The notes under the pieces are model-generated. The model worked only from the letters and a program-made list of their open reading frames with translations, was not told the DNA's origin and did no database searches. This document shows positions 1 to 64,000 of a stretch of 64,000 nt of DNA, in pieces. How positions within the stretch are numbered: the stretch's first letter is position 1; every line of letters starts with the position of its first letter. Made by a program: the position numbers and the translations under genes. Source of the stretch: Candidatus Heimdallarchaeota archaeon (GTDB taxonomy: Archaea > Asgardarchaeota > Heimdallarchaeia > Heimdallarchaeales > Heimdallarchaeaceae); assembly GCA_019057375.1 (NCBI GenBank), contig DXJF01000045.1:24316-88315 (forward strand). Direction: 5' to 3'.

Positions 1-44
1 TCAACTCTGGAGCAATGAGCTCTGCTAGCACATAAGATTAACTA

Positions 45-332
45 GTGGGAATTTCTATTCTTCACCATTCTAATTCTATTAATTTTGATAAGATAGGTTT
101 AATAATTTGGTTTTTAGTGTTAACATTAATGACGCTTCCTGATTATACTGTAGTTCTGATTATTTTTGGAGCGTTCATCCTTGTATCTATTTTAATAACA
201 GTGAAAAGAAGATATTTAATGAGAAATTCAATTGGGTCTGAACTTCCTATTGAAAGAGAACTTGATTTAGAAGGAGAACAGTTTGCAGGTGAAAGTCAAG
301 CAAAACTGGCACAATCTCAAACACAATGGTAA
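45..332 (+). CDS. Hypothetical small membrane protein (95 aa)
   Basis: ORF track with an alternative GTG start. Two hydrophobic helix-like segments (IGLIIWFLVLTLMTL, VVLIIFGAFILVSILI). No family recognised. Confidence 0.25.
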   Translation: MGISILHHSNSINFDKIGLIIWFLVLTLMTLPDYTVVLIIFGAFILVSILITVKRRYLMRNSIGSELPIERELDLEGEQFAGESQAKLAQSQTQW

Positions 333-353
333 TCAATTAATTCAGAAGGACAC

Positions 354-611
354 TTATTCAGCGAATATTTTTTCACAGCATTTAACGAAAGAATATGGCA
401 TCTTTCGTTTTTCAGAATCTATCTCCCAAATAAATTTTACATATTCTTGTAATTCTTTTGGAAGTAACTTGAAGAGAGGTGCTAGAAGAGAATATCCGAT
501 TTTTCTTTGATTTATGTTATCTGCATCTAAAAACAGTATCGCATAACTATAGCAAGGATATTTTTCCCTGATAGTTGTTTCATACATTTGTTTAGTATTC
601 TCTTCTTTCAT
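354..611 (-). CDS. Hypothetical protein (85 aa)
   Basis: ORF track only; no recognisable motif. Confidence 0.25.
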   Translation of the reverse strand: MKEENTKQMYETTIREKYPCYSYAILFLDADNINQRKIGYSLLAPLFKLLPKELQEYVKFIWEIDSEKRKMPYSFVKCCEKIFAE

Positions 612-715
612 CTACTATTTAATTTCCAGAATACTATTTAAAGACACAAAATCCATATCGAGAAAAATTGTGAAAAGCTAAATTTAAAGTATGATTTTCT
701 TATGAACGCTTCTTA

Positions 716-1546
716 TTACTTTATTTCCTCTTTTTCCATGAAAAACATATGATGCCAAAGCTTGTAACCTCTTTCTTGGAAAAAATTGGCTAGTTTACTG
801 TTTCTATCAAAAGTTAAGCGAATATAGTTTTTCTTCATGAATTTAACTGTGCCAGAAATAAAATCATCAACGTATTTGGGATCGGTAATTAGAAAGGGCC
901 TACAACCTGGAAATTCTGGATTTAATCTACCGTAAATTTGTAGTTTATTGTTTACAAATAAGCCGAGAGGAATAGATTCACCTCCTGTTAAACCAGGATT
1001 TTGAATGTTGTTCAAATGTGCTTCAAGTTCTTCTCTGTTAATTTCAGGAAATACTTCTACTATAGTATTATAGTCAGTAGATGTTAGAATTTTTAATTCA
1101 GATTTTTCAACTTTTTCGCTTGTTTCTTCTATTTGTTTGTAAAACTCTTCCTCTATCCAATAATGACATGATTCAAATTGCTTCTCAAATCCATATTTTT
1201 CATATAATGAGATAGATATTTGGTTTTTTGTTTCTACGTATAAGCCTACTCTTGTCATCCCTTTTACTTTAAAGTAACCAAGGGCATTTTCCATGAGTTT
1301 GTTTCCATAACCTTTGCCTCTTTCGAATTTTGTTACTGCAATTTGTCCTAAATGGCCATAATCCTTGTGAGTCATTAGGCGAAGGTAGCCGATGAGCATA
1401 TCTTCTTTAAAAGCTCCAATAAAACCTTCATCACCTATCAATTTAAGAAAACCCTGTTCTTGAACATCTTCACGGTAAAAAGCTTCACTGACTATCTCTT
1501 TAAAATCTGGCCAATCCTTGGCATCAAGTTCTTTTAAATAAACCAT
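716..1546 (-). CDS. GNAT-family N-acetyltransferase (276 aa)
   Basis: Acetyl-CoA-binding motif QIAVTKFERGKGYGNKLM (Q/R-x-x-G-x-G/A) followed by LYVETKNQISISLYEKYGF, typical of the GNAT core. Confidence 0.8.
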   Translation of the reverse strand: MVYLKELDAKDWPDFKEIVSEAFYREDVQEQGFLKLIGDEGFIGAFKEDMLIGYLRLMTHKDYGHLGQIAVTKFERGKGYGNKLMENALGYFKVKGMTRVGLYVETKNQISISLYEKYGFEKQFESCHYWIEEEFYKQIEETSEKVEKSELKILTSTDYNTIVEVFPEINREELEAHLNNIQNPGLTGGESIPLGLFVNNKLQIYGRLNPEFPGCRPFLITDPKYVDDFISGTVKFMKKNYIRLTFDRNSKLANFFQERGYKLWHHMFFMEKEEIK

Positions 1547-1594
1547 TATATAGTCTAAACAATCTACATTAATAAAATGGTTTTGATGGTGGAA

Positions 1595-1918
1595 TTAAAT
1601 TCCTTCGATTTTGAATTCTGACTCAAACTCCATTTCATCTTCTGTTATCTCAACAACCATGTGGGAAAGCTGCTTATACATTTCAAGATATTGAAAACCT
1701 CTTGTCGTACAGCTATAGATTACTGCAGGTCTTTTTTTGGGATTTTCATTTTTAATCATAAGACCACGTGATAACATGAAATGAATTATACCCTTGGCCC
1801 TGTCTATAGGTAAATTAGCCCTTCTTGCAATTTGTGAAATACCAGCTTCACTATAAAATTGTAGAACAGAAATTACGTCTGCATAAATATCATATCTTGT
1901 TCTGTTACTTGCTGGCAT
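1595..1918 (-). CDS. Winged-helix DNA-binding protein, probable transcriptional regulator (107 aa)
   Basis: HTH-like GISQIARRANLPIDRAKGIIHFMLSRGLM followed by a wing-like segment; size typical of small archaeal wHTH regulators. Confidence 0.5.
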   Translation of the reverse strand: MPASNRTRYDIYADVISVLQFYSEAGISQIARRANLPIDRAKGIIHFMLSRGLMIKNENPKKRPAVIYSCTTRGFQYLEMYKQLSHMVVEITEDEMEFESEFKIEGI

Positions 1919-1953
1919 TTAATTCACACAACTAAATCTGAATTTTGTACATT

Positions 1954-1988
1954 AAAAAGATTGGGCCTCAAGAAACTGAAACCCAATC
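1954..1988 (-). terminator. Hairpin plus T-run downstream of the 2013-3218 gene
   Basis: GATTGGG (1959-1965) is complementary to CCCAATC (1982-1988). On the minus strand the hairpin is followed by T5 (plus-strand A5 at 1954-1958). Confidence 0.45.
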
Positions 1989-2012
1989 TTTTATCAGAAA
2001 GGTTTGCTCAAA

Positions 2013-3218
2013 TTACTTATATCTCGCGGATGGGTCAGCATCAATATCATTAGCTTCTAACTTTCCAATTCTAGTATCTTCGCCTAATTTGACTTTATCA
2101 GCAATGATGTGATCTACACGTCCTCCATCATCAACTTCCACATTATCAGCTCTAAGAATTCCTCTTACTCTAGAATCCTCTCCAACGTAAACAAATTTGG
2201 CAGTAGTTTCATCAGCAGACATGCTACCTTCAATCTTTATCTCATTAGCTTGAAGAGTGGAAGCTGATAAAGATCCATTGATTTGTAAATCTCCTTCAAG
2301 TTTTAGATTTCCTTCTGCTCCACAAGAACCATTAATAGTTAGTTCATTACCAGTTGCATTGTCACCCATTTTAAAGGCACCATTGACTTTGATAGTATCA
2401 AATTTGAAATTTGCTCCAACTTTGGTAGAACCATTTATCACTAGATTCTGAATTACCGATTCATCACCAAAACCACAAGCTCCATTGCAGCTCACTGAAG
2501 GTGCTACCATGTTTCCTGTGCATTTGAAAGAGCCACCAACATTCAATTCTTTTTCGATTTTTGAAATTTCTATCTTTGCCGCTCCTCCAATTTCAACAGA
2601 ATTTGATATGAGTTCATAACAGGATAAAGACCCACCTATATCAACTTCAGGAGCTTCTAATATTCCCTCAATTTTAGCAGAACCAGATAGTTGAAAATCA
2701 GTTTTTACAGTAACATTAGCTTGAGCTTTTAGTGAACCATTGACTTCTAGGTCACCAGCACTTAAATCCATTCCATGTTTGGCGGATCCATTTATTTCGT
2801 AATCATTAACTTGTGCCACTCCATGTACAACACAAGATCCATTTATCTCCAAACCATCACAAGAAAGGTCTTTATCTACTTCTAAGGCTCCTTCTATCTC
2901 TGCTTCATTACATTCTAAAGAGCCAATAATTTCTAGTTTTGACCCATTCCTTACACCTCTACTATGAACTTTCACTTCTTGAGCTTTAACATCACCTTCT
3001 ATCTCAAGATATCCATTAGAATGTCTAATCTCTTCTGCTGAAACAGATCCTTTGATCATGATATCTCCTTTACTAAGCAATTTACCACTAACAGTTAATC
3101 TTTCTGCACTTTTTGGAACAACTATTGTGGCTCCATCTTGTACTTCCAAATCACCATCAATATGAGTTAGTTCGATTTCTTCGTCTTCTTTGACTATTGT
3201 TTTTCCCATTTTATTCAC
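2013..3218 (-). CDS. Bactofilin-like / polymer-forming beta-helix repeat protein (401 aa)
   Basis: Long run of degenerate repeats with period ~17-18 residues centred on (I/V)NGS or (I/V)GGS. The C-terminus RVRGILRADNVEVDDGGRVDHIIADKVKLGEDTRIG resembles bactofilin (DUF583) turns. Confidence 0.55.
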   Translation of the reverse strand: MNKMGKTIVKEDEEIELTHIDGDLEVQDGATIVVPKSAERLTVSGKLLSKGDIMIKGSVSAEEIRHSNGYLEIEGDVKAQEVKVHSRGVRNGSKLEIIGSLECNEAEIEGALEVDKDLSCDGLEINGSCVVHGVAQVNDYEINGSAKHGMDLSAGDLEVNGSLKAQANVTVKTDFQLSGSAKIEGILEAPEVDIGGSLSCYELISNSVEIGGAAKIEISKIEKELNVGGSFKCTGNMVAPSVSCNGACGFGDESVIQNLVINGSTKVGANFKFDTIKVNGAFKMGDNATGNELTINGSCGAEGNLKLEGDLQINGSLSASTLQANEIKIEGSMSADETTAKFVYVGEDSRVRGILRADNVEVDDGGRVDHIIADKVKLGEDTRIGKLEANDIDADPSARYK

Positions 3219-3359
3219 TTTGTTTTACTTGTTTCCAAGCAAATACTCTCTTCTATATTTAAAAAGAAACAACACAAGTTGTGACCATAAAGTGTACTTT
3301 TCTGAAAAACTGTTGTATATAAATAGTAAAGCCTTTAAAAAAAAACAAGATGGTTTCTT

Positions 3360-5180
3360 ATGTCAGATGATTTGATCGAAAAATTAGCTCGAATTCCACA
3401 GTTTTATATGCCCTCATTGAACCATTCGAAGGATGAAGTTGCTTTTTATTGGGATATTACTGGGAGAATTGAGCTTTATGTAATGAATCTGTCCTCTGGT
3501 GACTATAAACAGATTAGTAATGGCGAGGTACCAAGAGCACTCAGGTCTGGTTATCTGTGGACTAGAGATAATAATGGTATTATCTTCGCTAAGGATAAAG
3601 ATGGTGATGAAAAACACGATCTTTATCTTCTTAATTTAACTACAAAGGAAATAGAACAATTAACTAATACACCTTCATTCCAGGAACATGTTGCACATTC
3701 AAGCCCCGATGGAAAACAATTACTCTTTCGTTCTACTAGAAATGGACAAATGAATTTATTTAGTCTTGATTTTGAAACTAAAGAAATTAAAGAATTAACC
3801 AATTATCCAAGACCTGTTATAGGAGCTTTGTGGAGTCCCCAGAATGACTTCATTGTTTTTGGATATAATGATACAGAAAATTTCCAAAATGGTGATATCT
3901 GGATAATGGAACCAGACGGTTCAAATCAAAGAAAGCTCTTAAGTTTGAAAGTAGGTTCTAGAGATGGCGTAACAGATATTTCTGAGGATGGGAAATTGCT
4001 AGCTGTAACTTCTGATTTCGAAGGGAATTCTAGAGCAGGCGTTTATAATTTAGATACAGATGAAATTAAATGGTTTGGTGATGGTAGGTATCAAGAATAT
4101 TCTGGAAAGTTATCAAAGAATGGAGAATTCTTAGTCTGTACTAGAAATTCTAAAGCTACAATCTCTCCCTTAATCTATGATTTAGATTCTGGTAATGTAA
4201 GAATCCTTGATTTTCCTCCAGGAATTGCTGCTGGAAGTGCAATAACAAAAAATGACGAATCATTGATGGTAACCTTAAATTCATCTACAAGCCCAAGTAA
4301 GTTAATTAAGTATGATCTGAATGAGGATAAGATTGAAGAACTTATACATCCTCATCTTGGTGATTTAGATCTTGATTTCTTTATAACAGACGATTATGTT
4401 GAATATCCATCAACAGATAATCTTACTATAGGCGCTGTACTTTACAAACCAAAAAATATCGAAATGGGTAAGAAATTACCTGCACTAGTACAAGTACATG
4501 GTGGCCCCACTAGTCAATATCTTCGAAATTTTAGTATGTTTGATCAGATACTTGTCAACAATGGTTTCGTTATTCTCAAGCCTAATTTTCGCGGTTCAAC
4601 AGGATATGGTAGAAATTTTCAAGACTTAAACGTCGAAGATATAGGTGGTGGCGATTTCGAGGATGTTGTTGCTGGTGTTGATTATCTTAAAACTCTAGAT
4701 TATGTTGATTCTAGTAGAATAGGTATCTTTGGTGGTTCATATGGTGGATATATGACTTTTTGGGCTACTGTAAAGAAACCAGATATTTGGAAAGCTGGTG
4801 CAGCAAGCGTTGGAATAACAGACTGGAAACAGCTATATGACGAAAGCATGCCTCATTTCAAATACTATCTTCATATGATGTTTGGAAAACCTGATGAAAA
4901 AGGGGATCTTTACAAGGAACGCTCCCCAATTCATTTTGTAGAAAATCTAAAGACACCTCTACTAATTGTTCATGGGACTCATGATCCACGCTGTCCAATA
5001 ACTCAAGCAAGAATCTATAAAGACAAAATGTTGGAGCTAGGTTGGAAAGAAGGAACTGAAGGAGAAAAAACCTTTGAGTATGTAGAACATACTGATATTG
5101 GTCACGGTGGTTTCACCGATCAAGAATTCCGTATTCGCTCATTCAAAACAATTTTGGATTTCTTTAAAAGAAGATTATAA
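3360..5180 (+). CDS. S9-family serine peptidase (prolyl oligopeptidase / acylaminoacyl-peptidase type, 606 aa)
   Basis: N-terminal beta-propeller-like repeats and a C-terminal alpha/beta-hydrolase domain. Nucleophile elbow GGSYGGYM, and Asp/His region HGTHDPRC ... GHGG. Confidence 0.85.
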   Translation: MSDDLIEKLARIPQFYMPSLNHSKDEVAFYWDITGRIELYVMNLSSGDYKQISNGEVPRALRSGYLWTRDNNGIIFAKDKDGDEKHDLYLLNLTTKEIEQLTNTPSFQEHVAHSSPDGKQLLFRSTRNGQMNLFSLDFETKEIKELTNYPRPVIGALWSPQNDFIVFGYNDTENFQNGDIWIMEPDGSNQRKLLSLKVGSRDGVTDISEDGKLLAVTSDFEGNSRAGVYNLDTDEIKWFGDGRYQEYSGKLSKNGEFLVCTRNSKATISPLIYDLDSGNVRILDFPPGIAAGSAITKNDESLMVTLNSSTSPSKLIKYDLNEDKIEELIHPHLGDLDLDFFITDDYVEYPSTDNLTIGAVLYKPKNIEMGKKLPALVQVHGGPTSQYLRNFSMFDQILVNNGFVILKPNFRGSTGYGRNFQDLNVEDIGGGDFEDVVAGVDYLKTLDYVDSSRIGIFGGSYGGYMTFWATVKKPDIWKAGAASVGITDWKQLYDESMPHFKYYLHMMFGKPDEKGDLYKERSPIHFVENLKTPLLIVHGTHDPRCPITQARIYKDKMLELGWKEGTEGEKTFEYVEHTDIGHGGFTDQEFRIRSFKTILDFFKRRL

Positions 5181-5206
5181 TTAGAGGAATCCCCTTCAAT
5201 CATTTT

Positions 5207-7024
5207 TTAATCTGTTTGAGTGGTAAGGGAATCTGTTCTTGTTTTAACAATTTTTTCTTCCCACAATCTTCTCATTTCTGCATTTGTTTCTAATAAATCA
5301 TCCAAATTGCCTTGAGCATCTATTTTTCCATCTTTCAATACAATAACATTATCAGCTCTTCGAAGAGCGATTGGACGGTGTGAGACAGCTAAACAAGTTG
5401 ATACTCCAGTTCTGTCAAAAACTCGTTTCCAGAGTTTTTGTTCTGTTTCAACATCAAGAGCACTTGATAGATCATCAAAAATATATATTTCTGAATCTCT
5501 TGCAAACATTCTTGCTGCCGCTAAACGTTGTCTTTGACCCCCTGATAGTTTGACACCCTTTGGACCAATTAGCGTATCTAAGCTTTTCTCGAAACCCAAA
5601 ACTTCCTTTTCAATTACTGCTAGTTTCAAGGAATCTTCAATAGCAACGGATTCCTCAGGTAATCCCATTAATATATTTTCTTTTACTGTCTCACTAAAGA
5701 GACGTGGAACTTGTGATGTATAAGCTGTTATTGGTGGTACAAAGAAATCATCTGGTTTCTCGACTTCCTTCCCATTCCACAATAGCAACCCTTCATCCTT
5801 TGGTAGTAAACCAATCAAAGTTCGTAGGAGAGTAGTTTTCCCTGAACCTATTCTACCTGTGATTACTGTAAACGATCCTTTAGCTATTGAAAAATTAATA
5901 TCCTTAATGCCTTTGTCGGAACCTGGATAGATATAAGATAGATTTTTTATCTCAAAATTCACTAATTTATTTTCTTCTGCAATGTTCAACGCTTGTATTT
6001 TTGGATATGTTTCTTTGAGATAGATTGGACCATGCCTAACTAAATCAAATTCTGTTACTTCAGGATCTTCACTTTTTATTAGTTTAAACATCCTCTCAAG
6101 TGAAACTTTAGTACGCATGTATCTTGGAACCATGTCTCCCATGTCCCAGATGAATTCACCTAGTTCTCCTAATAATACTACAAAAAATGCTAAATCACCA
6201 ACTGAAAACATATCACTTTGCATGTTATTTCCAACTAGCAGCAGTATGGTACCTATTCCCAAATAGACTGTAACATAGTAAATGGCGTGAATTAAACGAT
6301 GGAAGAATTCATCTTTTACTTCAGCTATTTTTCTCTTTCGATTTATTTCTCCAAAATATTCTAGTACATTATCTTCAGCTGTTGCAACCTTAATTGATTG
6401 AACCGATCTGAATATTTCTCCAATAGTTCGTGTTACTGCACCAGCAGCTTTTCGACGATCTTTTCTTAACCTTGTGAAAATTGGTCTAGTGAAGAAAACC
6501 AATATCATCATAAACAGAAATGGAACACTTACAAATGCTGTTACCTTCCAGTTGATATCTCCCATAAGATAGAAGGATATTCCTGTAAAAATTCCTAAGC
6601 TAAAGAAGGATGTAAGGTGATAAACAAACCACATAACCTCTTCTATATCTCCTCTGAATCTGGAAACAGCTTCTCCTGGTGAATCAGGTAATGCAACGGC
6701 TCCTGGTTTCTTGAAAATTCCAAGTAACATATTTCTTCTTATTAGTACTCTACTAGCTAGAATAAAGACCCACATTGTGAAAATGAAAACAAAATCTCCA
6801 ACAAGTCGCATGGTTAGGGTTAGAGGAAGAACTAGAAGTACTAAAACCCAGATATTGACACTTATATTCCAACCTGCTACCCCCTCTAGTTTGTTGAAAA
6901 TCTCTCGAGCTATTATAGCTGCTGCTAAGGGCTGAAGAAAGAACAATATATCAGAGAGAAAACCTGCGAAAACCAATCCTGGTTTATAGCGTAACATTCT
7001 CCAAGATAACCTTAATACTTTCAT
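5207..7024 (-). CDS. ABC exporter, fused permease/ATPase subunit (605 aa)
   Basis: N-terminal 6-TM domain. Walker [10 protein letters not shown], signature LSGGQRQR, Walker B IYIFDD. Overlaps the upstream partner by 4 nt. Confidence 0.9.
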
Positions 7025-8838
7025 TTCAACAACTCCTCAATTTCTCCTGTTTGTAGCAAATGATAGAATTTCGTTTGTTTATCATTTGCTAATTCCTCTC
7101 TTTTTCCGTATTCGATTATTTTCCCTTTATCGATAATCAGAACATCATCAACTTTTTCCAGAGTTGCTAGCCGATGAGCAATTATTATGCCTGTTCTATT
7201 AATGAGCAATTTTTCAATTGCTTGATCAAGTAAATGCTCTGTAGCAAGATCTAATCTTGATGAAGCTTCATCTAAAACAACTAAATTTGGGCTTTTAATG
7301 AATACTCTAGCTAAAGCTAACAGTTGAGCTTCACCTGCAGAAATTCCGTGCTCACTAGATGAAATAATTGTATCTAAACCTTCTGGAAGTTTCTCTAACC
7401 AGTTTCCTAGACCAATATCAAGAAGAATTGATTCGATGCGAATATCAGGTATTCTATTATCAAATAATGTTACATTTTCTCTAATCGAAGCTTGGAACAA
7501 CTCCACATTTTGTGTTACATAAGAGACTTTATCTCTTAAGTCCAGAAGTGATAAATCAGCAATTTTTGTATCATTTAATTTAATATTTCCATCATTTTGT
7601 TTGGTATCATACAATCTAAAGATAAGTCTAGAAATTGTTGTTTTGCCACTACCTGTGTGTCCAACAATCCCCAATGTTTGTCCAGGTTCAAGTTTGAAAG
7701 AGACATTACTAAGAACGTAATCATCTTCATTATAGGCAAAACTTAGATTATCAAATTCAATAGCTAAGGGACCAGGAGATAATTTTTCTTTACCAATATC
7801 CTGAATTTTTGTTTCCATCTCAAACAATTTGTTGATTCTGTCAATTGATGCTCCTGCTCTTTGAAGATCTTGCATCTGTCTAGTAATAACAAATATAGGT
7901 CGAAGCAATATTCCAGCAAATATTTGAATTAAGAATACTGTACCTAATGATATCACACCAGTTCTAACCAAAGGAATACTGGGTGCGAAAATCAGTGTGT
8001 TGATGATAGCAATAACTACCCATATAGCCATTACAAAGACTTGACCTCGAAATAAAGCTCTGTGAAAAGCTTTGAAATCCTTTCTAGATGCATCATGAAA
8101 CTTGCGCATAACATTTTTCACACCTGCATTGGCACGAATGTCTTCTATTGCACTCAAGCTTTCTTCTATGGTTCCATACATGTCTGCGCTTGTTTGTCTT
8201 TGATTTTCCCATGCTTTAACTGAAAAGTTTCTAAGAACGTACATTACAATTATTGCTAAAATTGTGAAGGCAGTAAATGAAATTCCTATTATCCAATGTT
8301 TAGTGTATAATACTGCAAGAGAACCAATGATTACAAGTAGGGATGTAACTAACTGAACAGAGAATTGTGATAAGAAAGTAGCTAAGGTGTTTACGTCACC
8401 GTCAATTCTTTCAATCATCTCTCCTGGTTTATGTTCATTATGAAATGTCATATCTAAATTTACACAATGTTTGGTTAAATCGAATCTAAGCATGTTTGTT
8501 GCCGACCATGAAAGATTTTGACTCAAATAAACTGACCCTAAGGTAATCAACTGCTGTATAACCATCAGAACAATATATGCACCTGCTAACAATAATAGAA
8601 CTCGATTAATTGAATTTAGACTTACAATAGGAATCTGTTTTCCTACCCAAAACACATTTATGTCTTGAATTGGGAAACCTCTGGTCGCTAAATCGATGAA
8701 TCTCTCAATGATTAAAGGAGAGAAAATCAGTAGAACAGTTCCACTACTTAATAGGAAAGCTAACAATAACACTCTTCTCTTGAAAGGTGCTAGGTACTTC
8801 TTCTGTACCTCCCAATATTTTTGTAGTGGAATTTTCAT
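7021..8838 (-). CDS. ABC exporter, fused permease/ATPase subunit (605 aa), heterodimer partner
   Basis: TM domain. Walker [10 protein letters not shown], degenerate signature ISAGEAQ, Walker [10 protein letters not shown]. Translationally coupled to 5207-7024. Confidence 0.9.
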
Positions 8839-8925
8839 AGTCTTGGTTATTCGACAGAAGAGACTTATAAATTTAATTTTAACCGATTGAAATAAAAAAT
8901 AGAGAACTCATGAAGCTTCAAGAGT

Positions 8926-9582
8926 TCATTTTTCTGGTAGTCGGGGTCTTAAAACTAGATAAAGTAAGCCACCAAACAATGGAATGCAGAAGAGTGCGAA
9001 CAATTTAATATTATGCCATTCCCTTCTTTTCATATCGCTCCAAATGACTATAGGGTAGAACAAAGTTAACAGAGAAAAATCTATTGTCATCACTTGTATG
9101 AAACGAATGTCCATAAAACTTGATCCATACACGCTCCAATTGCCATTGATGCTAGCTGCAATAATTCCAAACAATACAAGAGCTAAAGCCAATGCAGTTA
9201 ATATAATACCTAAGATGCGTGAATCAACTATTTTTGTGAACCATGTTTTTTTGGTCTTTGGGTTTTTTCTCCTAACTCCCCTTATTGCAAAATATGGCAT
9301 CAGTGCATACATTCCTAAAGCAAATGATCCCAATACAAAAGGCCATGCTGGTATGAATCTTTCTCTGACCTCTATAAAGAGTATTACAGAATAGAGTAAA
9401 GCCCAAACACCTACTACCATGAAAATACTCCATTCAATAGGATTGGTTTTAGCATACTCAATCGTGAAATCCCCAAAACCTGGATCACTTTGTTGTGCAG
9501 CTGGTGCCCATATAAATGTATATAGTAGAAAAAACAACCACAATACTAAAAATACAAATATAGACTCAGAAATTCTTTCCAT
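8926..9582 (-). CDS. Integral membrane protein (218 aa)
   Basis: Six or more hydrophobic helices. The C-terminal IPLFGGLLYLVLRPR resembles the short PLD-N-terminal-like membrane motif. Confidence 0.55.
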   Translation of the reverse strand: MERISESIFVFLVLWLFFLLYTFIWAPAAQQSDPGFGDFTIEYAKTNPIEWSIFMVVGVWALLYSVILFIEVRERFIPAWPFVLGSFALGMYALMPYFAIRGVRRKNPKTKKTWFTKIVDSRILGIILTALALALVLFGIIAASINGNWSVYGSSFMDIRFIQVMTIDFSLLTLFYPIVIWSDMKRREWHNIKLFALFCIPLFGGLLYLVLRPRLPEK

Positions 9583-9687
9583 GGGACTCTAAATTCTTTG
9601 ATAGAAGATAATAAATTTCTTTGTTCTTGTTCTTTTAATTCTGTTTCTGAATTTTCCATTTTAGTTCTCCTTCTGAGATGTACTTTA

Positions 9688-10386
9688 TTAAGTGTTGAAT
9701 GCTCTGTCTCCTGCGTCTCCTAAGCCAGGAACAATGTATCCCTTTTCATTAAGTTCCTTATCGACTGCACCAGCTAGGATATTCACTTCTGGAAACTCCT
9801 TCTGAATTCTTTCTATACCGAATTGAGATGCAATCGCACAAAGAACGATTATTCTGAGAGGTTTTTGTTTTTTGATTTGCTGAAGTGTAAATAGTAATGT
9901 AGATCCACTAGCTAGCATAGGATCAACAACTATAGCAATCTTATCCTCAAGATATGGAATACTGGAATAAGTACAATCAATTCGGAAATCCTTCCCATCG
10001 TCTCGAAGTTTTTTACCTCTTGAAGCTGAAATTAAACCAGCTTTGGCGTTGGGGAGTACTTCTAATACTCCTTCAGACATTGGTAGTGCTGCTCTTAGGA
10101 TTGTAATTACTACGATATTAGTTTTTATTTTTTTGAAATCAGCTTCCCCTAGAGGTGTTTCAATTTGCATTATTTCTGTTTCTAGAAATTTTGCTGCTTC
10201 ATAAGTTAAATAATTCCCAATTCGCTTAAGATTTATTCTGAAATCAGCTGGGTTTGTTTGTTTATCCCTTAATTTACCAATAATTTCAGAAATAAGAACG
10301 TTAATTTTACTACCATTGAATAGCATCAAGCAATAGTATAAACTAGCTAGATTAAATATATTTTTCAAAAACACAAGGTCACTCAA
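9688..10386 (-). CDS. upp: Uracil phosphoribosyltransferase
   Basis: PRPP-binding loop VVDPMLASGST and C-terminal YIVPGLGDAGDRAF, both hallmarks of Upp. The true start may be an internal Met (e.g. 10326). Confidence 0.85.
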   Translation of the reverse strand: MSDLVFLKNIFNLASLYYCLMLFNGSKINVLISEIIGKLRDKQTNPADFRINLKRIGNYLTYEAAKFLETEIMQIETPLGEADFKKIKTNIVVITILRAALPMSEGVLEVLPNAKAGLISASRGKKLRDDGKDFRIDCTYSSIPYLEDKIAIVVDPMLASGSTLLFTLQQIKKQKPLRIIVLCAIASQFGIERIQKEFPEVNILAGAVDKELNEKGYIVPGLGDAGDRAFNT

Positions 10387-10432
10387 CTTTAGAGAATAAA
10401 AGTAATATACTTAATTTGACATACTTAACTTT

Positions 10433-11158
10433 GTGTCCTCTACATCCAAAATTGGTTTCTTATTGATACATGGATTAGGTAGTTGCAGTGCTGTAATGAA
10501 ACCACTTGAGGACTTTCTTACAAATAAAGGCTTTAAAGTACTTAATATCACTCTTCCGGGTCATAATACATTTCCAAAAGATTTGTTAAAGATAGGTTGG
10601 GAAGATTGGGTAGATTATTGTCAAGGAAAACTAGAAATTCTTATGAAGAGCTGTCCAGCAACCTTCATTGTTGGTACTTCCTTAGGTGGTGCCCTCGCAC
10701 TCTATATAACCGCAAAAAATCCCGAGTTGAGCGGAGTAATAACTTGTGCAACAGCTGTAAAACCCTTTAATTTCATTTCATGGTTTGTTATCAATTTTAG
10801 ATTTATACATTATATTGTTCGCTGGATAAAAATTGAGAAAATAAGTTCAAAGTTAGTTGGTAATCCACAAAATTGGGCGGCTTATAAGAAAATACCTGTG
10901 AAGAGTCTTGTAGAAATTGCAAAATTGCTAGATAAGCTTAATCCGATTCTGGGAAATATTAGTCAACCCATATTAATTGTTCATAGTGAGAATGATAAAG
11001 CTGTATCAATAAAAGGCATAGAACAGATTACTTCTTCAATCAGTTCGAGGGATCAAAGCATTGCTAGAATAAGCAAAGGTGGTCATGTAATTATGTTAGA
11101 TGAAGGTTGTACTCAAGCTCTTACAGAGATAGAAAACTGGATTGATGTGAGAATATAG
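10433..11158 (+). CDS. Alpha/beta-hydrolase (esterase/lipase-type, 241 aa)
   Basis: HG oxyanion motif LLIHGLG, nucleophile elbow GTSLGG, C-terminal GGH. GTG start. Confidence 0.75.
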   Translation: MSSTSKIGFLLIHGLGSCSAVMKPLEDFLTNKGFKVLNITLPGHNTFPKDLLKIGWEDWVDYCQGKLEILMKSCPATFIVGTSLGGALALYITAKNPELSGVITCATAVKPFNFISWFVINFRFIHYIVRWIKIEKISSKLVGNPQNWAAYKKIPVKSLVEIAKLLDKLNPILGNISQPILIVHSENDKAVSIKGIEQITSSISSRDQSIARISKGGHVIMLDEGCTQALTEIENWIDVRI

Positions 11159-11247
11159 TAAACTGATTTTAATTTATTTAATTAACTATATAAGTGTTAA
11201 ATGGTGGTATTTTACATGTTAAGATTTGTAACGTAGGATTGAGTATT

Positions 11248-12321
11248 ATGACTGAGAAATTTGATATTAATCAAATCAAAGTAGAACAAGCTGACTTGTT
11301 GAATTATACAAAAGAAGATTGGAATCTATATCATGAGTATAGAAGAATTAGACATTCTGAAGCAAATCCTGATGATCCTTTTGTTGATGATGAACCCACA
11401 GAAAAATCTTTGAAGATGCAAGTAAATCATCCTGAATTTGATTTCCAATTCTCTGCTATTATTGATAGTTCGATAAACAAATTTGTAGGTAGAGTTGTTT
11501 ATGGTGGATTCCGAGAAACATCAGCATCTTACGAGGGTAATAAACATTTACTACAATTTGATTTAGTTCTTCTGAAAAAATATCGGAACAAAGGAATTGA
11601 AACAATAGTACTGAAACAGATATATGAATATGGAAAGAAGAAGAACCATTCTATTCTAGTTTCAGGTTCAGATGAAAAAGATGGAAAAGCTTTTCTAAAG
11701 GCAATTGGTGCTCAAACAGCTCTATCTGGTGTTGAGAATCGTCTAAAGTTGGAAGAAGTAGAATGGAATATGGTTGAAACATGGGCAGTGGAAGGTCCTA
11801 AGCGTTCTCCAGATACAGAACTTAAGCTAGTCTATTCCATTCCTGATGATATTCTTGAGAGGTATTGCAAAGTATATACAGAGACACTTAATCAACAGCC
11901 TTTTGGAGATCTCGATGTGAACGATATTGTTTTCACTCCTGAACTTTTCAGAGATACAGAAAAACGAAGAGCAGCACTTGGAAGAAAACATATAACTTTC
12001 TACACCTTAGAACCTAATGGAGACATATCTGGGTTAACAGAGTTGGAATACCGACCTGAAAGAGAGACCATTGTCGAACAACTTCTCACCGGTGTACAAG
12101 AAAAGTATCGTGGTCGTGGTCTTGGAAAATGGTTGAAAGCTGAGATGTTGTTGAAGGTAAAGGAAGAATTTCCAAAAGCAAATATCATTTCAACAGGAAA
12201 TGCAACAACTAATGCCCCAATGCTTTCTATTAATGATCGACTTGGATTCAAACCTCATAAAGAGGGAATAACTGCTCAATTGACACTAGAAAGTCTAGAA
12301 AAATACTTGGAAGCTAAATAA
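11248..12321 (+). CDS. Two-domain GNAT-like acetyltransferase
   Basis: Acetyl-CoA motifs KKYRNKGIET and KYRGRGLGKWLK in two halves. ATG at 11248 (MTEKFD) preferred over the GTG at 11194 listed in the ORF track. Confidence 0.65.
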   Translation: MTEKFDINQIKVEQADLLNYTKEDWNLYHEYRRIRHSEANPDDPFVDDEPTEKSLKMQVNHPEFDFQFSAIIDSSINKFVGRVVYGGFRETSASYEGNKHLLQFDLVLLKKYRNKGIETIVLKQIYEYGKKKNHSILVSGSDEKDGKAFLKAIGAQTALSGVENRLKLEEVEWNMVETWAVEGPKRSPDTELKLVYSIPDDILERYCKVYTETLNQQPFGDLDVNDIVFTPELFRDTEKRRAALGRKHITFYTLEPNGDISGLTELEYRPERETIVEQLLTGVQEKYRGRGLGKWLKAEMLLKVKEEFPKANIISTGNATTNAPMLSINDRLGFKPHKEGITAQLTLESLEKYLEAK

Positions 12322-12357
12322 CTTACTTATTTTCTCTTTTTTGTTAAATATGATAAA

Positions 12358-13359
12358 TTATTTCTTAAACTTGACTTTACCAAATTTAGCAATCCAGTCA
12401 TTTTCATCATACATTTCTAACAAAAAAATATTGTCTAGATGTTCTCTGAGGAAATACACTTCCTTACCAAGTTCCTCAGCAAATTTAACTTCTATATACA
12501 CTCCTCTTCCAACAAAGTGTCCATTATCGAGTTCTATTGCTGAAAAGATAACTATGTCACTTTTACTCAAAAGGTCGAGACATTTCTTCATTATTTCCTT
12601 TCCTGAAGAATCTTTCCATTTTTTCTCATACTTGGCAGGGTTAATTATATCCGCATCTGGAAATATTTTTTTTATAAGCTTAAGTTCTCTCTTCTCTTGT
12701 CCTTTCCCATAGATATTCATGGAATGAGCATAATATATCAGTGGAATGATTCTATATTGTTTCCGTTTATACAATTCTAGAAGGATACACGCCGTATAAA
12801 ACGCATCATAATTTGCTCTATGTTCTTCAAACTCCCCAATCTTCTCTTCAAGTTCTTTGTTTGTAATGATGCTTTCTGTATTCTTACTAAGAAGTTTTCT
12901 CCTTGAATAATCCAATTTGTAATTTCTGTTTTTATATTTCTTGCCAGGAGGTCTAAGGTACTCTGATGCAGATAACATTACACATGGAGCTGTTTTTGTT
13001 CTACTGCTTTCTTCGTTGATATTCCATGGATTATGCCGAAGAAACTTATCAAAATCAAATGCATTATTATATGCTGCAATAAATTTACCAGCAAGAATTT
13101 GACGTACTTCTTCAATTACTATCGTTAAATCTTTCTCAGCATTTTGTATTACATCAACTGATAGAACACCTTTTCTGAATATCCATGAATTGCGTAAGTT
13201 ATCATCCCATGTGCTTGTGTCGTAATGAATTATTGAGTGGTATACTTGGGTTATTTTTTGTTTTAACACATTTACTCGCATTATGGCAATTTCAACAACA
13301 TGATCTTTAGGTAATCCAGCAAGACCTGTGGTTTCTATATCCAAAACATAGATATCCAT
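12358..13359 (-). CDS. DEDDh 3'-5' exonuclease (DnaQ-like) fused to a nucleoside 2-deoxyribosyltransferase-like (DUF4406-like) domain (333 aa)
   Basis: ExoI VLDIETTGL, ExoII AAYNNAFDFDKF, ExoIII HRANYDAFYTA. The C-terminal ~130 aa (IYYAHSMNIYG ... SDIVIFSA ... GRGVYIEVKFAEELGKEVYFL) has a Rossmann-like NDT/DUF4406 pattern. Confidence 0.7.
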   Translation of the reverse strand: MDIYVLDIETTGLAGLPKDHVVEIAIMRVNVLKQKITQVYHSIIHYDTSTWDDNLRNSWIFRKGVLSVDVIQNAEKDLTIVIEEVRQILAGKFIAAYNNAFDFDKFLRHNPWNINEESSRTKTAPCVMLSASEYLRPPGKKYKNRNYKLDYSRRKLLSKNTESIITNKELEEKIGEFEEHRANYDAFYTACILLELYKRKQYRIIPLIYYAHSMNIYGKGQEKRELKLIKKIFPDADIINPAKYEKKWKDSSGKEIMKKCLDLLSKSDIVIFSAIELDNGHFVGRGVYIEVKFAEELGKEVYFLREHLDNIFLLEMYDENDWIAKFGKVKFKK

Positions 13360-13583
13360 TAGAATACAAAATCAGCAATTCCTTTAAGTTTTTACCCTTG
13401 CATTAAGGTTATCTTCTTGTAAGGGCATCCTTCTTGGATGAGTATGAAAAATGGTATTCAGATAACTGCAATTTTACCATTTAAAAAATTGCATCAGACT
13501 TATTATTCTACCCAATTCACATTTCTCACTGCTTAATATTGTAATAACATTAATATAATAAATGTAGATTTTATTGTTTACTC

Positions 13584-14039
13584 ATGCCTGGAGAAAACGT
13601 ACTAACTGGTTGGTTTTTCAGAGATACAGAGCCTCCTAACGATAATTCCTATTATGAAAATATGACTCGATGTGTATTCCAAGCAGGTTTAAGCTGGCAG
13701 CTTATTTCTGATAGGTGGCCTAATTTCAAAGAAGCTTTCAAAAATTTCAACATAGAAGAAGTAAGTAAATTTGATGAAGACGATATTGGAAGACTATTAC
13801 AAGATTCAGGAATAATAAGAAACAGAGCTAAGATTGAAGCAGCAATTATCAATGCAATAGTCTTTTCAGAAATCCAGGAAGAGTACGGGTCCTTTAGAGA
13901 TTTCATGGATAATCTTGATACGTCTGAAAATTATAAACTTGTCAAAAAAGAATTATCAAAACGTTTTGAACGCATGGGTCCTAAAACTTCTATGATATTT
14001 TTGTATAGCATAGGAGAAAATATTAAACATGAAAAATAG
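13584..14039 (+). CDS. tag: DNA-3-methyladenine glycosylase I-like (Tag family, 151 aa)
   Basis: FQAGLSWQLI, EEVSKFDEDDIGRLLQDSGIIRNRAKIEA and GPKTSMIFLYSIG align with the Tag family. The N-terminal Zn-binding CxW / YHDxEWG region is not conserved. Confidence 0.7.
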   Translation: MPGENVLTGWFFRDTEPPNDNSYYENMTRCVFQAGLSWQLISDRWPNFKEAFKNFNIEEVSKFDEDDIGRLLQDSGIIRNRAKIEAAIINAIVFSEIQEEYGSFRDFMDNLDTSENYKLVKKELSKRFERMGPKTSMIFLYSIGENIKHEK

Positions 14040-14048
14040 TGTGAGTAC

Positions 14049-14420
14049 TCAGAATACTAACACTATAAAATCTATTATTGCAAGGGTAATTGTTAATATT
14101 GCTGAGGTAACTAATACAACAAGTAATAGTTTGTATTTCTTTTTTCCATAAATACCAATTGCATTAACAATTGCATATAGTATTAAACCCATTGCAAAAA
14201 AGAACACGTACAGTCCCCAAGTCAACTGTAGAATTAAAGCAATCCCTCCGACTATTGCTGAAATAGACATTATAAATTCAGCTGTAACATGAAATAATCT
14301 TTCAAAGGGATGTTCTATGAACAAGTCTCCTTTCTTTCTTAGTATTACTATGATCCACAGTAAAGCTGTAATAGAACCTGCACTAATTGAGAAAATACCT
14401 GAGAGTATTTCCAGAGTCAT
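14049..14420 (-). CDS. Small integral membrane protein (123 aa, 4 predicted TM helices)
   Basis: ORF is almost entirely hydrophobic helices; no family recognised. Confidence 0.5.
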   Translation of the reverse strand: MTLEILSGIFSISAGSITALLWIIVILRKKGDLFIEHPFERLFHVTAEFIMSISAIVGGIALILQLTWGLYVFFFAMGLILYAIVNAIGIYGKKKYKLLLVVLVTSAILTITLAIIDFIVLVF

Positions 14421-14538
14421 GATTTTTCTGTGAAATACTTTGTTATAATATTTTCTAAGAACTACAACTATTTTGAAAATCTTATGTCAATAGAGTCTAG
14501 AGTTAAAATAAAGAAAAAGAGGAAAAAGGAAAAATAGA

Positions 14539-16053
14539 CTAAACTATAAGTGCTATTTTGCTCACAATTAATTCTGGCCATAGACCAAGAACTATTAGAA
14601 CAACTGCAATTATAGCTAAAGCCATTTTTTCGAATATTGGTATTTTTATTTTGCCTGTATCTTTAGCGTCTGGCTCATCGAAGAGCATTTTCTTTAGAAT
14701 ATATAGATATCCTCCTAAAGCTAGTAAGGAGTTAATGATAGCCATAACAACCAACAAAATGCTGTTGATAAACATCAAAGGATTAGCGGCGTTGGCACCA
14801 CCATTGAAAGTAGCGAGAATTACCATTAATTTTGATGCAAAACCACCTGTTATAGGAATACCACCTAACGATAGTAACCCTATTGTTAGGACTGCACCAA
14901 TAAAGGGTGATCTTCTTCCTATACCTATCATGTCTCTGAGATCTCTTGACCCAAGTGTTGTAATTAGAACTCCACTGAGCAAGAACAGACCACCTTTACC
15001 TAAAGAGTGTGTAAGTATGTGGAATACTGATGCTTGAACTCCTAAATTGCCAGGAGCTAGAGAACCAATTCCGAGTATGATGTAACCAAGGTGTACAGTG
15101 GTCGAGTATGCTAAGATTCTCTTGAAATCAACAATATCTTTACGCTTGAATTGAGAGAACACTAAGTAATTCCCTTCAATCATTGTGAAGATACCTAACC
15201 AAGAGATAACAGCTCCGGCACCAGAACTTAGTACTTCAGGAGTATATGCGAAGTATAAAGTTCTATAGATACCTATTGCACCAGCTTTAACAACAATTCC
15301 AGAAAGTAGTGCGGAAATAGTTGAAGGAGCTAAGCTGTGAGCATCTGGTAACCAAGCGTTCAAGAATAGCATGGCTGCAGTTACTGCAAAGCCTGTTATG
15401 AACAACGAGATTATTACAACGGCAATAGCTGCTGTACCACTAGCTTGTACTGCTGTAGAAACAAGTTCAAAGTTTACCGAACCATAGAAACCGTATGTCA
15501 AAGCAGTAGCTAATAAAACCAACATACTTCCAGCAGTTGACATGATAAAGTATTTCATTGACGCTTCTACTGCACCTCTTTTTGCTCTCTCAAAAGCTAC
15601 CAGCACATAAGCACTTAGTGCAAACAGTTCCCATCCAACAAATAGTGTGATGAAATTGTTTGCCATAGTTACAGTAATTAAACCGGTGAGCAAAGTGAAG
15701 ATTAATGCATAGTAGTAACCAAGTCCATTTTTACCTTTCATGTAGTTAACGCTGAATAGTACTACCATCCAGACAAGGAAGCTGAATATTGTGATTAACA
15801 CTGCTTCAAGTTGTCCAAACCTTAGTAAATCTCCTGTTGTACTAGCAATGTAGTCTCTAAATGCAGGTACATAAGCTGAAATAAATCCTAGAACAAAGAC
15901 GCTTAACGCAATTATGTTAGCTAAAGCATGATTAACACAATCAGTTCTTATCTTCATTTTGGTTAAGAATTTTTTCAGTTGCTCAAATAGTGATAAGAGT
16001 ATAGCACCTGCAATTGGTATAATCAAGATTAAGGATAGATATGTGTTCAACAT
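14539..16053 (-). CDS. Antiporter-like proton-translocating subunit (NuoN/NuoM/MrpD family, 504 aa)
   Basis: ~14 TM helices with the family pattern GWELFALSAYVLVAF ... KYFIMS ... LPDAHS ... KAGAIGIYR. Its start overlaps the stop of the upstream gene by 1 nt. Confidence 0.85.
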   Translation of the reverse strand: MLNTYLSLILIIPIAGAILLSLFEQLKKFLTKMKIRTDCVNHALANIIALSVFVLGFISAYVPAFRDYIASTTGDLLRFGQLEAVLITIFSFLVWMVVLFSVNYMKGKNGLGYYYALIFTLLTGLITVTMANNFITLFVGWELFALSAYVLVAFERAKRGAVEASMKYFIMSTAGSMLVLLATALTYGFYGSVNFELVSTAVQASGTAAIAVVIISLFITGFAVTAAMLFLNAWLPDAHSLAPSTISALLSGIVVKAGAIGIYRTLYFAYTPEVLSSGAGAVISWLGIFTMIEGNYLVFSQFKRKDIVDFKRILAYSTTVHLGYIILGIGSLAPGNLGVQASVFHILTHSLGKGGLFLLSGVLITTLGSRDLRDMIGIGRRSPFIGAVLTIGLLSLGGIPITGGFASKLMVILATFNGGANAANPLMFINSILLVVMAIINSLLALGGYLYILKKMLFDEPDAKDTGKIKIPIFEKMALAIIAVVLIVLGLWPELIVSKIALIV

Positions 16054-17897
16054 TAGACCATCACCACCAACAAAGTAGCAACAACAATAAATATCGCTAC
16101 CACTGATCCAAAGATCATGTTCCAGTTTATCTTACCAGTCTTGAAGAATGATAATTTTTGACCAATCCAGAAGACAGGTTTGACAAATACTAAGTTGTAC
16201 AAGTGATCAATATAGAATCCGTTTGCTACAAAAGTTCTCAGCGCTTTGAAGACACTGATTTTTTCTACAAAACCTACTTCTGTTTGTCCTTTACCATAGA
16301 ACAGATAAGCTAATCCTAACCCAAGAATGATTGCACCTATTGCACATAAGAATGGCACCAGTACTACATGTATTAGGCTATATCCTGTATCTCCAGTAAA
16401 GAAGTTACTAGCTGGACCTTCAATTATGAAACCTGTAACTACTACTAAAACAGCTAATATAGCCAGAACAATTCTCATGATATACTTTGGTTTGTGCACA
16501 CTAGCTCCTCGGTTCTTGCCATGGAATATCATCAAAAACATTCTTGCAGCATATAAAGTTGTTAAGAATGCTACTAAAATACCTACGATGAAAGTAAACC
16601 AATGCATTGAGGCACCATCAATTGCCGCTGCTTCATATGCAGCAGTTATTATCATTTCTTTGGAATAACCACCATTTGTGATAATTGGAATACCCATTAA
16701 ACCGAGAACACCAACCATCATGAATCCGTAAACCCAAGGTAGTTCTTTTTTCAAACCACCCATTTTCTTCATATCTCTTTCTTCTGCAATAGAATGAATT
16801 ATTGCACCTGCTGACAAAAACAGTAGAGCTTTGAAGATTGAGTGGGATAATAAGTGCATCTGACCTGGTATTAGTCCAGTTCCATGATCCTCTCTTATTG
16901 TAAAGGCTAAGAACATATAGCTAAGCTGTGAGATTGTGCTGTATGCAAGAACTCTTTTCAGATCTGTCGTAACTAATGCACCAAATGCAGCAGCTACACA
17001 AGACACTCCAGCTATTATCATTAGTACAATGTAGAAGAATTCGCTATCCCAGATGGGTGAGAATCTAGCTACTAAGTAGACACCAGCCTTAACCATTGTT
17101 GCAGCATGAATTAATGCTGAAACTGTAGTTGGACCTTGCATTGCATCTATATCAACTGTATCACCTGCACTCAACCATGATTGCAATGGAAATTGTGCAG
17201 ATTTTGTTATCGGAGCTAAGAGTAATAGAATACTCATAACAATTGGATAAGTTCCTCCAAGTGGTGTTGTTGTGTCTATGATCAATGGATTAGCTAAACC
17301 AAGTTTTTTGTTTTCGTAATAAATCCAAGCTAAGAACGCTAAGAGACCAAGATCTCCAATTCCTGTCATGATAAGAGCTTTAATTCCACTCTTTGCTGGT
17401 TTTTCTCCTGCTTCACCTTTCTTCATGAAGAAGTGTCCGATTAGGAAACAAGAACAAAGTCCTACAATTTCCCAGCCAAGGAATAAGAATACCATGTCGT
17501 GAGCAAGAACTAGTAATAACATACCTCCAACGAACATTTGAATGAAGAACCAATATCTTGCTTTGTGTTTGTCTTCTTTCATGTATTCTATAGAGAAGAA
17601 TGCAATTAGCATACTCAAGATTGATACAATTAGCACCATTAAGACTGATAATGAATCCAGGTATATTCCTGATTTATTATCTCCCCAATTTAGCCAATTT
17701 AAGAGATAGTACGTTTCTCCTTTATAAGTACCAAATATCAAAATTGACATTATTGCTGATACTGCTATTGTAGATACGCTGAAGAAGTCTCTAACTGTTG
17801 GTAATTTCTTCAATAGTAATGATAGAAAAGAACCAATAATAGGAACTACTACAGAAATTATTGCAAATAGTATTATTGTTTGTACCATTTTTATCAC
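16053..17897 (-). CDS. NuoL/MrpA/MbhH-like antiporter subunit (614 aa)
   Basis: GWEIVGLCSCFLIGHF, WLSAGDTVDIDAMQGPTTVSALIHAATMVKAGVYL and LAYSTISQLSYMF are classic NuoL/ND5 motifs. Confidence 0.9.
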   Translation of the reverse strand: MIKMVQTIILFAIISVVVPIIGSFLSLLLKKLPTVRDFFSVSTIAVSAIMSILIFGTYKGETYYLLNWLNWGDNKSGIYLDSLSVLMVLIVSILSMLIAFFSIEYMKEDKHKARYWFFIQMFVGGMLLLVLAHDMVFLFLGWEIVGLCSCFLIGHFFMKKGEAGEKPAKSGIKALIMTGIGDLGLLAFLAWIYYENKKLGLANPLIIDTTTPLGGTYPIVMSILLLLAPITKSAQFPLQSWLSAGDTVDIDAMQGPTTVSALIHAATMVKAGVYLVARFSPIWDSEFFYIVLMIIAGVSCVAAAFGALVTTDLKRVLAYSTISQLSYMFLAFTIREDHGTGLIPGQMHLLSHSIFKALLFLSAGAIIHSIAEERDMKKMGGLKKELPWVYGFMMVGVLGLMGIPIITNGGYSKEMIITAAYEAAAIDGASMHWFTFIVGILVAFLTTLYAARMFLMIFHGKNRGASVHKPKYIMRIVLAILAVLVVVTGFIIEGPASNFFTGDTGYSLIHVVLVPFLCAIGAIILGLGLAYLFYGKGQTEVGFVEKISVFKALRTFVANGFYIDHLYNLVFVKPVFWIGQKLSFFKTGKINWNMIFGSVVAIFIVVATLLVVMV

Positions 17898-18208
17898 CTC
17901 TTCAATGTAGCCATCTCATCTGTATCCACGCTATGAGCATGTCGATAATTATTGATGGCTATTGCTAAACCTACAGCCAATACAGCTGCACCAATAGCGA
18001 TTGAAATCAAAGGAAAGATCTGTGCAAACCTTGTAAAAGTTGCATTAGCAATATTTGCTCCCAAAGCAATAAACACGACATTTACAGCTATTGTCATTAT
18101 TTCAATACCCATAAGAATCTTGATGAGATTTCTTTTTCCAAGTAAGGCATACAAGCCTACACCAAATAAGACAATGCCTAGAATCAGTAAATGTAATTGT
18201 TCTATCAT
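17894..18208 (-). CDS. NuoK/MrpC/MbhG-like subunit (104 aa)
   Basis: 3-TM protein: LFGVGLYALLGKRNLIKILMGIEIMTIAVNVVFIALG. 4-nt overlaps on both sides. Confidence 0.8.
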   Translation of the reverse strand: MIEQLHLLILGIVLFGVGLYALLGKRNLIKILMGIEIMTIAVNVVFIALGANIANATFTRFAQIFPLISIAIGAAVLAVGLAIAINNYRHAHSVDTDEMATLKR

Positions 18209-18704
18209 GCTTTTGTCTCCTCCTTGTGTTTCTTCTTATGATGGATAAACAATGATCCAATGCCTATAGATGTTGCAAAGAACACAACAGCTTGCAGTAT
18301 CAAATCAGTTAATCTTTCTGTCCATAGAGCACGTAAGGATTCACCTATAGTGCTTGTTCCGAATGTAATACTAAGATCTGAAGCTATTACTCCCCAAATT
18401 GCTATCCCCATTAGAATAGCTACAATGGCAAGTGCGATTACAGATCTCTTCCAGTCAAATGATTCATCTCTCTGTTTTTCTGTTAAAGCTACAACCACAA
18501 CAAATAGTGCAGTAAAACCACCACCATATACTATGAGTTGTATCCACGCTAGAAACATAGCGTTAAGTATCAGTAACAATACCCAGAGAAATAGATTCAT
18601 AGCTATCAAACCAATTATAGAAAACATTAGTCGTCTGCATTCTAGTGCAAAGATTGCAGCTAGAATCGCTAGAATCATGAAGATATATATGATTACTAAA
18701 CTCA

Positions 18705-18705
<1 letters not shown>
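18205..18705 (-). CDS. NuoJ-like subunit (166 aa)
   Basis: LNAMFLAWIQLIVYGGGFTALFVVVVAL matches the NuoJ/ND6 core (FLA..Q..VY.G....LF.FV). Confidence 0.7.
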
Positions 18706-28100
<9,395 letters not shown>

Positions 28101-28502
28101 AAGCTTTCGGTGAGGTAAGCCTTGCTTTGGCAATGCAATATCATCAAGATGGGCACTTCATAAAAGGAAGTATGTGTCCAGAAGTTGAAGCTTGCATAAG
28201 TTTTGTAAAAAAACCCAAGGAATTGCCATAATTACCAACCCAAAAAGTGCAATCTCAGCCATAAGAGGTAAGGCGGGAACCAGAATAGTCGTCTAAAAAA
28301 ATAACTAGTTGTTTGTTGAATTAGGTTTCTGTCTAATTGAACGCTTTAAATTAGCCTTTTCTTGATGCTTTGTGCCTTTTTAGTAGTGCAAACCAATGTA
28401 TTTTTAAATGATAATATTTATTTTTTAATAGTAGATTATTTTCGGGGGAATACCCGACAATAATCCTAAAACGGCAGAAATCTGGTATCCATTTTTGGAT
28501 AA

Positions 28503-30629
<2,127 letters not shown>

Positions 30630-30633
30630 ATAG

Positions 30634-33578
<2,945 letters not shown>

Positions 33579-33712
33579 TCTCGTGCACCGAACAATATTT
33601 CACTATGTGTGAATTCTTCGCACACCATATAAACTCTTCTGTTTTGCCATTTCGTAAAAACACAAGCTTTATTATATGTGTGTTTTTAATACACATACGA
33701 GGGGATACTTTC

Positions 33713-34171
33713 ATGTCCACGAAAAAAGAGAAGCGAGTTCAACCTTGCTTAGTAGATTTACCTGATACAATATCCAAAAGTTTAGATCATGGATATTGTA
33801 AATGTGAATTTTTGGAGTGTAATTACAAAGTCTGCCCTATTTTTGAATTTTTATTCGGATTAAAATGCATTCATGTGAACATTTACTTTTATACTTTACA
33901 AGAAAAAAGATCCATTATGGATATTGCAGCCAGAGTAAGGAAAGATCGTACCACTGCAGTTCGCCTTGTTCAAAGCATGATTAAGCAAGGTTTAATTAAC
34001 AAAGAAACAGAACCTCTAGAAAATGGGGGGATAAAGAATATTTATTCATCAATTCCTCAAGAGATTTTAAAAGAGAAACTAAAGGAAACCATGCAAGATT
34101 TAGAAATTGCAGTAACAAGCCTAATTGGACATGATTGGACAGTTGTTAAAGTAATTAACCAGAAAGATTAG
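33713..34171 (+). CDS. Winged-helix transcriptional regulator (TrmB/MarR-like) with Cys-rich N-terminus
   Basis: ATG at 33713 (MSTKKEK) preferred. HTH SIMDIAARVRKDRTTAVRLVQSMIKQGLINKE. N-terminal Cys/His cluster C..HGYCKCEFLEC...C. Confidence 0.45.
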   Translation: MSTKKEKRVQPCLVDLPDTISKSLDHGYCKCEFLECNYKVCPIFEFLFGLKCIHVNIYFYTLQEKRSIMDIAARVRKDRTTAVRLVQSMIKQGLINKETEPLENGGIKNIYSSIPQEILKEKLKETMQDLEIAVTSLIGHDWTVVKVINQKD

Positions 34172-34836
34172 AAATCAAAATCTTCTAGTTCATCCATTGA
34201 ACCAACAAGTTTTTCATCCTTTTTCTTCTTCTTCTTCTTCTTTTTGTCTCTTACAGAACTTACTGCAGTTGATAACTCCGAGATGAAATCACTAGGTAAT
34301 GTACCTCTTGGAGCTTCAGTTTCCTCATATGGAGGTTCTGTTATCGGTGTTTCTGTCTGTTGAGCTGTTGGAAACTCCTCTGCTGGTTCACCAACAGATT
34401 CGGTTTGTGGTTCAAAAACAATATCTTGTGAAGTATCAACAGTTGGTCCTTCTATCTCAGTTTCTGTTAATTGAGGAGCTTCAACTAATTCTGATTGTTG
34501 TTGAAATTCTTGAGTAACAGATTCATTTGGGGGAGTATATTCAGCAGAACCGCCAGATAATCCTGGATGAGTATCAGCAGCAGCTTCTGCTAAAGTATCA
34601 GCTGATCTATCTGGGACTAAGCTTCCATCTTGTAGAAGCTTAACAACTTCTTTAGCTAGAGATCTCATCTGTGGATTCAATTGATACATGTAACGAGGTA
34701 AATTAGATTTAATCTGTTGAAGAAAATATGTACCTGTTTCATAATCTTGAATATAGAATGCTTGTATAGCCTGAACTATTAATTGCTGAACAAGTTTATC
34801 AGGAGGTACTGCCGATTGTGGTGAGTGTGGAAACAT
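34168..34836 (-). CDS. Acidic, low-complexity (E/T/P/Q-rich) protein with C-terminal poly-Lys tract (222 aa)
   Basis: ORF track. N-terminal ~70 aa helical, then a predicted disordered acidic region, then DKKKKKKKKDEK encoded by an (AAG)n run (plus-strand TTC x6 at 34223-34240). Confidence 0.45.
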   Translation of the reverse strand: MFPHSPQSAVPPDKLVQQLIVQAIQAFYIQDYETGTYFLQQIKSNLPRYMYQLNPQMRSLAKEVVKLLQDGSLVPDRSADTLAEAAADTHPGLSGGSAEYTPPNESVTQEFQQQSELVEAPQLTETEIEGPTVDTSQDIVFEPQTESVGEPAEEFPTAQQTETPITEPPYEETEAPRGTLPSDFISELSTAVSSVRDKKKKKKKKKDEKLVGSMDELEDFDF

Positions 34837-35042
34837 ATAAACCTATATCACTAATATCAAGAGATTATTTTAAAATTGTGGAAAAGGAAAAGGAGTTTTG
34901 TAATTTACAAATGCTATGATTAATGTATATAAACCTTAGAATCTCAATAATAAAGAAATTTGTTCCTACTAATTAGATTTAGAAGTATAAGAAAGAATTC
35001 CTTTATTTCTCATCTGGTAAATCCACTATCTTTAAAATACAG

Positions 35043-36446
35043 TTGAAAGCTATCCACAAGAGAAGGGACTTGGAAATATTGAGTACCGATAACAACCTTT
35101 TGTCAAAAACACTAAATGAAGTCAAAACAAGGTTGTATCTAGATGATCGTCGTCGACTCTCTCCAATATTGTTGGGAATAATTGGTAGCTTTTCAATGAC
35201 AATTTTCATGTCCTATGTTGGTTTACACTTGAAAGACATTAATACTGTAGTCTGGATGATAACACTCATTCTTGCGTTAAGAAATATCTACCAGATATTT
35301 CTAAGAGTTCCATTAGGACATTTTTCACAAATGATTGGTAGAAAACCTTTGTTAATTGCTGGAATTGGTTTTTATACAATTAGCTTGTTTTTTCTTGCTA
35401 TAGCATCTCACTGGAGTTTAGTAATTGTAGCAATAACATTCTTGGCTATAGGAATGTCTTGCTTCTGGCCAGTAATATTTGCATATATTTCTGATGTTGA
35501 AGAAAATAAGAATCTAGGTAAAGTACAAGGGAGATTGTTCCAAGGAACAGATTTGGGGGCTATATCAGGAGCTTTGTTAGCTTTTCTTCTGTTAAAAAGG
35601 TCAAAAATAACTATTTCAACAATTTTACCATTATCAAGCATAAACATCATCAATATACCAGAAATAACATATCCCCTGTCTCAATTACGTATTCTTTTCT
35701 CTTGGGGGGCAGGTATTTCTCTAGTTGGAGTAATTGCATTAGCTTTCTTCATGCCTGAAGTACTGAAAAAGGAAGACCGACTACAAGTAGATTCCAAATT
35801 GAAAGCTTTGGGCGATGCTTTTGTCTCTATGTACCAGTCATTACTCATAGTTACAAAGCAGAAAAAACTAAGTTTCATTTACGTTATACAATTGGCGATA
35901 GCTTTTCTAGAATATATTGTTACGGCTTTCTTTCCTTTCCTAATTATAGCCAAGGGATTCTCTTATGATGTAGTTGCACAAATTGCTTGGATTACATCTT
36001 GTGTGTTGATTTTTTTCAAACCTTATCTAGGTCGATTAGTTGATAAATTAGGGTACAGAGGACCAATATTTGTTACTCTTCTTCTTTCTTCTAGTATGCT
36101 TATCCTAATGGTATTTGTGAGCTCCTTATCTTGGTTGATTGTTGTATACATGGTATATAGTGCTAGTAGCTTAACAAGTTATATTGGTGTGAATACAGGA
36201 ACGACAATGGAATCAAAAAATACCCAACGTGGCATAGCTTTAGGAGCTTTAGGATTTTATGTATCCTTGTCGAGGTCGGCCTCAACATTAAGCTTAACAC
36301 CTGTTTGGGGAAAACTAGGCATTGAAGCAGTTTTTATAACAACTTCAATTATTATTATTTCAGCTGCAATAACTATTTATCTGATATATTATTTAATAGG
36401 AAACGGAAACAAAATAAAAATAAAAAGAAAGAAAGGTTATTCCTAA
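35043..36446 (+). CDS. MFS-type transporter (about 12 TM)
   Basis: Hydrophobicity pattern with a loop 2-3-like motif GHFSQMIGRKP and GRLVDKLGYRGP in the second half. Start uncertain (TTG in the ORF track). Confidence 0.7.
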   Translation: MKAIHKRRDLEILSTDNNLLSKTLNEVKTRLYLDDRRRLSPILLGIIGSFSMTIFMSYVGLHLKDINTVVWMITLILALRNIYQIFLRVPLGHFSQMIGRKPLLIAGIGFYTISLFFLAIASHWSLVIVAITFLAIGMSCFWPVIFAYISDVEENKNLGKVQGRLFQGTDLGAISGALLAFLLLKRSKITISTILPLSSINIINIPEITYPLSQLRILFSWGAGISLVGVIALAFFMPEVLKKEDRLQVDSKLKALGDAFVSMYQSLLIVTKQKKLSFIYVIQLAIAFLEYIVTAFFPFLIIAKGFSYDVVAQIAWITSCVLIFFKPYLGRLVDKLGYRGPIFVTLLLSSSMLILMVFVSSLSWLIVVYMVYSASSLTSYIGVNTGTTMESKNTQRGIALGALGFYVSLSRSASTLSLTPVWGKLGIEAVFITTSIIIISAAITIYLIYYLIGNGNKIKIKRKKGYS

Positions 36447-36919
36447 GCCGGAACTTCTTTTTTCTCGACACCAATAAGATCTTCTTTTAATTTACCTAGT
36501 AGTGTAGCAATAGCTGCAACAATGTTCTCAGGTCTTGGAGGACAACCATAAACCCAAGCGTTTATAGGAAGAACATGATCAATACCACCTAAAATAAATG
36601 GGCATTCTTGGAATACTCCACCAGTAGTACAGCAGTTTCCTACAGCAACTACAAACTTGGGGAGAGGCATTTGTTCATAAACACGTTTGACACGTTCAGC
36701 GACTTGAGCAGTGACGGGGCCAGTGATGACGAGGACGTCAGCCTGACGGGGAGTACCACGAAGGGTGATACCATATTGTTCAAGGTCATGACGAGGAGTG
36801 AGAGCGTCTACAATCTCGATATCGCAACCATTACAGCCACCAGCATTCATATGTATAATCCATGGGGAACGAAGGGCACAATTAACACCAAATTTCTTTA
36901 ACCAACCCATTTTAAGCAC
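36443..36919 (-). CDS. Group-4 [NiFe] hydrogenase small subunit (NuoB/HycG/MbhJ-like, 158 aa)
   Basis: Proximal [4Fe-4S] ligands in GGCNGC, GNCCTTGG and GCPPRP. Confidence 0.9.
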   Translation of the reverse strand: MLKMGWLKKFGVNCALRSPWIIHMNAGGCNGCDIEIVDALTPRHDLEQYGITLRGTPRQADVLVITGPVTAQVAERVKRVYEQMPLPKFVVAVGNCCTTGGVFQECPFILGGIDHVLPINAWVYGCPPRPENIVAAIATLLGKLKEDLIGVEKKEVPA

Positions 36920-37382
36920 CTCGGAATTCCACTATTTCTTTTATTCTTTTTCCGCCAGCTTCGATAAGATCACTTAGTTTCTTATCAGCTACATCACCTT
37001 TGTAACTACCTTTGGCAACAAGCATTTCATAGTCTTGATGAATATTGAATGAGAATAGTGAAACAGATAAGTTAGGATCTCGATCAATATGAATCGCGTC
37101 AACGGGGCAATAAGTTTGGCAGTGGCCGCACCACATGCATTGTGGTTTTAATAGCCATATAATTCCATTCTCTTTGTCATCTTTCTCAATTTCTATACAA
37201 TGTGTTGGACAAACTTTCACACATGTTCCACACATAATACATCTATCTTCGATAATTCTTGGAATTGTTCTGATATCTTCTGGTGGTGGATTTTCCGCAA
37301 TCCTCTTTAGAACATGTTTTGTCACAGGTCCTTTTGCGTGGTTTTTTAGGGCTTCTCCGCCCATTACTAATACTTTTTTCAT
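36912..37382 (-). CDS. 2x[4Fe-4S] ferredoxin-type subunit (NuoI/HycF/MbhN-like, 156 aa)
   Basis: CIMCGTCVKVCP and CMWCGHCQTYCP. 8-nt overlap with the small subunit gene. Confidence 0.85.
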   Translation of the reverse strand: MKKVLVMGGEALKNHAKGPVTKHVLKRIAENPPPEDIRTIPRIIEDRCIMCGTCVKVCPTHCIEIEKDDKENGIIWLLKPQCMWCGHCQTYCPVDAIHIDRDPNLSVSLFSFNIHQDYEMLVAKGSYKGDVADKKLSDLIEAGGKRIKEIVEFRGA

Positions 37383-37394
37383 CTTCTTTTCACC

Positions 37395-38651
37395 TCAGAA
37401 AAATGGCCTATTATATTTCTTGGCCTTTATAGCTTTTCTAGCAAATTCGTCTTGATTCAGAATCATTTTTTCTCCTGTTACTTCGTTAATTATCATAACT
37501 CTGTTTGTACAGGAGAAACATGGATCGTAGCTTCTCAGAATTACTGGCATATCAGCCACATATTCCCCATCCATCCTCTTAAGGGTAGCGTCAATATTGC
37601 CTAGAGATGGTGCTCTTATTTTGTATCTTTCTGGTGTATCTGTACCATTAGCTATACCATAATGAACATCCTCACCTCTTGGTGCTTCACCTCTTGCAAA
37701 ATAGCTTCCTTCTGGGATTCTTTGTTTAACTCTTGCTAATAGTTCACCTTGAGTAGATTCAAGTTGTTCCAGAATCTGTTTACATATTTGTAGAGATTCT
37801 AAAGTTTCATCAAGCCTAACCAAAGTAGTTGCTAAGATGTCTCCTTCATTATAATAAACCAAATTCCAATCAATTTTATCGTATAATTCATATGGAGTTG
37901 CTTTTCTTACATCAAAAGGCAATCCTGAACCTCTTCCAGTAGGTCCATTGGGGGTTACTTTCTTTGCATCCTCTTTAGTTAAGACACCTACATCTTCTAA
38001 ACGATTTCGAATTGATGCTTCCTCAGTGAATACTTTCTTATGGTATTCAACTTGTTTTATTAGTTTGTCCAACATAGGTTGTGCTCTATCTGCTTTTTCT
38101 TTTGGAATGTCTCTTTTTACACCACCAGGAAGCATCAAAGCTGGATTGACTCTATTTCCACTAAAATCTTCTACAATATCCATGATAATTTCACGGTCTC
38201 TCCATGTAACATGTAACATTGTATCAAATCCTGCATCATGAGCAAGTATTCCATACCAAAGTATGTGTGAATGAATACGTTCTGCTTCTAAACTGAACAT
38301 ACGGATTAATCTTGCTCTTTCGGATATTTGATCCTCAACACCTGCAAGTTTGTCAACTAATCGAACATAAACATTTTGATGAACAGCACTACAGATACCA
38401 CAAGCTCTGGGAATTAACATGGTGTTTTGTCTCCATGTTTTATTTTCCATTGCTTTTTCAATCCCTCTGAGATTGAAACCTATTCTGATATCAGCTTCAA
38501 CCACTCTTTCTCCTTTCAAATGAATAATAAAGTGAGCTGGTTCTTCTGCCCAGGGGTGTTGTGGTCCGATAAATATGTGATGATCGGCTCCAGGGGGAGC
38601 ATCGCTACCATCTGTTAAAGTTCTAAATCTGGATCGGTATTGTTCTGTCAT
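37395..38651 (-). CDS. Group-4 [NiFe] hydrogenase large (catalytic) subunit (NuoD/HycE/MbhL-like, 418 aa)
   Basis: N-terminal NiFe-ligand motif RACGICSAVH (C84, C87) and C-terminal DPCFSCTNR (C378, C381), followed by a 34-residue tail after R384. Confidence 0.92.
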   Translation of the reverse strand: MTEQYRSRFRTLTDGSDAPPGADHHIFIGPQHPWAEEPAHFIIHLKGERVVEADIRIGFNLRGIEKAMENKTWRQNTMLIPRACGICSAVHQNVYVRLVDKLAGVEDQISERARLIRMFSLEAERIHSHILWYGILAHDAGFDTMLHVTWRDREIIMDIVEDFSGNRVNPALMLPGGVKRDIPKEKADRAQPMLDKLIKQVEYHKKVFTEEASIRNRLEDVGVLTKEDAKKVTPNGPTGRGSGLPFDVRKATPYELYDKIDWNLVYYNEGDILATTLVRLDETLESLQICKQILEQLESTQGELLARVKQRIPEGSYFARGEAPRGEDVHYGIANGTDTPERYKIRAPSLGNIDATLKRMDGEYVADMPVILRSYDPCFSCTNRVMIINEVTGEKMILNQDEFARKAIKAKKYNRPFF

Positions 38652-39175
38652 TATTTAGCCTCCTCCAAACCTTCTTTTGTAATTTTCATTGTAATTTCCT
38701 TGATCTGTTCCCAACCATACTCTTTTCGCATTGGTTTTACATCATCTGGCCATCTTTCAGGTAAGATTAACCTTTGCAGGAATGGGTGGTTTTCAAAGTA
38801 AATACCATAAAAATCATAAATTTCTCTTTCATAATAATCAGCAGCAACAAAAAATTCCAGCATACTTGGAGTTTTTGGTTTGTTTTTGTCGATTTTAGTT
38901 ATAATGAAATTTATCGGTACTTCCCTAAATTCATCTTCTATTCTGTGTTGAATATGATAACAAACGTTGAATTCATCATCTTTCTCAACACCTGATATTG
39001 TTGATAGGTGATATATGCCTGCATCTTCACGCAGTATTTTCATAAGTTCAAAGGCATTTGTCACGTTACTCATAACGTCAAAGTGACCTTCTTCAACTTT
39101 TATCACTTCTTCAACAAGGTTTCCAGGTAAAGTTACATTTAAAATTCCTTCTAATTCTTTGAGTACATCACTCAT
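38651..39175 (-). CDS. NuoC/30-kDa-subunit-like hydrogenase component (174 aa)
   Basis: Signature ADYYEREIYDFYGIYFENHP. 1-nt overlap with the large subunit gene. Confidence 0.85.
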   Translation of the reverse strand: MSDVLKELEGILNVTLPGNLVEEVIKVEEGHFDVMSNVTNAFELMKILREDAGIYHLSTISGVEKDDEFNVCYHIQHRIEDEFREVPINFIITKIDKNKPKTPSMLEFFVAADYYEREIYDFYGIYFENHPFLQRLILPERWPDDVKPMRKEYGWEQIKEITMKITKEGLEEAK

Positions 39176-39276
39176 AAGAAATCCTCACATCGCATTTTAG
39201 TTTAATCAAGAATCAGTCATAAAAAAAGGTTGTGCTGTAGAGATGTGAATGATATAAGTAAATGCTTCAAAAAAGA

Positions 39277-39960
39277 TTAACCTTTGATAAGAAGATAATC
39301 GTTCCCTTTGAATTTTTCAGGAATTTCCTGTAAATACCAGCCTCTAGCTTGTAAAACTAGAAGGTTTCCAAACACTATTGGTGTCAAACTTTGATTTCCT
39401 ACTCTGAAATTATCTTCTGAAACCCATTCTCCTTCTTCTTCTTTGAAATCAATCCATTCATTGATAGAAAGAAATCTTCCTGTATATCGAACTCCATAGG
39501 CTTTCTCTAACATTTCTGGAACCGACTCAATTATGTTTTGAGCTATGTCTTCACTCTCATTTTCAAGACCCTCAATTATTCCTTCTAGTACTGCTGTCTT
39601 AGTTTCAAAGTCATGTGCCATCTTGGGTTTTATTGGTGGAAAATGTTCAATAGATGGAAATATGGCTTCTTCTTCACAGAGAAAAACTCTTTCAGTTATA
39701 TTTCTAAACTTATATCCTCTTACAACTAAAATGATAATATATGCAATATCAATATTGTTGATTTTGTATTTTCTCTTAACTAGTTTTAATCCTTCTACAA
39801 CGCTTATTTTACTTTTAGCTTCTCCCGTACATTCATAATCATCAAAAATATCTGGGATAGATCGCATTAGATTTGTTAAAAAGAACTGATTTGTTTTATT
39901 GGAAAAGTCTATGAAATTTCTCAAAATTAGGGCGTTAGCATCATTTTCTCTGAGCACCAT
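39277..39960 (-). CDS. Hypothetical protein (227 aa)
   Basis: ORF track; lies between the hydrogenase catalytic operon and hypC; no family recognised. Confidence 0.45.
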   Translation of the reverse strand: MVLRENDANALILRNFIDFSNKTNQFFLTNLMRSIPDIFDDYECTGEAKSKISVVEGLKLVKRKYKINNIDIAYIIILVVRGYKFRNITERVFLCEEEAIFPSIEHFPPIKPKMAHDFETKTAVLEGIIEGLENESEDIAQNIIESVPEMLEKAYGVRYTGRFLSINEWIDFKEEEGEWVSEDNFRVGNQSLTPIVFGNLLVLQARGWYLQEIPEKFKGNDYLLIKG

Positions 39961-40028
39961 ACTAATAAAAAATAACAGTAATAATCTATTTAACTTATTC
40001 GTTATTCCTTTGAGGAAACTTAGAAAAA

Positions 40029-40250
40029 TCAGCTACTGAGTATCTCATCCCAGAGTTTCAAATCTTCTTTAGCTTGTTCTGGATCAAGTTTCTGAATTAT
40101 GAAACCAGTGTGAACTAAAACATAATCACCTATATCTAGAGATTCTTCAAGAAGAGTAGTATCAGCTTCGCGTCTAACACCAGTGATGTCAACCATTACT
40201 CTCTTATCATTCAGTATCTCACATACCAATCCAGGAATTGCCAAACACAT
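40029..40250 (-). CDS. hypC: Hydrogenase maturation chaperone HypC
   Basis: The N-terminus MCLAIPG is the family hallmark (essential Cys2), so the start is set at 40250 rather than the ORF-track 40259. Confidence 0.92.
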   Translation of the reverse strand: MCLAIPGLVCEILNDKRVMVDITGVRREADTTLLEESLDIGDYVLVHTGFIIQKLDPEQAKEDLKLWDEILSS

Positions 40251-40536
40251 AAGTCTCACATCATCATTTTTACTTCATTAATTAACTGTAGCCAACTGAG
40301 AGTTAAAAAACTTATCCAATTTTGCTAGAAGCGCTATGAAGTATTAAGGGTGCTTCTTAGAGAGGTGAAGAAAAACTCTTTTTTATAAATTTTTTTTCTA
40401 CATTTTTTTTCGAAATATGAACAATTAAATGATTTTTACCGGGTTTATATATCGTTTTAAAGATTAGATGGTGAGAGATTTGAGAACATAATCAGCACAA
40501 CTAGCACAGGTTCACACTCACTCTAGCTCAGCTAAG

Positions 40537-42420
40537 GTGATGAGAAACTATCAAGTGGTGTTGCAGTGTTTTGACCAGTCCCAACGAGAAGAGATTAATC
40601 AAAGAATAAGGAAATTAGAAGAAAGACAAGTTTTGCTTCTCACTCCTTTTGTTGTTAAGAAAGCTGTAGACCTCTACCGAACCAACCCGAAAGAAAGATT
40701 CTTCATTCGCAAACTAGGTAAAGCTGTGGGGATGAACCCTAATATAGCAGAGAGTGCTTTCCATTGGCTTCATATAGCTGTTAAAGGGAAGATTGACAAA
40801 GAGAAGAAAGTGCAAGGAATGCTCAACTTTCTACTAAAAAATCCTCAACAGTTGATAGAATGGCTGATTTTTGGTCGTTCTCCCTATACTGAACGTAGTC
40901 TGGAAAACTATTGGAAATTGAAAAGAAGATATATTATCAATCTTCTTACCAATTCCAGAACACAAGTGGACTCATTTTGGAGAAAGAAGAAGAAAACGAT
41001 ATATACATCTGCAACTCTTAAGCTAAACTACTTGCTCCCAACTTGTACTCAGCAAGACGTTCTCCAAGCAATCGACGATGCGTTGTTTTACTACACTCAC
41101 AAATTTTCTACACTTCAACAGCTTAATAATAATCAGCAAGCATTTCTCAACAAAATCAAACTGTTAAAGAAAGAACAAACAACAGTTGTTCCCTTCCTCA
41201 CTTCTTGGATCAACAGTCCTCAATCTTCTCGATGGAAAAGTCTCAAAGAACTCTCAGAACAACTAGCTCAAGTGCTAGGAAAGCCTACCCGAAAACTCTT
41301 TTCAGCTGTTAGGTTGATAGTCGTTTTCACACTCTTTGATTATTACATGCAGAGTATCCCTCAGTTAATCAAGGCTCTCCCAGCAGAGAAAATTGTTCCC
41401 CCATCATTTAAACGAAAAAAGAAAGGAAGATTACCAATCAAACTATTAATGAAAAAAGATTATGTTATTGCCCGTGAAGGGAATGCACAAGAATTAACCA
41501 AACAAGTAAAGAAGCAAGGAATTACTGTATTTAGTTTTCCGCAACAAGGTAAAAAGAGATTAACTGCTCAAGTTCGTTTTCCGCAGAAAATAGTAGAATA
41601 TTTGCACAATGGAGCTAATATCAAAGTTTTCCAAGTAAGCAGTGGAAAAGCACCAAGCTATAAACCTCGAGTAGATGTGGTGCTGGAAGGAACACATGAT
41701 TGTTTCCATTCTTCTACACTTCTTCACAGTTATCTTCCCCAGATTCCTGTAAAGAAAGCTTCTGTCCTTGGGATAGATATTAACCGCTTAGGACAATATA
41801 TGGTAACATTTAATGTTCCTGTTCCCCTTCCCCCAGATTTACTAGCTTTAGCAAAACACTATGATCACCTCAGCAAAAAGGTAATAGATGAACTTAATCG
41901 AGGGTATCTTCGCAAACGAAAGGAGTATGATACTTTTGAAAGCTGTAAACTCAAGGGAGAACTCAACCGTGTCTATAATCGTCGCAGTCGAATCCTTCGA
42001 GAAATCACTCGCCTTCTTCCTCATTTTCTTGCAGCAGTGTTAGTGAAGAAACGCAGTCAAGCTCTTAAAATTGAACGTCTTACTGCTGATGCTACTGGTA
42101 CTAAAGGAGCATTAGCTAAAGCCATCCTTACCATGCCCGACAGTTTGTTTATCTACAAAAAAGCTGTTTGGTTGGCTTCTTTGGAATTAGGTTATGACGT
42201 GGAGTTAGAAGTCGTTAATCCTCATTACACTAGTTCTCTTCACCATGGTTGTGGTGGAGTGCTTGCTCGAGTTAAAGGTCAATATGACTATGCTCCATGT
42301 AAGAAATGTGGTAAAAAAGTCAATACTCATTTCAATGCAGCTCATAACATCGCTTCCCTTTCTGGTACCCTACTCCCTTATGATCATTTTCCCTCAACGC
42401 ACGTGAGGGGATCCAATTAA
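40537..42420 (+). CDS. TnpB/Cas12-like RuvC-fold protein with zinc ribbon and long N-terminal extension (627 aa)
   Basis: RuvC-I VLGIDINR (D414), RuvC-II LKIERL (E513), NPHYTSS, zinc ribbon HHGC...CKKCG, RuvC-III-like NTHFNAAHNIA. GTG at 40537 followed by ATG at 40540. Confidence 0.8.
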   Translation: MMRNYQVVLQCFDQSQREEINQRIRKLEERQVLLLTPFVVKKAVDLYRTNPKERFFIRKLGKAVGMNPNIAESAFHWLHIAVKGKIDKEKKVQGMLNFLLKNPQQLIEWLIFGRSPYTERSLENYWKLKRRYIINLLTNSRTQVDSFWRKKKKTIYTSATLKLNYLLPTCTQQDVLQAIDDALFYYTHKFSTLQQLNNNQQAFLNKIKLLKKEQTTVVPFLTSWINSPQSSRWKSLKELSEQLAQVLGKPTRKLFSAVRLIVVFTLFDYYMQSIPQLIKALPAEKIVPPSFKRKKKGRLPIKLLMKKDYVIAREGNAQELTKQVKKQGITVFSFPQQGKKRLTAQVRFPQKIVEYLHNGANIKVFQVSSGKAPSYKPRVDVVLEGTHDCFHSSTLLHSYLPQIPVKKASVLGIDINRLGQYMVTFNVPVPLPPDLLALAKHYDHLSKKVIDELNRGYLRKRKEYDTFESCKLKGELNRVYNRRSRILREITRLLPHFLAAVLVKKRSQALKIERLTADATGTKGALAKAILTMPDSLFIYKKAVWLASLELGYDVELEVVNPHYTSSLHHGCGGVLARVKGQYDYAPCKKCGKKVNTHFNAAHNIASLSGTLLPYDHFPSTHVRGSN

Positions 42421-42425
42421 ACGAC

Positions 42426-42453
42426 GGTTAAAAGCCTTTTGGCAAGTTTAACC
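42426..42453 (+). other. Stem-loop 6 nt after the tnpB-like stop codon (candidate right-end / guide-RNA scaffold hairpin, or terminator)
   Basis: GGTTAAA-A-GCC-TTTT-GGC-AAG-TTTAACC: a 7-bp plus 3-bp stem with a UUUU loop. Confidence 0.4.
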
Positions 42454-42484
42454 AAGTTTCATAACGTGTGTTTTCATCTAGCAA

Positions 42485-43588
42485 CTAATCTTCCCAAATT
42501 ATCTCTTCGTAAGTAGCTGCTACATTACATGTACCTTCATGACTGACCATACATGCCCCAATTGGATGATCAGGTCTACAAGCTTTATTAAATAATTTAC
42601 ATTTATGTGGTTTAGATTTTCCAACCAGAATTTCATCACAAATACAACCACTATGAAGATCTGTAACCTCAAGCTCAGGGATTTCATATTTCTTCTTAGC
42701 ATCAATATGACTATACTTATCAGCTATCTCATGACCTGTATCTGGCCAAACACCCAAACCTCTCCACCTTGCATCAGAAACAACATAAGCTTCTTCCATT
42801 GTTTTGAGAGCTGCAACATTACCTTCGTATCTTACATAACGTTTGTACATATTATCAACTCTTGAGGTATTTTCATTGAATTGCTTCAACAGTGCATAAA
42901 TTCCAACAAGGATATCTACTGGTTCAAAACCAGCTACAGCAACAGGAAAATTATATTTTTCAGGAATAAAATCATAAGGTTTGGCGCCAATAATTGTAGA
43001 AACATGACCCGGAGCTAAAAATCCTTGAAATTCTAAATCATCTCTTTGCAATAAAAGTTCCATTGCTGGGGGAACAAGCTTATGTGATGAGTAGATACTG
43101 AAATTGGGAAGTGTAGTACGGACAACTTCAGCAGCTGTAACACAAGAGGTAGTTTCAAAGCCAACACTGAAGAAAAGAACATCTCTGTCAGGTGTTTGTT
43201 CTGCAAGTTTGATAGCATCAGATACACTATAAACTACGCGAACATCAACACCCCTTCCTTGAGCCTGATATAGAGACTCTTTAGAACCAGGGACACGCAT
43301 CATATCACCAAAAGTGGCAATAATAACATTATGATTATCAGCAATCCAAAGAACTTCATCAACATCTTGGGCACTAGAGACACAAACGGGACATCCAGGA
43401 CCAGCTATCAAGTCTATTTCTTTTGGTAATAATGAACGCAATCCTGCTTTTACTAAGTCATGTTCATGGGTTCCACAAACATGCATAATACGTACTTTTC
43501 CACCTATTTGTTCTGTCAGTTGTTTTATCTTCTTAATTATGGCATCAACTAGTTCTTTATCTCGATACTTTTGTGTTGGTTCTGACAT
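42485..43588 (-). CDS. hypD: Hydrogenase maturation protein HypD (367 aa)
   Basis: HVCGTHEH, GPGCPVCV and a C-terminal Cys cluster (CKLFNKAC ... GACMVSHEGTC). Confidence 0.93.
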   Translation of the reverse strand: MSEPTQKYRDKELVDAIIKKIKQLTEQIGGKVRIMHVCGTHEHDLVKAGLRSLLPKEIDLIAGPGCPVCVSSAQDVDEVLWIADNHNVIIATFGDMMRVPGSKESLYQAQGRGVDVRVVYSVSDAIKLAEQTPDRDVLFFSVGFETTSCVTAAEVVRTTLPNFSIYSSHKLVPPAMELLLQRDDLEFQGFLAPGHVSTIIGAKPYDFIPEKYNFPVAVAGFEPVDILVGIYALLKQFNENTSRVDNMYKRYVRYEGNVAALKTMEEAYVVSDARWRGLGVWPDTGHEIADKYSHIDAKKKYEIPELEVTDLHSGCICDEILVGKSKPHKCKLFNKACRPDHPIGACMVSHEGTCNVAATYEEIIWED

Positions 43589-43722
43589 TTCAACTAAATC
43601 CCAATACTCTCTGAGGGTGCAAAAATAGACTAAATAAAAAACTTCTTTTATTTGACTAAATAATCAAGAATCTTTTTTAATGTATAAAGTAATTTAAGAC
43701 CAGTAGACAAATAATTAAGAGT

Positions 43723-45219
43723 TTGGTTGTTTTGAGTATAAAGACATTTATTCTCAGTAAAAAGGTAATATTATATTCTTTACTATTGATTTTGATAAGC
43801 TCAATAGTTATTACTACTGTTTTCCTAACTATCTCACCATTCTATACTTCAACAGGACCTATTGAAATAGAATCAGACTCAGAACTAAAAGATCATTCTG
43901 TTAGAGGTACTGGAACAAAAACTGACCCCTACAAAATTGAAAGGTATAAGATTGTCTCCAGTGGAGATTTTGGAATTCGAATTTCTGGTACAACAAAATA
44001 TTTCGTTATTACAAATTGTTACATTGATGTGAATGCATACGGGATCTCTATATATAATACCGCAAAAGAAACCGTCTTAATAACAGACAATACTTGCGTT
44101 AGTTCGTATTATGGAATTTGGCTATACAATACTACGGGAACAATTGTTTCAGATAATGTATGTAAAAAGAAAAAGGAGGGAAAGTATATTTGGTTGTTTG
44201 AGATGCAATTTGGGGGGATTTACTTGAATAGAAACACAAATACCACCATTTCTAACAATTCTTGTCTTCAAATGAAAGATTTTGGTATATTCATGGAATC
44301 TTGTAATGAAATGCTAGTTGTAGAAAATACTTGTAAAGATGTAGCTGGGTATGGGATTTATGCTACAAGGTCTTCTAATGTAACAATTACAAATAATTTG
44401 GTAAAGAACAATCTAGGTGCAGGAATTGGATCAGCTAATAATGAATTTATCATAATTGCAGAAAATAAATTCAAGAACAATGGTTTCACAATAAATGATA
44501 TGTGGCAGCTTGGTTATGATTTTTCTACATTGCAAGTGTTCGATAATACGATAAATGGAAAAAAATTGGGCTTCTTCTTTAATTTAACATCTAGTGTCAT
44601 AGAAGATTCAGACTATGGTCAAATCATTCTCTGTGAATGTACAAATGTAACGGTTAAAAATCAGGTTTTTGAGAATCTTCAAGCAGGTATATCCTTAATT
44701 AATTCTACCAGACTTTGTATAACTCAGAATCAATTTATCAATTGTGGAAATGGAATTTACTCTATTTTTACATCTAATTCAAATTTTACTAATAATATTT
44801 GTAATAACAACTCTAATGCAGGCATATTTCTAGATTACTATTGTTCTTCTATATTGATAGACTCTAATGACTGCAATAATAATAGATATGGGATTTATTT
44901 GTGGTATTCTAGTCTCTGTAATATGACATACAATTTGCTTGTCGAGAACACCAGGTATGGGGTATATATTAATATGAATTCAAAAAGCAATAGCGTACAT
45001 CATAATACATTTGTCGAAAATCATCAAGAAATTGTTCATTATTTTGAGAGTTCTCAAGCTATTCAATGGGAGCTTGATTATCCTAATTATTGGTATGATA
45101 TAATGTCAAATGAAGGTAACTTTTGGTCAGACTGGAGTGGTACTGGATACTATAAGATTGATTGTCTAGATGGGGATTTGTATGATTTCTATCCCTTGTC
45201 AGAACCTACAAGAAGTTAA
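43723..45219 (+). CDS. Right-handed parallel beta-helix (PbH1) repeat protein with N-terminal TM/signal anchor (498 aa)
   Basis: Repeated ~22-residue turns (NNxCxxNxxGIxLxxSxNxTIxxN). N-terminal hydrophobic helix. TTG start. Confidence 0.7.
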   Translation: MVVLSIKTFILSKKVILYSLLLILISSIVITTVFLTISPFYTSTGPIEIESDSELKDHSVRGTGTKTDPYKIERYKIVSSGDFGIRISGTTKYFVITNCYIDVNAYGISIYNTAKETVLITDNTCVSSYYGIWLYNTTGTIVSDNVCKKKKEGKYIWLFEMQFGGIYLNRNTNTTISNNSCLQMKDFGIFMESCNEMLVVENTCKDVAGYGIYATRSSNVTITNNLVKNNLGAGIGSANNEFIIIAENKFKNNGFTINDMWQLGYDFSTLQVFDNTINGKKLGFFFNLTSSVIEDSDYGQIILCECTNVTVKNQVFENLQAGISLINSTRLCITQNQFINCGNGIYSIFTSNSNFTNNICNNNSNAGIFLDYYCSSILIDSNDCNNNRYGIYLWYSSLCNMTYNLLVENTRYGVYINMNSKSNSVHHNTFVENHQEIVHYFESSQAIQWELDYPNYWYDIMSNEGNFWSDWSGTGYYKIDCLDGDLYDFYPLSEPTRS

Positions 45220-45347
45220 ATTCTACTTTTTCTCTTCTTTCTATTAGTTCTAACAACAAATTATGGCTTGGAAATATCCTTTAAGTATTGATAAATTAGA
45301 TAAATAGATGATTTCTTCTCTTGGACAAAATGTCCTACTTGTTGTTC

Positions 45348-45572
45348 TCAATATATTCCATATTCTTTATCAAGTTCTCGTAGAAGAGCACTCACCTCAG
45401 GACTGGTGGAATCTATCCCCGCTTGTTCTAAGATTTTTGCAAGATGCTCGATGTCAAATGATGCTATTGCTTCATGATATGTTTGCTTAACGAATTCTCT
45501 AATTTGCTCATCCATTTTCTTTTCCTCTATTATAGATGATAGAAGAAATTTCTTTGGTATATTCATTTTCAC
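45348..45572 (-). CDS. Hypothetical small protein (74 aa)
   Basis: ORF track; helical composition; no family recognised. Confidence 0.35.
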   Translation of the reverse strand: MKMNIPKKFLLSSIIEEKKMDEQIREFVKQTYHEAIASFDIEHLAKILEQAGIDSTSPEVSALLRELDKEYGIY

Positions 45573-45665
45573 ATTTTACGAAATTTCTTAGTTTATCAAT
45601 AAAACAACACTTACGCTGCTTGAAGAAGCAAACTATAAATATTAAAAACGACAGAATTTTATATT

Positions 45666-46646
45666 ATGATAAAAAAACAGCTTGCGTTTTATATTCTTCT
45701 TGCGATAACTTTTTCGTTTACTATTCAGCCTATTTTTTCAGAAGCTAATACTCCAGAACATGATCAAGATTATTATATTGACCATCTTACTGGTGTTCAT
45801 ATAGCAATGTATAATGGTTCTGGTTCATGGAGTTATGGGAAAAAAGCTGTTTCTAGACTGTTTGATTGGGCAGGATGTACATATGAGAATGTTTCAGGTC
45901 AGAATATAATTGATGGGTGTTTAGAAAATTTTGACATTCTCTACTGGCCAGGAGGAGATTATGTTTCTTATTTGGGAGAAATGGATTTGGAAGGTAAAGC
46001 AGCTGTACAGGAGTTCATTTCCAGCGGTGGAGGATATTTGGGTATCTGTGCAGGAGCTTATTATGCCTGTGATTATATGGTGTGGATGGATGATGATAGC
46101 TTCCCTCCTCCTGATTACAAGGTTGAGGGAGATGAACTTAACCTTGATCTCTTAGAGGGAGTAGCTTGGGGACCAATTTTCGAGTTAGCCGAAAGACCTG
46201 AACCTGGGTATGCTATGGTTCAAGTTAATATCAATCATAACCACCCTATTACCAGCAACCTTCCAGACACCATGCAAATTATCTATATTGGTGGTCCATA
46301 CTTTGTTCTTCATGCGGATGCAGAGCAGGATATATCTATCTTAGGTACATATGATTTAACTGAGCAAAATGCAATAGCTGCTACCACATATGGGCAAGGA
46401 AGGGTTTTTCTAATAAGTCCGCATGCAGAAGTAGAGGAAGATAGCAACAGAGATGGTTATGAACCTTTTGACGAACTTCCTGATGAAGGGTCAGATTGGC
46501 CTTTACTTTACAATGCACTAGAATGGTTATCATTTAAGACTCTAGAAGATACAAGTAAATCACATTCTTCATTTCTATTCACAAATCTAGCTATGATAAT
46601 AATTGTATTATGGCTAAAAAAATCAAGAAGACAAGGAAAAAAATAA
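45666..46646 (+). CDS. Secreted class-I glutamine-amidotransferase-like (BPL_N-like) domain protein with C-terminal TM anchor
   Basis: Signal peptide. ILYWPGGD ... GGGYLGICAGAYYA nucleophile-elbow-like motif. C-terminal FLFTNLAMIIIVLWL followed by KKSRRQGKK. Confidence 0.5.
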   Translation: MIKKQLAFYILLAITFSFTIQPIFSEANTPEHDQDYYIDHLTGVHIAMYNGSGSWSYGKKAVSRLFDWAGCTYENVSGQNIIDGCLENFDILYWPGGDYVSYLGEMDLEGKAAVQEFISSGGGYLGICAGAYYACDYMVWMDDDSFPPPDYKVEGDELNLDLLEGVAWGPIFELAERPEPGYAMVQVNINHNHPITSNLPDTMQIIYIGGPYFVLHADAEQDISILGTYDLTEQNAIAATTYGQGRVFLISPHAEVEEDSNRDGYEPFDELPDEGSDWPLLYNALEWLSFKTLEDTSKSHSSFLFTNLAMIIIVLWLKKSRRQGKK

Positions 46647-46774
46647 CTCAGAAAATCAGATTTTAATAGTTCTATTTTTCAAATCATAATATATTTACTT
46701 TTTCTCTTAAAGGATGTAATATCAGGCTCAAAAAATGGCTAATTTTAAATAACTGGTTAATTCTTAAGTCATTC

Positions 46775-47326
46775 ATGAAAATTTTAGTAACATATTATAG
46801 TGTGACAGGGAATACTAGGAAAATTGCTGAAGCAATTTATGAAACTTCATCAGAAGATCATGAGGTTCACTTGAAAGATATGAATGACATATCACTAAAG
46901 AATTTTGCAAATTATGATTTAGTTTTCTTAGGTTCTGCATGTCATGACTCTGATTTAGCTCATCCTGTTTTGCAACTATTTGAAAAAACGCCCTCTTCCT
47001 CGGAGTTTAAACTTGCTGGTTTTGTTACTCATGCCTCTTATACTCCTGATAAGGGAGAATATGAAAAAAGCATGTATGACAAATGGGCTGGAAGATGTAT
47101 AAAATCCTTCGAGAGTTTTGCTCACAATAACAAAATCAAATTCCTAGGGTTCTTCAATTGTATGGGAATACCTTCTCCACCTATAGAGAAATTCATTCAT
47201 GATCAGATTGTTACTGAAGAGGAACAATGGGCTATATATTCTGAAGTTATCAAAAAACATCCTGATGAAAATGACATAGAGAATGCTAAGAAATTTGCTA
47301 AGAAAATACAAAAAATGTGTGAATAA
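46775..47326 (+). CDS. Flavodoxin-family protein (183 aa)
   Basis: N-terminal FMN phosphate-binding pattern KILVTYYSVTGNTRKIAEAI and LVFLGSACH. Confidence 0.75.
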   Translation: MKILVTYYSVTGNTRKIAEAIYETSSEDHEVHLKDMNDISLKNFANYDLVFLGSACHDSDLAHPVLQLFEKTPSSSEFKLAGFVTHASYTPDKGEYEKSMYDKWAGRCIKSFESFAHNNKIKFLGFFNCMGIPSPPIEKFIHDQIVTEEEQWAIYSEVIKKHPDENDIENAKKFAKKIQKMCE

Positions 47327-47348
47327 AGTTTCAACTTCTTACATTAGT

Positions 47349-48341
47349 CTATATTTTCTGGTATTCCTCTGGAATATTTACCGTAAACTTACACTCTAAA
47401 GCACCAGTAAGAGGTGTTTCAATAGGTTCAACTTTAACTGGTTGGTCAAAAACTATGTCCCAATATTGTTTAAAGAATCCTGCACTACAATTACAGAAGT
47501 TAGAAGAAATTTCCTTTTCATCTCCCTTTTTAATTGCTCCTCGCACCCATGCGCAATAGCAACTGTAGTATCTTTTCATTCTTTCATCTTCAGTATTGAG
47601 AAATCTTTCCATCTGATAAGGTATTTTTGTAACAATTATTTTATTTTCTTTCCTTATTCCTGGAGTAATAGTTCTACTATTTTTTACATAGTTGACAACT
47701 TCATCATTGACATATTGAGCATATTCTAATGTTCCCTCTTCTGCATGTTTTTCTAGTCTTTCAACAAATTCTTGTTTCTTTATTTTCAGGAATTCATCAA
47801 TATCACCAATTCTCAAGAAATCTTCTCTGTCTTTCTTAATTGGTTCAAGTGGTCTTCCATGTAAACATGGTGATAATATCTCTACTGTTTTTTCTTCTCC
47901 TATTCTTTCTTCCATTCTTCTCATTATTTTTTTTGTAAACTCTGGCTTTTCATCTGGATGAACTCCCAGAACAGGAATTGTGAGGTCTTTAAATATCTCA
48001 TCTCTTATTTTTTCATCAAAGTGCTCTGCTATTCTTGTATAAAGATTGTCCATTGCATTGTAACCTTCAACTATGTCAATGACCTCGATGATGTAATCAT
48101 ATTTTTTTAAGAAATTTGCATAATTAATTATAGCTCTTAACAAATTTAGAATTGTATCTTCGTTTTTGTTTACTAAAGACTCTGTATACTCAATTATTTT
48201 CCCCTCAGGTATTGAATCAATATCACTACCCTCTTTCTTAAGAAATTCTTGTAGCTCTAGTAATCTATCAATAAATGTTGATACTCGTTCTTCCTTGGAA
48301 TTATTTTTCAATAAATACTCTCTAAAAGCTTGTTGATTCAA
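47349..48341 (-). CDS. Hypothetical protein with C-terminal Cys cluster (330 aa)
   Basis: ORF track. C-terminal YYSCYCAWVRG ... FCNCSAGF ... ECKF suggests a metal site. No family recognised. Confidence 0.45.
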   Translation of the reverse strand: MNQQAFREYLLKNNSKEERVSTFIDRLLELQEFLKKEGSDIDSIPEGKIIEYTESLVNKNEDTILNLLRAIINYANFLKKYDYIIEVIDIVEGYNAMDNLYTRIAEHFDEKIRDEIFKDLTIPVLGVHPDEKPEFTKKIMRRMEERIGEEKTVEILSPCLHGRPLEPIKKDREDFLRIGDIDEFLKIKKQEFVERLEKHAEEGTLEYAQYVNDEVVNYVKNSRTITPGIRKENKIIVTKIPYQMERFLNTEDERMKRYYSCYCAWVRGAIKKGDEKEISSNFCNCSAGFFKQYWDIVFDQPVKVEPIETPLTGALECKFTVNIPEEYQKI

Positions 48342-48479
48342 AATATCTCACCTTTGTTTAATAGCTTTTTTTATAAAAAAATTAAACCTTCAGACAGTTA
48401 TATTAGTTTTTGTGCCATTAGTCTAAGTCTAAGAATATAAAAGAAAGAATAGTAAAAAAGGAAATTTGATTTTAATTTC

Positions 48480-49226
48480 CTATTTTTTTCTATATGCTTT
48501 GACGCTTGAACCTATCATTCCTAAGAATGCTAAGCCAAATATTAATGCAATACTTGAGTAGGGTGTTCCAGTAGTTTGTGGTATTTCACAAATGCACATG
48601 TTATCAAATTCATCAACCCAACCATTGTTTGGTGCGATGTCAACAGTTGTAGAATTAGATGTATTAGCGACACCTTGGATAATATAACTAGTTCCTAAAG
48701 GTTGTTCTCTATGAATTGCTCCATCAATATCAAAGGTAATGTCATTTCCTGAAATAACCACAACATCTAGATTGGGATTAGATCCAACCCAGTTATTTCC
48801 ATCCCAATAAAAAGTACCTTCAACTTTTGCGCTACCATCTGATGTAAGGTAATAACGAAAAGCGCTGATATATGAATTATTTATCCAGTGGTCACCATTC
48901 CTGCGACAATCAAAATGTGCTACATACTCATAGAAATCTGTACTCCAAGTCTCTGTATCAGGATTGGTATCGTGCATACTTGTATCAATCCAAATATTGT
49001 AAAATCGCCAATTATTTACACCACTATCTTTATAGTAAGGTTCCTCAGCTAAAGTAAGTTGTAAATCTGTTTTAGAAATGGTCATGTTTATTATGTCAAA
49101 ATAAGATTGAGAAGCATCACCTATAGTATCCGTTTCCCATCCTGCATATGTTTGAGTAGTATTAGGTAAAGTTACGAAAAATAGTGTTGTGATAAACATA
49201 AAGATGATAATACTTAGCTTCTTCAT
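48480..49226 (-). CDS. Secreted, C-terminally membrane-anchored protein (248 aa)
   Basis: Signal peptide MKKLSIIIFMFITTLFFV. C-terminal IALIFGLAFLGMIGSSV followed by KAYRKK. Confidence 0.55.
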   Translation of the reverse strand: MKKLSIIIFMFITTLFFVTLPNTTQTYAGWETDTIGDASQSYFDIINMTISKTDLQLTLAEEPYYKDSGVNNWRFYNIWIDTSMHDTNPDTETWSTDFYEYVAHFDCRRNGDHWINNSYISAFRYYLTSDGSAKVEGTFYWDGNNWVGSNPNLDVVVISGNDITFDIDGAIHREQPLGTSYIIQGVANTSNSTTVDIAPNNGWVDEFDNMCICEIPQTTGTPYSSIALIFGLAFLGMIGSSVKAYRKK

Positions 49227-49292
49227 ACTATATTTTTGTGTTTTCTTATTAAAAACCTAACTTAAACTGCAAACCAATAAAGAACGCTGAAC

Positions 49293-49760
49293 TTAATTTG
49301 TTTTTTCATTATCTGCGAGATTAATTCTTTCTATCAATAACTCTGCAAATTCCTCAGCTGCAACTTTGCATTCCTCAGATAGTGGGGTGTCAAAATATAG
49401 ATCCTTTGGTTGTATTCCCACATACATTGTAATTAGATCTGGAACAGCTGGTTTGAGAAACTCTTCAAGCATTGTTAAAGACAATGTGTGAGTAGAAAGA
49501 TGAAAGCCACTAGAAACAGCTTCTTTAGGAAAAATTGCAATAGCTCCAGGTATTTCTTTCATATCTGCAGCATCCAAAATTATGATTCTGTCTGGTTCTA
49601 GTCTTCTAAATTTCCCAAGAAAATGTTCTGGAACGTTTTCACAATAGAAATTTGTTACCCACTCTGGAAGGTTTGCTTCTTGAAGAATAGAAAGAACATA
49701 CAATCCAACTGCATCATCTCCGTTATCTTCATTTCCAACTCCAATAATTGCTAATTTCAT
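49293..49760 (-). CDS. [NiFe] hydrogenase maturation endopeptidase (HycI/HybD family)
   Basis: IIGVGNEDNGDDAVG (consensus GxGNxxxxDDGxG), with later Asp (ILDAADM) and His (HLSTHTLSL). Start set at MKLAIIG (49760); the ORF-track start at 49886 would add 42 N-terminal residues. Confidence 0.8.
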   Translation of the reverse strand: MKLAIIGVGNEDNGDDAVGLYVLSILQEANLPEWVTNFYCENVPEHFLGKFRRLEPDRIIILDAADMKEIPGAIAIFPKEAVSSGFHLSTHTLSLTMLEEFLKPAVPDLITMYVGIQPKDLYFDTPLSEECKVAAEEFAELLIERINLADNEKTN

Positions 49761-49950
49761 AGCCTCTTTTAGAAATTCATCGATAGCTTGAATAAATTCT
49801 TGAGTAAATTGTTCATCTGCTGATTCAGACATTAATGCTAAACCAAAATAGCTGTTCATAAGTTCTTCTTTAGGTAAATAAATCAAATTGACATATTAAC
49901 CAAAAATAGCAATGTTTAAATTGGTCTTACCTCTTTTGCTTACTAGAAAC

Positions 49951-50274
49951 TGAGTCGATAGCAACGACTAGCCGGGGACCTAGGGCGTCCTTGTACCAGA
50001 AGCGCTCTATATGCTGGGGTGAATGCTGTTGCTGAGGCTTCGTTGAGGTTGATACGCCTTAATCGGATAGCGTTGAAGCGCTGCCCTATGAGACTGTGTA
50101 CACTGGAGGCGATTTCGGAGGAAATCGTTAGAAAGGTTGAAGTCAAAATGGGCCAGGTACGGAAGTAAGCAGCTCTAAGACTGATATGTGGTGCCCATAG
50201 CAAGCGGCGTGGAGCTTATGGTTAAGAAACGGCTTCTAAAATGGTGTCGAACAACAGGTCGCTATGATCGGCTC
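49951..50274 (+). ncRNA. Signal recognition particle RNA (archaeal 7S RNA, ~324 nt)
   Basis: GC-rich island in AT-rich DNA. Helix-8 core GGCCAGGTAC-GGAA-GTAAGCAGC matches the universal SRP motif (CAGG...GGAA tetraloop...AGCAGC). The 5' GAGTCGATAGC pairs with the 3' GCTATGATCGGCTC. Confidence 0.8.
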
Positions 50275-50356
50275 AGTTGTCTACTATTTTCCCGAAAAAC
50301 CTATTAATGACTATTCTCTTCTTGAAAGGATTTATAATTTCATAGAAGTGCCAATA

Positions 50357-52300
50357 ATGAAAAATGTTTCAGACGAGAAATTTGAAGCAATTGAGAATAT
50401 GTTTCTTACTGGTAGATATCATGAGGCACTACAAGAAATAGATTTTATAGAACAAAGAAGAGATGTAACGTCTGAGGATAGAGTCTTTTGTTATAGATTA
50501 AAAGCACAATTGTATAGTATTTTTCAACCATTTACTAAGGCAATAGAATTTGGTGAAAAAGCTGTTAAAAACAGTGTGGAAATTGGTAATGAATTCCTTA
50601 TTATTGATTCAGCATTTCATCTTGGTAGATCTTTATGTATGACTGGAAATCTTAACGTTGGAGTCGAGTATTTAGAATTAGCCCAAAAAACCCTTGATTC
50701 AATTAACAATCAAGAAACACCAGAATACCTCAAAAGGAAAGCCATACTACTAGGTCACTGTAAGGGGTGGAGAGATGGTTTTGATTTTCTGTTGGAGAAG
50801 TTGACTCAAGCATTAAAAATAGTAGAAGAAATAGAATGGGATTATGGAAGAGTAAATATTCAGTATGAGTTAGCTTGTCTTTATCAGTGGTATGGAAAAT
50901 ATTCCCAAGCTATCACGCAGTTTGAAATTTGCTTAGAACTTGCTGAGGAATTTGATGTTTTTGAACAAAAAATGGGTTGTTTATCAAGCTTGGGAACAAT
51001 TTATCTTGACATGGGTGAATTAGAAACATCGCTTGACTATTTAATGAAAAGTCTACCTTTTGCTGAAAAAATGGAATCAGCATACGCGTTATCATTTATT
51101 CTTGGGGATATCGGTCTCATACACTGGCAAAAACACGATTTAGATGAAGCTGTAGAATATTATACTAAGTGTACTCAAATGCTTCTAGAAACAGGAAACT
51201 CACACCATCGGAGATATTCTTGGATACTTTTTCGATTGATTCTCGTTTTACTAGAACAAAATAAGTTTAAAAAAGCTAAAGAAAATCTAGAAAAAATAAA
51301 AGAAATATCTGATTTCCAGAGTTACAGAAAGCAACACCTTAGTCATAAAATCTACAAATTAAGTAAAGCGATTATTCTTAAAGCAATTTCATATGAAAAT
51401 GATTTAAATGAAATAGTTGATCTACTCAATGAAGTTGCATATGATTCTCTCATTCATAATGAAATGAATAAGATAGCTCTATTTCATTTGTGTGATTTGT
51501 ACTTTAATAAATTAATAAAGTCAAACGATTTTGAAATTTTAAGTTATATCAAATTGAAGATTAATGATTTAGAAAAGTTAGCTAGAGAGCAAGATTCTTA
51601 CGTTATTCTTGCTGAGGCTTTATTATTCGAATCTCAACTTTCTTTGCTTGAATTAGAAATAGATGAAGCCAAGCTATTATTGAATGATGCACAAAAAATA
51701 GCAGAGGAAAAAGGAATCCATAGACTTGCTAATTTGATTTCTAATGCCCATGACAAAATTATCGAAAACCTTGATCAATGGGGAAATGCTTCTTTGTTGC
51801 TCCCTGATCTCTCTGAAAGATTGGAACTAACGCATATCGAAGATTTACTGTATGATCTAGTTAGGAACAAATTAATCTACAAGGATGTTAAAAAAGAAAA
51901 GGAAAAACCAAATGCATTTCTCATATTAGGTCAAGAAGGTACTATTTTATTTTCAGAAATTCTTAACGAAGATTCCTTTGATACTAACCAAATAGGCTCC
52001 ATTATATCAAAAATTCAAAATGAAGAAATCAAACATGAATGTGCTATGCCGATATTTGAGAGAGTTAAATACAATGGTTATACTATTATCAAAGTGAAAC
52101 ATGGAACTTTCATTTTCAGTTATATTTTTATTGGAAAGTCCTTTTTAGCATCAAGAAAATTTCGAAAATTAGTAAGTGAAGTCCAGAGCTATTCTGAAGT
52201 TTGGAGGAACCTACTACCAAAGTTTGAGAGCAAACAGCAATTAGTACTTGATGACCGCATTCAACTTTCAACATATTTACAGAAGATGTTTTTGGAATGA
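50357..52300 (+). CDS. TPR-repeat protein with C-terminal longin/roadblock-like alpha-beta domain
   Basis: Multiple 34-residue TPR-like repeats (e.g. YGKYSQAITQFEICLELAEEF, GELETSLDYLMKSLPFAEKM, DLDEAVEYYTKC). Start moved to the ATG at 50357 because the ORF-track start (50264) overlaps the SRP RNA. Confidence 0.6.
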   Translation: MKNVSDEKFEAIENMFLTGRYHEALQEIDFIEQRRDVTSEDRVFCYRLKAQLYSIFQPFTKAIEFGEKAVKNSVEIGNEFLIIDSAFHLGRSLCMTGNLNVGVEYLELAQKTLDSINNQETPEYLKRKAILLGHCKGWRDGFDFLLEKLTQALKIVEEIEWDYGRVNIQYELACLYQWYGKYSQAITQFEICLELAEEFDVFEQKMGCLSSLGTIYLDMGELETSLDYLMKSLPFAEKMESAYALSFILGDIGLIHWQKHDLDEAVEYYTKCTQMLLETGNSHHRRYSWILFRLILVLLEQNKFKKAKENLEKIKEISDFQSYRKQHLSHKIYKLSKAIILKAISYENDLNEIVDLLNEVAYDSLIHNEMNKIALFHLCDLYFNKLIKSNDFEILSYIKLKINDLEKLAREQDSYVILAEALLFESQLSLLELEIDEAKLLLNDAQKIAEEKGIHRLANLISNAHDKIIENLDQWGNASLLLPDLSERLELTHIEDLLYDLVRNKLIYKDVKKEKEKPNAFLILGQEGTILFSEILNEDSFDTNQIGSIISKIQNEEIKHECAMPIFERVKYNGYTIIKVKHGTFIFSYIFIGKSFLASRKFRKLVSEVQSYSEVWRNLLPKFESKQQLVLDDRIQLSTYLQKMFLE

Positions 52301-52318
52301 AAAAAATTAGCAGTGAAA

Positions 52319-52903
52319 CTAATAAGTTTCACATAAAATTTCATAGTATTTGCTTGGATGGCTGCAACTTGGACAATTGTCTGGTGGATGTTCTCCTTCG
52401 TGAACGTGACCACATTTCTGACAAACCCATGTAACCTTCTCAGCTTTTTTGAAAACAGTTTTACCTTCAATTTGTGCTAAAAGCTTCATGTAGCGTTCTT
52501 CATGATGCTTTTCTGCGTCACCAATAGCTCTTAATCTATCTGCTATTTTTGAAAAACCTTCCTTATCTGCAACATCAGCAAATTCGGGGTACATAGTTTC
52601 ATACTCATAATGTTCCCCAGCAATGGCAGCTTTAAGATTAGCAATGGTGTTATCTAAAACCAATGGTGCTTCAGCATCGACTGAAATAACCTCTTCTGAG
52701 AATTTTAGTTTCTTTTTAACTTCTTGAATCATACGGAAGTTCCATTTGGCATGTTCTCTTTCGTTATCAGCTGTTATAAGGAATAGATTTGCGATTTGCT
52801 CATATCCCTCTTTACGTGCAATTTTTGCATACATGGTGTATCGGTTTCTTGCTTGACTTTCTCCAATGAATGCTTTAGCTAGATTTTTTAATGTCTCACT
52901 CAT
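52319..52903 (-). CDS. rbr: Rubrerythrin (194 aa)
   Basis: Diiron four-helix-bundle motifs (GESQARNRY, EREHAKW, GEHYEYETMY, EKHHEERY) plus a C-terminal rubredoxin-like CQKCG...CPSC. Confidence 0.9.
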   Translation of the reverse strand: MSETLKNLAKAFIGESQARNRYTMYAKIARKEGYEQIANLFLITADNEREHAKWNFRMIQEVKKKLKFSEEVISVDAEAPLVLDNTIANLKAAIAGEHYEYETMYPEFADVADKEGFSKIADRLRAIGDAEKHHEERYMKLLAQIEGKTVFKKAEKVTWVCQKCGHVHEGEHPPDNCPSCSHPSKYYEILCETY

Positions 52904-53003
52904 TTTGATTTCCTCATAAACAATAGTTTGAGTAACTATAGTACGGAAAAAGATTCAGTTTATATTTCTTTTTCTTGTTGTTATACTTCAGAAAAGGTGA
53001 AAA

Positions 53004-53960
53004 TTATTTTAGTTCTTTAATGGATTGAACTTTATCCTTCAACCAACAACTCCTACATAAGTCACTGGCAGTTGCTTCACCGCATTTCATACAATCCTGC
53101 ATTTTTTTACTTGTTGGACTATCACTAATCATTTTCAATAACTTATCTAAACCCCTTACAATATTGAAGGATAGCATGGGTTGCTTTTCTTGAGTTTTAA
53201 AAATAAAATCTCTAACATCTCCTCTATATGCTTCAACTGCATAAGGGCAAGGGATTTCCTGATATTCTAAGTCATTTAGATAACAATACATAACTATCTC
53301 AGCTTGAGGAGTTGTGCGAAAAGGTTTTGCTCTAGGAACTAAACTGCGATGTATTTTTCTTGGTTTTGGATCTAACCTTACTAATCTTTGAATATCTCCT
53401 CTGATAATATTAAGAAGTACAGTTTCAGCTTCATCCTCAAGATTATGCCCGGTTAGTAAGACATCTGCCCCTACTTCTTTTGCAGCTTTGTTCAGAATTT
53501 TTCTTCTTAGAATACCACAATATGAACAAGCACCATACTCTCTATCTTTTCCTCTCTCGCCCAAAATCTTGATGATATTATCAAGATCATAACCAAAATC
53601 ATGTTTGAAGGAGAACACATGATGTTCAATATTTAGTCTTTCAACATTCATTTTAGCAAAGTGCAAACCTTCATCACGATAGTTTTCTATGCCTTCATCA
53701 ATAATTATAGCTACAAGATTACTTTCAGGAAAATCTTTCTCAATTCTAGACATAATATCTAAAAGAGCTATACTATCCTTACCCCCTGAAACACCTATGG
53801 CAATCCTATCTTCTCTTCCCAACATCTTATATCGGGTAATGGTCTTCTGAACTCGTTTTCTCATTTGTTCATTGAAATGTCTAATGCAAAGAGCTAACTT
53901 ATCGTACTGCCGAACATAAACTGTTTGTTCTCCACAAAGAGTGCATTTCATAGTTTTCAC
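53004..53960 (-). CDS. tRNA 2-thiolation PP-loop ATPase (TtuA/NcsA family, 318 aa)
   Basis: N-terminal zinc finger CTLCGE...CIRH, PP-loop GVSGGKDS, CSYCGILRR cluster ligands, C-terminal zinc finger CMKCGE...CRSC. Confidence 0.85.
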   Translation of the reverse strand: MKTMKCTLCGEQTVYVRQYDKLALCIRHFNEQMRKRVQKTITRYKMLGREDRIAIGVSGGKDSIALLDIMSRIEKDFPESNLVAIIIDEGIENYRDEGLHFAKMNVERLNIEHHVFSFKHDFGYDLDNIIKILGERGKDREYGACSYCGILRRKILNKAAKEVGADVLLTGHNLEDEAETVLLNIIRGDIQRLVRLDPKPRKIHRSLVPRAKPFRTTPQAEIVMYCYLNDLEYQEIPCPYAVEAYRGDVRDFIFKTQEKQPMLSFNIVRGLDKLLKMISDSPTSKKMQDCMKCGEATASDLCRSCWLKDKVQSIKELK

Positions 53961-55151
53961 CTAAAATACCATTGATAGTATGAGATTCGCAGCTATTAAA
54001 CAAATAGAAATAATTCTTGCAACATTTAACAACTTTTTCCCTTTAGGTTTATCAGGATATTTGTTCATAAGATAAGCTTGCAAAATCTTATCCCCATCTG
54101 TCAAAAATAAGGGCAAAGTATTCAAAAATACAGCCATTATACCAATATTTAATGTATATAAAATTTGCATATTCCAGTAATAGGGGAACCAAATTGATTG
54201 TCTTCCAGATTTAGGAGGATGATAATTGTAAATGTTTATACCAAAGAAAATTCTATCTGTACTATTTTTATTGGAAGATGGATTGTCTGTTGTAGGGATA
54301 AGAGCTCTCGTAGGTTTATCGAGTAAGCTTATGAAAAACATGCCAATTCCTAAATTCTCTGCAAGAGCTTTATGGTAATCTTTTACATTATTTATCTGAT
54401 AATAGATGACCTGTTGTGTTGAGGAATTATAAGCTCCAATGGTTGTGATAACATCTCCTCGAACTATTCCAACCATATCAGCTGGGTAATCATCATATAC
54501 ATTGGTGATTAGTGCTCCGCTAGGATCAGCGTAACCTATAGATACTATTAGTGGTGATAAAAGGTATAATGCTACAAAAAAGACTGAAAAAACTGCATTA
54601 ATAGCAGACCCATTAAGAAAGACTCTGATCTTGCTTTTCAGATTAGCTTTCTCAACCTGTTCTCTAACTAGCTCAACAAACCCTCCGAAGAATACAAGCA
54701 CAATAAAAATTCCTGAAGATTTAATCTTAATTCCTTCTCTATGTGCCATCACTGCATGAGCTATTTCATGAGGAATAAGAACTAATAATATTGGTAAAAT
54801 GAACAACAAAGCCATTTTGAAATCTATTGTTACGCCAGGAATTATAAGCTGGAGACCTAAACCAGCAGGTGAATTGAATATAATTAAGAATGGGTTCACT
54901 ATAAAGAATCCAAGTAATCCTAGAGTAATAATTCCTGTTAATATCTTACCAATATCATAAAGGATTTTCCAAAATCTTTTTCCTTTCTCTCCCATCTTTT
55001 CCAATATTTTATTGAAAAACTCTGTTCTGAATATTATTCCAATAGGTAATATGTGTATGCCATATTTTTGTAAATTCAAGACTCTGGCTAAATAGGACAG
55101 GAACAAAAAACCCATTATAACAAAAAGAACAATTTGGAAAGTTGTAAGCAT
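53961..55151 (-). CDS. Site-2 protease family (M50) membrane metalloprotease with PDZ-like insert
   Basis: HEIAHAVMA (HExxH) within a TM helix, multiple TM helices, and a second motif region FLNTLPLFLTDGDKIL. Start set at MLTTFQ (55151). Confidence 0.8.
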   Translation of the reverse strand: MLTTFQIVLFVIMGFLFLSYLARVLNLQKYGIHILPIGIIFRTEFFNKILEKMGEKGKRFWKILYDIGKILTGIITLGLLGFFIVNPFLIIFNSPAGLGLQLIIPGVTIDFKMALLFILPILLVLIPHEIAHAVMAHREGIKIKSSGIFIVLVFFGGFVELVREQVEKANLKSKIRVFLNGSAINAVFSVFFVALYLLSPLIVSIGYADPSGALITNVYDDYPADMVGIVRGDVITTIGAYNSSTQQVIYYQINNVKDYHKALAENLGIGMFFISLLDKPTRALIPTTDNPSSNKNSTDRIFFGINIYNYHPPKSGRQSIWFPYYWNMQILYTLNIGIMAVFLNTLPLFLTDGDKILQAYLMNKYPDKPKGKKLLNVARIISICLIAANLILSMVF

Positions 55152-55268
55152 AATTGACCCTTTCGCTATGGTTGATTGTTTAGTTATAAAAAACTGTTCT
55201 TTCAGAATTAAATAGCAAACTTCTACCAAAACTGATACTTTTTATTATGCCGTTTTTCCTTTTTCAAG

Positions 55269-56360
55269 ATGAGAAAAATCTCTAAATGGCATGAAAATAA
55301 GATTGTAGGAAAACCAACCAAAGGATGCCAACTTTGTTCTTTAGGGGCAAAATTAGTCTTATATGTTACAGGAGTATGTCATTCAAATTGCTTTTACTGT
55401 CCTATAATGAAAGAAAGAAGACAGGATATAATTTTCGCAAATGAACAACAAATCACTTCAATTACTCAAGCAATAGCGGAAGCAGAGATTATGTCAGCTT
55501 TAGGAGCTGGAATCACAGGGGGTGATCCTGCTATAACTCTTGAAAGGGTAAATGAATACATAAGTGAATTCAAAAAGCATTTTGGAACAGATTTCCATTG
55601 TCATCTTTATACTTCCCATTCTCTTAGTTCTAGTCAAATGAAAATTCTTTTCAGTTCAGGGTTGGATGAAATAAGATTTCACCCACCACGTTTGATTCTT
55701 TCTGAGAAGATAAAAGAATCATTAAAAATTGCTAAATCTTTTGATTGGGGAGTGGGAATAGAAATTCCTGTAATTCCTGATCAGAGACAAAAAATTATTG
55801 AAATAATAAATTTCGCAATTGATATTAATCTAGATTTTGTTAACCTAAATGAGTTAGAGATAACAGATGCCAATGTTGAAATTCTTACTAAAATGAATTA
55901 TATTGCAAAAGATAGTGTAAGCGCTGCAGTAAAAGGCAGTAAAGAATTAGCAATGGATATTTTACAAAAATTCAAAAAATCCCCAACTTCTATTCATTAT
56001 TGTTCTTCAAGATATAAGGATAAAACACAGCTTAAAAACAGACTAGTACGAAGAGCTAACAACTATTCTAAATATTTTGATGATATTACAGAAGACGGGC
56101 TTATAGTTCGAGCTAAAATCGTAGTTGATAATATCAATTCTATCAATTTGATTATAAAATCACTTAATTCAGAATATGGTTTCGGAGAAGAAGATTATGA
56201 TATAGACGAAAAAACCAATACTATATTTCTGAACTGGCTGGATACAAAACGGATAAGTGACGAGCTAAAGACAAAGTTTGCTGAAGTCATTTCGAGTATT
56301 GAAATTATTCACCAATATCCTTATCCAGAAGGTATTATTACTTACTTAGAACCATTGTGA
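55269..56360 (+). CDS. Radical SAM protein (PflA-related archaeal family, 363 aa)
   Basis: CHSNCFYCP (CxxxCxxC) near the N-terminus and GGDP glycine-rich SAM motif. Confidence 0.75.
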   Translation: MRKISKWHENKIVGKPTKGCQLCSLGAKLVLYVTGVCHSNCFYCPIMKERRQDIIFANEQQITSITQAIAEAEIMSALGAGITGGDPAITLERVNEYISEFKKHFGTDFHCHLYTSHSLSSSQMKILFSSGLDEIRFHPPRLILSEKIKESLKIAKSFDWGVGIEIPVIPDQRQKIIEIINFAIDINLDFVNLNELEITDANVEILTKMNYIAKDSVSAAVKGSKELAMDILQKFKKSPTSIHYCSSRYKDKTQLKNRLVRRANNYSKYFDDITEDGLIVRAKIVVDNINSINLIIKSLNSEYGFGEEDYDIDEKTNTIFLNWLDTKRISDELKTKFAEVISSIEIIHQYPYPEGIITYLEPL

Positions 56361-56365
56361 TATAA

Positions 56366-57454
56366 TCAATCTCGTAGCTGGTATCTGAGAAGAGCTGCTA
56401 ACCCACCTAATTTAGAAAGCTGTTCTCCGGATTCATGATTAATTGACATAATAACAGTTTTTCCTCGCTTCTGTGAATTGGTATCAACCATTTCATCAAT
56501 AACTCTTCTTTTTTCAAGATCCTCTATGCTGATTTGATCATCACTAATAAGTAAAGTTTCAATTGCCCCCATATCTAAAGCTCTCTTCACATTATCTAGT
56601 CCATAAGTTACAGTTCCTGTATCCTGGCCTAATCTTTTCAGTACTTCGTCAATTAATCTGGTTTCATAAGCAACTCGTTGTTCGTTAGCAATTTTTTCTG
56701 GGAGTTTTGTGGAAAGTACTTCCTTTAAGCCAACTCTACCTCCTGTACTTACATGGACTCGGGTAACTTTCTCGAACAGAATTTGATCTCTAGTTTTAAT
56801 AAATTCATAGAAGTTTTCAGGAGTAAATCCTGGACCTGCCAGAATTATGACTTGTGATTCATATTGTTTGACTGTATCTTGTATTAATTGAAGAACATCA
56901 GCAAAGAACTGACCCATTTCACTAGAATGTTGTTTAACATCACTAAATTTCCTTGAGACTGGAGAACTAAATTCAGAAATAATTTTAGTTGAAAATTGTG
57001 TAACTAGAGCAATACAGACGCTACTATCTTCGATTGTCACAATTATAAGTTTAGCTAACATTGATGCCCTTTCTATATCCTCTATAACTTTTTTCTCCAT
57101 AGGGGTCCAATCTGCCTTTACAATGCGAACTTTTTCCATCAAAGATAATGAAATAGTATGATAACTTCCTAGAGATATTAGATCATCAGGACCATCAATT
57201 ACTGTCCCCTTGAATCTTAAATTATCTCCAAAACCATGAAATGCAAGTTCTTCTACTTCTACTTCAAGTGTCATTTTGACTCTTTCACCAGTATCAGCTC
57301 TTACCCCATCATCCTTTCTTCTCAATCTTCTAGATGTGGAAGCTCTGACCTTATCACCTTGCTTTAAGATTCTATAGATACCATATAAGTCATCAATGTT
57401 TTCAGGGATAAGTTCAATTATTCCATGCTTATAGTCTTTTTTTAGTATCTTCAT
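56366..57454 (-). CDS. pelA: Pelota (mRNA surveillance / ribosome rescue factor, 362 aa)
   Basis: N-terminal MKILKKDYKHGIIELIPENIDDLYGIYRIL and an eRF1-like domain 2/3 organisation. Confidence 0.9.
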   Translation of the reverse strand: MKILKKDYKHGIIELIPENIDDLYGIYRILKQGDKVRASTSRRLRRKDDGVRADTGERVKMTLEVEVEELAFHGFGDNLRFKGTVIDGPDDLISLGSYHTISLSLMEKVRIVKADWTPMEKKVIEDIERASMLAKLIIVTIEDSSVCIALVTQFSTKIISEFSSPVSRKFSDVKQHSSEMGQFFADVLQLIQDTVKQYESQVIILAGPGFTPENFYEFIKTRDQILFEKVTRVHVSTGGRVGLKEVLSTKLPEKIANEQRVAYETRLIDEVLKRLGQDTGTVTYGLDNVKRALDMGAIETLLISDDQISIEDLEKRRVIDEMVDTNSQKRGKTVIMSINHESGEQLSKLGGLAALLRYQLRD

Positions 57455-57503
57455 TTCATTATCAACTTCAAATTGTTTCTAAACCCACTATTTCATATTT
57501 TCT

Positions 57504-57941
57504 CTATTTTTGATCTTTATACTCTTCTTCACATATAAGAGAGTAGAAATCTATTCCTTTTGATTTAAGATTTTCAACAGTTATTCGATAGCTACCACCC
57601 TTGCTTTGAGTTAAAGATTCTGGTACAGATAGAAAGATGAAATCCATTCGCTTACCAACGAATTTGACAGCAACATATGGTTCAGCTCCTAGTCTGTCTG
57701 AAAACTCTACTAAACCTTGAATTTGTTCCTCTTGGATATAAAAAACTTCTTGACGACTTGTTTTGATTTCAATAGCCAATAACATTCCCTTTTCAGCAGA
57801 ACCTGCGAAAACGTCAGGTCTAGGCATTTTACTTGTTCCTGATGAAGAAGGGGCCCTCATAACTGCAAACCCATATTTCCAGAATCTATTCACCAATACT
57901 CTTTCATAATCCGCAGCTCTTTTTTTACTCAAATTCTTCAT
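57504..57941 (-). CDS. hjc: Holliday junction resolvase Hjc (145 aa)
   Basis: YERVLVNRFWKYGFAVMRAPSSSG ... PDVFAG ... AIEIKTS matches the archaeal Hjc nuclease core (E...PD...E.K). Confidence 0.8.
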   Translation of the reverse strand: MKNLSKKRAADYERVLVNRFWKYGFAVMRAPSSSGTSKMPRPDVFAGSAEKGMLLAIEIKTSRQEVFYIQEEQIQGLVEFSDRLGAEPYVAVKFVGKRMDFIFLSVPESLTQSKGGSYRITVENLKSKGIDFYSLICEEEYKDQK

Positions 57942-58110
57942 CTCAATATATCTATGAATATGAATACTACAACATGCCCATTTTAAAACTTGTTTCTGAA
58001 AAGGTTATTCAGAAAAGTAAAAAAACTAATTAAATCAATTCAATAAAAACATAGAATTTCCCTAAGTTTAATCTTGATTTGTTGTACAACAGAAAAAATC
58101 TGTGATAAAA

Positions 58111-58566
58111 ATGAATGAAAATTCTTCCCACATAAGACACATGAGAGAGGATGATATCTTAAAGGTATACGAAATAGAAAGAAAGAGTTTTCCATATCCA
58201 TTTGGTGAGGTTCTAATTCATAATATTTATTTTGGTGCTCCAGAATTGTGTTTTGTAATTGAATGTGATCAGGAAATAGTAGGGTTTTTGCTGGGAGGAT
58301 ACATTCCCGTTGAAAAACAAACGCACATATTTTCGATAGCTATTCTAGAAAATTATCGCGGAATGGGTTTTGGGAAGAAAATTCTATTACATTTTCTTGA
58401 GCGATCCTCTCTATTAGGGCATACTAACACAAAACTAGAGGTTAGTGTTGATAATGCTGGTGCCATTAAGTTATATGAAGAACTAGGATTTGAGATTGTA
58501 TCACGAATTAGAAAATACTATCAAGATCATTCTGATGCATTTCTAATGATTAGAAAAACTGAATGA
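58111..58566 (+). CDS. rimI: Ribosomal-protein-alanine / N-alpha acetyltransferase (RimI/Ard1-type GNAT)
   Basis: ILENYRGMGFGKKILLHFLE acetyl-CoA motif and C-terminal YEELGFEIVSRIRKYY. Confidence 0.75.
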   Translation: MNENSSHIRHMREDDILKVYEIERKSFPYPFGEVLIHNIYFGAPELCFVIECDQEIVGFLLGGYIPVEKQTHIFSIAILENYRGMGFGKKILLHFLERSSLLGHTNTKLEVSVDNAGAIKLYEELGFEIVSRIRKYYQDHSDAFLMIRKTE

Positions 58567-58602
58567 ACTTCTTCAGAATCCTCAGATGTTTTCGAAGCTC
58601 GC

Positions 58603-59841
58603 TTACCTAATTATTTCCTTTAAAACTTCTGTTGCATATGAACCCTTTCTTAATTCAAAACTTAAGATTGCCTTAGTTTTTCCTGTATTCATCTCATCTT
58701 CTGAAATTTCATCGATTTTCAGGTTGTATACTTTCATTCCTAGTGCTCGATATGACCCCCTTCCACCTAATTTCATTACTAAGGGTTTATTGAAGTCTTG
58801 TATAGAAACTTCTTCATGTTTAAGAATTTTAGAATGAATCTCCTCTGTTTGTCCCGATAATTCAGTTTTACTGCCAATTAGAGGAGCTGATACAGTATTA
58901 TTAACAACTTTTTCTCCATCTATAGGCTCACTGAGATTTTTTGAGTATTCTTCATATCTGATTTTCAGATACTTATTGAAAATATAAGATTGATAAGCAT
59001 GAATGAACAGTTTTTGGAATTGCAGTGGTAGAGAAAAAAAGGCTTGTTTATGGTTTTTATGATTTTGAAGTTCTCTTAGCATTTTCCTTTCAATATGCAT
59101 CTGTTCTGGGATAATCCTAAGAACTTCTTGAGGATTATCTGTTTCCCAATACAATCTTCTTGCTTCAAGTGCTTCTTGAGATTCACTCTCAAAGCATTTT
59201 CCAATATAAATTCTCAGTGCCTCCTTAATATCCCCTAATATTAGCTTTTCACCAACTAAATGGGTTATTGGTCTGATTGTTCCAAATCTTTGTTGTCCAA
59301 AACTATTCAGTAGATGCCCTAAGTCACTAATTTCACTAATTTTATCTTCTAGTTTAATTTTAGTTTGTGTCAAATCCGTAAGAATATCTCTAATGGAGAT
59401 GTGAAATGCATTTCCCCATAAATCTCCGAGTCTAATCTCATTAATCCTAAAACACGGTGATTTTGTTTTGATTTTGGGAAGGTTGATTTCTTTCAGTTTT
59501 CCTTCCTCATATTTTTTCTTCACCCCCCATAGAGAAACTCTTTGTGCAGTAAATGCTCGTTTATCTTTTGTTCCTGCGATACTCAAATCATTGCGCTGGA
59601 CTTTCCATAAATTAGCTATCCAATCTAAAGCTGCAGAAGTATCAATATTGTCTTTTATAAGAACAAAATGGAGGAATAATCCTTTTTTTCCAGGAAGTTT
59701 ATAAGTTCCAATTCTAGGATCTAGTGTGTTAGTTTCATCAATTTTTTCGCTTACAATGAAATCTTCAGACCGTTGTTTAATCTTGCCGTTTATTCCTTCC
59801 TTCCTTGTTATTGTTGGAACAAGTAAGTAATCAGAGTTCAA
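58603..59841 (-). CDS. truD: tRNA pseudouridine(13) synthase TruD/Pus7 family (412 aa)
   Basis: Catalytic motif AGTKDKRAFTAQRVS and the family-typical FGQQRFG. Confidence 0.9.
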   Translation of the reverse strand: MNSDYLLVPTITRKEGINGKIKQRSEDFIVSEKIDETNTLDPRIGTYKLPGKKGLFLHFVLIKDNIDTSAALDWIANLWKVQRNDLSIAGTKDKRAFTAQRVSLWGVKKKYEEGKLKEINLPKIKTKSPCFRINEIRLGDLWGNAFHISIRDILTDLTQTKIKLEDKISEISDLGHLLNSFGQQRFGTIRPITHLVGEKLILGDIKEALRIYIGKCFESESQEALEARRLYWETDNPQEVLRIIPEQMHIERKMLRELQNHKNHKQAFFSLPLQFQKLFIHAYQSYIFNKYLKIRYEEYSKNLSEPIDGEKVVNNTVSAPLIGSKTELSGQTEEIHSKILKHEEVSIQDFNKPLVMKLGGRGSYRALGMKVYNLKIDEISEDEMNTGKTKAILSFELRKGSYATEVLKEIIR

Positions 59842-59864
59842 GATTCTGCACTCCTTGTTTCAGC

Positions 59865-60224
59865 CTAAAGTAATGATAAATCAGCTGATATTTTATCAAT
59901 AAGCTCTTGTCTTGAAGGACCAATACTAATTACTGTTGTTGTACCTGGTGGTAATTGTGTGAGCCCAGCATCATTGATTATTGCATATGGCAAATCTGAT
60001 TCTCTCGCTAGTTCTGCTAATTTGTGTATGTCTTCTTGAGAACTTACTTTAACAGTGATTTTCTTTTGTCCTTCTCTTAACCAATTATCCGCCCAATCAG
60101 GATAATATTTTTTAGTTTTTACGTAAGCAGATACTGACCCGTGGGCTACTTGAACAGCTGTTTTTCCTTTAGACATTTTCAAATCAGTTCGAACAGCTAT
60201 AACTTGCTTGTACTTAAAACTCAT
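59865..60224 (-). CDS. pth2: Peptidyl-tRNA hydrolase, archaeal type (Pth2, 119 aa)
   Basis: KQVIAVRTDLKMSKGKTAVQVAHGSV ... INDAGLTQLPPGTTTVISIGP. Confidence 0.9.
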   Translation of the reverse strand: MSFKYKQVIAVRTDLKMSKGKTAVQVAHGSVSAYVKTKKYYPDWADNWLREGQKKITVKVSSQEDIHKLAELARESDLPYAIINDAGLTQLPPGTTTVISIGPSRQELIDKISADLSLL

Positions 60225-60355
60225 GCGAATGACGTATATAATTTAAGTATAAAATATTAACGATTTATATTTCAAAAACAAATTTTTTTTGTTTAAGTGG
60301 GAAAAATCCTAATTTCATTTAATACTCTCATTTTGCTCTTTTTTTCTGCTGCATA

Positions 60356-60859
60356 TTATACAAATTCAATGTAAGCTTCTGTGCCCAAAACAGAAGTGAC
60401 TGTTTGAACAATGATTTCTTCAGGTATGGGAAGTTTATCCTTAAACTGCTTTTTTATTTCAATTTTGTATTCTTTATCACTGAAAGGTGGAATATATAAA
60501 GTTGACACATTGATTATTGGAATTGGATCTAATAAACTTTCTATTAATTTTTTAGGATCATTTGTTTTTTCAAGAAAGCGAATTTCTTTGTGTGTGTTTT
60601 GCTTTATTTTGTCAAATATATCAGGAGAGGATAAAATAGCAATATCTTGTTTTCTTGTTATTATTATGACAACTTCTGAGAGTTCATATGATGAGTAGAA
60701 AGAGATATTTTTCAGATTTTTGTTTGATTTGGATGCATCAATTATAATCTTTGAAATTTCAATGTCAATATCCGAAATTTTTCCGTCTCTGTAAAGTTGT
60801 TTACATTTTCTACATAATGTATTAGTCTGTGCATCGATAAGACAAATAGGTAGTTTCAC
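60356..60859 (-). CDS. Zinc-ribbon-containing protein, possible RNA-binding function (167 aa)
   Basis: N-terminal C..(9)..CRKC ribbon followed by an alpha/beta domain. Sits in a translation/RNA-modification neighbourhood. Family not recognised with confidence. Confidence 0.4.
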   Translation of the reverse strand: MKLPICLIDAQTNTLCRKCKQLYRDGKISDIDIEISKIIIDASKSNKNLKNISFYSSYELSEVVIIITRKQDIAILSSPDIFDKIKQNTHKEIRFLEKTNDPKKLIESLLDPIPIINVSTLYIPPFSDKEYKIEIKKQFKDKLPIPEEIIVQTVTSVLGTEAYIEFV

Positions 60860-60980
60860 TTAGAGAACACCAATTATTGATTTTATTATAGTCACATATC
60901 ATTGTTTTAAGACTTGTGAATAATGCGTATTGCCGAGTGAGTTACTAGATTTTAAATAAGAATAAAATCTGAGTATAAAA

Positions 60981-61880
60981 TTAGATTAATCCTCTCTCCA
61001 TGAGAACTTTAAACTCATCCAAAGTTAATGAGGAACCATCTTTATATTTAACTAATATTTCTTCAGCTTTGGTATCAAGTCTTTGTTCTCTGACTCTCTT
61101 AGCATCTGATTTTCTAGCTTTTCTTGCAGCTTGAATTTCGGCTCCAAGTTCATTTGATAGTTTCTTAACCTCACCTGTTAGGCCATCAAGTTCTTTTCTT
61201 ATTCCACTGATAGAAGAACTTAAAGCAATAACTTCAGCATGAGATCCATCAGCTTCTACTTTGACTTTCCTAGCCTTTTTTGTAGCATCAATCAGTTTTT
61301 CTTGATGAATTTGTGATTCTTGAGCTAAGGTTGTAACACTAGTATGATAAGTTTTGATTTCAGTTTGCATGTGTCTTAACTTGTTCTTAATGTCTCGAAA
61401 CTCACTTCTTAAATCTTTAAATTGTTCTAGTTTTTCAAACTCTGAACTCAGCTCTTCAAGTTGAGTAAGTGTTTGTTTTTCCATCTCTTTGGTTAAAAAT
61501 GGTGTTGTTTCAAGTTGTCTTTCAAGTTTGCGAATTCTATCGCCCACACGTCGGTTTTTAGGAACACTTATATTTTTCATTTGGGAACCTAATTCTACAA
61601 TTCTTTTCCCGATTTTATCAGCATCTTCACGTAAAATATCTCGCATCTGCTTACGAACTTGGACCTCTTCATTGATCTGATCTCTCTTCTCTTTTGCTGT
61701 GCGAGCTTCATTAAAGAGTTCTCTAGCTAATTTGTTATTTTTGTCTCTCTGACTGCGCAATTCATTTCGTCTATTGTTCAGCTCATGAAGTTTGTCAATT
61801 AGCTCTTTTCGTCTTAGTCTAAGAGAAGTAAGATTTGTTCTCTTTTCATCAAGGCTAATTTCTTCGTTTTCAGTGCTCAT
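60981..61880 (-). CDS. Long coiled-coil protein (299 aa; resembles conserved archaeal coiled-coil family)
   Basis: Heptad-rich, K/E/R/L-dominated sequence throughout. Confidence 0.5.
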   Translation of the reverse strand: MSTENEEISLDEKRTNLTSLRLRRKELIDKLHELNNRRNELRSQRDKNNKLARELFNEARTAKEKRDQINEEVQVRKQMRDILREDADKIGKRIVELGSQMKNISVPKNRRVGDRIRKLERQLETTPFLTKEMEKQTLTQLEELSSEFEKLEQFKDLRSEFRDIKNKLRHMQTEIKTYHTSVTTLAQESQIHQEKLIDATKKARKVKVEADGSHAEVIALSSSISGIRKELDGLTGEVKKLSNELGAEIQAARKARKSDAKRVREQRLDTKAEEILVKYKDGSSLTLDEFKVLMERGLI

Positions 61881-62016
61881 TAGTATATCACATTAAATGA
61901 ATCAAAGTATTTCCGACTTTTGTACTTGATTTATCTACAAAGATTATAAATTGCATTTAAATCTTATGACAACACAGTCTGAAGATTTATTTCAGAATTG
62001 AGTGCCTGAATTGTAT

Positions 62017-62175
62017 CTATTTCTTATTGGATCTTTTCATTCTGAGCTCTTTCGATCTGCATTTGCGGCATTTTGTAGCGGTTACTGGATTAGTTGCATA
62101 ACACTTTCGACAAACTTTCTTTTCCATAATATGTGATCGTGCGATAGCTCTGTATTCCGGATTTGTAACTGGCAT
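62017..62175 (-). CDS. rpl40e: 50S ribosomal protein L40e (eL40), 52 aa; absent from the ORF track (below its size cut-off)
   Basis: Manual translation of the minus strand: MPVTNPEYRAIARSHIMEKKVCRKCYATNPVTATKCRKCRSKELRMKRSNKK. The CRKCY...CRKC zinc ribbon is typical of eL40. Confidence 0.85.
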   Translation of the reverse strand: MPVTNPEYRAIARSHIMEKKVCRKCYATNPVTATKCRKCRSKELRMKRSNKK

Positions 62176-62277
62176 TAAAGCTCACCTCAATTATTCTGTT
62201 CTTTGCTCCTAACATTCGAATAAAAGCATTTCTATTAATCGCAAAAGTTATTTATGCTTCTAGTTTAAGGATTATTG

Positions 62278-62724
62278 CTAAACGAATCTATATTTCATTT
62301 TTTCCTTTGTTTGACTCAGAAGTGATTCTAATTCATCCCATTCATTTTCATCTTTTTTCAACAAAATTTCTTCTATTTCTTTCTTGTAGTCCTCAAGATT
62401 TTTAATATCAGCAATATATCCATTAATAGCAGTTTTATTGGTTTCAATTTCATGAGGTATGTCATCAAATGAAATACTATTATCAAGAAGAGAAATGTCC
62501 CCTTCTTCTTTGACTGCTACTAATTTAGTAATTTCTTCATCAAACTTCTGTATTCGAGAATTCATTGATAAAATTCTTTGATTAATCATAACAATGGTAT
62601 CTTTAGATCTAGAAATCAGGGGATTTTTTTCCTTCCTCTTACTCTTTAATAAAATAATTACAATAACTATTATGAGTAAGCCCCCAAATCCTACTCCTAA
62701 TCCAATATATAATCCTAAGCTCAT
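62278..62724 (-). CDS. N-terminally membrane-anchored coiled-coil protein (148 aa)
   Basis: N-terminal TM helix LGLYIGLGVGFGGLLIIVIVIILL followed by a helical K/E-rich region. Confidence 0.45.
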   Translation of the reverse strand: MSLGLYIGLGVGFGGLLIIVIVIILLKSKRKEKNPLISRSKDTIVMINQRILSMNSRIQKFDEEITKLVAVKEEGDISLLDNSISFDDIPHEIETNKTAINGYIADIKNLEDYKKEIEEILLKKDENEWDELESLLSQTKEKMKYRFV

Positions 62725-63178
62725 TTTTCTACATTATATGACTCCATTTGAACTTATTTAAACTTAAGCAAAAATATCCTCATAACCTTGTTTATAATTA
62801 AACTCTTGAAAGTTTTATGTAGGAGGTTTGTGTTATATGGGAACTTTTTTAATTCTAACACTCTTATGTTGACTTGAACTGAAGAACAAATAGTTCAACA
62901 CTTAGAAATTACAGGTAAGAAATACACCTGCAATAATAATGTGAGTTCAAGTTTGCAAGAAAACTTGGATGGATTTAAACTCACACATCCTATCACGATC
63001 ATATATTAAATGACTTCCAAGTCATATCATTATCACATAAAAGTGTATTACATATGTCAGAAAAAACTCTCAATGAGTTTGAGATATAACGATAGTAGGG
63101 TAAGGGACAGTAAGAATCCATCTTTTTCTTGTAATCTTATGCAACTATGCAACAAAGTAAAATAATAGGTGAAACTAA

Positions 63179-64000
63179 ATGGGTGCAAAAACAGATGCTT
63201 CAACAACAAAATATGAAATAAAAGCATCTTTTGAAATTGATGGAGTCGTTGAGAAGCCTGACATAATTGGAGGGATTTATGGACAAACTGATGGGCTTTT
63301 GAGTGAGAATCTCGATATTCGCGAACTCCAAAAAACTGGAAGAATAGGAAGAATTCATGTAGAACTTAGTAGCAAAAAAGGAAAAACTACTGGACAAATA
63401 ATCATCCCTTCAAGCTTATCCCGCATGGAAACTGCAATTTTAGCAGCTACTCTCGAAACTGTTGATAGAGTAGGACCTTGCAGCTGCAGTATAAAGCTAG
63501 AAGAAATTGTTGATGTAAGAATCAGTAAGCGTCAAACTATTGTTGATCGTGCCTCTGAAATCATTCGTCAATGGGATCAAAATGTTAGTCCTTTTTCATC
63601 ATCAATTAGTATGGAAGTCAAAAAATCTTCTAAATCAAGCCAAGTTGTTAGTCTTGGAGATGAAGGTTATTCTGCTGGACCTGGATTTGAAAGACAGAAA
63701 AAAACTATTCTTGTTGAAGGTAGAGCAGATGTTATCAATCTTCTGAAATTTGGCGTTGATAACACAGTAGCAGTTAATGGAACAAGCATACCCCCTAAAT
63801 TAATTGATTTAATTGCAAAAAAAACAGTTACAGCTTTTCTAGATGGTGACAGAGGCGGAGATTTAATTCTAAAAGAATTACTCCAAGTGTCCCATGTTGA
63901 ATTTGTAGCTCGAGCTCCTAAAGGCAAGGAAGTTGAGGACCTCAATGAAGAGGAAACTAAACAATCCTTGAAAGAAGCTGTTCCATTAGAAAAAGCAATT
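63179..64000 (+). CDS. dnaG: Archaeal DnaG (Toprim primase/exosome-associated protein), 3'-truncated by the window end; absent from the ORF track
   Basis: Manual translation: MGAKTDASTTKYEIKASFEIDGVVEKPDIIGGIYGQTDGLLSENLDIRELQKTGRIGRIHV... (archaeal DnaG N-terminus), then Toprim ILVEGRADVINL ... FLDGDRGGDLI. Open frame of 274 codons to position 64000. Confidence 0.88.
   Translation, partial: MGAKTDASTTKYEIKASFEIDGVVEKPDIIGGIYGQTDGLLSENLDIRELQKTGRIGRIHVELSSKKGKTTGQIIIPSSLSRMETAILAATLETVDRVGPCSCSIKLEEIVDVRISKRQTIVDRASEIIRQWDQNVSPFSSSISMEVKKSSKSSQVVSLGDEGYSAGPGFERQKKTILVEGRADVINLLKFGVDNTVAVNGTSIPPKLIDLIAKKTVTAFLDGDRGGDLILKELLQVSHVEFVARAPKGKEVEDLNEEETKQSLKEAVPLEKAI

Follow-up and report, generated by a model that had tools for sequence, protein, structure and literature searches.

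The genes of the membrane-bound hydrogenase (MBH) of Pyrococcus furiosus (group 4d; 6CFW) are arranged in the order J-K-L-M-N in a single 14-gene operon with Mrp-type small subunits. In Heimdallarchaeum, one MBH complex has been reported per genome, together with the lack of a terminal electron acceptor pathway (Wu et al., 2022; PMC8813620). The Heimdallarchaeia complexes are described as complex-I-like group 4 hydrogenases, with the proposed subgroups 4j/4m/4p/4q, in which a NuoBCDI arm lacking NuoEFG is combined with a complex-I-like membrane arm of reduced length; ferredoxin-dependent H2 production is predicted for them (Appler et al., 2024; bioRxiv 10.1101/2024.07.04.601786).

Here we analysed 64 kb of DNA from a Heimdallarchaeaceae (Asgard) archaeon, the whole of which is referred to as the window. 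Based on sequence, the genes at 36443-39175 very probably encode the catalytic, peripheral arm of a membrane-bound, energy-converting group 4 [NiFe]-hydrogenase of the complex-I-like type; this arm would dock on a membrane arm encoded at 14049-20161. Gene identities, metal-ligand motifs, a conserved C-terminal tail, the joint location of both modules in relatives and their parallel divergence directly support this assignment. Candidatus Heimdallarchaeum has the same enzyme, annotated there as 'MBH' (Wu et al., 2022). Nothing essential separates it from the Heimdallarchaeia group 4 hydrogenases, with which it shares its occurrence in Heimdallarchaeaceae, a NuoBCDI-type arm with an intact Ni-Fe site, the lack of NuoEFG, and a complex-I-like membrane arm that includes a NuoL-type subunit and in which antiporter-like subunits are fewer than in complex I; here, the modules are 16 kb apart and a TnpB-like insertion separates hypD from hypC.

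Catalytic genes

Four minus-strand genes in the order C-D-I-B form the catalytic module, and their open reading frames (ORFs) lie where a preliminary description of this DNA had placed them:

38651-39175, minus strand: NuoC/MbhK-like peripheral-arm subunit, 174 amino acids (aa) (Pfam Complex1_30kDa, 1.6e-26; NCBIfam NuoC family)
37395-38651, minus strand: [NiFe] large subunit precursor, 418 aa (Pfam Complex1_49kDa and NiFeSe_Hases)
36912-37382, minus strand: NuoI/HycF-like 2x[4Fe-4S] electron-input subunit, 156 aa (Fer4 families)
36443-36919, minus strand: NuoB/MbhJ-like small subunit with a single [4Fe-4S] site, 158 aa (Oxidored_q6, 7e-30)

With junctions of -1, +12 and -8 nt, the genes are operon-like. 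The PDB matches of the NuoC-like protein to NdhJ, NuoC and MbhK are all weak, with scores much alike. The NuoI-like protein contains two CxxCxxCxxxCP motifs (C48-C58 and C82-C92) and weakly matches the HycF, hydrogenase-4 H and NuoI models of NCBIfam. The small subunit, with cysteines C29/C32 (in GGCNGCDIE), C96/97 and C126, matches MbhJ (6cfw_J, 5.3e-49) with 169 bits and NuoB/PSST with about 100 bits.

In the large subunit, C84/C87 are found in RACGICSAVH and C378/C381 in DPCFSCTNR, and exactly 34 residues follow R384. All 20 close homologues in the alignment keep motifs and tail, and 10 distant homologues also keep the Ni-Fe cysteines. Its best solved relatives are MbhL (6cfw_L, 1.4e-71) and HycE (7z0s_E, 5e-55); the alignment with HycE extends into the tail, which supports the C-terminal extension recognised earlier and shows it to be HycE-like. 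Cleavage is predicted from sequence to occur after R384, releasing a 34-aa tail. The tail is unusually well conserved in the clade, and a retained structural role would also fit.

The small-subunit region had been noted to be more GC-rich than its surroundings, and the rise is real: GC content reaches 0.45-0.47 at 36501-37000 (counted over 300 bp), one of only two such peaks in the window, whose mean is 0.341 (sd 0.036). The source of the peak is the small-subunit gene (36443-36919, minus strand), in which GC at codon positions 1/2/3 is 0.62/0.42/0.28. As the rise is in positions 1 and 2 and not in position 3, the peak reflects amino-acid composition and not a foreign origin.

Membrane arm

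No membrane-subunit gene adjoins C-D-I-B in the window. The earlier observation that none is attached thus holds locally, but not as a novelty, as a membrane arm is encoded at 14049-20161, directly after hypE-hypF and 16 kb from C-D-I-B:

19112-20161, minus strand: NuoH/MbhM-like subunit, 349 aa as listed (NADHdh, 2.7e-67)
18705-19184, minus strand: NuoA-like subunit (Oxidored_q4, weak)
18205-18705, minus strand: NuoJ-like subunit (Oxidored_q3)
17894-18208, minus strand: NuoK-like subunit (Oxidored_q2)
16053-17897, minus strand: NuoL-like antiporter-like subunit, 614 aa (TIGR01974, 435, above cutoff)
14539-16053, minus strand: second antiporter-like subunit, MbhH/MrpD-like, 504 aa
14049-14420, minus strand: small hydrophobic protein, DUF8058 in relatives, 123 aa (from synteny and hydrophobic sequence)

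The preliminary description itself proposed modelling the complex with the products of 14539-20161. The NuoH-like subunit matches NdhA, MbhM and NuoH in the PDB with about equal scores. The NuoA-like gene probably starts further downstream than 19184; its orthologues in relatives are 130-132 aa long. The NuoL-like subunit scores 253 bits with E. coli NuoL (3.2e-74) versus 96 bits with MbhH and keeps E143, K232, K356 and K413/E414. In its AF2 model, which aligns with E. coli NuoL over the full length (Foldseek TM-score 0.80/0.80), helices 542-585 and 592-613 correspond to the C-terminal lateral-helix region and the terminal transmembrane (TM) helix. The best PDB match of the second antiporter-like subunit is MbhH (6cfw_H, 3.3e-47, 165 bits), with NuoN/M at 107-122 bits. 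This subunit keeps E142, K353 and K408, but the canonical TM7 lysine is replaced by Thr225, a threonine at that position in every orthologue examined, so the pumping competence of this distal subunit is uncertain. The gene for the DUF8058 protein always follows the last membrane-arm gene; its product, which had no match in the Pfam copy searched, is a candidate extra membrane subunit.

Comparison with characterised enzymes

The affinities of the subunits are mosaic: the large, small and second antiporter-like subunits are nearest to MBH, for which P. furiosus provides the closest solved relatives, while the L subunit is nearest to NuoL of complex I in both sequence and fold. P. furiosus MBH is likewise a ferredoxin-to-H2, ion-translocating enzyme. 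It differs in that the locus described here encodes a complex-I NuoL-like L subunit with a lateral-helix region, which MBH lacks (PMC11291895), and NuoA/J/K-type genes in place of the Mrp-type set.

With E. coli hydrogenase 3 (group 4a; hycBCDEFG, 7Z0S) the locus shares the order large subunit (including the NuoC-like part), 2x[4Fe-4S] subunit and small subunit, a homologous C-terminal extension of similar length after DPCxxCxxR, and a HycI-type protease. The C-D-I-B order had been considered unlike both mbh and ech, from which it does differ; it is not novel, however, being that of hycE(C/D)-hycF-hycG. The NuoC-like and NuoD-like parts are fused in HycE and encoded by separate genes here. In contrast to E. 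coli formate hydrogenlyase, the window encodes no HycB or formate dehydrogenase partner and no HycH homologue, and its membrane genes do not lie directly upstream.

Homologues of the B, C, D, I, H, A, J, K, L and N subunits are all shared with complex I (Nuo). An alternative reading is a quinone-reducing, Nuo/Fpo-like complex I whose NuoD is merely hydrogenase-like. The NuoL-like character of the L subunit would fit this alternative, as would a Complex1_49kDa match over the central 160 residues of the large subunit and the NuoD models that score highest for it in NCBIfam, every one of them below its cutoff. Nevertheless, the four Ni-Fe cysteines are kept across the clade in place of the quinone site, which upholds the earlier identification of a true [NiFe] hydrogenase large subunit rather than a complex I NuoD. 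The large subunit has a tail of the cleavable type and is accompanied by a HycI-family protease, hypC, hypD, hypE and hypF are interleaved with the structural genes, and the small subunit has a CxxC motif of the hydrogenase type and fits MbhJ much better than NuoB. There are also two antiporter-like subunits instead of three, and no N-module (NuoE, F, G) is found in the window. We therefore give the complex I reading almost no chance of being correct.

Linkage of the two modules in related loci

Homologues are 75-98% identical in metagenome-assembled genomes of Candidatus Heimdallarchaeota/-aceae, and those of the large subunit are 79-81% identical in two complete Ca. Heimdallarchaeum genomes; beyond these, identity is at most 50%. 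The membrane genes adjoin C-D-I-B in 13 or more related loci. They are convergent and adjacent (C-D-I-B followed by N-L-K-J-A-H-hypF on the opposite strand) in L008, L017, L019, L021, L023, L024, L029 and L030, with the convergent layout seen in part view in L018 and L033, and in tandem (H-A-J-K-L-N ... hypD-hypC-X-C-D-I-B) in L001 and L035; L026, cut off at its upstream end, is probably tandem too. The split layout found here, in which B is followed by MFS, thioredoxin, gyrA and gyrB genes, recurs in L005, L006, L012, L014-L016, L025, L027, L028 and L031.

A free-standing, soluble C-D-I-B hydrogenase, i.e., a new membrane-detached offshoot of group 4, might be considered, as no membrane gene lies beside C-D-I-B here or in roughly ten related species, and L032 has no membrane-subunit gene within 10 kb. 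Such an enzyme is highly improbable given that the membrane arm lies in the same window behind hypE-hypF and abuts C-D-I-B in relatives, that split and unsplit genomes have orthologous subunits (84-91% identity), that the NuoL-like and large subunits show the same divergence pattern, with the NuoL-like matches on the same contigs, and that each complete Heimdallarchaeum genome is reported to have one MBH complex (PMC8813620). Because the modules adjoin in those loci, the detachment is attributed to a lineage-level rearrangement and not to a membrane-free enzyme. The preliminary description had made its reading depend on whether the large subunit belongs to a well-characterised subgroup with membrane partners encoded elsewhere; the subgroup is in the literature with predicted functions, its membrane partners are encoded elsewhere, and that reading is thereby largely refuted.

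Maturation and neighbouring genes

Other genes associated with the two modules are as follows:

22720-23748, minus strand: hypE, directly upstream of the membrane-arm genes with hypF
20347-22707, minus strand: hypF, which precedes nuoH in relatives too
39277-39960, minus strand: protein X, an orphan of 227 aa (from synteny)
40029-40259, minus strand: hypC, 76 aa (HupF_HypC, 6e-23)
40290-42475: TnpB/Cas12f-like insertion of about 2.2 kb, with an ORF at 40537-42420 on the plus strand (Cas12f1-like_TNB domain)
42485-43588, minus strand: hypD, 367 aa (HypD, 4.5e-140)
46775-47326, plus strand: flavodoxin-like gene (Flavodoxin_3/_5)
49293-49886, minus strand: HycI-family maturation endopeptidase, maximal ORF 197 aa with the core from M43 at 49760 (Pfam HycI, 3.5e-11)

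Family matches confirm the positions given earlier for hypF, hypE, hypC and hypD. The HycI-type protease reported earlier is indeed encoded, and its gene is syntenic with the hydrogenase locus in relatives; it scores 86.8 with TIGR00072 (cutoff 47.45) and 97.2 with TIGR00142 (hycI; below the cutoff of 119.1). The start at 49760 adopted previously is probably too short, since the ORF reaches 49886 and the proteases of relatives are called at 176-186 aa. The absence of hypA and hypB from the window was also borne out: neither was found by Pfam scans of 62 ORFs (including 61 of the 65 ORFs of at least 100 aa, the four skipped overlapping longer opposite-strand genes) or by a motif scan of all six frames of the window, and neither turned up within 10 kb of the hydrogenase locus in related genomes.

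The hypD-hypC gap is about 50 bp in relatives, and comparison of junction sequences reveals that the TnpB-like insertion parts the two genes here; the near-identical strains L009 and L010 have different genes past this element. Compared with relatives, this DNA also carries two inserted genes that separate hypD from the flavodoxin gene, as well as an inserted TPR gene beside hycI. The scattering of the maturation genes is thus explained by these insertions.

Nearly all related loci have the gene for protein X between hypC and nuoC. Protein X has no Pfam or NCBIfam match, no similarity to HycH and, in its AF2 model (pLDDT 88), no PDB fold match; all named ones of its 55 homologues are from Heimdallarchaeota/-aceae, and a profile search recovered only 4 representatives among 1.84 billion. 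It is a candidate assembly factor or accessory subunit. The flavodoxin-like gene is conserved in most relatives, divergent from hypD, and its product is, speculatively, a possible redox partner of the hydrogenase. Protein X, the DUF8058 protein and the threonine at the TM7 position are not mentioned in the texts consulted on Heimdallarchaeia group 4 complexes.

Proposed enzyme and mechanism

We infer the electron donor, catalytic direction, ion pumping and tail cleavage as follows. Reduced ferredoxin, or possibly the neighbouring flavodoxin-like protein, would feed low-potential electrons into the NuoI-like subunit with its two [4Fe-4S] clusters. From there they would travel via the one [4Fe-4S] cluster in the small subunit to the large subunit, whose Ni-Fe site would reduce protons to H2. 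The catalytic arm would dock on a membrane arm of NuoH-, A-, J-, K- and L-like subunits, one MbhH-like subunit and the DUF8058 protein, which may couple H2 formation to H+/Na+ export. The Fe(CN)2CO centre would be built by HypC, HypD, HypE and HypF, all encoded in the window, and nickel insertion would require HypA and HypB encoded at other sites in the genome; the HycI-family protease may then cut the tail from the large-subunit precursor. The two modules are evidently separate transcription units 16 kb apart, so their co-expression is assumed.

The same architecture could also run in reverse in vivo, with an ion gradient driving ferredoxin reduction by H2, as has been suggested for the methanogen enzymes Eha, Ehb and Ech. 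Group 4 enzymes are reversible in principle, and nothing in the sequence fixes the direction. We consider the reverse reaction unlikely, however, as H2 production by fermentation, with no terminal acceptor, is predicted by genome-based reconstructions for the nearest complete genomes (PMC8813620), proton reduction is predicted by Appler et al. (2024), and no H2-consuming anabolic pathway is seen in the window. The enzyme is of a kind already described for Heimdall-group Asgard archaea, and the membrane subunits missing from beside its catalytic genes reflect a local gene rearrangement.

Catalytic Module of the Hydrogenase

The catalytic arm is encoded by four tightly packed ORFs, whose successive junctions are -1, +12 and -8 nt:

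38651-39175, minus strand, NuoC-like subunit (174 aa; Complex1_30kDa)
37395-38651, minus strand, large subunit (418 aa; Complex1_49kDa and NiFeSe_Hases domains)
36912-37382, minus strand, NuoI-like subunit (156 aa; two CxxCxxCxxxCP motifs)
36443-36919, minus strand, NuoB-like small subunit (158 aa; Oxidored_q6)

The Ni-Fe ligands of the large subunit are C84/C87 in the motif RACGICSAVH and C378/C381 in DPCFSCTNR, and exactly 34 residues lie beyond R384. The four cysteines are kept in all 30 aligned homologues and the C-terminal tail is nearly invariant inside the clade; the retention of the motifs in 20 close and 10 distant homologues indicates that they did not arise by chance. The small subunit possesses cysteines C29, C32, C96/97 and C126, which are ligands for one (proximal) [4Fe-4S] cluster only, together with the hydrogenase-type motif GGCNGCDIE, and its alignment with MbhJ spans the same cysteine motifs. 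Both cysteine motifs of the large subunit, a short one-cluster small subunit and NuoH-like and antiporter-like membrane subunits, all features of group 4 hydrogenases, are thus present. The four ORFs, the four cysteines and the 34-residue tail are as they were given in the preliminary description, whose biochemical reading of the catalytic module proved sound.

The GC enrichment noticed earlier around the small-subunit gene is also real: in 300-bp windows GC reaches 0.45-0.47 at 36501-37000, compared with a mean of 0.341 (sd 0.036) for the window. Acquisition of this gene from a foreign source was considered and rejected: its GC contents at codon positions 1, 2 and 3 are 0.62, 0.42 and 0.28, respectively, and a GC3 of 0.28 is typical of the window. 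As the excess is confined to positions 1 and 2, it reflects a conserved small subunit rich in Gly, Ala, Pro, Arg and Cys rather than foreign DNA. Elsewhere in the window GC peaks only once, at 49.9-50.3 kb, over an RNA gene located between hycI and a TPR gene, the listed start of the TPR ORF (50264) abutting it:

49958-50265, plus strand, archaeal SRP RNA (RF01857; E = 6e-22; 94.5 bits, slightly below the gathering score, 96.5)

A Rearranged Locus in Heimdallarchaeaceae

Large-subunit homologues with 75-98% identity come, where named, nearly all from metagenome-assembled genomes (MAGs) of Candidatus Heimdallarchaeota/Heimdallarchaeaceae, one MAG carrying a Thorarchaeota label. They include AB_125 (92%) and the complete genomes of Ca. 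Heimdallarchaeum aukensis (81%) and Ca. H. endolithica (79%). Beyond this clade, identity falls abruptly to 50% or less, in the C/D-fused forms of Hodarchaeales and other Asgard archaea, in Bathyarchaeota and in various bacteria. Over 5.1 kb, DNA identity to a JGI contig reaches 99.96%. The window therefore comes from a publicly sampled Heimdallarchaeaceae population.

The membrane-arm genes lie in the same window, directly downstream of hypE-hypF:

14539-20161, minus strand, NuoH-, NuoA-, NuoJ-, NuoK- and NuoL-like subunits and one more antiporter-like protein
14049-14420, minus strand, small hydrophobic protein following the membrane-arm genes (123 aa; DUF8058 in relatives)

The listed NuoA-like ORF (18705-19184, minus strand; 159 aa) begins with TTG and overlaps nuoH by 73 nt; since its orthologues are 130-132 aa long, translation probably begins some 80 nt downstream of the listed start.

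Although the membrane and catalytic genes are not adjacent in the window, they adjoin in at least 13 related loci, which were viewed to 10 kb on either side of the match. Below, C, D, I and B denote the NuoC-like, large, NuoI-like and small subunits, N the additional antiporter-like subunit and X an orphan protein. In a convergent layout, hypD-hypC-X-C-D-I-B meets DUF8058-N-L-K-J-A-H-hypF on the opposite strand (L008, L017, L019, L021, L023 and L024; L018 and L033 show it in part); this layout is also that of the complete Heimdallarchaeum genomes, L029 and L030, in which hycI replaces the DUF8058 gene. In a tandem layout, found in L001 and L035 and probably in L026, where the locus is incomplete, H-A-J-K-L-N is followed by a flavodoxin-like gene, hypD-hypC-X-C-D-I-B and hycI. 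The split layout of the window, in which B is followed by genes for an MFS transporter, thioredoxin, GyrA and GyrB, recurs in L005, L006, L012, L014-L016, L025, L027, L028 and L031. These three layouts show that the two modules are separate units, repeatedly reshuffled while staying in the same neighborhood. On a neighbor-joining tree of the large subunits the arrangement types are interleaved, a rough one-protein tree that is too weak to count independent rearrangements. A fourth arrangement occurs in L004, the closest 90%-cluster relative, where at 1756-2627 the small-subunit gene is followed by the DUF8058 gene with no N-L-K-J-A-H between them, suggesting that the membrane module is flanked by a breakpoint at each end. 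The block between the two hydrogenase modules of the window also contains a single tRNA-Ser(GCT) gene (24514-24597, minus strand).

Pairing of this membrane arm with C-D-I-B is supported by the synteny in relatives, by the parallel divergence of the NuoL-like and large subunits and by the single MBH complex reported per Heimdallarchaeum genome (Wu et al., 2022; PMC8813620). Identity among NuoL-like subunits is 62-97% within Heimdallarchaeaceae and at most 46% outside, the same pattern as for the large subunit, with matches on the same contigs. The suggestion that the catalytic module is novel in having no membrane partner is consequently not upheld: what looks like a detached catalytic operon results from rearrangement of a locus whose modules are contiguous in relatives.

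Mosaic Composition and Comparison with Known Systems

Among solved structures, the large subunit matches MbhL of the Pyrococcus furiosus MBH best (1.4e-71), then HycE (5e-55), both of them group 4 enzymes, ahead of every NuoD and with group 3 Frh/Mvh far behind. The small subunit scores 169 bits with MbhJ and about 100 bits with NuoB, and the second antiporter-like subunit 165 bits with MbhH and 107-122 bits with NuoN/M. The L subunit, in contrast, scores 253 bits with Escherichia coli NuoL and 96 bits with MbhH, and matches TIGR01974 above its cutoff. In its AF2 model (pLDDT 84.7), residues 542-585 form amphipathic helices and residues 592-613 a terminal helix; superposition of the model on full-length E. 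coli NuoL gives a TM-score of 0.80. PDB matches of the NuoH-, NuoI- and NuoC-like subunits are not clearly nearer to MBH or to complex I. By sequence and model, the complex is a mosaic in which the large, small and distal antiporter-like subunits are MBH-like and the L subunit is NuoL-like.

The charged residues E143, K232, K356 and K413/E414 are kept in the NuoL-like subunit, as are E142, K353 and K408 in the distal antiporter-like subunit (14539-16053, minus strand). At the position of the TM7 lysine that is conserved in MbhH and NuoL/M/N, the distal subunit has Thr225, also found in 13/13 orthologues whose alignment covers that position. The ion-translocation competence of the distal subunit may differ from that of the canonical subunits.

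In respiratory complex I, the Ni-Fe cysteines are replaced by a quinone-binding site and the complex includes the N-module NuoEFG and three antiporter-like subunits. Here, the four cysteines are kept, NuoD equivalog models score below their cutoffs for the large subunit, two antiporter-like subunits are encoded, and neither the 62 window ORFs scanned nor the called genes around relatives yielded a NuoE, NuoF or NuoG family; a NuoD-type enzyme was thus rejected. In the Thermococcales Mbh (group 4d), the mbhA-N operon includes genes for Mrp-type membrane subunits. Here, Mbh-like sequences are confined to the large subunit, the small subunit and one antiporter-like subunit; the membrane genes belong to the NuoH/A/J/K/L type and the catalytic order is C-D-I-B instead of J-K-L-M-N, and this assignment was likewise rejected. 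The gene order does differ from those of mbh and ech, as first remarked, but corresponds to E. coli hycE (a C/D fusion)-hycF-hycG.

The closest counterpart is the complex-I-like group 4 hydrogenase of Heimdallarchaeia, with which the enzyme shares the host lineage (Heimdallarchaeaceae), a peripheral arm limited, among the genes scanned, to NuoB, C, D and I, and a membrane arm of NuoH/A/J/K/L plus one further antiporter-like subunit, its L subunit being of the NuoL type with a lateral-helix region. An MBH-like catalytic arm joined to a complex-I-like membrane arm, in a complex that lacks NuoEFG and has fewer antiporter-like subunits, has been described for Heimdallarchaeia, including Heimdallarchaeaceae (Appler et al., 2024; bioRxiv 10.1101/2024.07.04.601786), and the mosaic found here is exactly what these authors describe.

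Maturation Genes and C-Terminal Processing

The 34-aa tail of the large subunit directly follows DPCxxCxxR and aligns with the tail of HycE, and an endopeptidase gene of the HycI family, syntenic in relatives, is present:

49293-49886, HycI-family protease (Pfam HycI and TIGR00072 above cutoffs)

The hycI equivalog TIGR00142 scores 97.2 for this protease, below its cutoff of 119.1. A tail of the cleavable type accompanied by a HycI-type protease, as originally proposed, is thus borne out by the tail alignment and by two of the three family models. The reported absence of hypA and hypB was reproduced: neither family was detected in the scans of 62 window ORFs, which took in 61 of the 65 ORFs of at least 100 aa, by a motif scan of the window or, in relatives, up to 10 kb from the locus. 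Two conserved genes without a Pfam family, u330 (47349-48341, minus strand) and u248 (48480-49226, minus strand), which in relatives separate hycI from the flavodoxin-like gene, were considered as divergent HypA/HypB and rejected, as neither contains a P-loop or a HypA-type zinc motif. The u330 product is cytoplasmic with C-terminal CxC...CxC motifs. That of u248, with its N-terminal signal-like segment and C-terminal TM segment, looks like a membrane-anchored surface protein.

The scattering of the maturation genes in the window is due to insertions, as the order rubrerythrin, hycI, u248, u330, flavodoxin-like, hypD, hypC, X, C, D, I, B is shared with L008 save for three insertions: a TPR gene (50264-52300), NosD-like and BPL_N-like genes (43723-46646) and an element of about 2.2 kb (approximately 40290-42475) between hypC and hypD, which are about 50 bp apart in relatives. 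The element carries an ORF:

40537-42420, plus strand, TnpB/Cas12f-like protein (627 aa)

This protein is long for a TnpB, and only its C-terminal TNB domain was recognized. Two strains, L009 and L010 (94-96% DNA identity), share the element, beyond which they have a beta-lactamase-fold or an E2-like gene where the window has hypD. The element therefore marks a recombination breakpoint.

Conserved Proteins Linked to the Locus

In nearly all related loci, hypC and nuoC flank the gene for the orphan protein X (39277-39960, minus strand; 227 aa), which is restricted to Heimdallarchaeaceae. When 1.84 billion representatives were searched with a profile, only four matched X, and no fold match was found in the PDB despite a confident AF2 model (pLDDT 88). 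A role as a HycH-like assembly factor was considered, but comparison with E. coli HycH by hhalign gave a probability of 0.45% and hence no support. The DUF8058 gene always follows the last membrane-arm gene and in the convergent layout lies between the two modules; its product is a possible extra membrane subunit. Conserved in most related loci, where it is divergent from hypD, is one further gene:

46775-47326, plus strand, flavodoxin-like protein (Flavodoxin_3/_5)

Its product is a possible alternative electron donor or partner of the hydrogenase. Given that the arms are independent, repeatedly reshuffled transcription units, the catalytic arm might be separately made or regulated. The joint reading, in which X and the DUF8058 protein are unrecognized lineage-specific components (an assembly chaperone or extra subunits) and the arms are made or regulated separately, is tentative, and we consider it rather unlikely to hold as a whole.

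Proposed Mechanism and Implications

Based on the gene content, motifs and linkage observed, we propose that reduced ferredoxin, or possibly the conserved neighboring flavodoxin-like protein, would donate electrons, which would pass first through two [4Fe-4S] clusters and next through a single one before reaching the Ni-Fe site for H2 formation. This reaction may be coupled via the NuoH/A/J/K-like core to ion pumping by one or two antiporter-like subunits, which the NuoL lateral helix would hold. The enzyme would be matured by HypCDEF, with HypA and HypB encoded elsewhere, and we infer that the HycI-family protease cleaves the large subunit after R384.

The enzyme class is already known from the same lineage, with near-identical sequences in public MAGs. 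Its description for the lineage, together with the rearrangement of the locus, explains the novelty that a membrane-free module and an unusual layout had suggested. As an Asgard hydrogenase with a complex-I-like membrane arm, it is relevant to how complex I arose from hydrogenases and to models in which eukaryotes originated through hydrogen-based syntrophy. To this, our results modestly add the account of a rearranged locus, the mosaic composition and the tight linkage of X and a small membrane protein to the locus. Both X and the DUF8058 protein are candidates for study as new components of the hydrogenase.

Follow-up and report, generated by a model that had tools for sequence, protein, structure and literature searches.

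Within the window, the 64-kb stretch of Heimdallarchaeota DNA analysed here, Pfam profile matches identified hypC (PF01455, 40029-40250) and hypD (PF01924, 42485-43588), both on the minus strand and separated by 2.2 kb that carry a plus-strand TnpB-like open reading frame of 627 amino acids (40537..42420; starting at GTG, with ATG as the next codon). As the original prediction had proposed, this is an interruption of a normally compact gene pair: in three relatives compared with the window, hypD and hypC are direct neighbours, separated by spacers of some 50-75 nt. Those spacers also reveal a native remnant on the hypC side (40251..40284, minus strand), including an AT-rich box, GTTAATTAA, that adjoins the insertion point and is kept in L079, L080 and L081. 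Bordering the box on its upstream side, the insertion point itself lies 13 nt beyond the hypD stop codon. Situated between the insertion point and hypC, the box may be hypC’s own promoter, so the polar effect on hypC that had been suggested for the insertion is uncertain.

The interrupting frame was predicted to be richer in GC than the host genes, and it is, at 38.7% where the ORFs average 34.4% (z=1.6, rank 2 among 52), but the excess is small, and with hypD and hypC at 37% we rejected it as a sign of foreign origin. The window contains neither a tnpA nor a second copy of the element, no CRISPR array was found between 30000 and 52000, and a repeat search on the element yielded low-complexity noise only, with no terminal inverted repeat; the lack of tnpA, CRISPR array and terminal repeats had been noted in the original prediction. 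A scan for sigma-70 promoters and intrinsic terminators was set aside as uninformative for an archaeal host.

Profile and structure searches place the protein with TnpB and Cas12f, bearing out the proposed relationship. It matched Pfam PF07282 (Cas12f1-like_TNB) with 31.8 bits, above the threshold of 26.3 (E=1.6e-7), and scored 21.5 bits with NCBIfam guided_TnpB, for which the cutoff is 100. The best PDB match by phmmer was CnCas12f1 (8hr5, E=7.6e-6), in which KVNADYNAARNIA lies opposite KVNTHFNAAHNIA of the query. In an AlphaFold2 (AF2) model with a pLDDT of 86, an all-helical, REC-like insertion (residues 14-286) splits the first WED strand (2-10) from the remaining WED (301-384), which is followed by RuvC (410-607) with the TNB zinc ribbon; the unusually long N-terminus of ~400 residues is real. 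Foldseek returned CnCas12f1 (8hr5, 2.8e-9), the IS607 TnpB of ISFba1 (8iaz, 8.6e-9) and ISDra2 TnpB (8h1j) at probability 1.0, with target-normalised TM-scores of 0.39-0.42 across the Cas12f and TnpB structures. The protein as modelled has the WED-REC-RuvC-TNB fold. An exact database look-up for an identical protein (P0001) returned no record.

Alignment upheld every element of the predicted active site, including its most unusual one. RuvC-I Asp414 (GIDIN, 41776..41778, plus strand), at the end of strand 410-415, and RuvC-II Glu513 (LKIERL, 42073..42075, plus strand), at the end of strand 509-513, are each present in 95/95 family members and 38/38 distant relatives. The canonical D-E-D triad of RuvC is not completed: alignment with CnCas12f1 (8hr5), and more broadly with Cas12f and TnpB structures, sets His598 (NTHFNAAHNIA, codon CAT, 42328..42330, plus strand) on the RuvC-III Asp. 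This His recurs in 94 of 95 family members, 36 of 38 distant relatives and nearly all representatives with a readable motif. The TNB zinc ribbon (PF07282; 42241..42309, plus strand) reads H569-x2-C572...C588-x2-C591, with H569 found in 95/95 family members and 37/38 distant relatives, the three Cys invariant, and conserved R578 and D584 in between; although not C4, it is probably still a zinc site. Both the D-E-H and H-C-C-C patterns are kept in the family and in nearly all of its 162 detectable relatives. We searched the family and its distant relatives for a lineage-specific acidic residue that could make up for the missing Asp and found none; D584 was considered as a compensating carboxylate and rejected, as it is conserved but corresponds to the QADF Asp also present in canonical Cas12f.

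The His is a conserved family trait rather than a mark of decay, and the N-terminal and RuvC halves alike show dN/dS values of 0.11-0.18 across the family. D414-E513-H598 together with R578 and the H-C-C-C ribbon is a conserved feature ancestral to the clade, and most likely still binds metal and cleaves. Other nucleases with an RNase-H fold use His to bind metal, as at the DEDH site of Argonaute and in RuvC and the RuvC domain of Cas9. A TnpB clade with a RuvC-III Asp-to-His change, RIIIr-4, has already been described and predicted to be active, its authors reading conserved substitutions as kept activity (PMC10691335); in Nety et al. (PMC10278001), RII-r5 was the only clade with a rearranged site reported as confirmed active.

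The gene lies within a sharply bounded mobile element. Conservation among ~40 copies begins at a left end (LE) at about 40287-40290 and stops at a right end (RE) at 42471, delimiting a tnpA-less, IS607-like element (40287..42471, plus strand) of 2182 bp when the common TGT is counted once. At the left junction, the target motif ACTGT (40285..40289, plus strand) is made up of a host AC and a TGT core (40287-40289) common to the target and both junctions; ACYGT occupies this position in 25/26 copies, with no conservation 5' of it, and is the probable target-adjacent motif (TAM) of TnpB. In a relative with a 92%-identical HypD, the hypD-hypC spacer is uninterrupted and holds a single ACTGT, and hence insertion caused no target duplication. 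The flanks of the window element are contiguous at the empty site in L079, and this site and a second empty one in L045 carry ACTGT or ACCGT once. By eye, RE shows CAAGTTT twice, at a spacing of 10 nt.

Inside the left end, a conserved block, AGCCAACTGAGAGTTAAAAAACTTATCCAATTTTGCTAGAAG (40290..40331, plus strand), can be aligned to the sequence that precedes tnpA at the left end of copies carrying this gene, and is presumably a subterminal TnpA-binding region. Further in, a TATA-like box, GTTTATATAT (40443..40452, plus strand; family consensus GTTTAAATA), appears in the 5'-region alignment ~30 nt upstream of the conserved NTG start of the family and may act as a promoter. In most copies, this start opens an N-terminal extension of ~20 amino acids. 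The window copy has TTG at the usual start (40480-82), followed three codons on by an in-frame TAA (40489-91), both within 40480..40491 on the plus strand; contig L164, which is 100% identical, carries this TAA too. With its usual extension broken, the window copy may be poorly translated or untranslated. Just past the extension, the internal Met of a conserved V-M-R motif is the predicted start in several other copies.

At the other end, the predicted stem-loop (42426-42453) proved to be real, conserved and supported by compensatory changes, and to belong to a larger omegaRNA-like scaffold (42372..42471, plus strand) that overlaps the last 16 tnpB codons and ends at RE. Covariation defines hairpin 1 (42389-42411), hairpin 2 (42419-42459, with an inner stem of 42426-32 and 42447-53) and a pseudoknot between 42397-42404 (ACGCACGT) and 42464-42471 (ACGTGTGT), all on the plus strand. 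Among family copies, the scaffold DNA is preserved whatever the reading frame; pairing holds in 96.6% of cells, and 9 pairs show compensatory changes, a result equalled by 0/500 shuffles. A covariance model (R1) found one match per tnpB 3' end and one in the window, where the score of 114 bits is as high as in other copies. A nested pairing from RNAalifold, joining the terminal ACGTGYGT to the NAA-codon region (A2 columns 103-109), was rejected, having no compensatory change and being no better than shuffles. An Rfam scan of 40200-42600 at E<=1 gave a chance-level miRNA match only, so the scaffold is not of the RAGATH-18 reRNA type. Conservation ends exactly at 42471, and the adjoining 20 nt, TTTCATCTAGCAACTAATCT (42472..42491, plus strand), would by analogy with TnpB/omegaRNA systems encode the guide. 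In antisense orientation, this putative guide reaches into the hypD stop codon (42485-87).

The family comprises 142 homologues, nearly all from Heimdallarchaeota, and 77 loci were recovered, as many as 10 in one metagenome-assembled genome (MAG) and many cut at contig ends. In ~15 loci tnpB is immediately preceded by a full-length TnpA, and many others retain TnpA remnants. The TnpAs of sibling copies combine Pfam MerR and Resolvase domains and score 167.5 and 170.1 bits with NCBIfam NF033518 (IS607 transposase; cutoff 110). With TnpA absent from the window copy and present in its siblings, the window copy is a non-autonomous derivative. The closest relatives occupy unrelated contexts, RtcA|rpl3 and ATC_hydrolase|SelR, and the tnpA-less architecture is repeated at another site in L002/L165, where it is 77% identical across the 5' region, indicating that the deletion derivative has itself moved. 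At the hyp locus, a second allele, 84% identical and without the first 50 nt of LE, sits at precisely this hypC-proximal junction in L159 and L062, two further samples. Many identical copies alongside a tnpA elsewhere had been named as the mark of an ordinary active insertion sequence; the numerous copies and tnpA-bearing siblings largely fit that picture, but the copies are diverged. No near-identical second copy was found, copies within a MAG being at most 91% identical. MAG assembly would collapse identical repeats.

In its recombination features, the element corresponds to IS607 of H. pylori (Chen et al. 2018, PMC6188088), whose family lacks terminal inverted repeats, makes no target duplication and exchanges over a 2-bp core. 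Shared are a MerR-HTH plus serine-recombinase TnpA above the NCBIfam cutoff, tandem tnpA-tnpB on one strand (in the sibling copies here), a short core common to target and both ends, and short repeated subterminal motifs. The core is GG in IS607 and would be YG or GT within ACYGT here; the Heimdallarchaeota element further differs in its Asgard host, its ~630-650-aa TnpB with a His-type RuvC-III and the loss of tnpA from the window copy. The tnpB side agrees with TnpB/OMEGA systems (ISDra2, 8H1J; ISFba1, 8IAZ) in fold, in a 3' scaffold that begins within the ORF and finishes at the right end, in a pseudoknot pairing nucleotides just 5' of the guide (putative here), and in a TAM (probable here) equal to the transposon target motif. 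It departs from them in the His at the third catalytic position, the His as first zinc ligand and a REC-like insertion of ~270 rather than ~100 aa. Cas12f proteins (CnCas12f1, 8HR5; AsCas12f; Un1Cas12f1) give the best structural and sequence matches and share the RuvC/TNB core, whereas the gene here is transposon-borne, has a His-type site and is accompanied by no CRISPR array. Fanzor (APMV Fanzor2, 9B0L; 6.6e-5) is a distant structural match from outside the archaea and, though some Fanzors are also IS607-linked, is not specially close, as prokaryotic TnpB and Cas12f match better.

Our working explanation, which we regard as probable, is that the 2.2-kb insert is a non-autonomous IS607-family element, mobilised in trans, with an omegaRNA and a D-E-H TnpB that likely cleaves. 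The element is native to Heimdallarchaeota, and the interruption is one insertion of it between hypC and hypD, so that a tnpB-only insertion, one of the original readings, stands. TnpA serine recombinase supplied by autonomous siblings would excise the element and integrate it at ACYGT, with exchange inside the common YGT core leaving no target duplication. The element’s own TATA-type promoter would then drive tnpB, and the 3' end of the transcript would fold into the two-hairpin, pseudoknotted scaffold (42372-42471) and run on into the flank, giving an omegaRNA with the guide TTTCATCTAGCAACTA... Together, TnpB and this RNA would find the vacated site by TAM (ACYGT) and guide match and cut it, and recombination with an occupied copy would restore the element. 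Such homing or retention is an established mechanism of TnpB elements (PMC10055086; 10.1101/2023.11.20.567912).

How far the window copy itself could act bears on a less probable account, in which it is a dead relic, immobile, untranslated and neutrally decaying, whose only effect comes from disrupting hypD-hypC. It has no tnpA, the TAA at 40489-91 interrupts an N-terminal extension open in most copies, and the 64-kb window holds no second copy. Against this account stand an unbroken 627-codon core in which none of the 72 family-invariant residues is lost, intact LE, RE and RNA scaffold (the latter scoring as high as in other copies), and a V-M-R Met that offers the start predicted in several other copies. 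A distinct and rather unlikely option leaves the family transposon-borne but makes its nuclease non-cleaving, with TnpB(His) and its RNA only binding the TAM-plus-guide site, where they might flag or select sites for TnpA, or act as transcriptional repressors at donor or target. No His-type TnpB has yet been reported active; the canonical third carboxylate is missing in essentially the whole clade, and no lineage-specific acidic residue was found to make up for it, D584 being shared with canonical Cas12f. Against this, D414, E513 and R578 are invariant under strong purifying selection, which would be unexpected after an old loss of catalysis, the use of His as a metal ligand by other RNase-H-fold nucleases points the other way, and the TnpB survey takes conserved substitutions as retained activity (PMC10691335).

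The original prediction had also raised a domesticated, possibly nuclease-attenuated protein positioned to affect hyp expression. On this view it would be an RNA-guided repressor of the TldR kind that has become fixed at hyp and controls hydrogenase maturation. The 84%-identical allele at the same hypC-proximal junction in L159 and L062 and the putative guide running antisense into the hypD 3' end could be taken that way, but we consider this reading very improbable. L079, L080 and L081 have nothing inserted at the hyp site, the family is multi-copy, tnpA-linked and spread over many unrelated contexts, His598 is a family-wide trait, and the guide is no more than the adjoining flank, which holds for TnpB elements generally. 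The protein has kept its catalytic D and E and a complete C-terminus, which TldRs are not known to retain. TldRs, described as 'nuclease-dead' (10.1101/2023.11.30.569447), do share TnpB descent and an altered catalytic motif, but the present element is mobile and has no conserved partner gene. It is essentially an otherwise ordinary insertion sequence, with no sign of a host function.

The proposal of a novel expanded lineage is partly supported. Asgard-restricted and ~630-650 aa long, the lineage is set apart by its large helical insertion; the Asp-to-His change, by contrast, is already known from RIIIr-4 (Altae-Tran et al. 2023, PMC10691335). Compared by description, that clade shares the clade-wide RuvC-III substitution; it is said to lack the C4 zinc-finger motif, where the present family has H-x2-C...C-x2-C, probably still a zinc site, and its reported RHH/MazE association is paralleled by weak MazE/AbrB-like matches in giant relatives of our family, which reach 1,200-1,800 aa in Hodarchaeales and Odinarchaeota. 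The Heimdallarchaeota lineage differs in being linked to a serine recombinase and restricted to Asgard archaea, and it may instead be one of the archaeal Ser-# or RIIIr-# branches of Altae-Tran et al. The Asgard and archaeal mobile-element papers searched by text contain no description of this family, and no paper linking TnpB to Heimdallarchaeota was found.

What appeared to be a dead Cas12-like gene in a hydrogenase operon becomes a fully delimited Asgard IS607/OMEGA element, with its ends, core, ACYGT target motif and probable TAM, pseudoknotted scaffold, guide boundary and TnpA-bearing autonomous partners defined; DNA cleavage by the RuvC-III His clade is therefore directly testable. Tentatively, and with only a limited chance of being right, one may go further and propose that His-type (D-E-H, HCCC) TnpBs are fully active nucleases with altered metal chemistry, that the Asgard lineage is an independent archaeal route to large effectors, and that the two hyp-site alleles arose by homing. 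If so, the Cas12-like enlarged helical lobe and the 1,200-1,800-aa relatives would trace a path from transposon nuclease to large effector proteins, and two 84%-identical alleles at one hypC junction would record RNA-guided homing or allelic replacement in an Asgard archaeon. The locus also documents, in the Heimdallarchaeial MAGs widely used in eukaryogenesis inference, selfish DNA that looks active and assembly hybrids induced by repeats. One such hybrid, P0003 (85% identical, next to hypC), was rejected as an old orthologous insertion: up to ~41350 it matches the window at 100% identity, and from there it continues as another paralogue with another flank.

Between hypC (40029-40250, minus strand; PF01455) and hypD (42485-43588, minus strand; PF01924) lies a plus-strand ORF of 627 aa (40537-42420), with a GTG start and an ATG one codon further on. 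Profile searches confirmed its TnpB/Cas12-like identity: residues 553-605 form a Cas12f1-like TNB (zinc-ribbon) domain in Pfam (31.8 bits vs a gathering score of 26.3), NCBIfam TnpB and Cas12f models matched weakly, and phmmer against the PDB found CnCas12f1 (8hr5, E=7.6e-6) with further Cas12f/TnpB chains. All PDB alignments set ...N-A-D-x-N-A-A... opposite N-T-H-F-N-A-A, which places His598 on the RuvC-III Asp position, as the original prediction had proposed with codon coordinates that were correct throughout. A second His (H569) replaces the zinc ribbon's first Cys. The elevated GC content claimed for the ORF was found (38.7%), but the excess is marginal (z=1.6, 52 ORFs compared), with hypD and hypC at ~37%. 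The highest GC of the window ORFs (43.8% vs a mean of 34.4%) belongs to a NuoB-like small hydrogenase subunit gene (36443-36919, minus strand).

An AlphaFold2 model built with the family alignment (pLDDT 86, pTM 0.67) comprises a strand (2-10), an all-helical block (14-286), a beta-rich WED part (301-384) and an RNase-H-like RuvC domain (410-607), with the zinc ribbon inserted ahead of its last helix. D414 and E513 lie at the ends of strands 410-415 and 509-513, respectively, and H598 at the start of helix 597-607, so that the modelled placement of catalytic residues is canonical. Foldseek matched the PDB chains of CnCas12f1 (8hr5, E 2.8e-9), the IS607 TnpB ISFba1 (8iaz, 8.6e-9), ISDra2 TnpB (8h1j, 7.7e-6) and Fanzor2 (9b0l, 6.6e-5), all with probability 1.0, as were other Cas12f chains with E-values between those of 8iaz/8hr5 and 8h1j. 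The N-terminal part had been noted as unusually long, and the model assigns its extra length to an enlarged REC-like helical insertion.

The His is shared by a whole family. A search of 5.8 billion proteins gave 142 homologues; nearly all come from Heimdallarchaeota MAGs, span the full length (620-650 aa) and are 60-85% identical, with a few from Thorarchaeota (41-48% identical). Across 95 full-length members, D414, E513, C572, C588 and H569 are invariant, C591 and H598 are each kept in 94, and conservation over the N-terminal 400 residues equals that of the RuvC part; dN/dS is 0.11-0.18 for either half. Exhaustive HMMER searching of 1.84 billion cluster representatives yielded 162 relatives at E<=1e-3, which carry N-T-H-x-N-A-A wherever the motif is readable, N-A-D appearing in only one of the weakest matches. 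In a set of 38 diverse relatives, some only ~25% identical, all have D414, N416, E513 and the three Cys; 36 have H598 and 37 have H569. Because it is conserved across the family and its distant relatives, His598 is an old, selected clade character and no decay of the window copy. No compensating carboxylate specific to the lineage was found; D584 is conserved, but it matches the QADF Asp present in canonical Cas12f as well. The His-type RuvC/TNB module (NTHxSAALN) also forms the C terminus of giant relatives of 1,200-1,800 aa (proteins P0185, P0188, P0159/P0275, P0147, P0183, P0189 and P0173). P0185, P0188 and P0275 belong to MAGs of Hodarchaeales and Odinarchaeota; weak MazE/AbrB-like Pfam matches lie mid-protein in P0185 and P0188, and the P0173 match extends to the N-terminal helical region as well.

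We then weighed a tnpB-only insertion against a domesticated, dead nuclease. Scanning one genome per species, we found 77 loci in about two dozen MAGs (<=10 per MAG), many ending at contig edges, as repeats do. Alignment of 5' flanks revealed that many copies are preceded by a conserved coding sequence for a protein of ~199 aa, which has a MerR HTH plus a resolvase catalytic domain and scores 167-170 bits against the NCBIfam 'IS607 family transposase' model (cutoff 110). In about 15 loci an intact gene for this TnpA immediately precedes tnpB on the same strand; many others retain only 5' or 3' remnants, and the window copy, as originally observed, has none. Its closest protein relatives are encoded at unrelated sites, one flanked by rtcA and the rpl3 operon and one by an ATC-hydrolase gene and selR. 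The window copy and loci L002/L165 have in common a tnpA-less 5' region of 255 nt (77% identical) at different sites, so the derivative with the deletion has itself spread, presumably through mobilisation in trans. The age of His598, the scattered loci and the sibling tnpA led us to reject domestication; the tnpB-only insertion is accepted, refined by these copies, the element's ends and an empty site. One contig (L004) carries a second full copy (8784-10778, minus strand; 647-aa ORF, RNA-model match of 111 bits), convergent to the first and ~1.9 kb off.

Conservation among ~40 copies ends sharply after ...CAAGTTTCATAACGTGYGT at window position 42471, leaving 13 nt up to the hypD stop codon, and on the left begins at ACYGT-nnnnn-AACTG..GAGTGAAAACTTAYCCAATCTTGCCA (window ACTGT at 40285-89). 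A metagenome contig (L079) whose HypD and HypC are 92% identical to the window's has an uninterrupted spacer, and the hypD-hypC spacers of L080 and L081 are intact too. In element orientation, the L079 empty site reads ...CATTAATTAACTGTTTTCATCTAGCAA...; at the occupied site, ...CATTAATTAACTGT is followed by AGCC and the element, which closes with ...ACGTGTGT before TTTCATCTAGCAA. The empty site has a single TGT and the occupied one has a TGT at each junction; there is thus no duplication, and the core is common to both. IS607 likewise makes no target duplication and has a core common to target and both ends, except that its core is GG (PMC6188088). A second occupied/empty pair (L014/L045) repeats the pattern with ACCGT. 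ACYGT stands at 25 of 26 left junctions, with nothing conserved further out, and its Y equals the right-end (RE) Y in 23 of the 26 copies, which fits an exchange within YG. The element thus spans 40287/40290-42471 (2182 bp). Either it inserted after this lineage parted from that of L079, or L079 has lost it through excision without a scar.

The last ~100 nt are kept as DNA whatever the reading frame: a 1-nt indel shifts the stop (HV* vs HVRGSN*) and leaves the sequence undisturbed. In 41 distinct copies we tested a structure of hairpin 1 (42389-42411), hairpin 2 (42419-42459) and a pseudoknot between the hairpin 1 loop (42397-42404, ACGCACGT) and the terminal 8 nt (42464-42471, ACGTGTGT). Overall, 96.6% of cells pair, with both-side changes in 9 pairs (26 cells), a level matched by 0 of 500 shuffles; slid controls fell to 24-44% pairing. 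Within the pseudoknot helix itself, compensatory changes affect three pairs (CG/UA/AU, GC/AU and AU/UA). The stem-loop first noted at 42426-42453 is thus real, lying within the covariation-supported hairpin 2. RNAalifold's nested partner for the terminal 8 nt showed no covariation. Frequent G-U pairs speak for plus-strand RNA and against a DNA repeat. A covariance model built on the two hairpins matches once per tnpB copy still having a 3' end (59 full-length matches, 98-121 bits), with one match in the window (114 bits) and a weak one in a 48%-identical relative; Rfam holds no matching family. TnpB omegaRNA scaffolds overlap the ORF end and stop at the RE, and their last nucleotides pair back into the scaffold. 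By analogy with ISDra2 structures, the 3' structure looks like such an omegaRNA and the flank from 42472 would be the guide; expression and guide use are inferred. By eye, two direct CAAGTTT repeats 10 nt apart in the RE (42443-42459) are nearly invariant among copies, and the left end (LE) carries AAACTT...CTTGCC (40305-40326) in inverse orientation, possibly binding motifs for TnpA that are overlaid on hairpin 2.

Most copies encode a ~20-aa N-terminal extension from a conserved NTG start ~30 nt past a conserved TATA-like box. The window frame reads TTG(40480)-AGA-ACA-TAA(40489-91), so either the long ORF starts at the GTG/ATG (40537/40540) or this copy is translationally impaired; otherwise it is intact, with all 72 invariant residues, both ends and the RNA. 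The element runs antisense to the hyp genes and sets hypD and hypC 2.2 kb apart. Directly on its hypC side, ~27 nt ahead of the ATG of hypC, is a GTTAATTAA box that L079, L080 and L081 conserve; it may be hypC's own promoter, which leaves the proposed polarity on hypC uncertain.

Contig L164 (GCA_002505645.1; 1-7939 vs window 34540-42477) is 100% identical from 34540 to ~41350, mid-tnpB, and continues as a ~75%-identical paralogue 3' half with a different RE (GTGCGT), an E2/UQ_con-like flank gene and no hypD. It is either a repeat-induced chimeric assembly or real inter-copy recombination; the window arrangement is the simple one. Contigs from two other samples (L159 1-2225 and L062 1-1090 vs window 40163-42437) hold a second allele at exactly the same hypC junction, 84% identical, lacking the first 50 nt of the LE, with the N-terminal extension open and flanks 96-100% identical to the window's; its right junction lies off the contigs. 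It could stem from a separate insertion into the same ACTGT motif, from allelic replacement or from an old insertion held in common.

Six branches with altered RuvC-III have been described, the largest of which, RIIIr-4, has the same Asp-to-His change, does not keep the C4 zinc finger and includes RHH/MazE-associated archaeal TnpBs; its authors infer retained activity from conservation, and serine-recombinase-associated rearranged branches are almost confined to archaea (PMC10691335). One rearranged RII-r5 orthologue has been reported active (PMC10278001). Our literature search found no description of this Heimdallarchaeial family, including in one Asgard and one archaeal mobile-element paper, and, among the papers searched, none joining TnpB with Heimdallarchaeota. 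The His substitution is therefore a known variant and the element is of the IS607/OMEGA kind; the lineage details added here are its restriction to Asgard archaea, a large REC-like insertion, the ACYGT core and the defined RNA. The element is chiefly of value as a ready test case for the activity of His-type TnpBs.

Elsewhere in the window, a 227-aa ORF with no Pfam match (39277-39960, minus strand) separates hypC from group-4 [NiFe]-hydrogenase genes (NuoC-, NuoD-, Fer4- and NuoB-like, 36443-39175). In L079 and L081, too, hypC is followed by an ORF beginning MVLRE..., and the corresponding position in L164 holds a gene of 227 aa, so the product may be an uncharacterised protein associated with hydrogenase. 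Adjoining gyrB and gyrA genes (28521-33144, plus strand) encode a bacterial-type DNA gyrase, with hypF (20347-22707) and Mrp/Mbh-type antiporter subunits (16053-17897) nearby.
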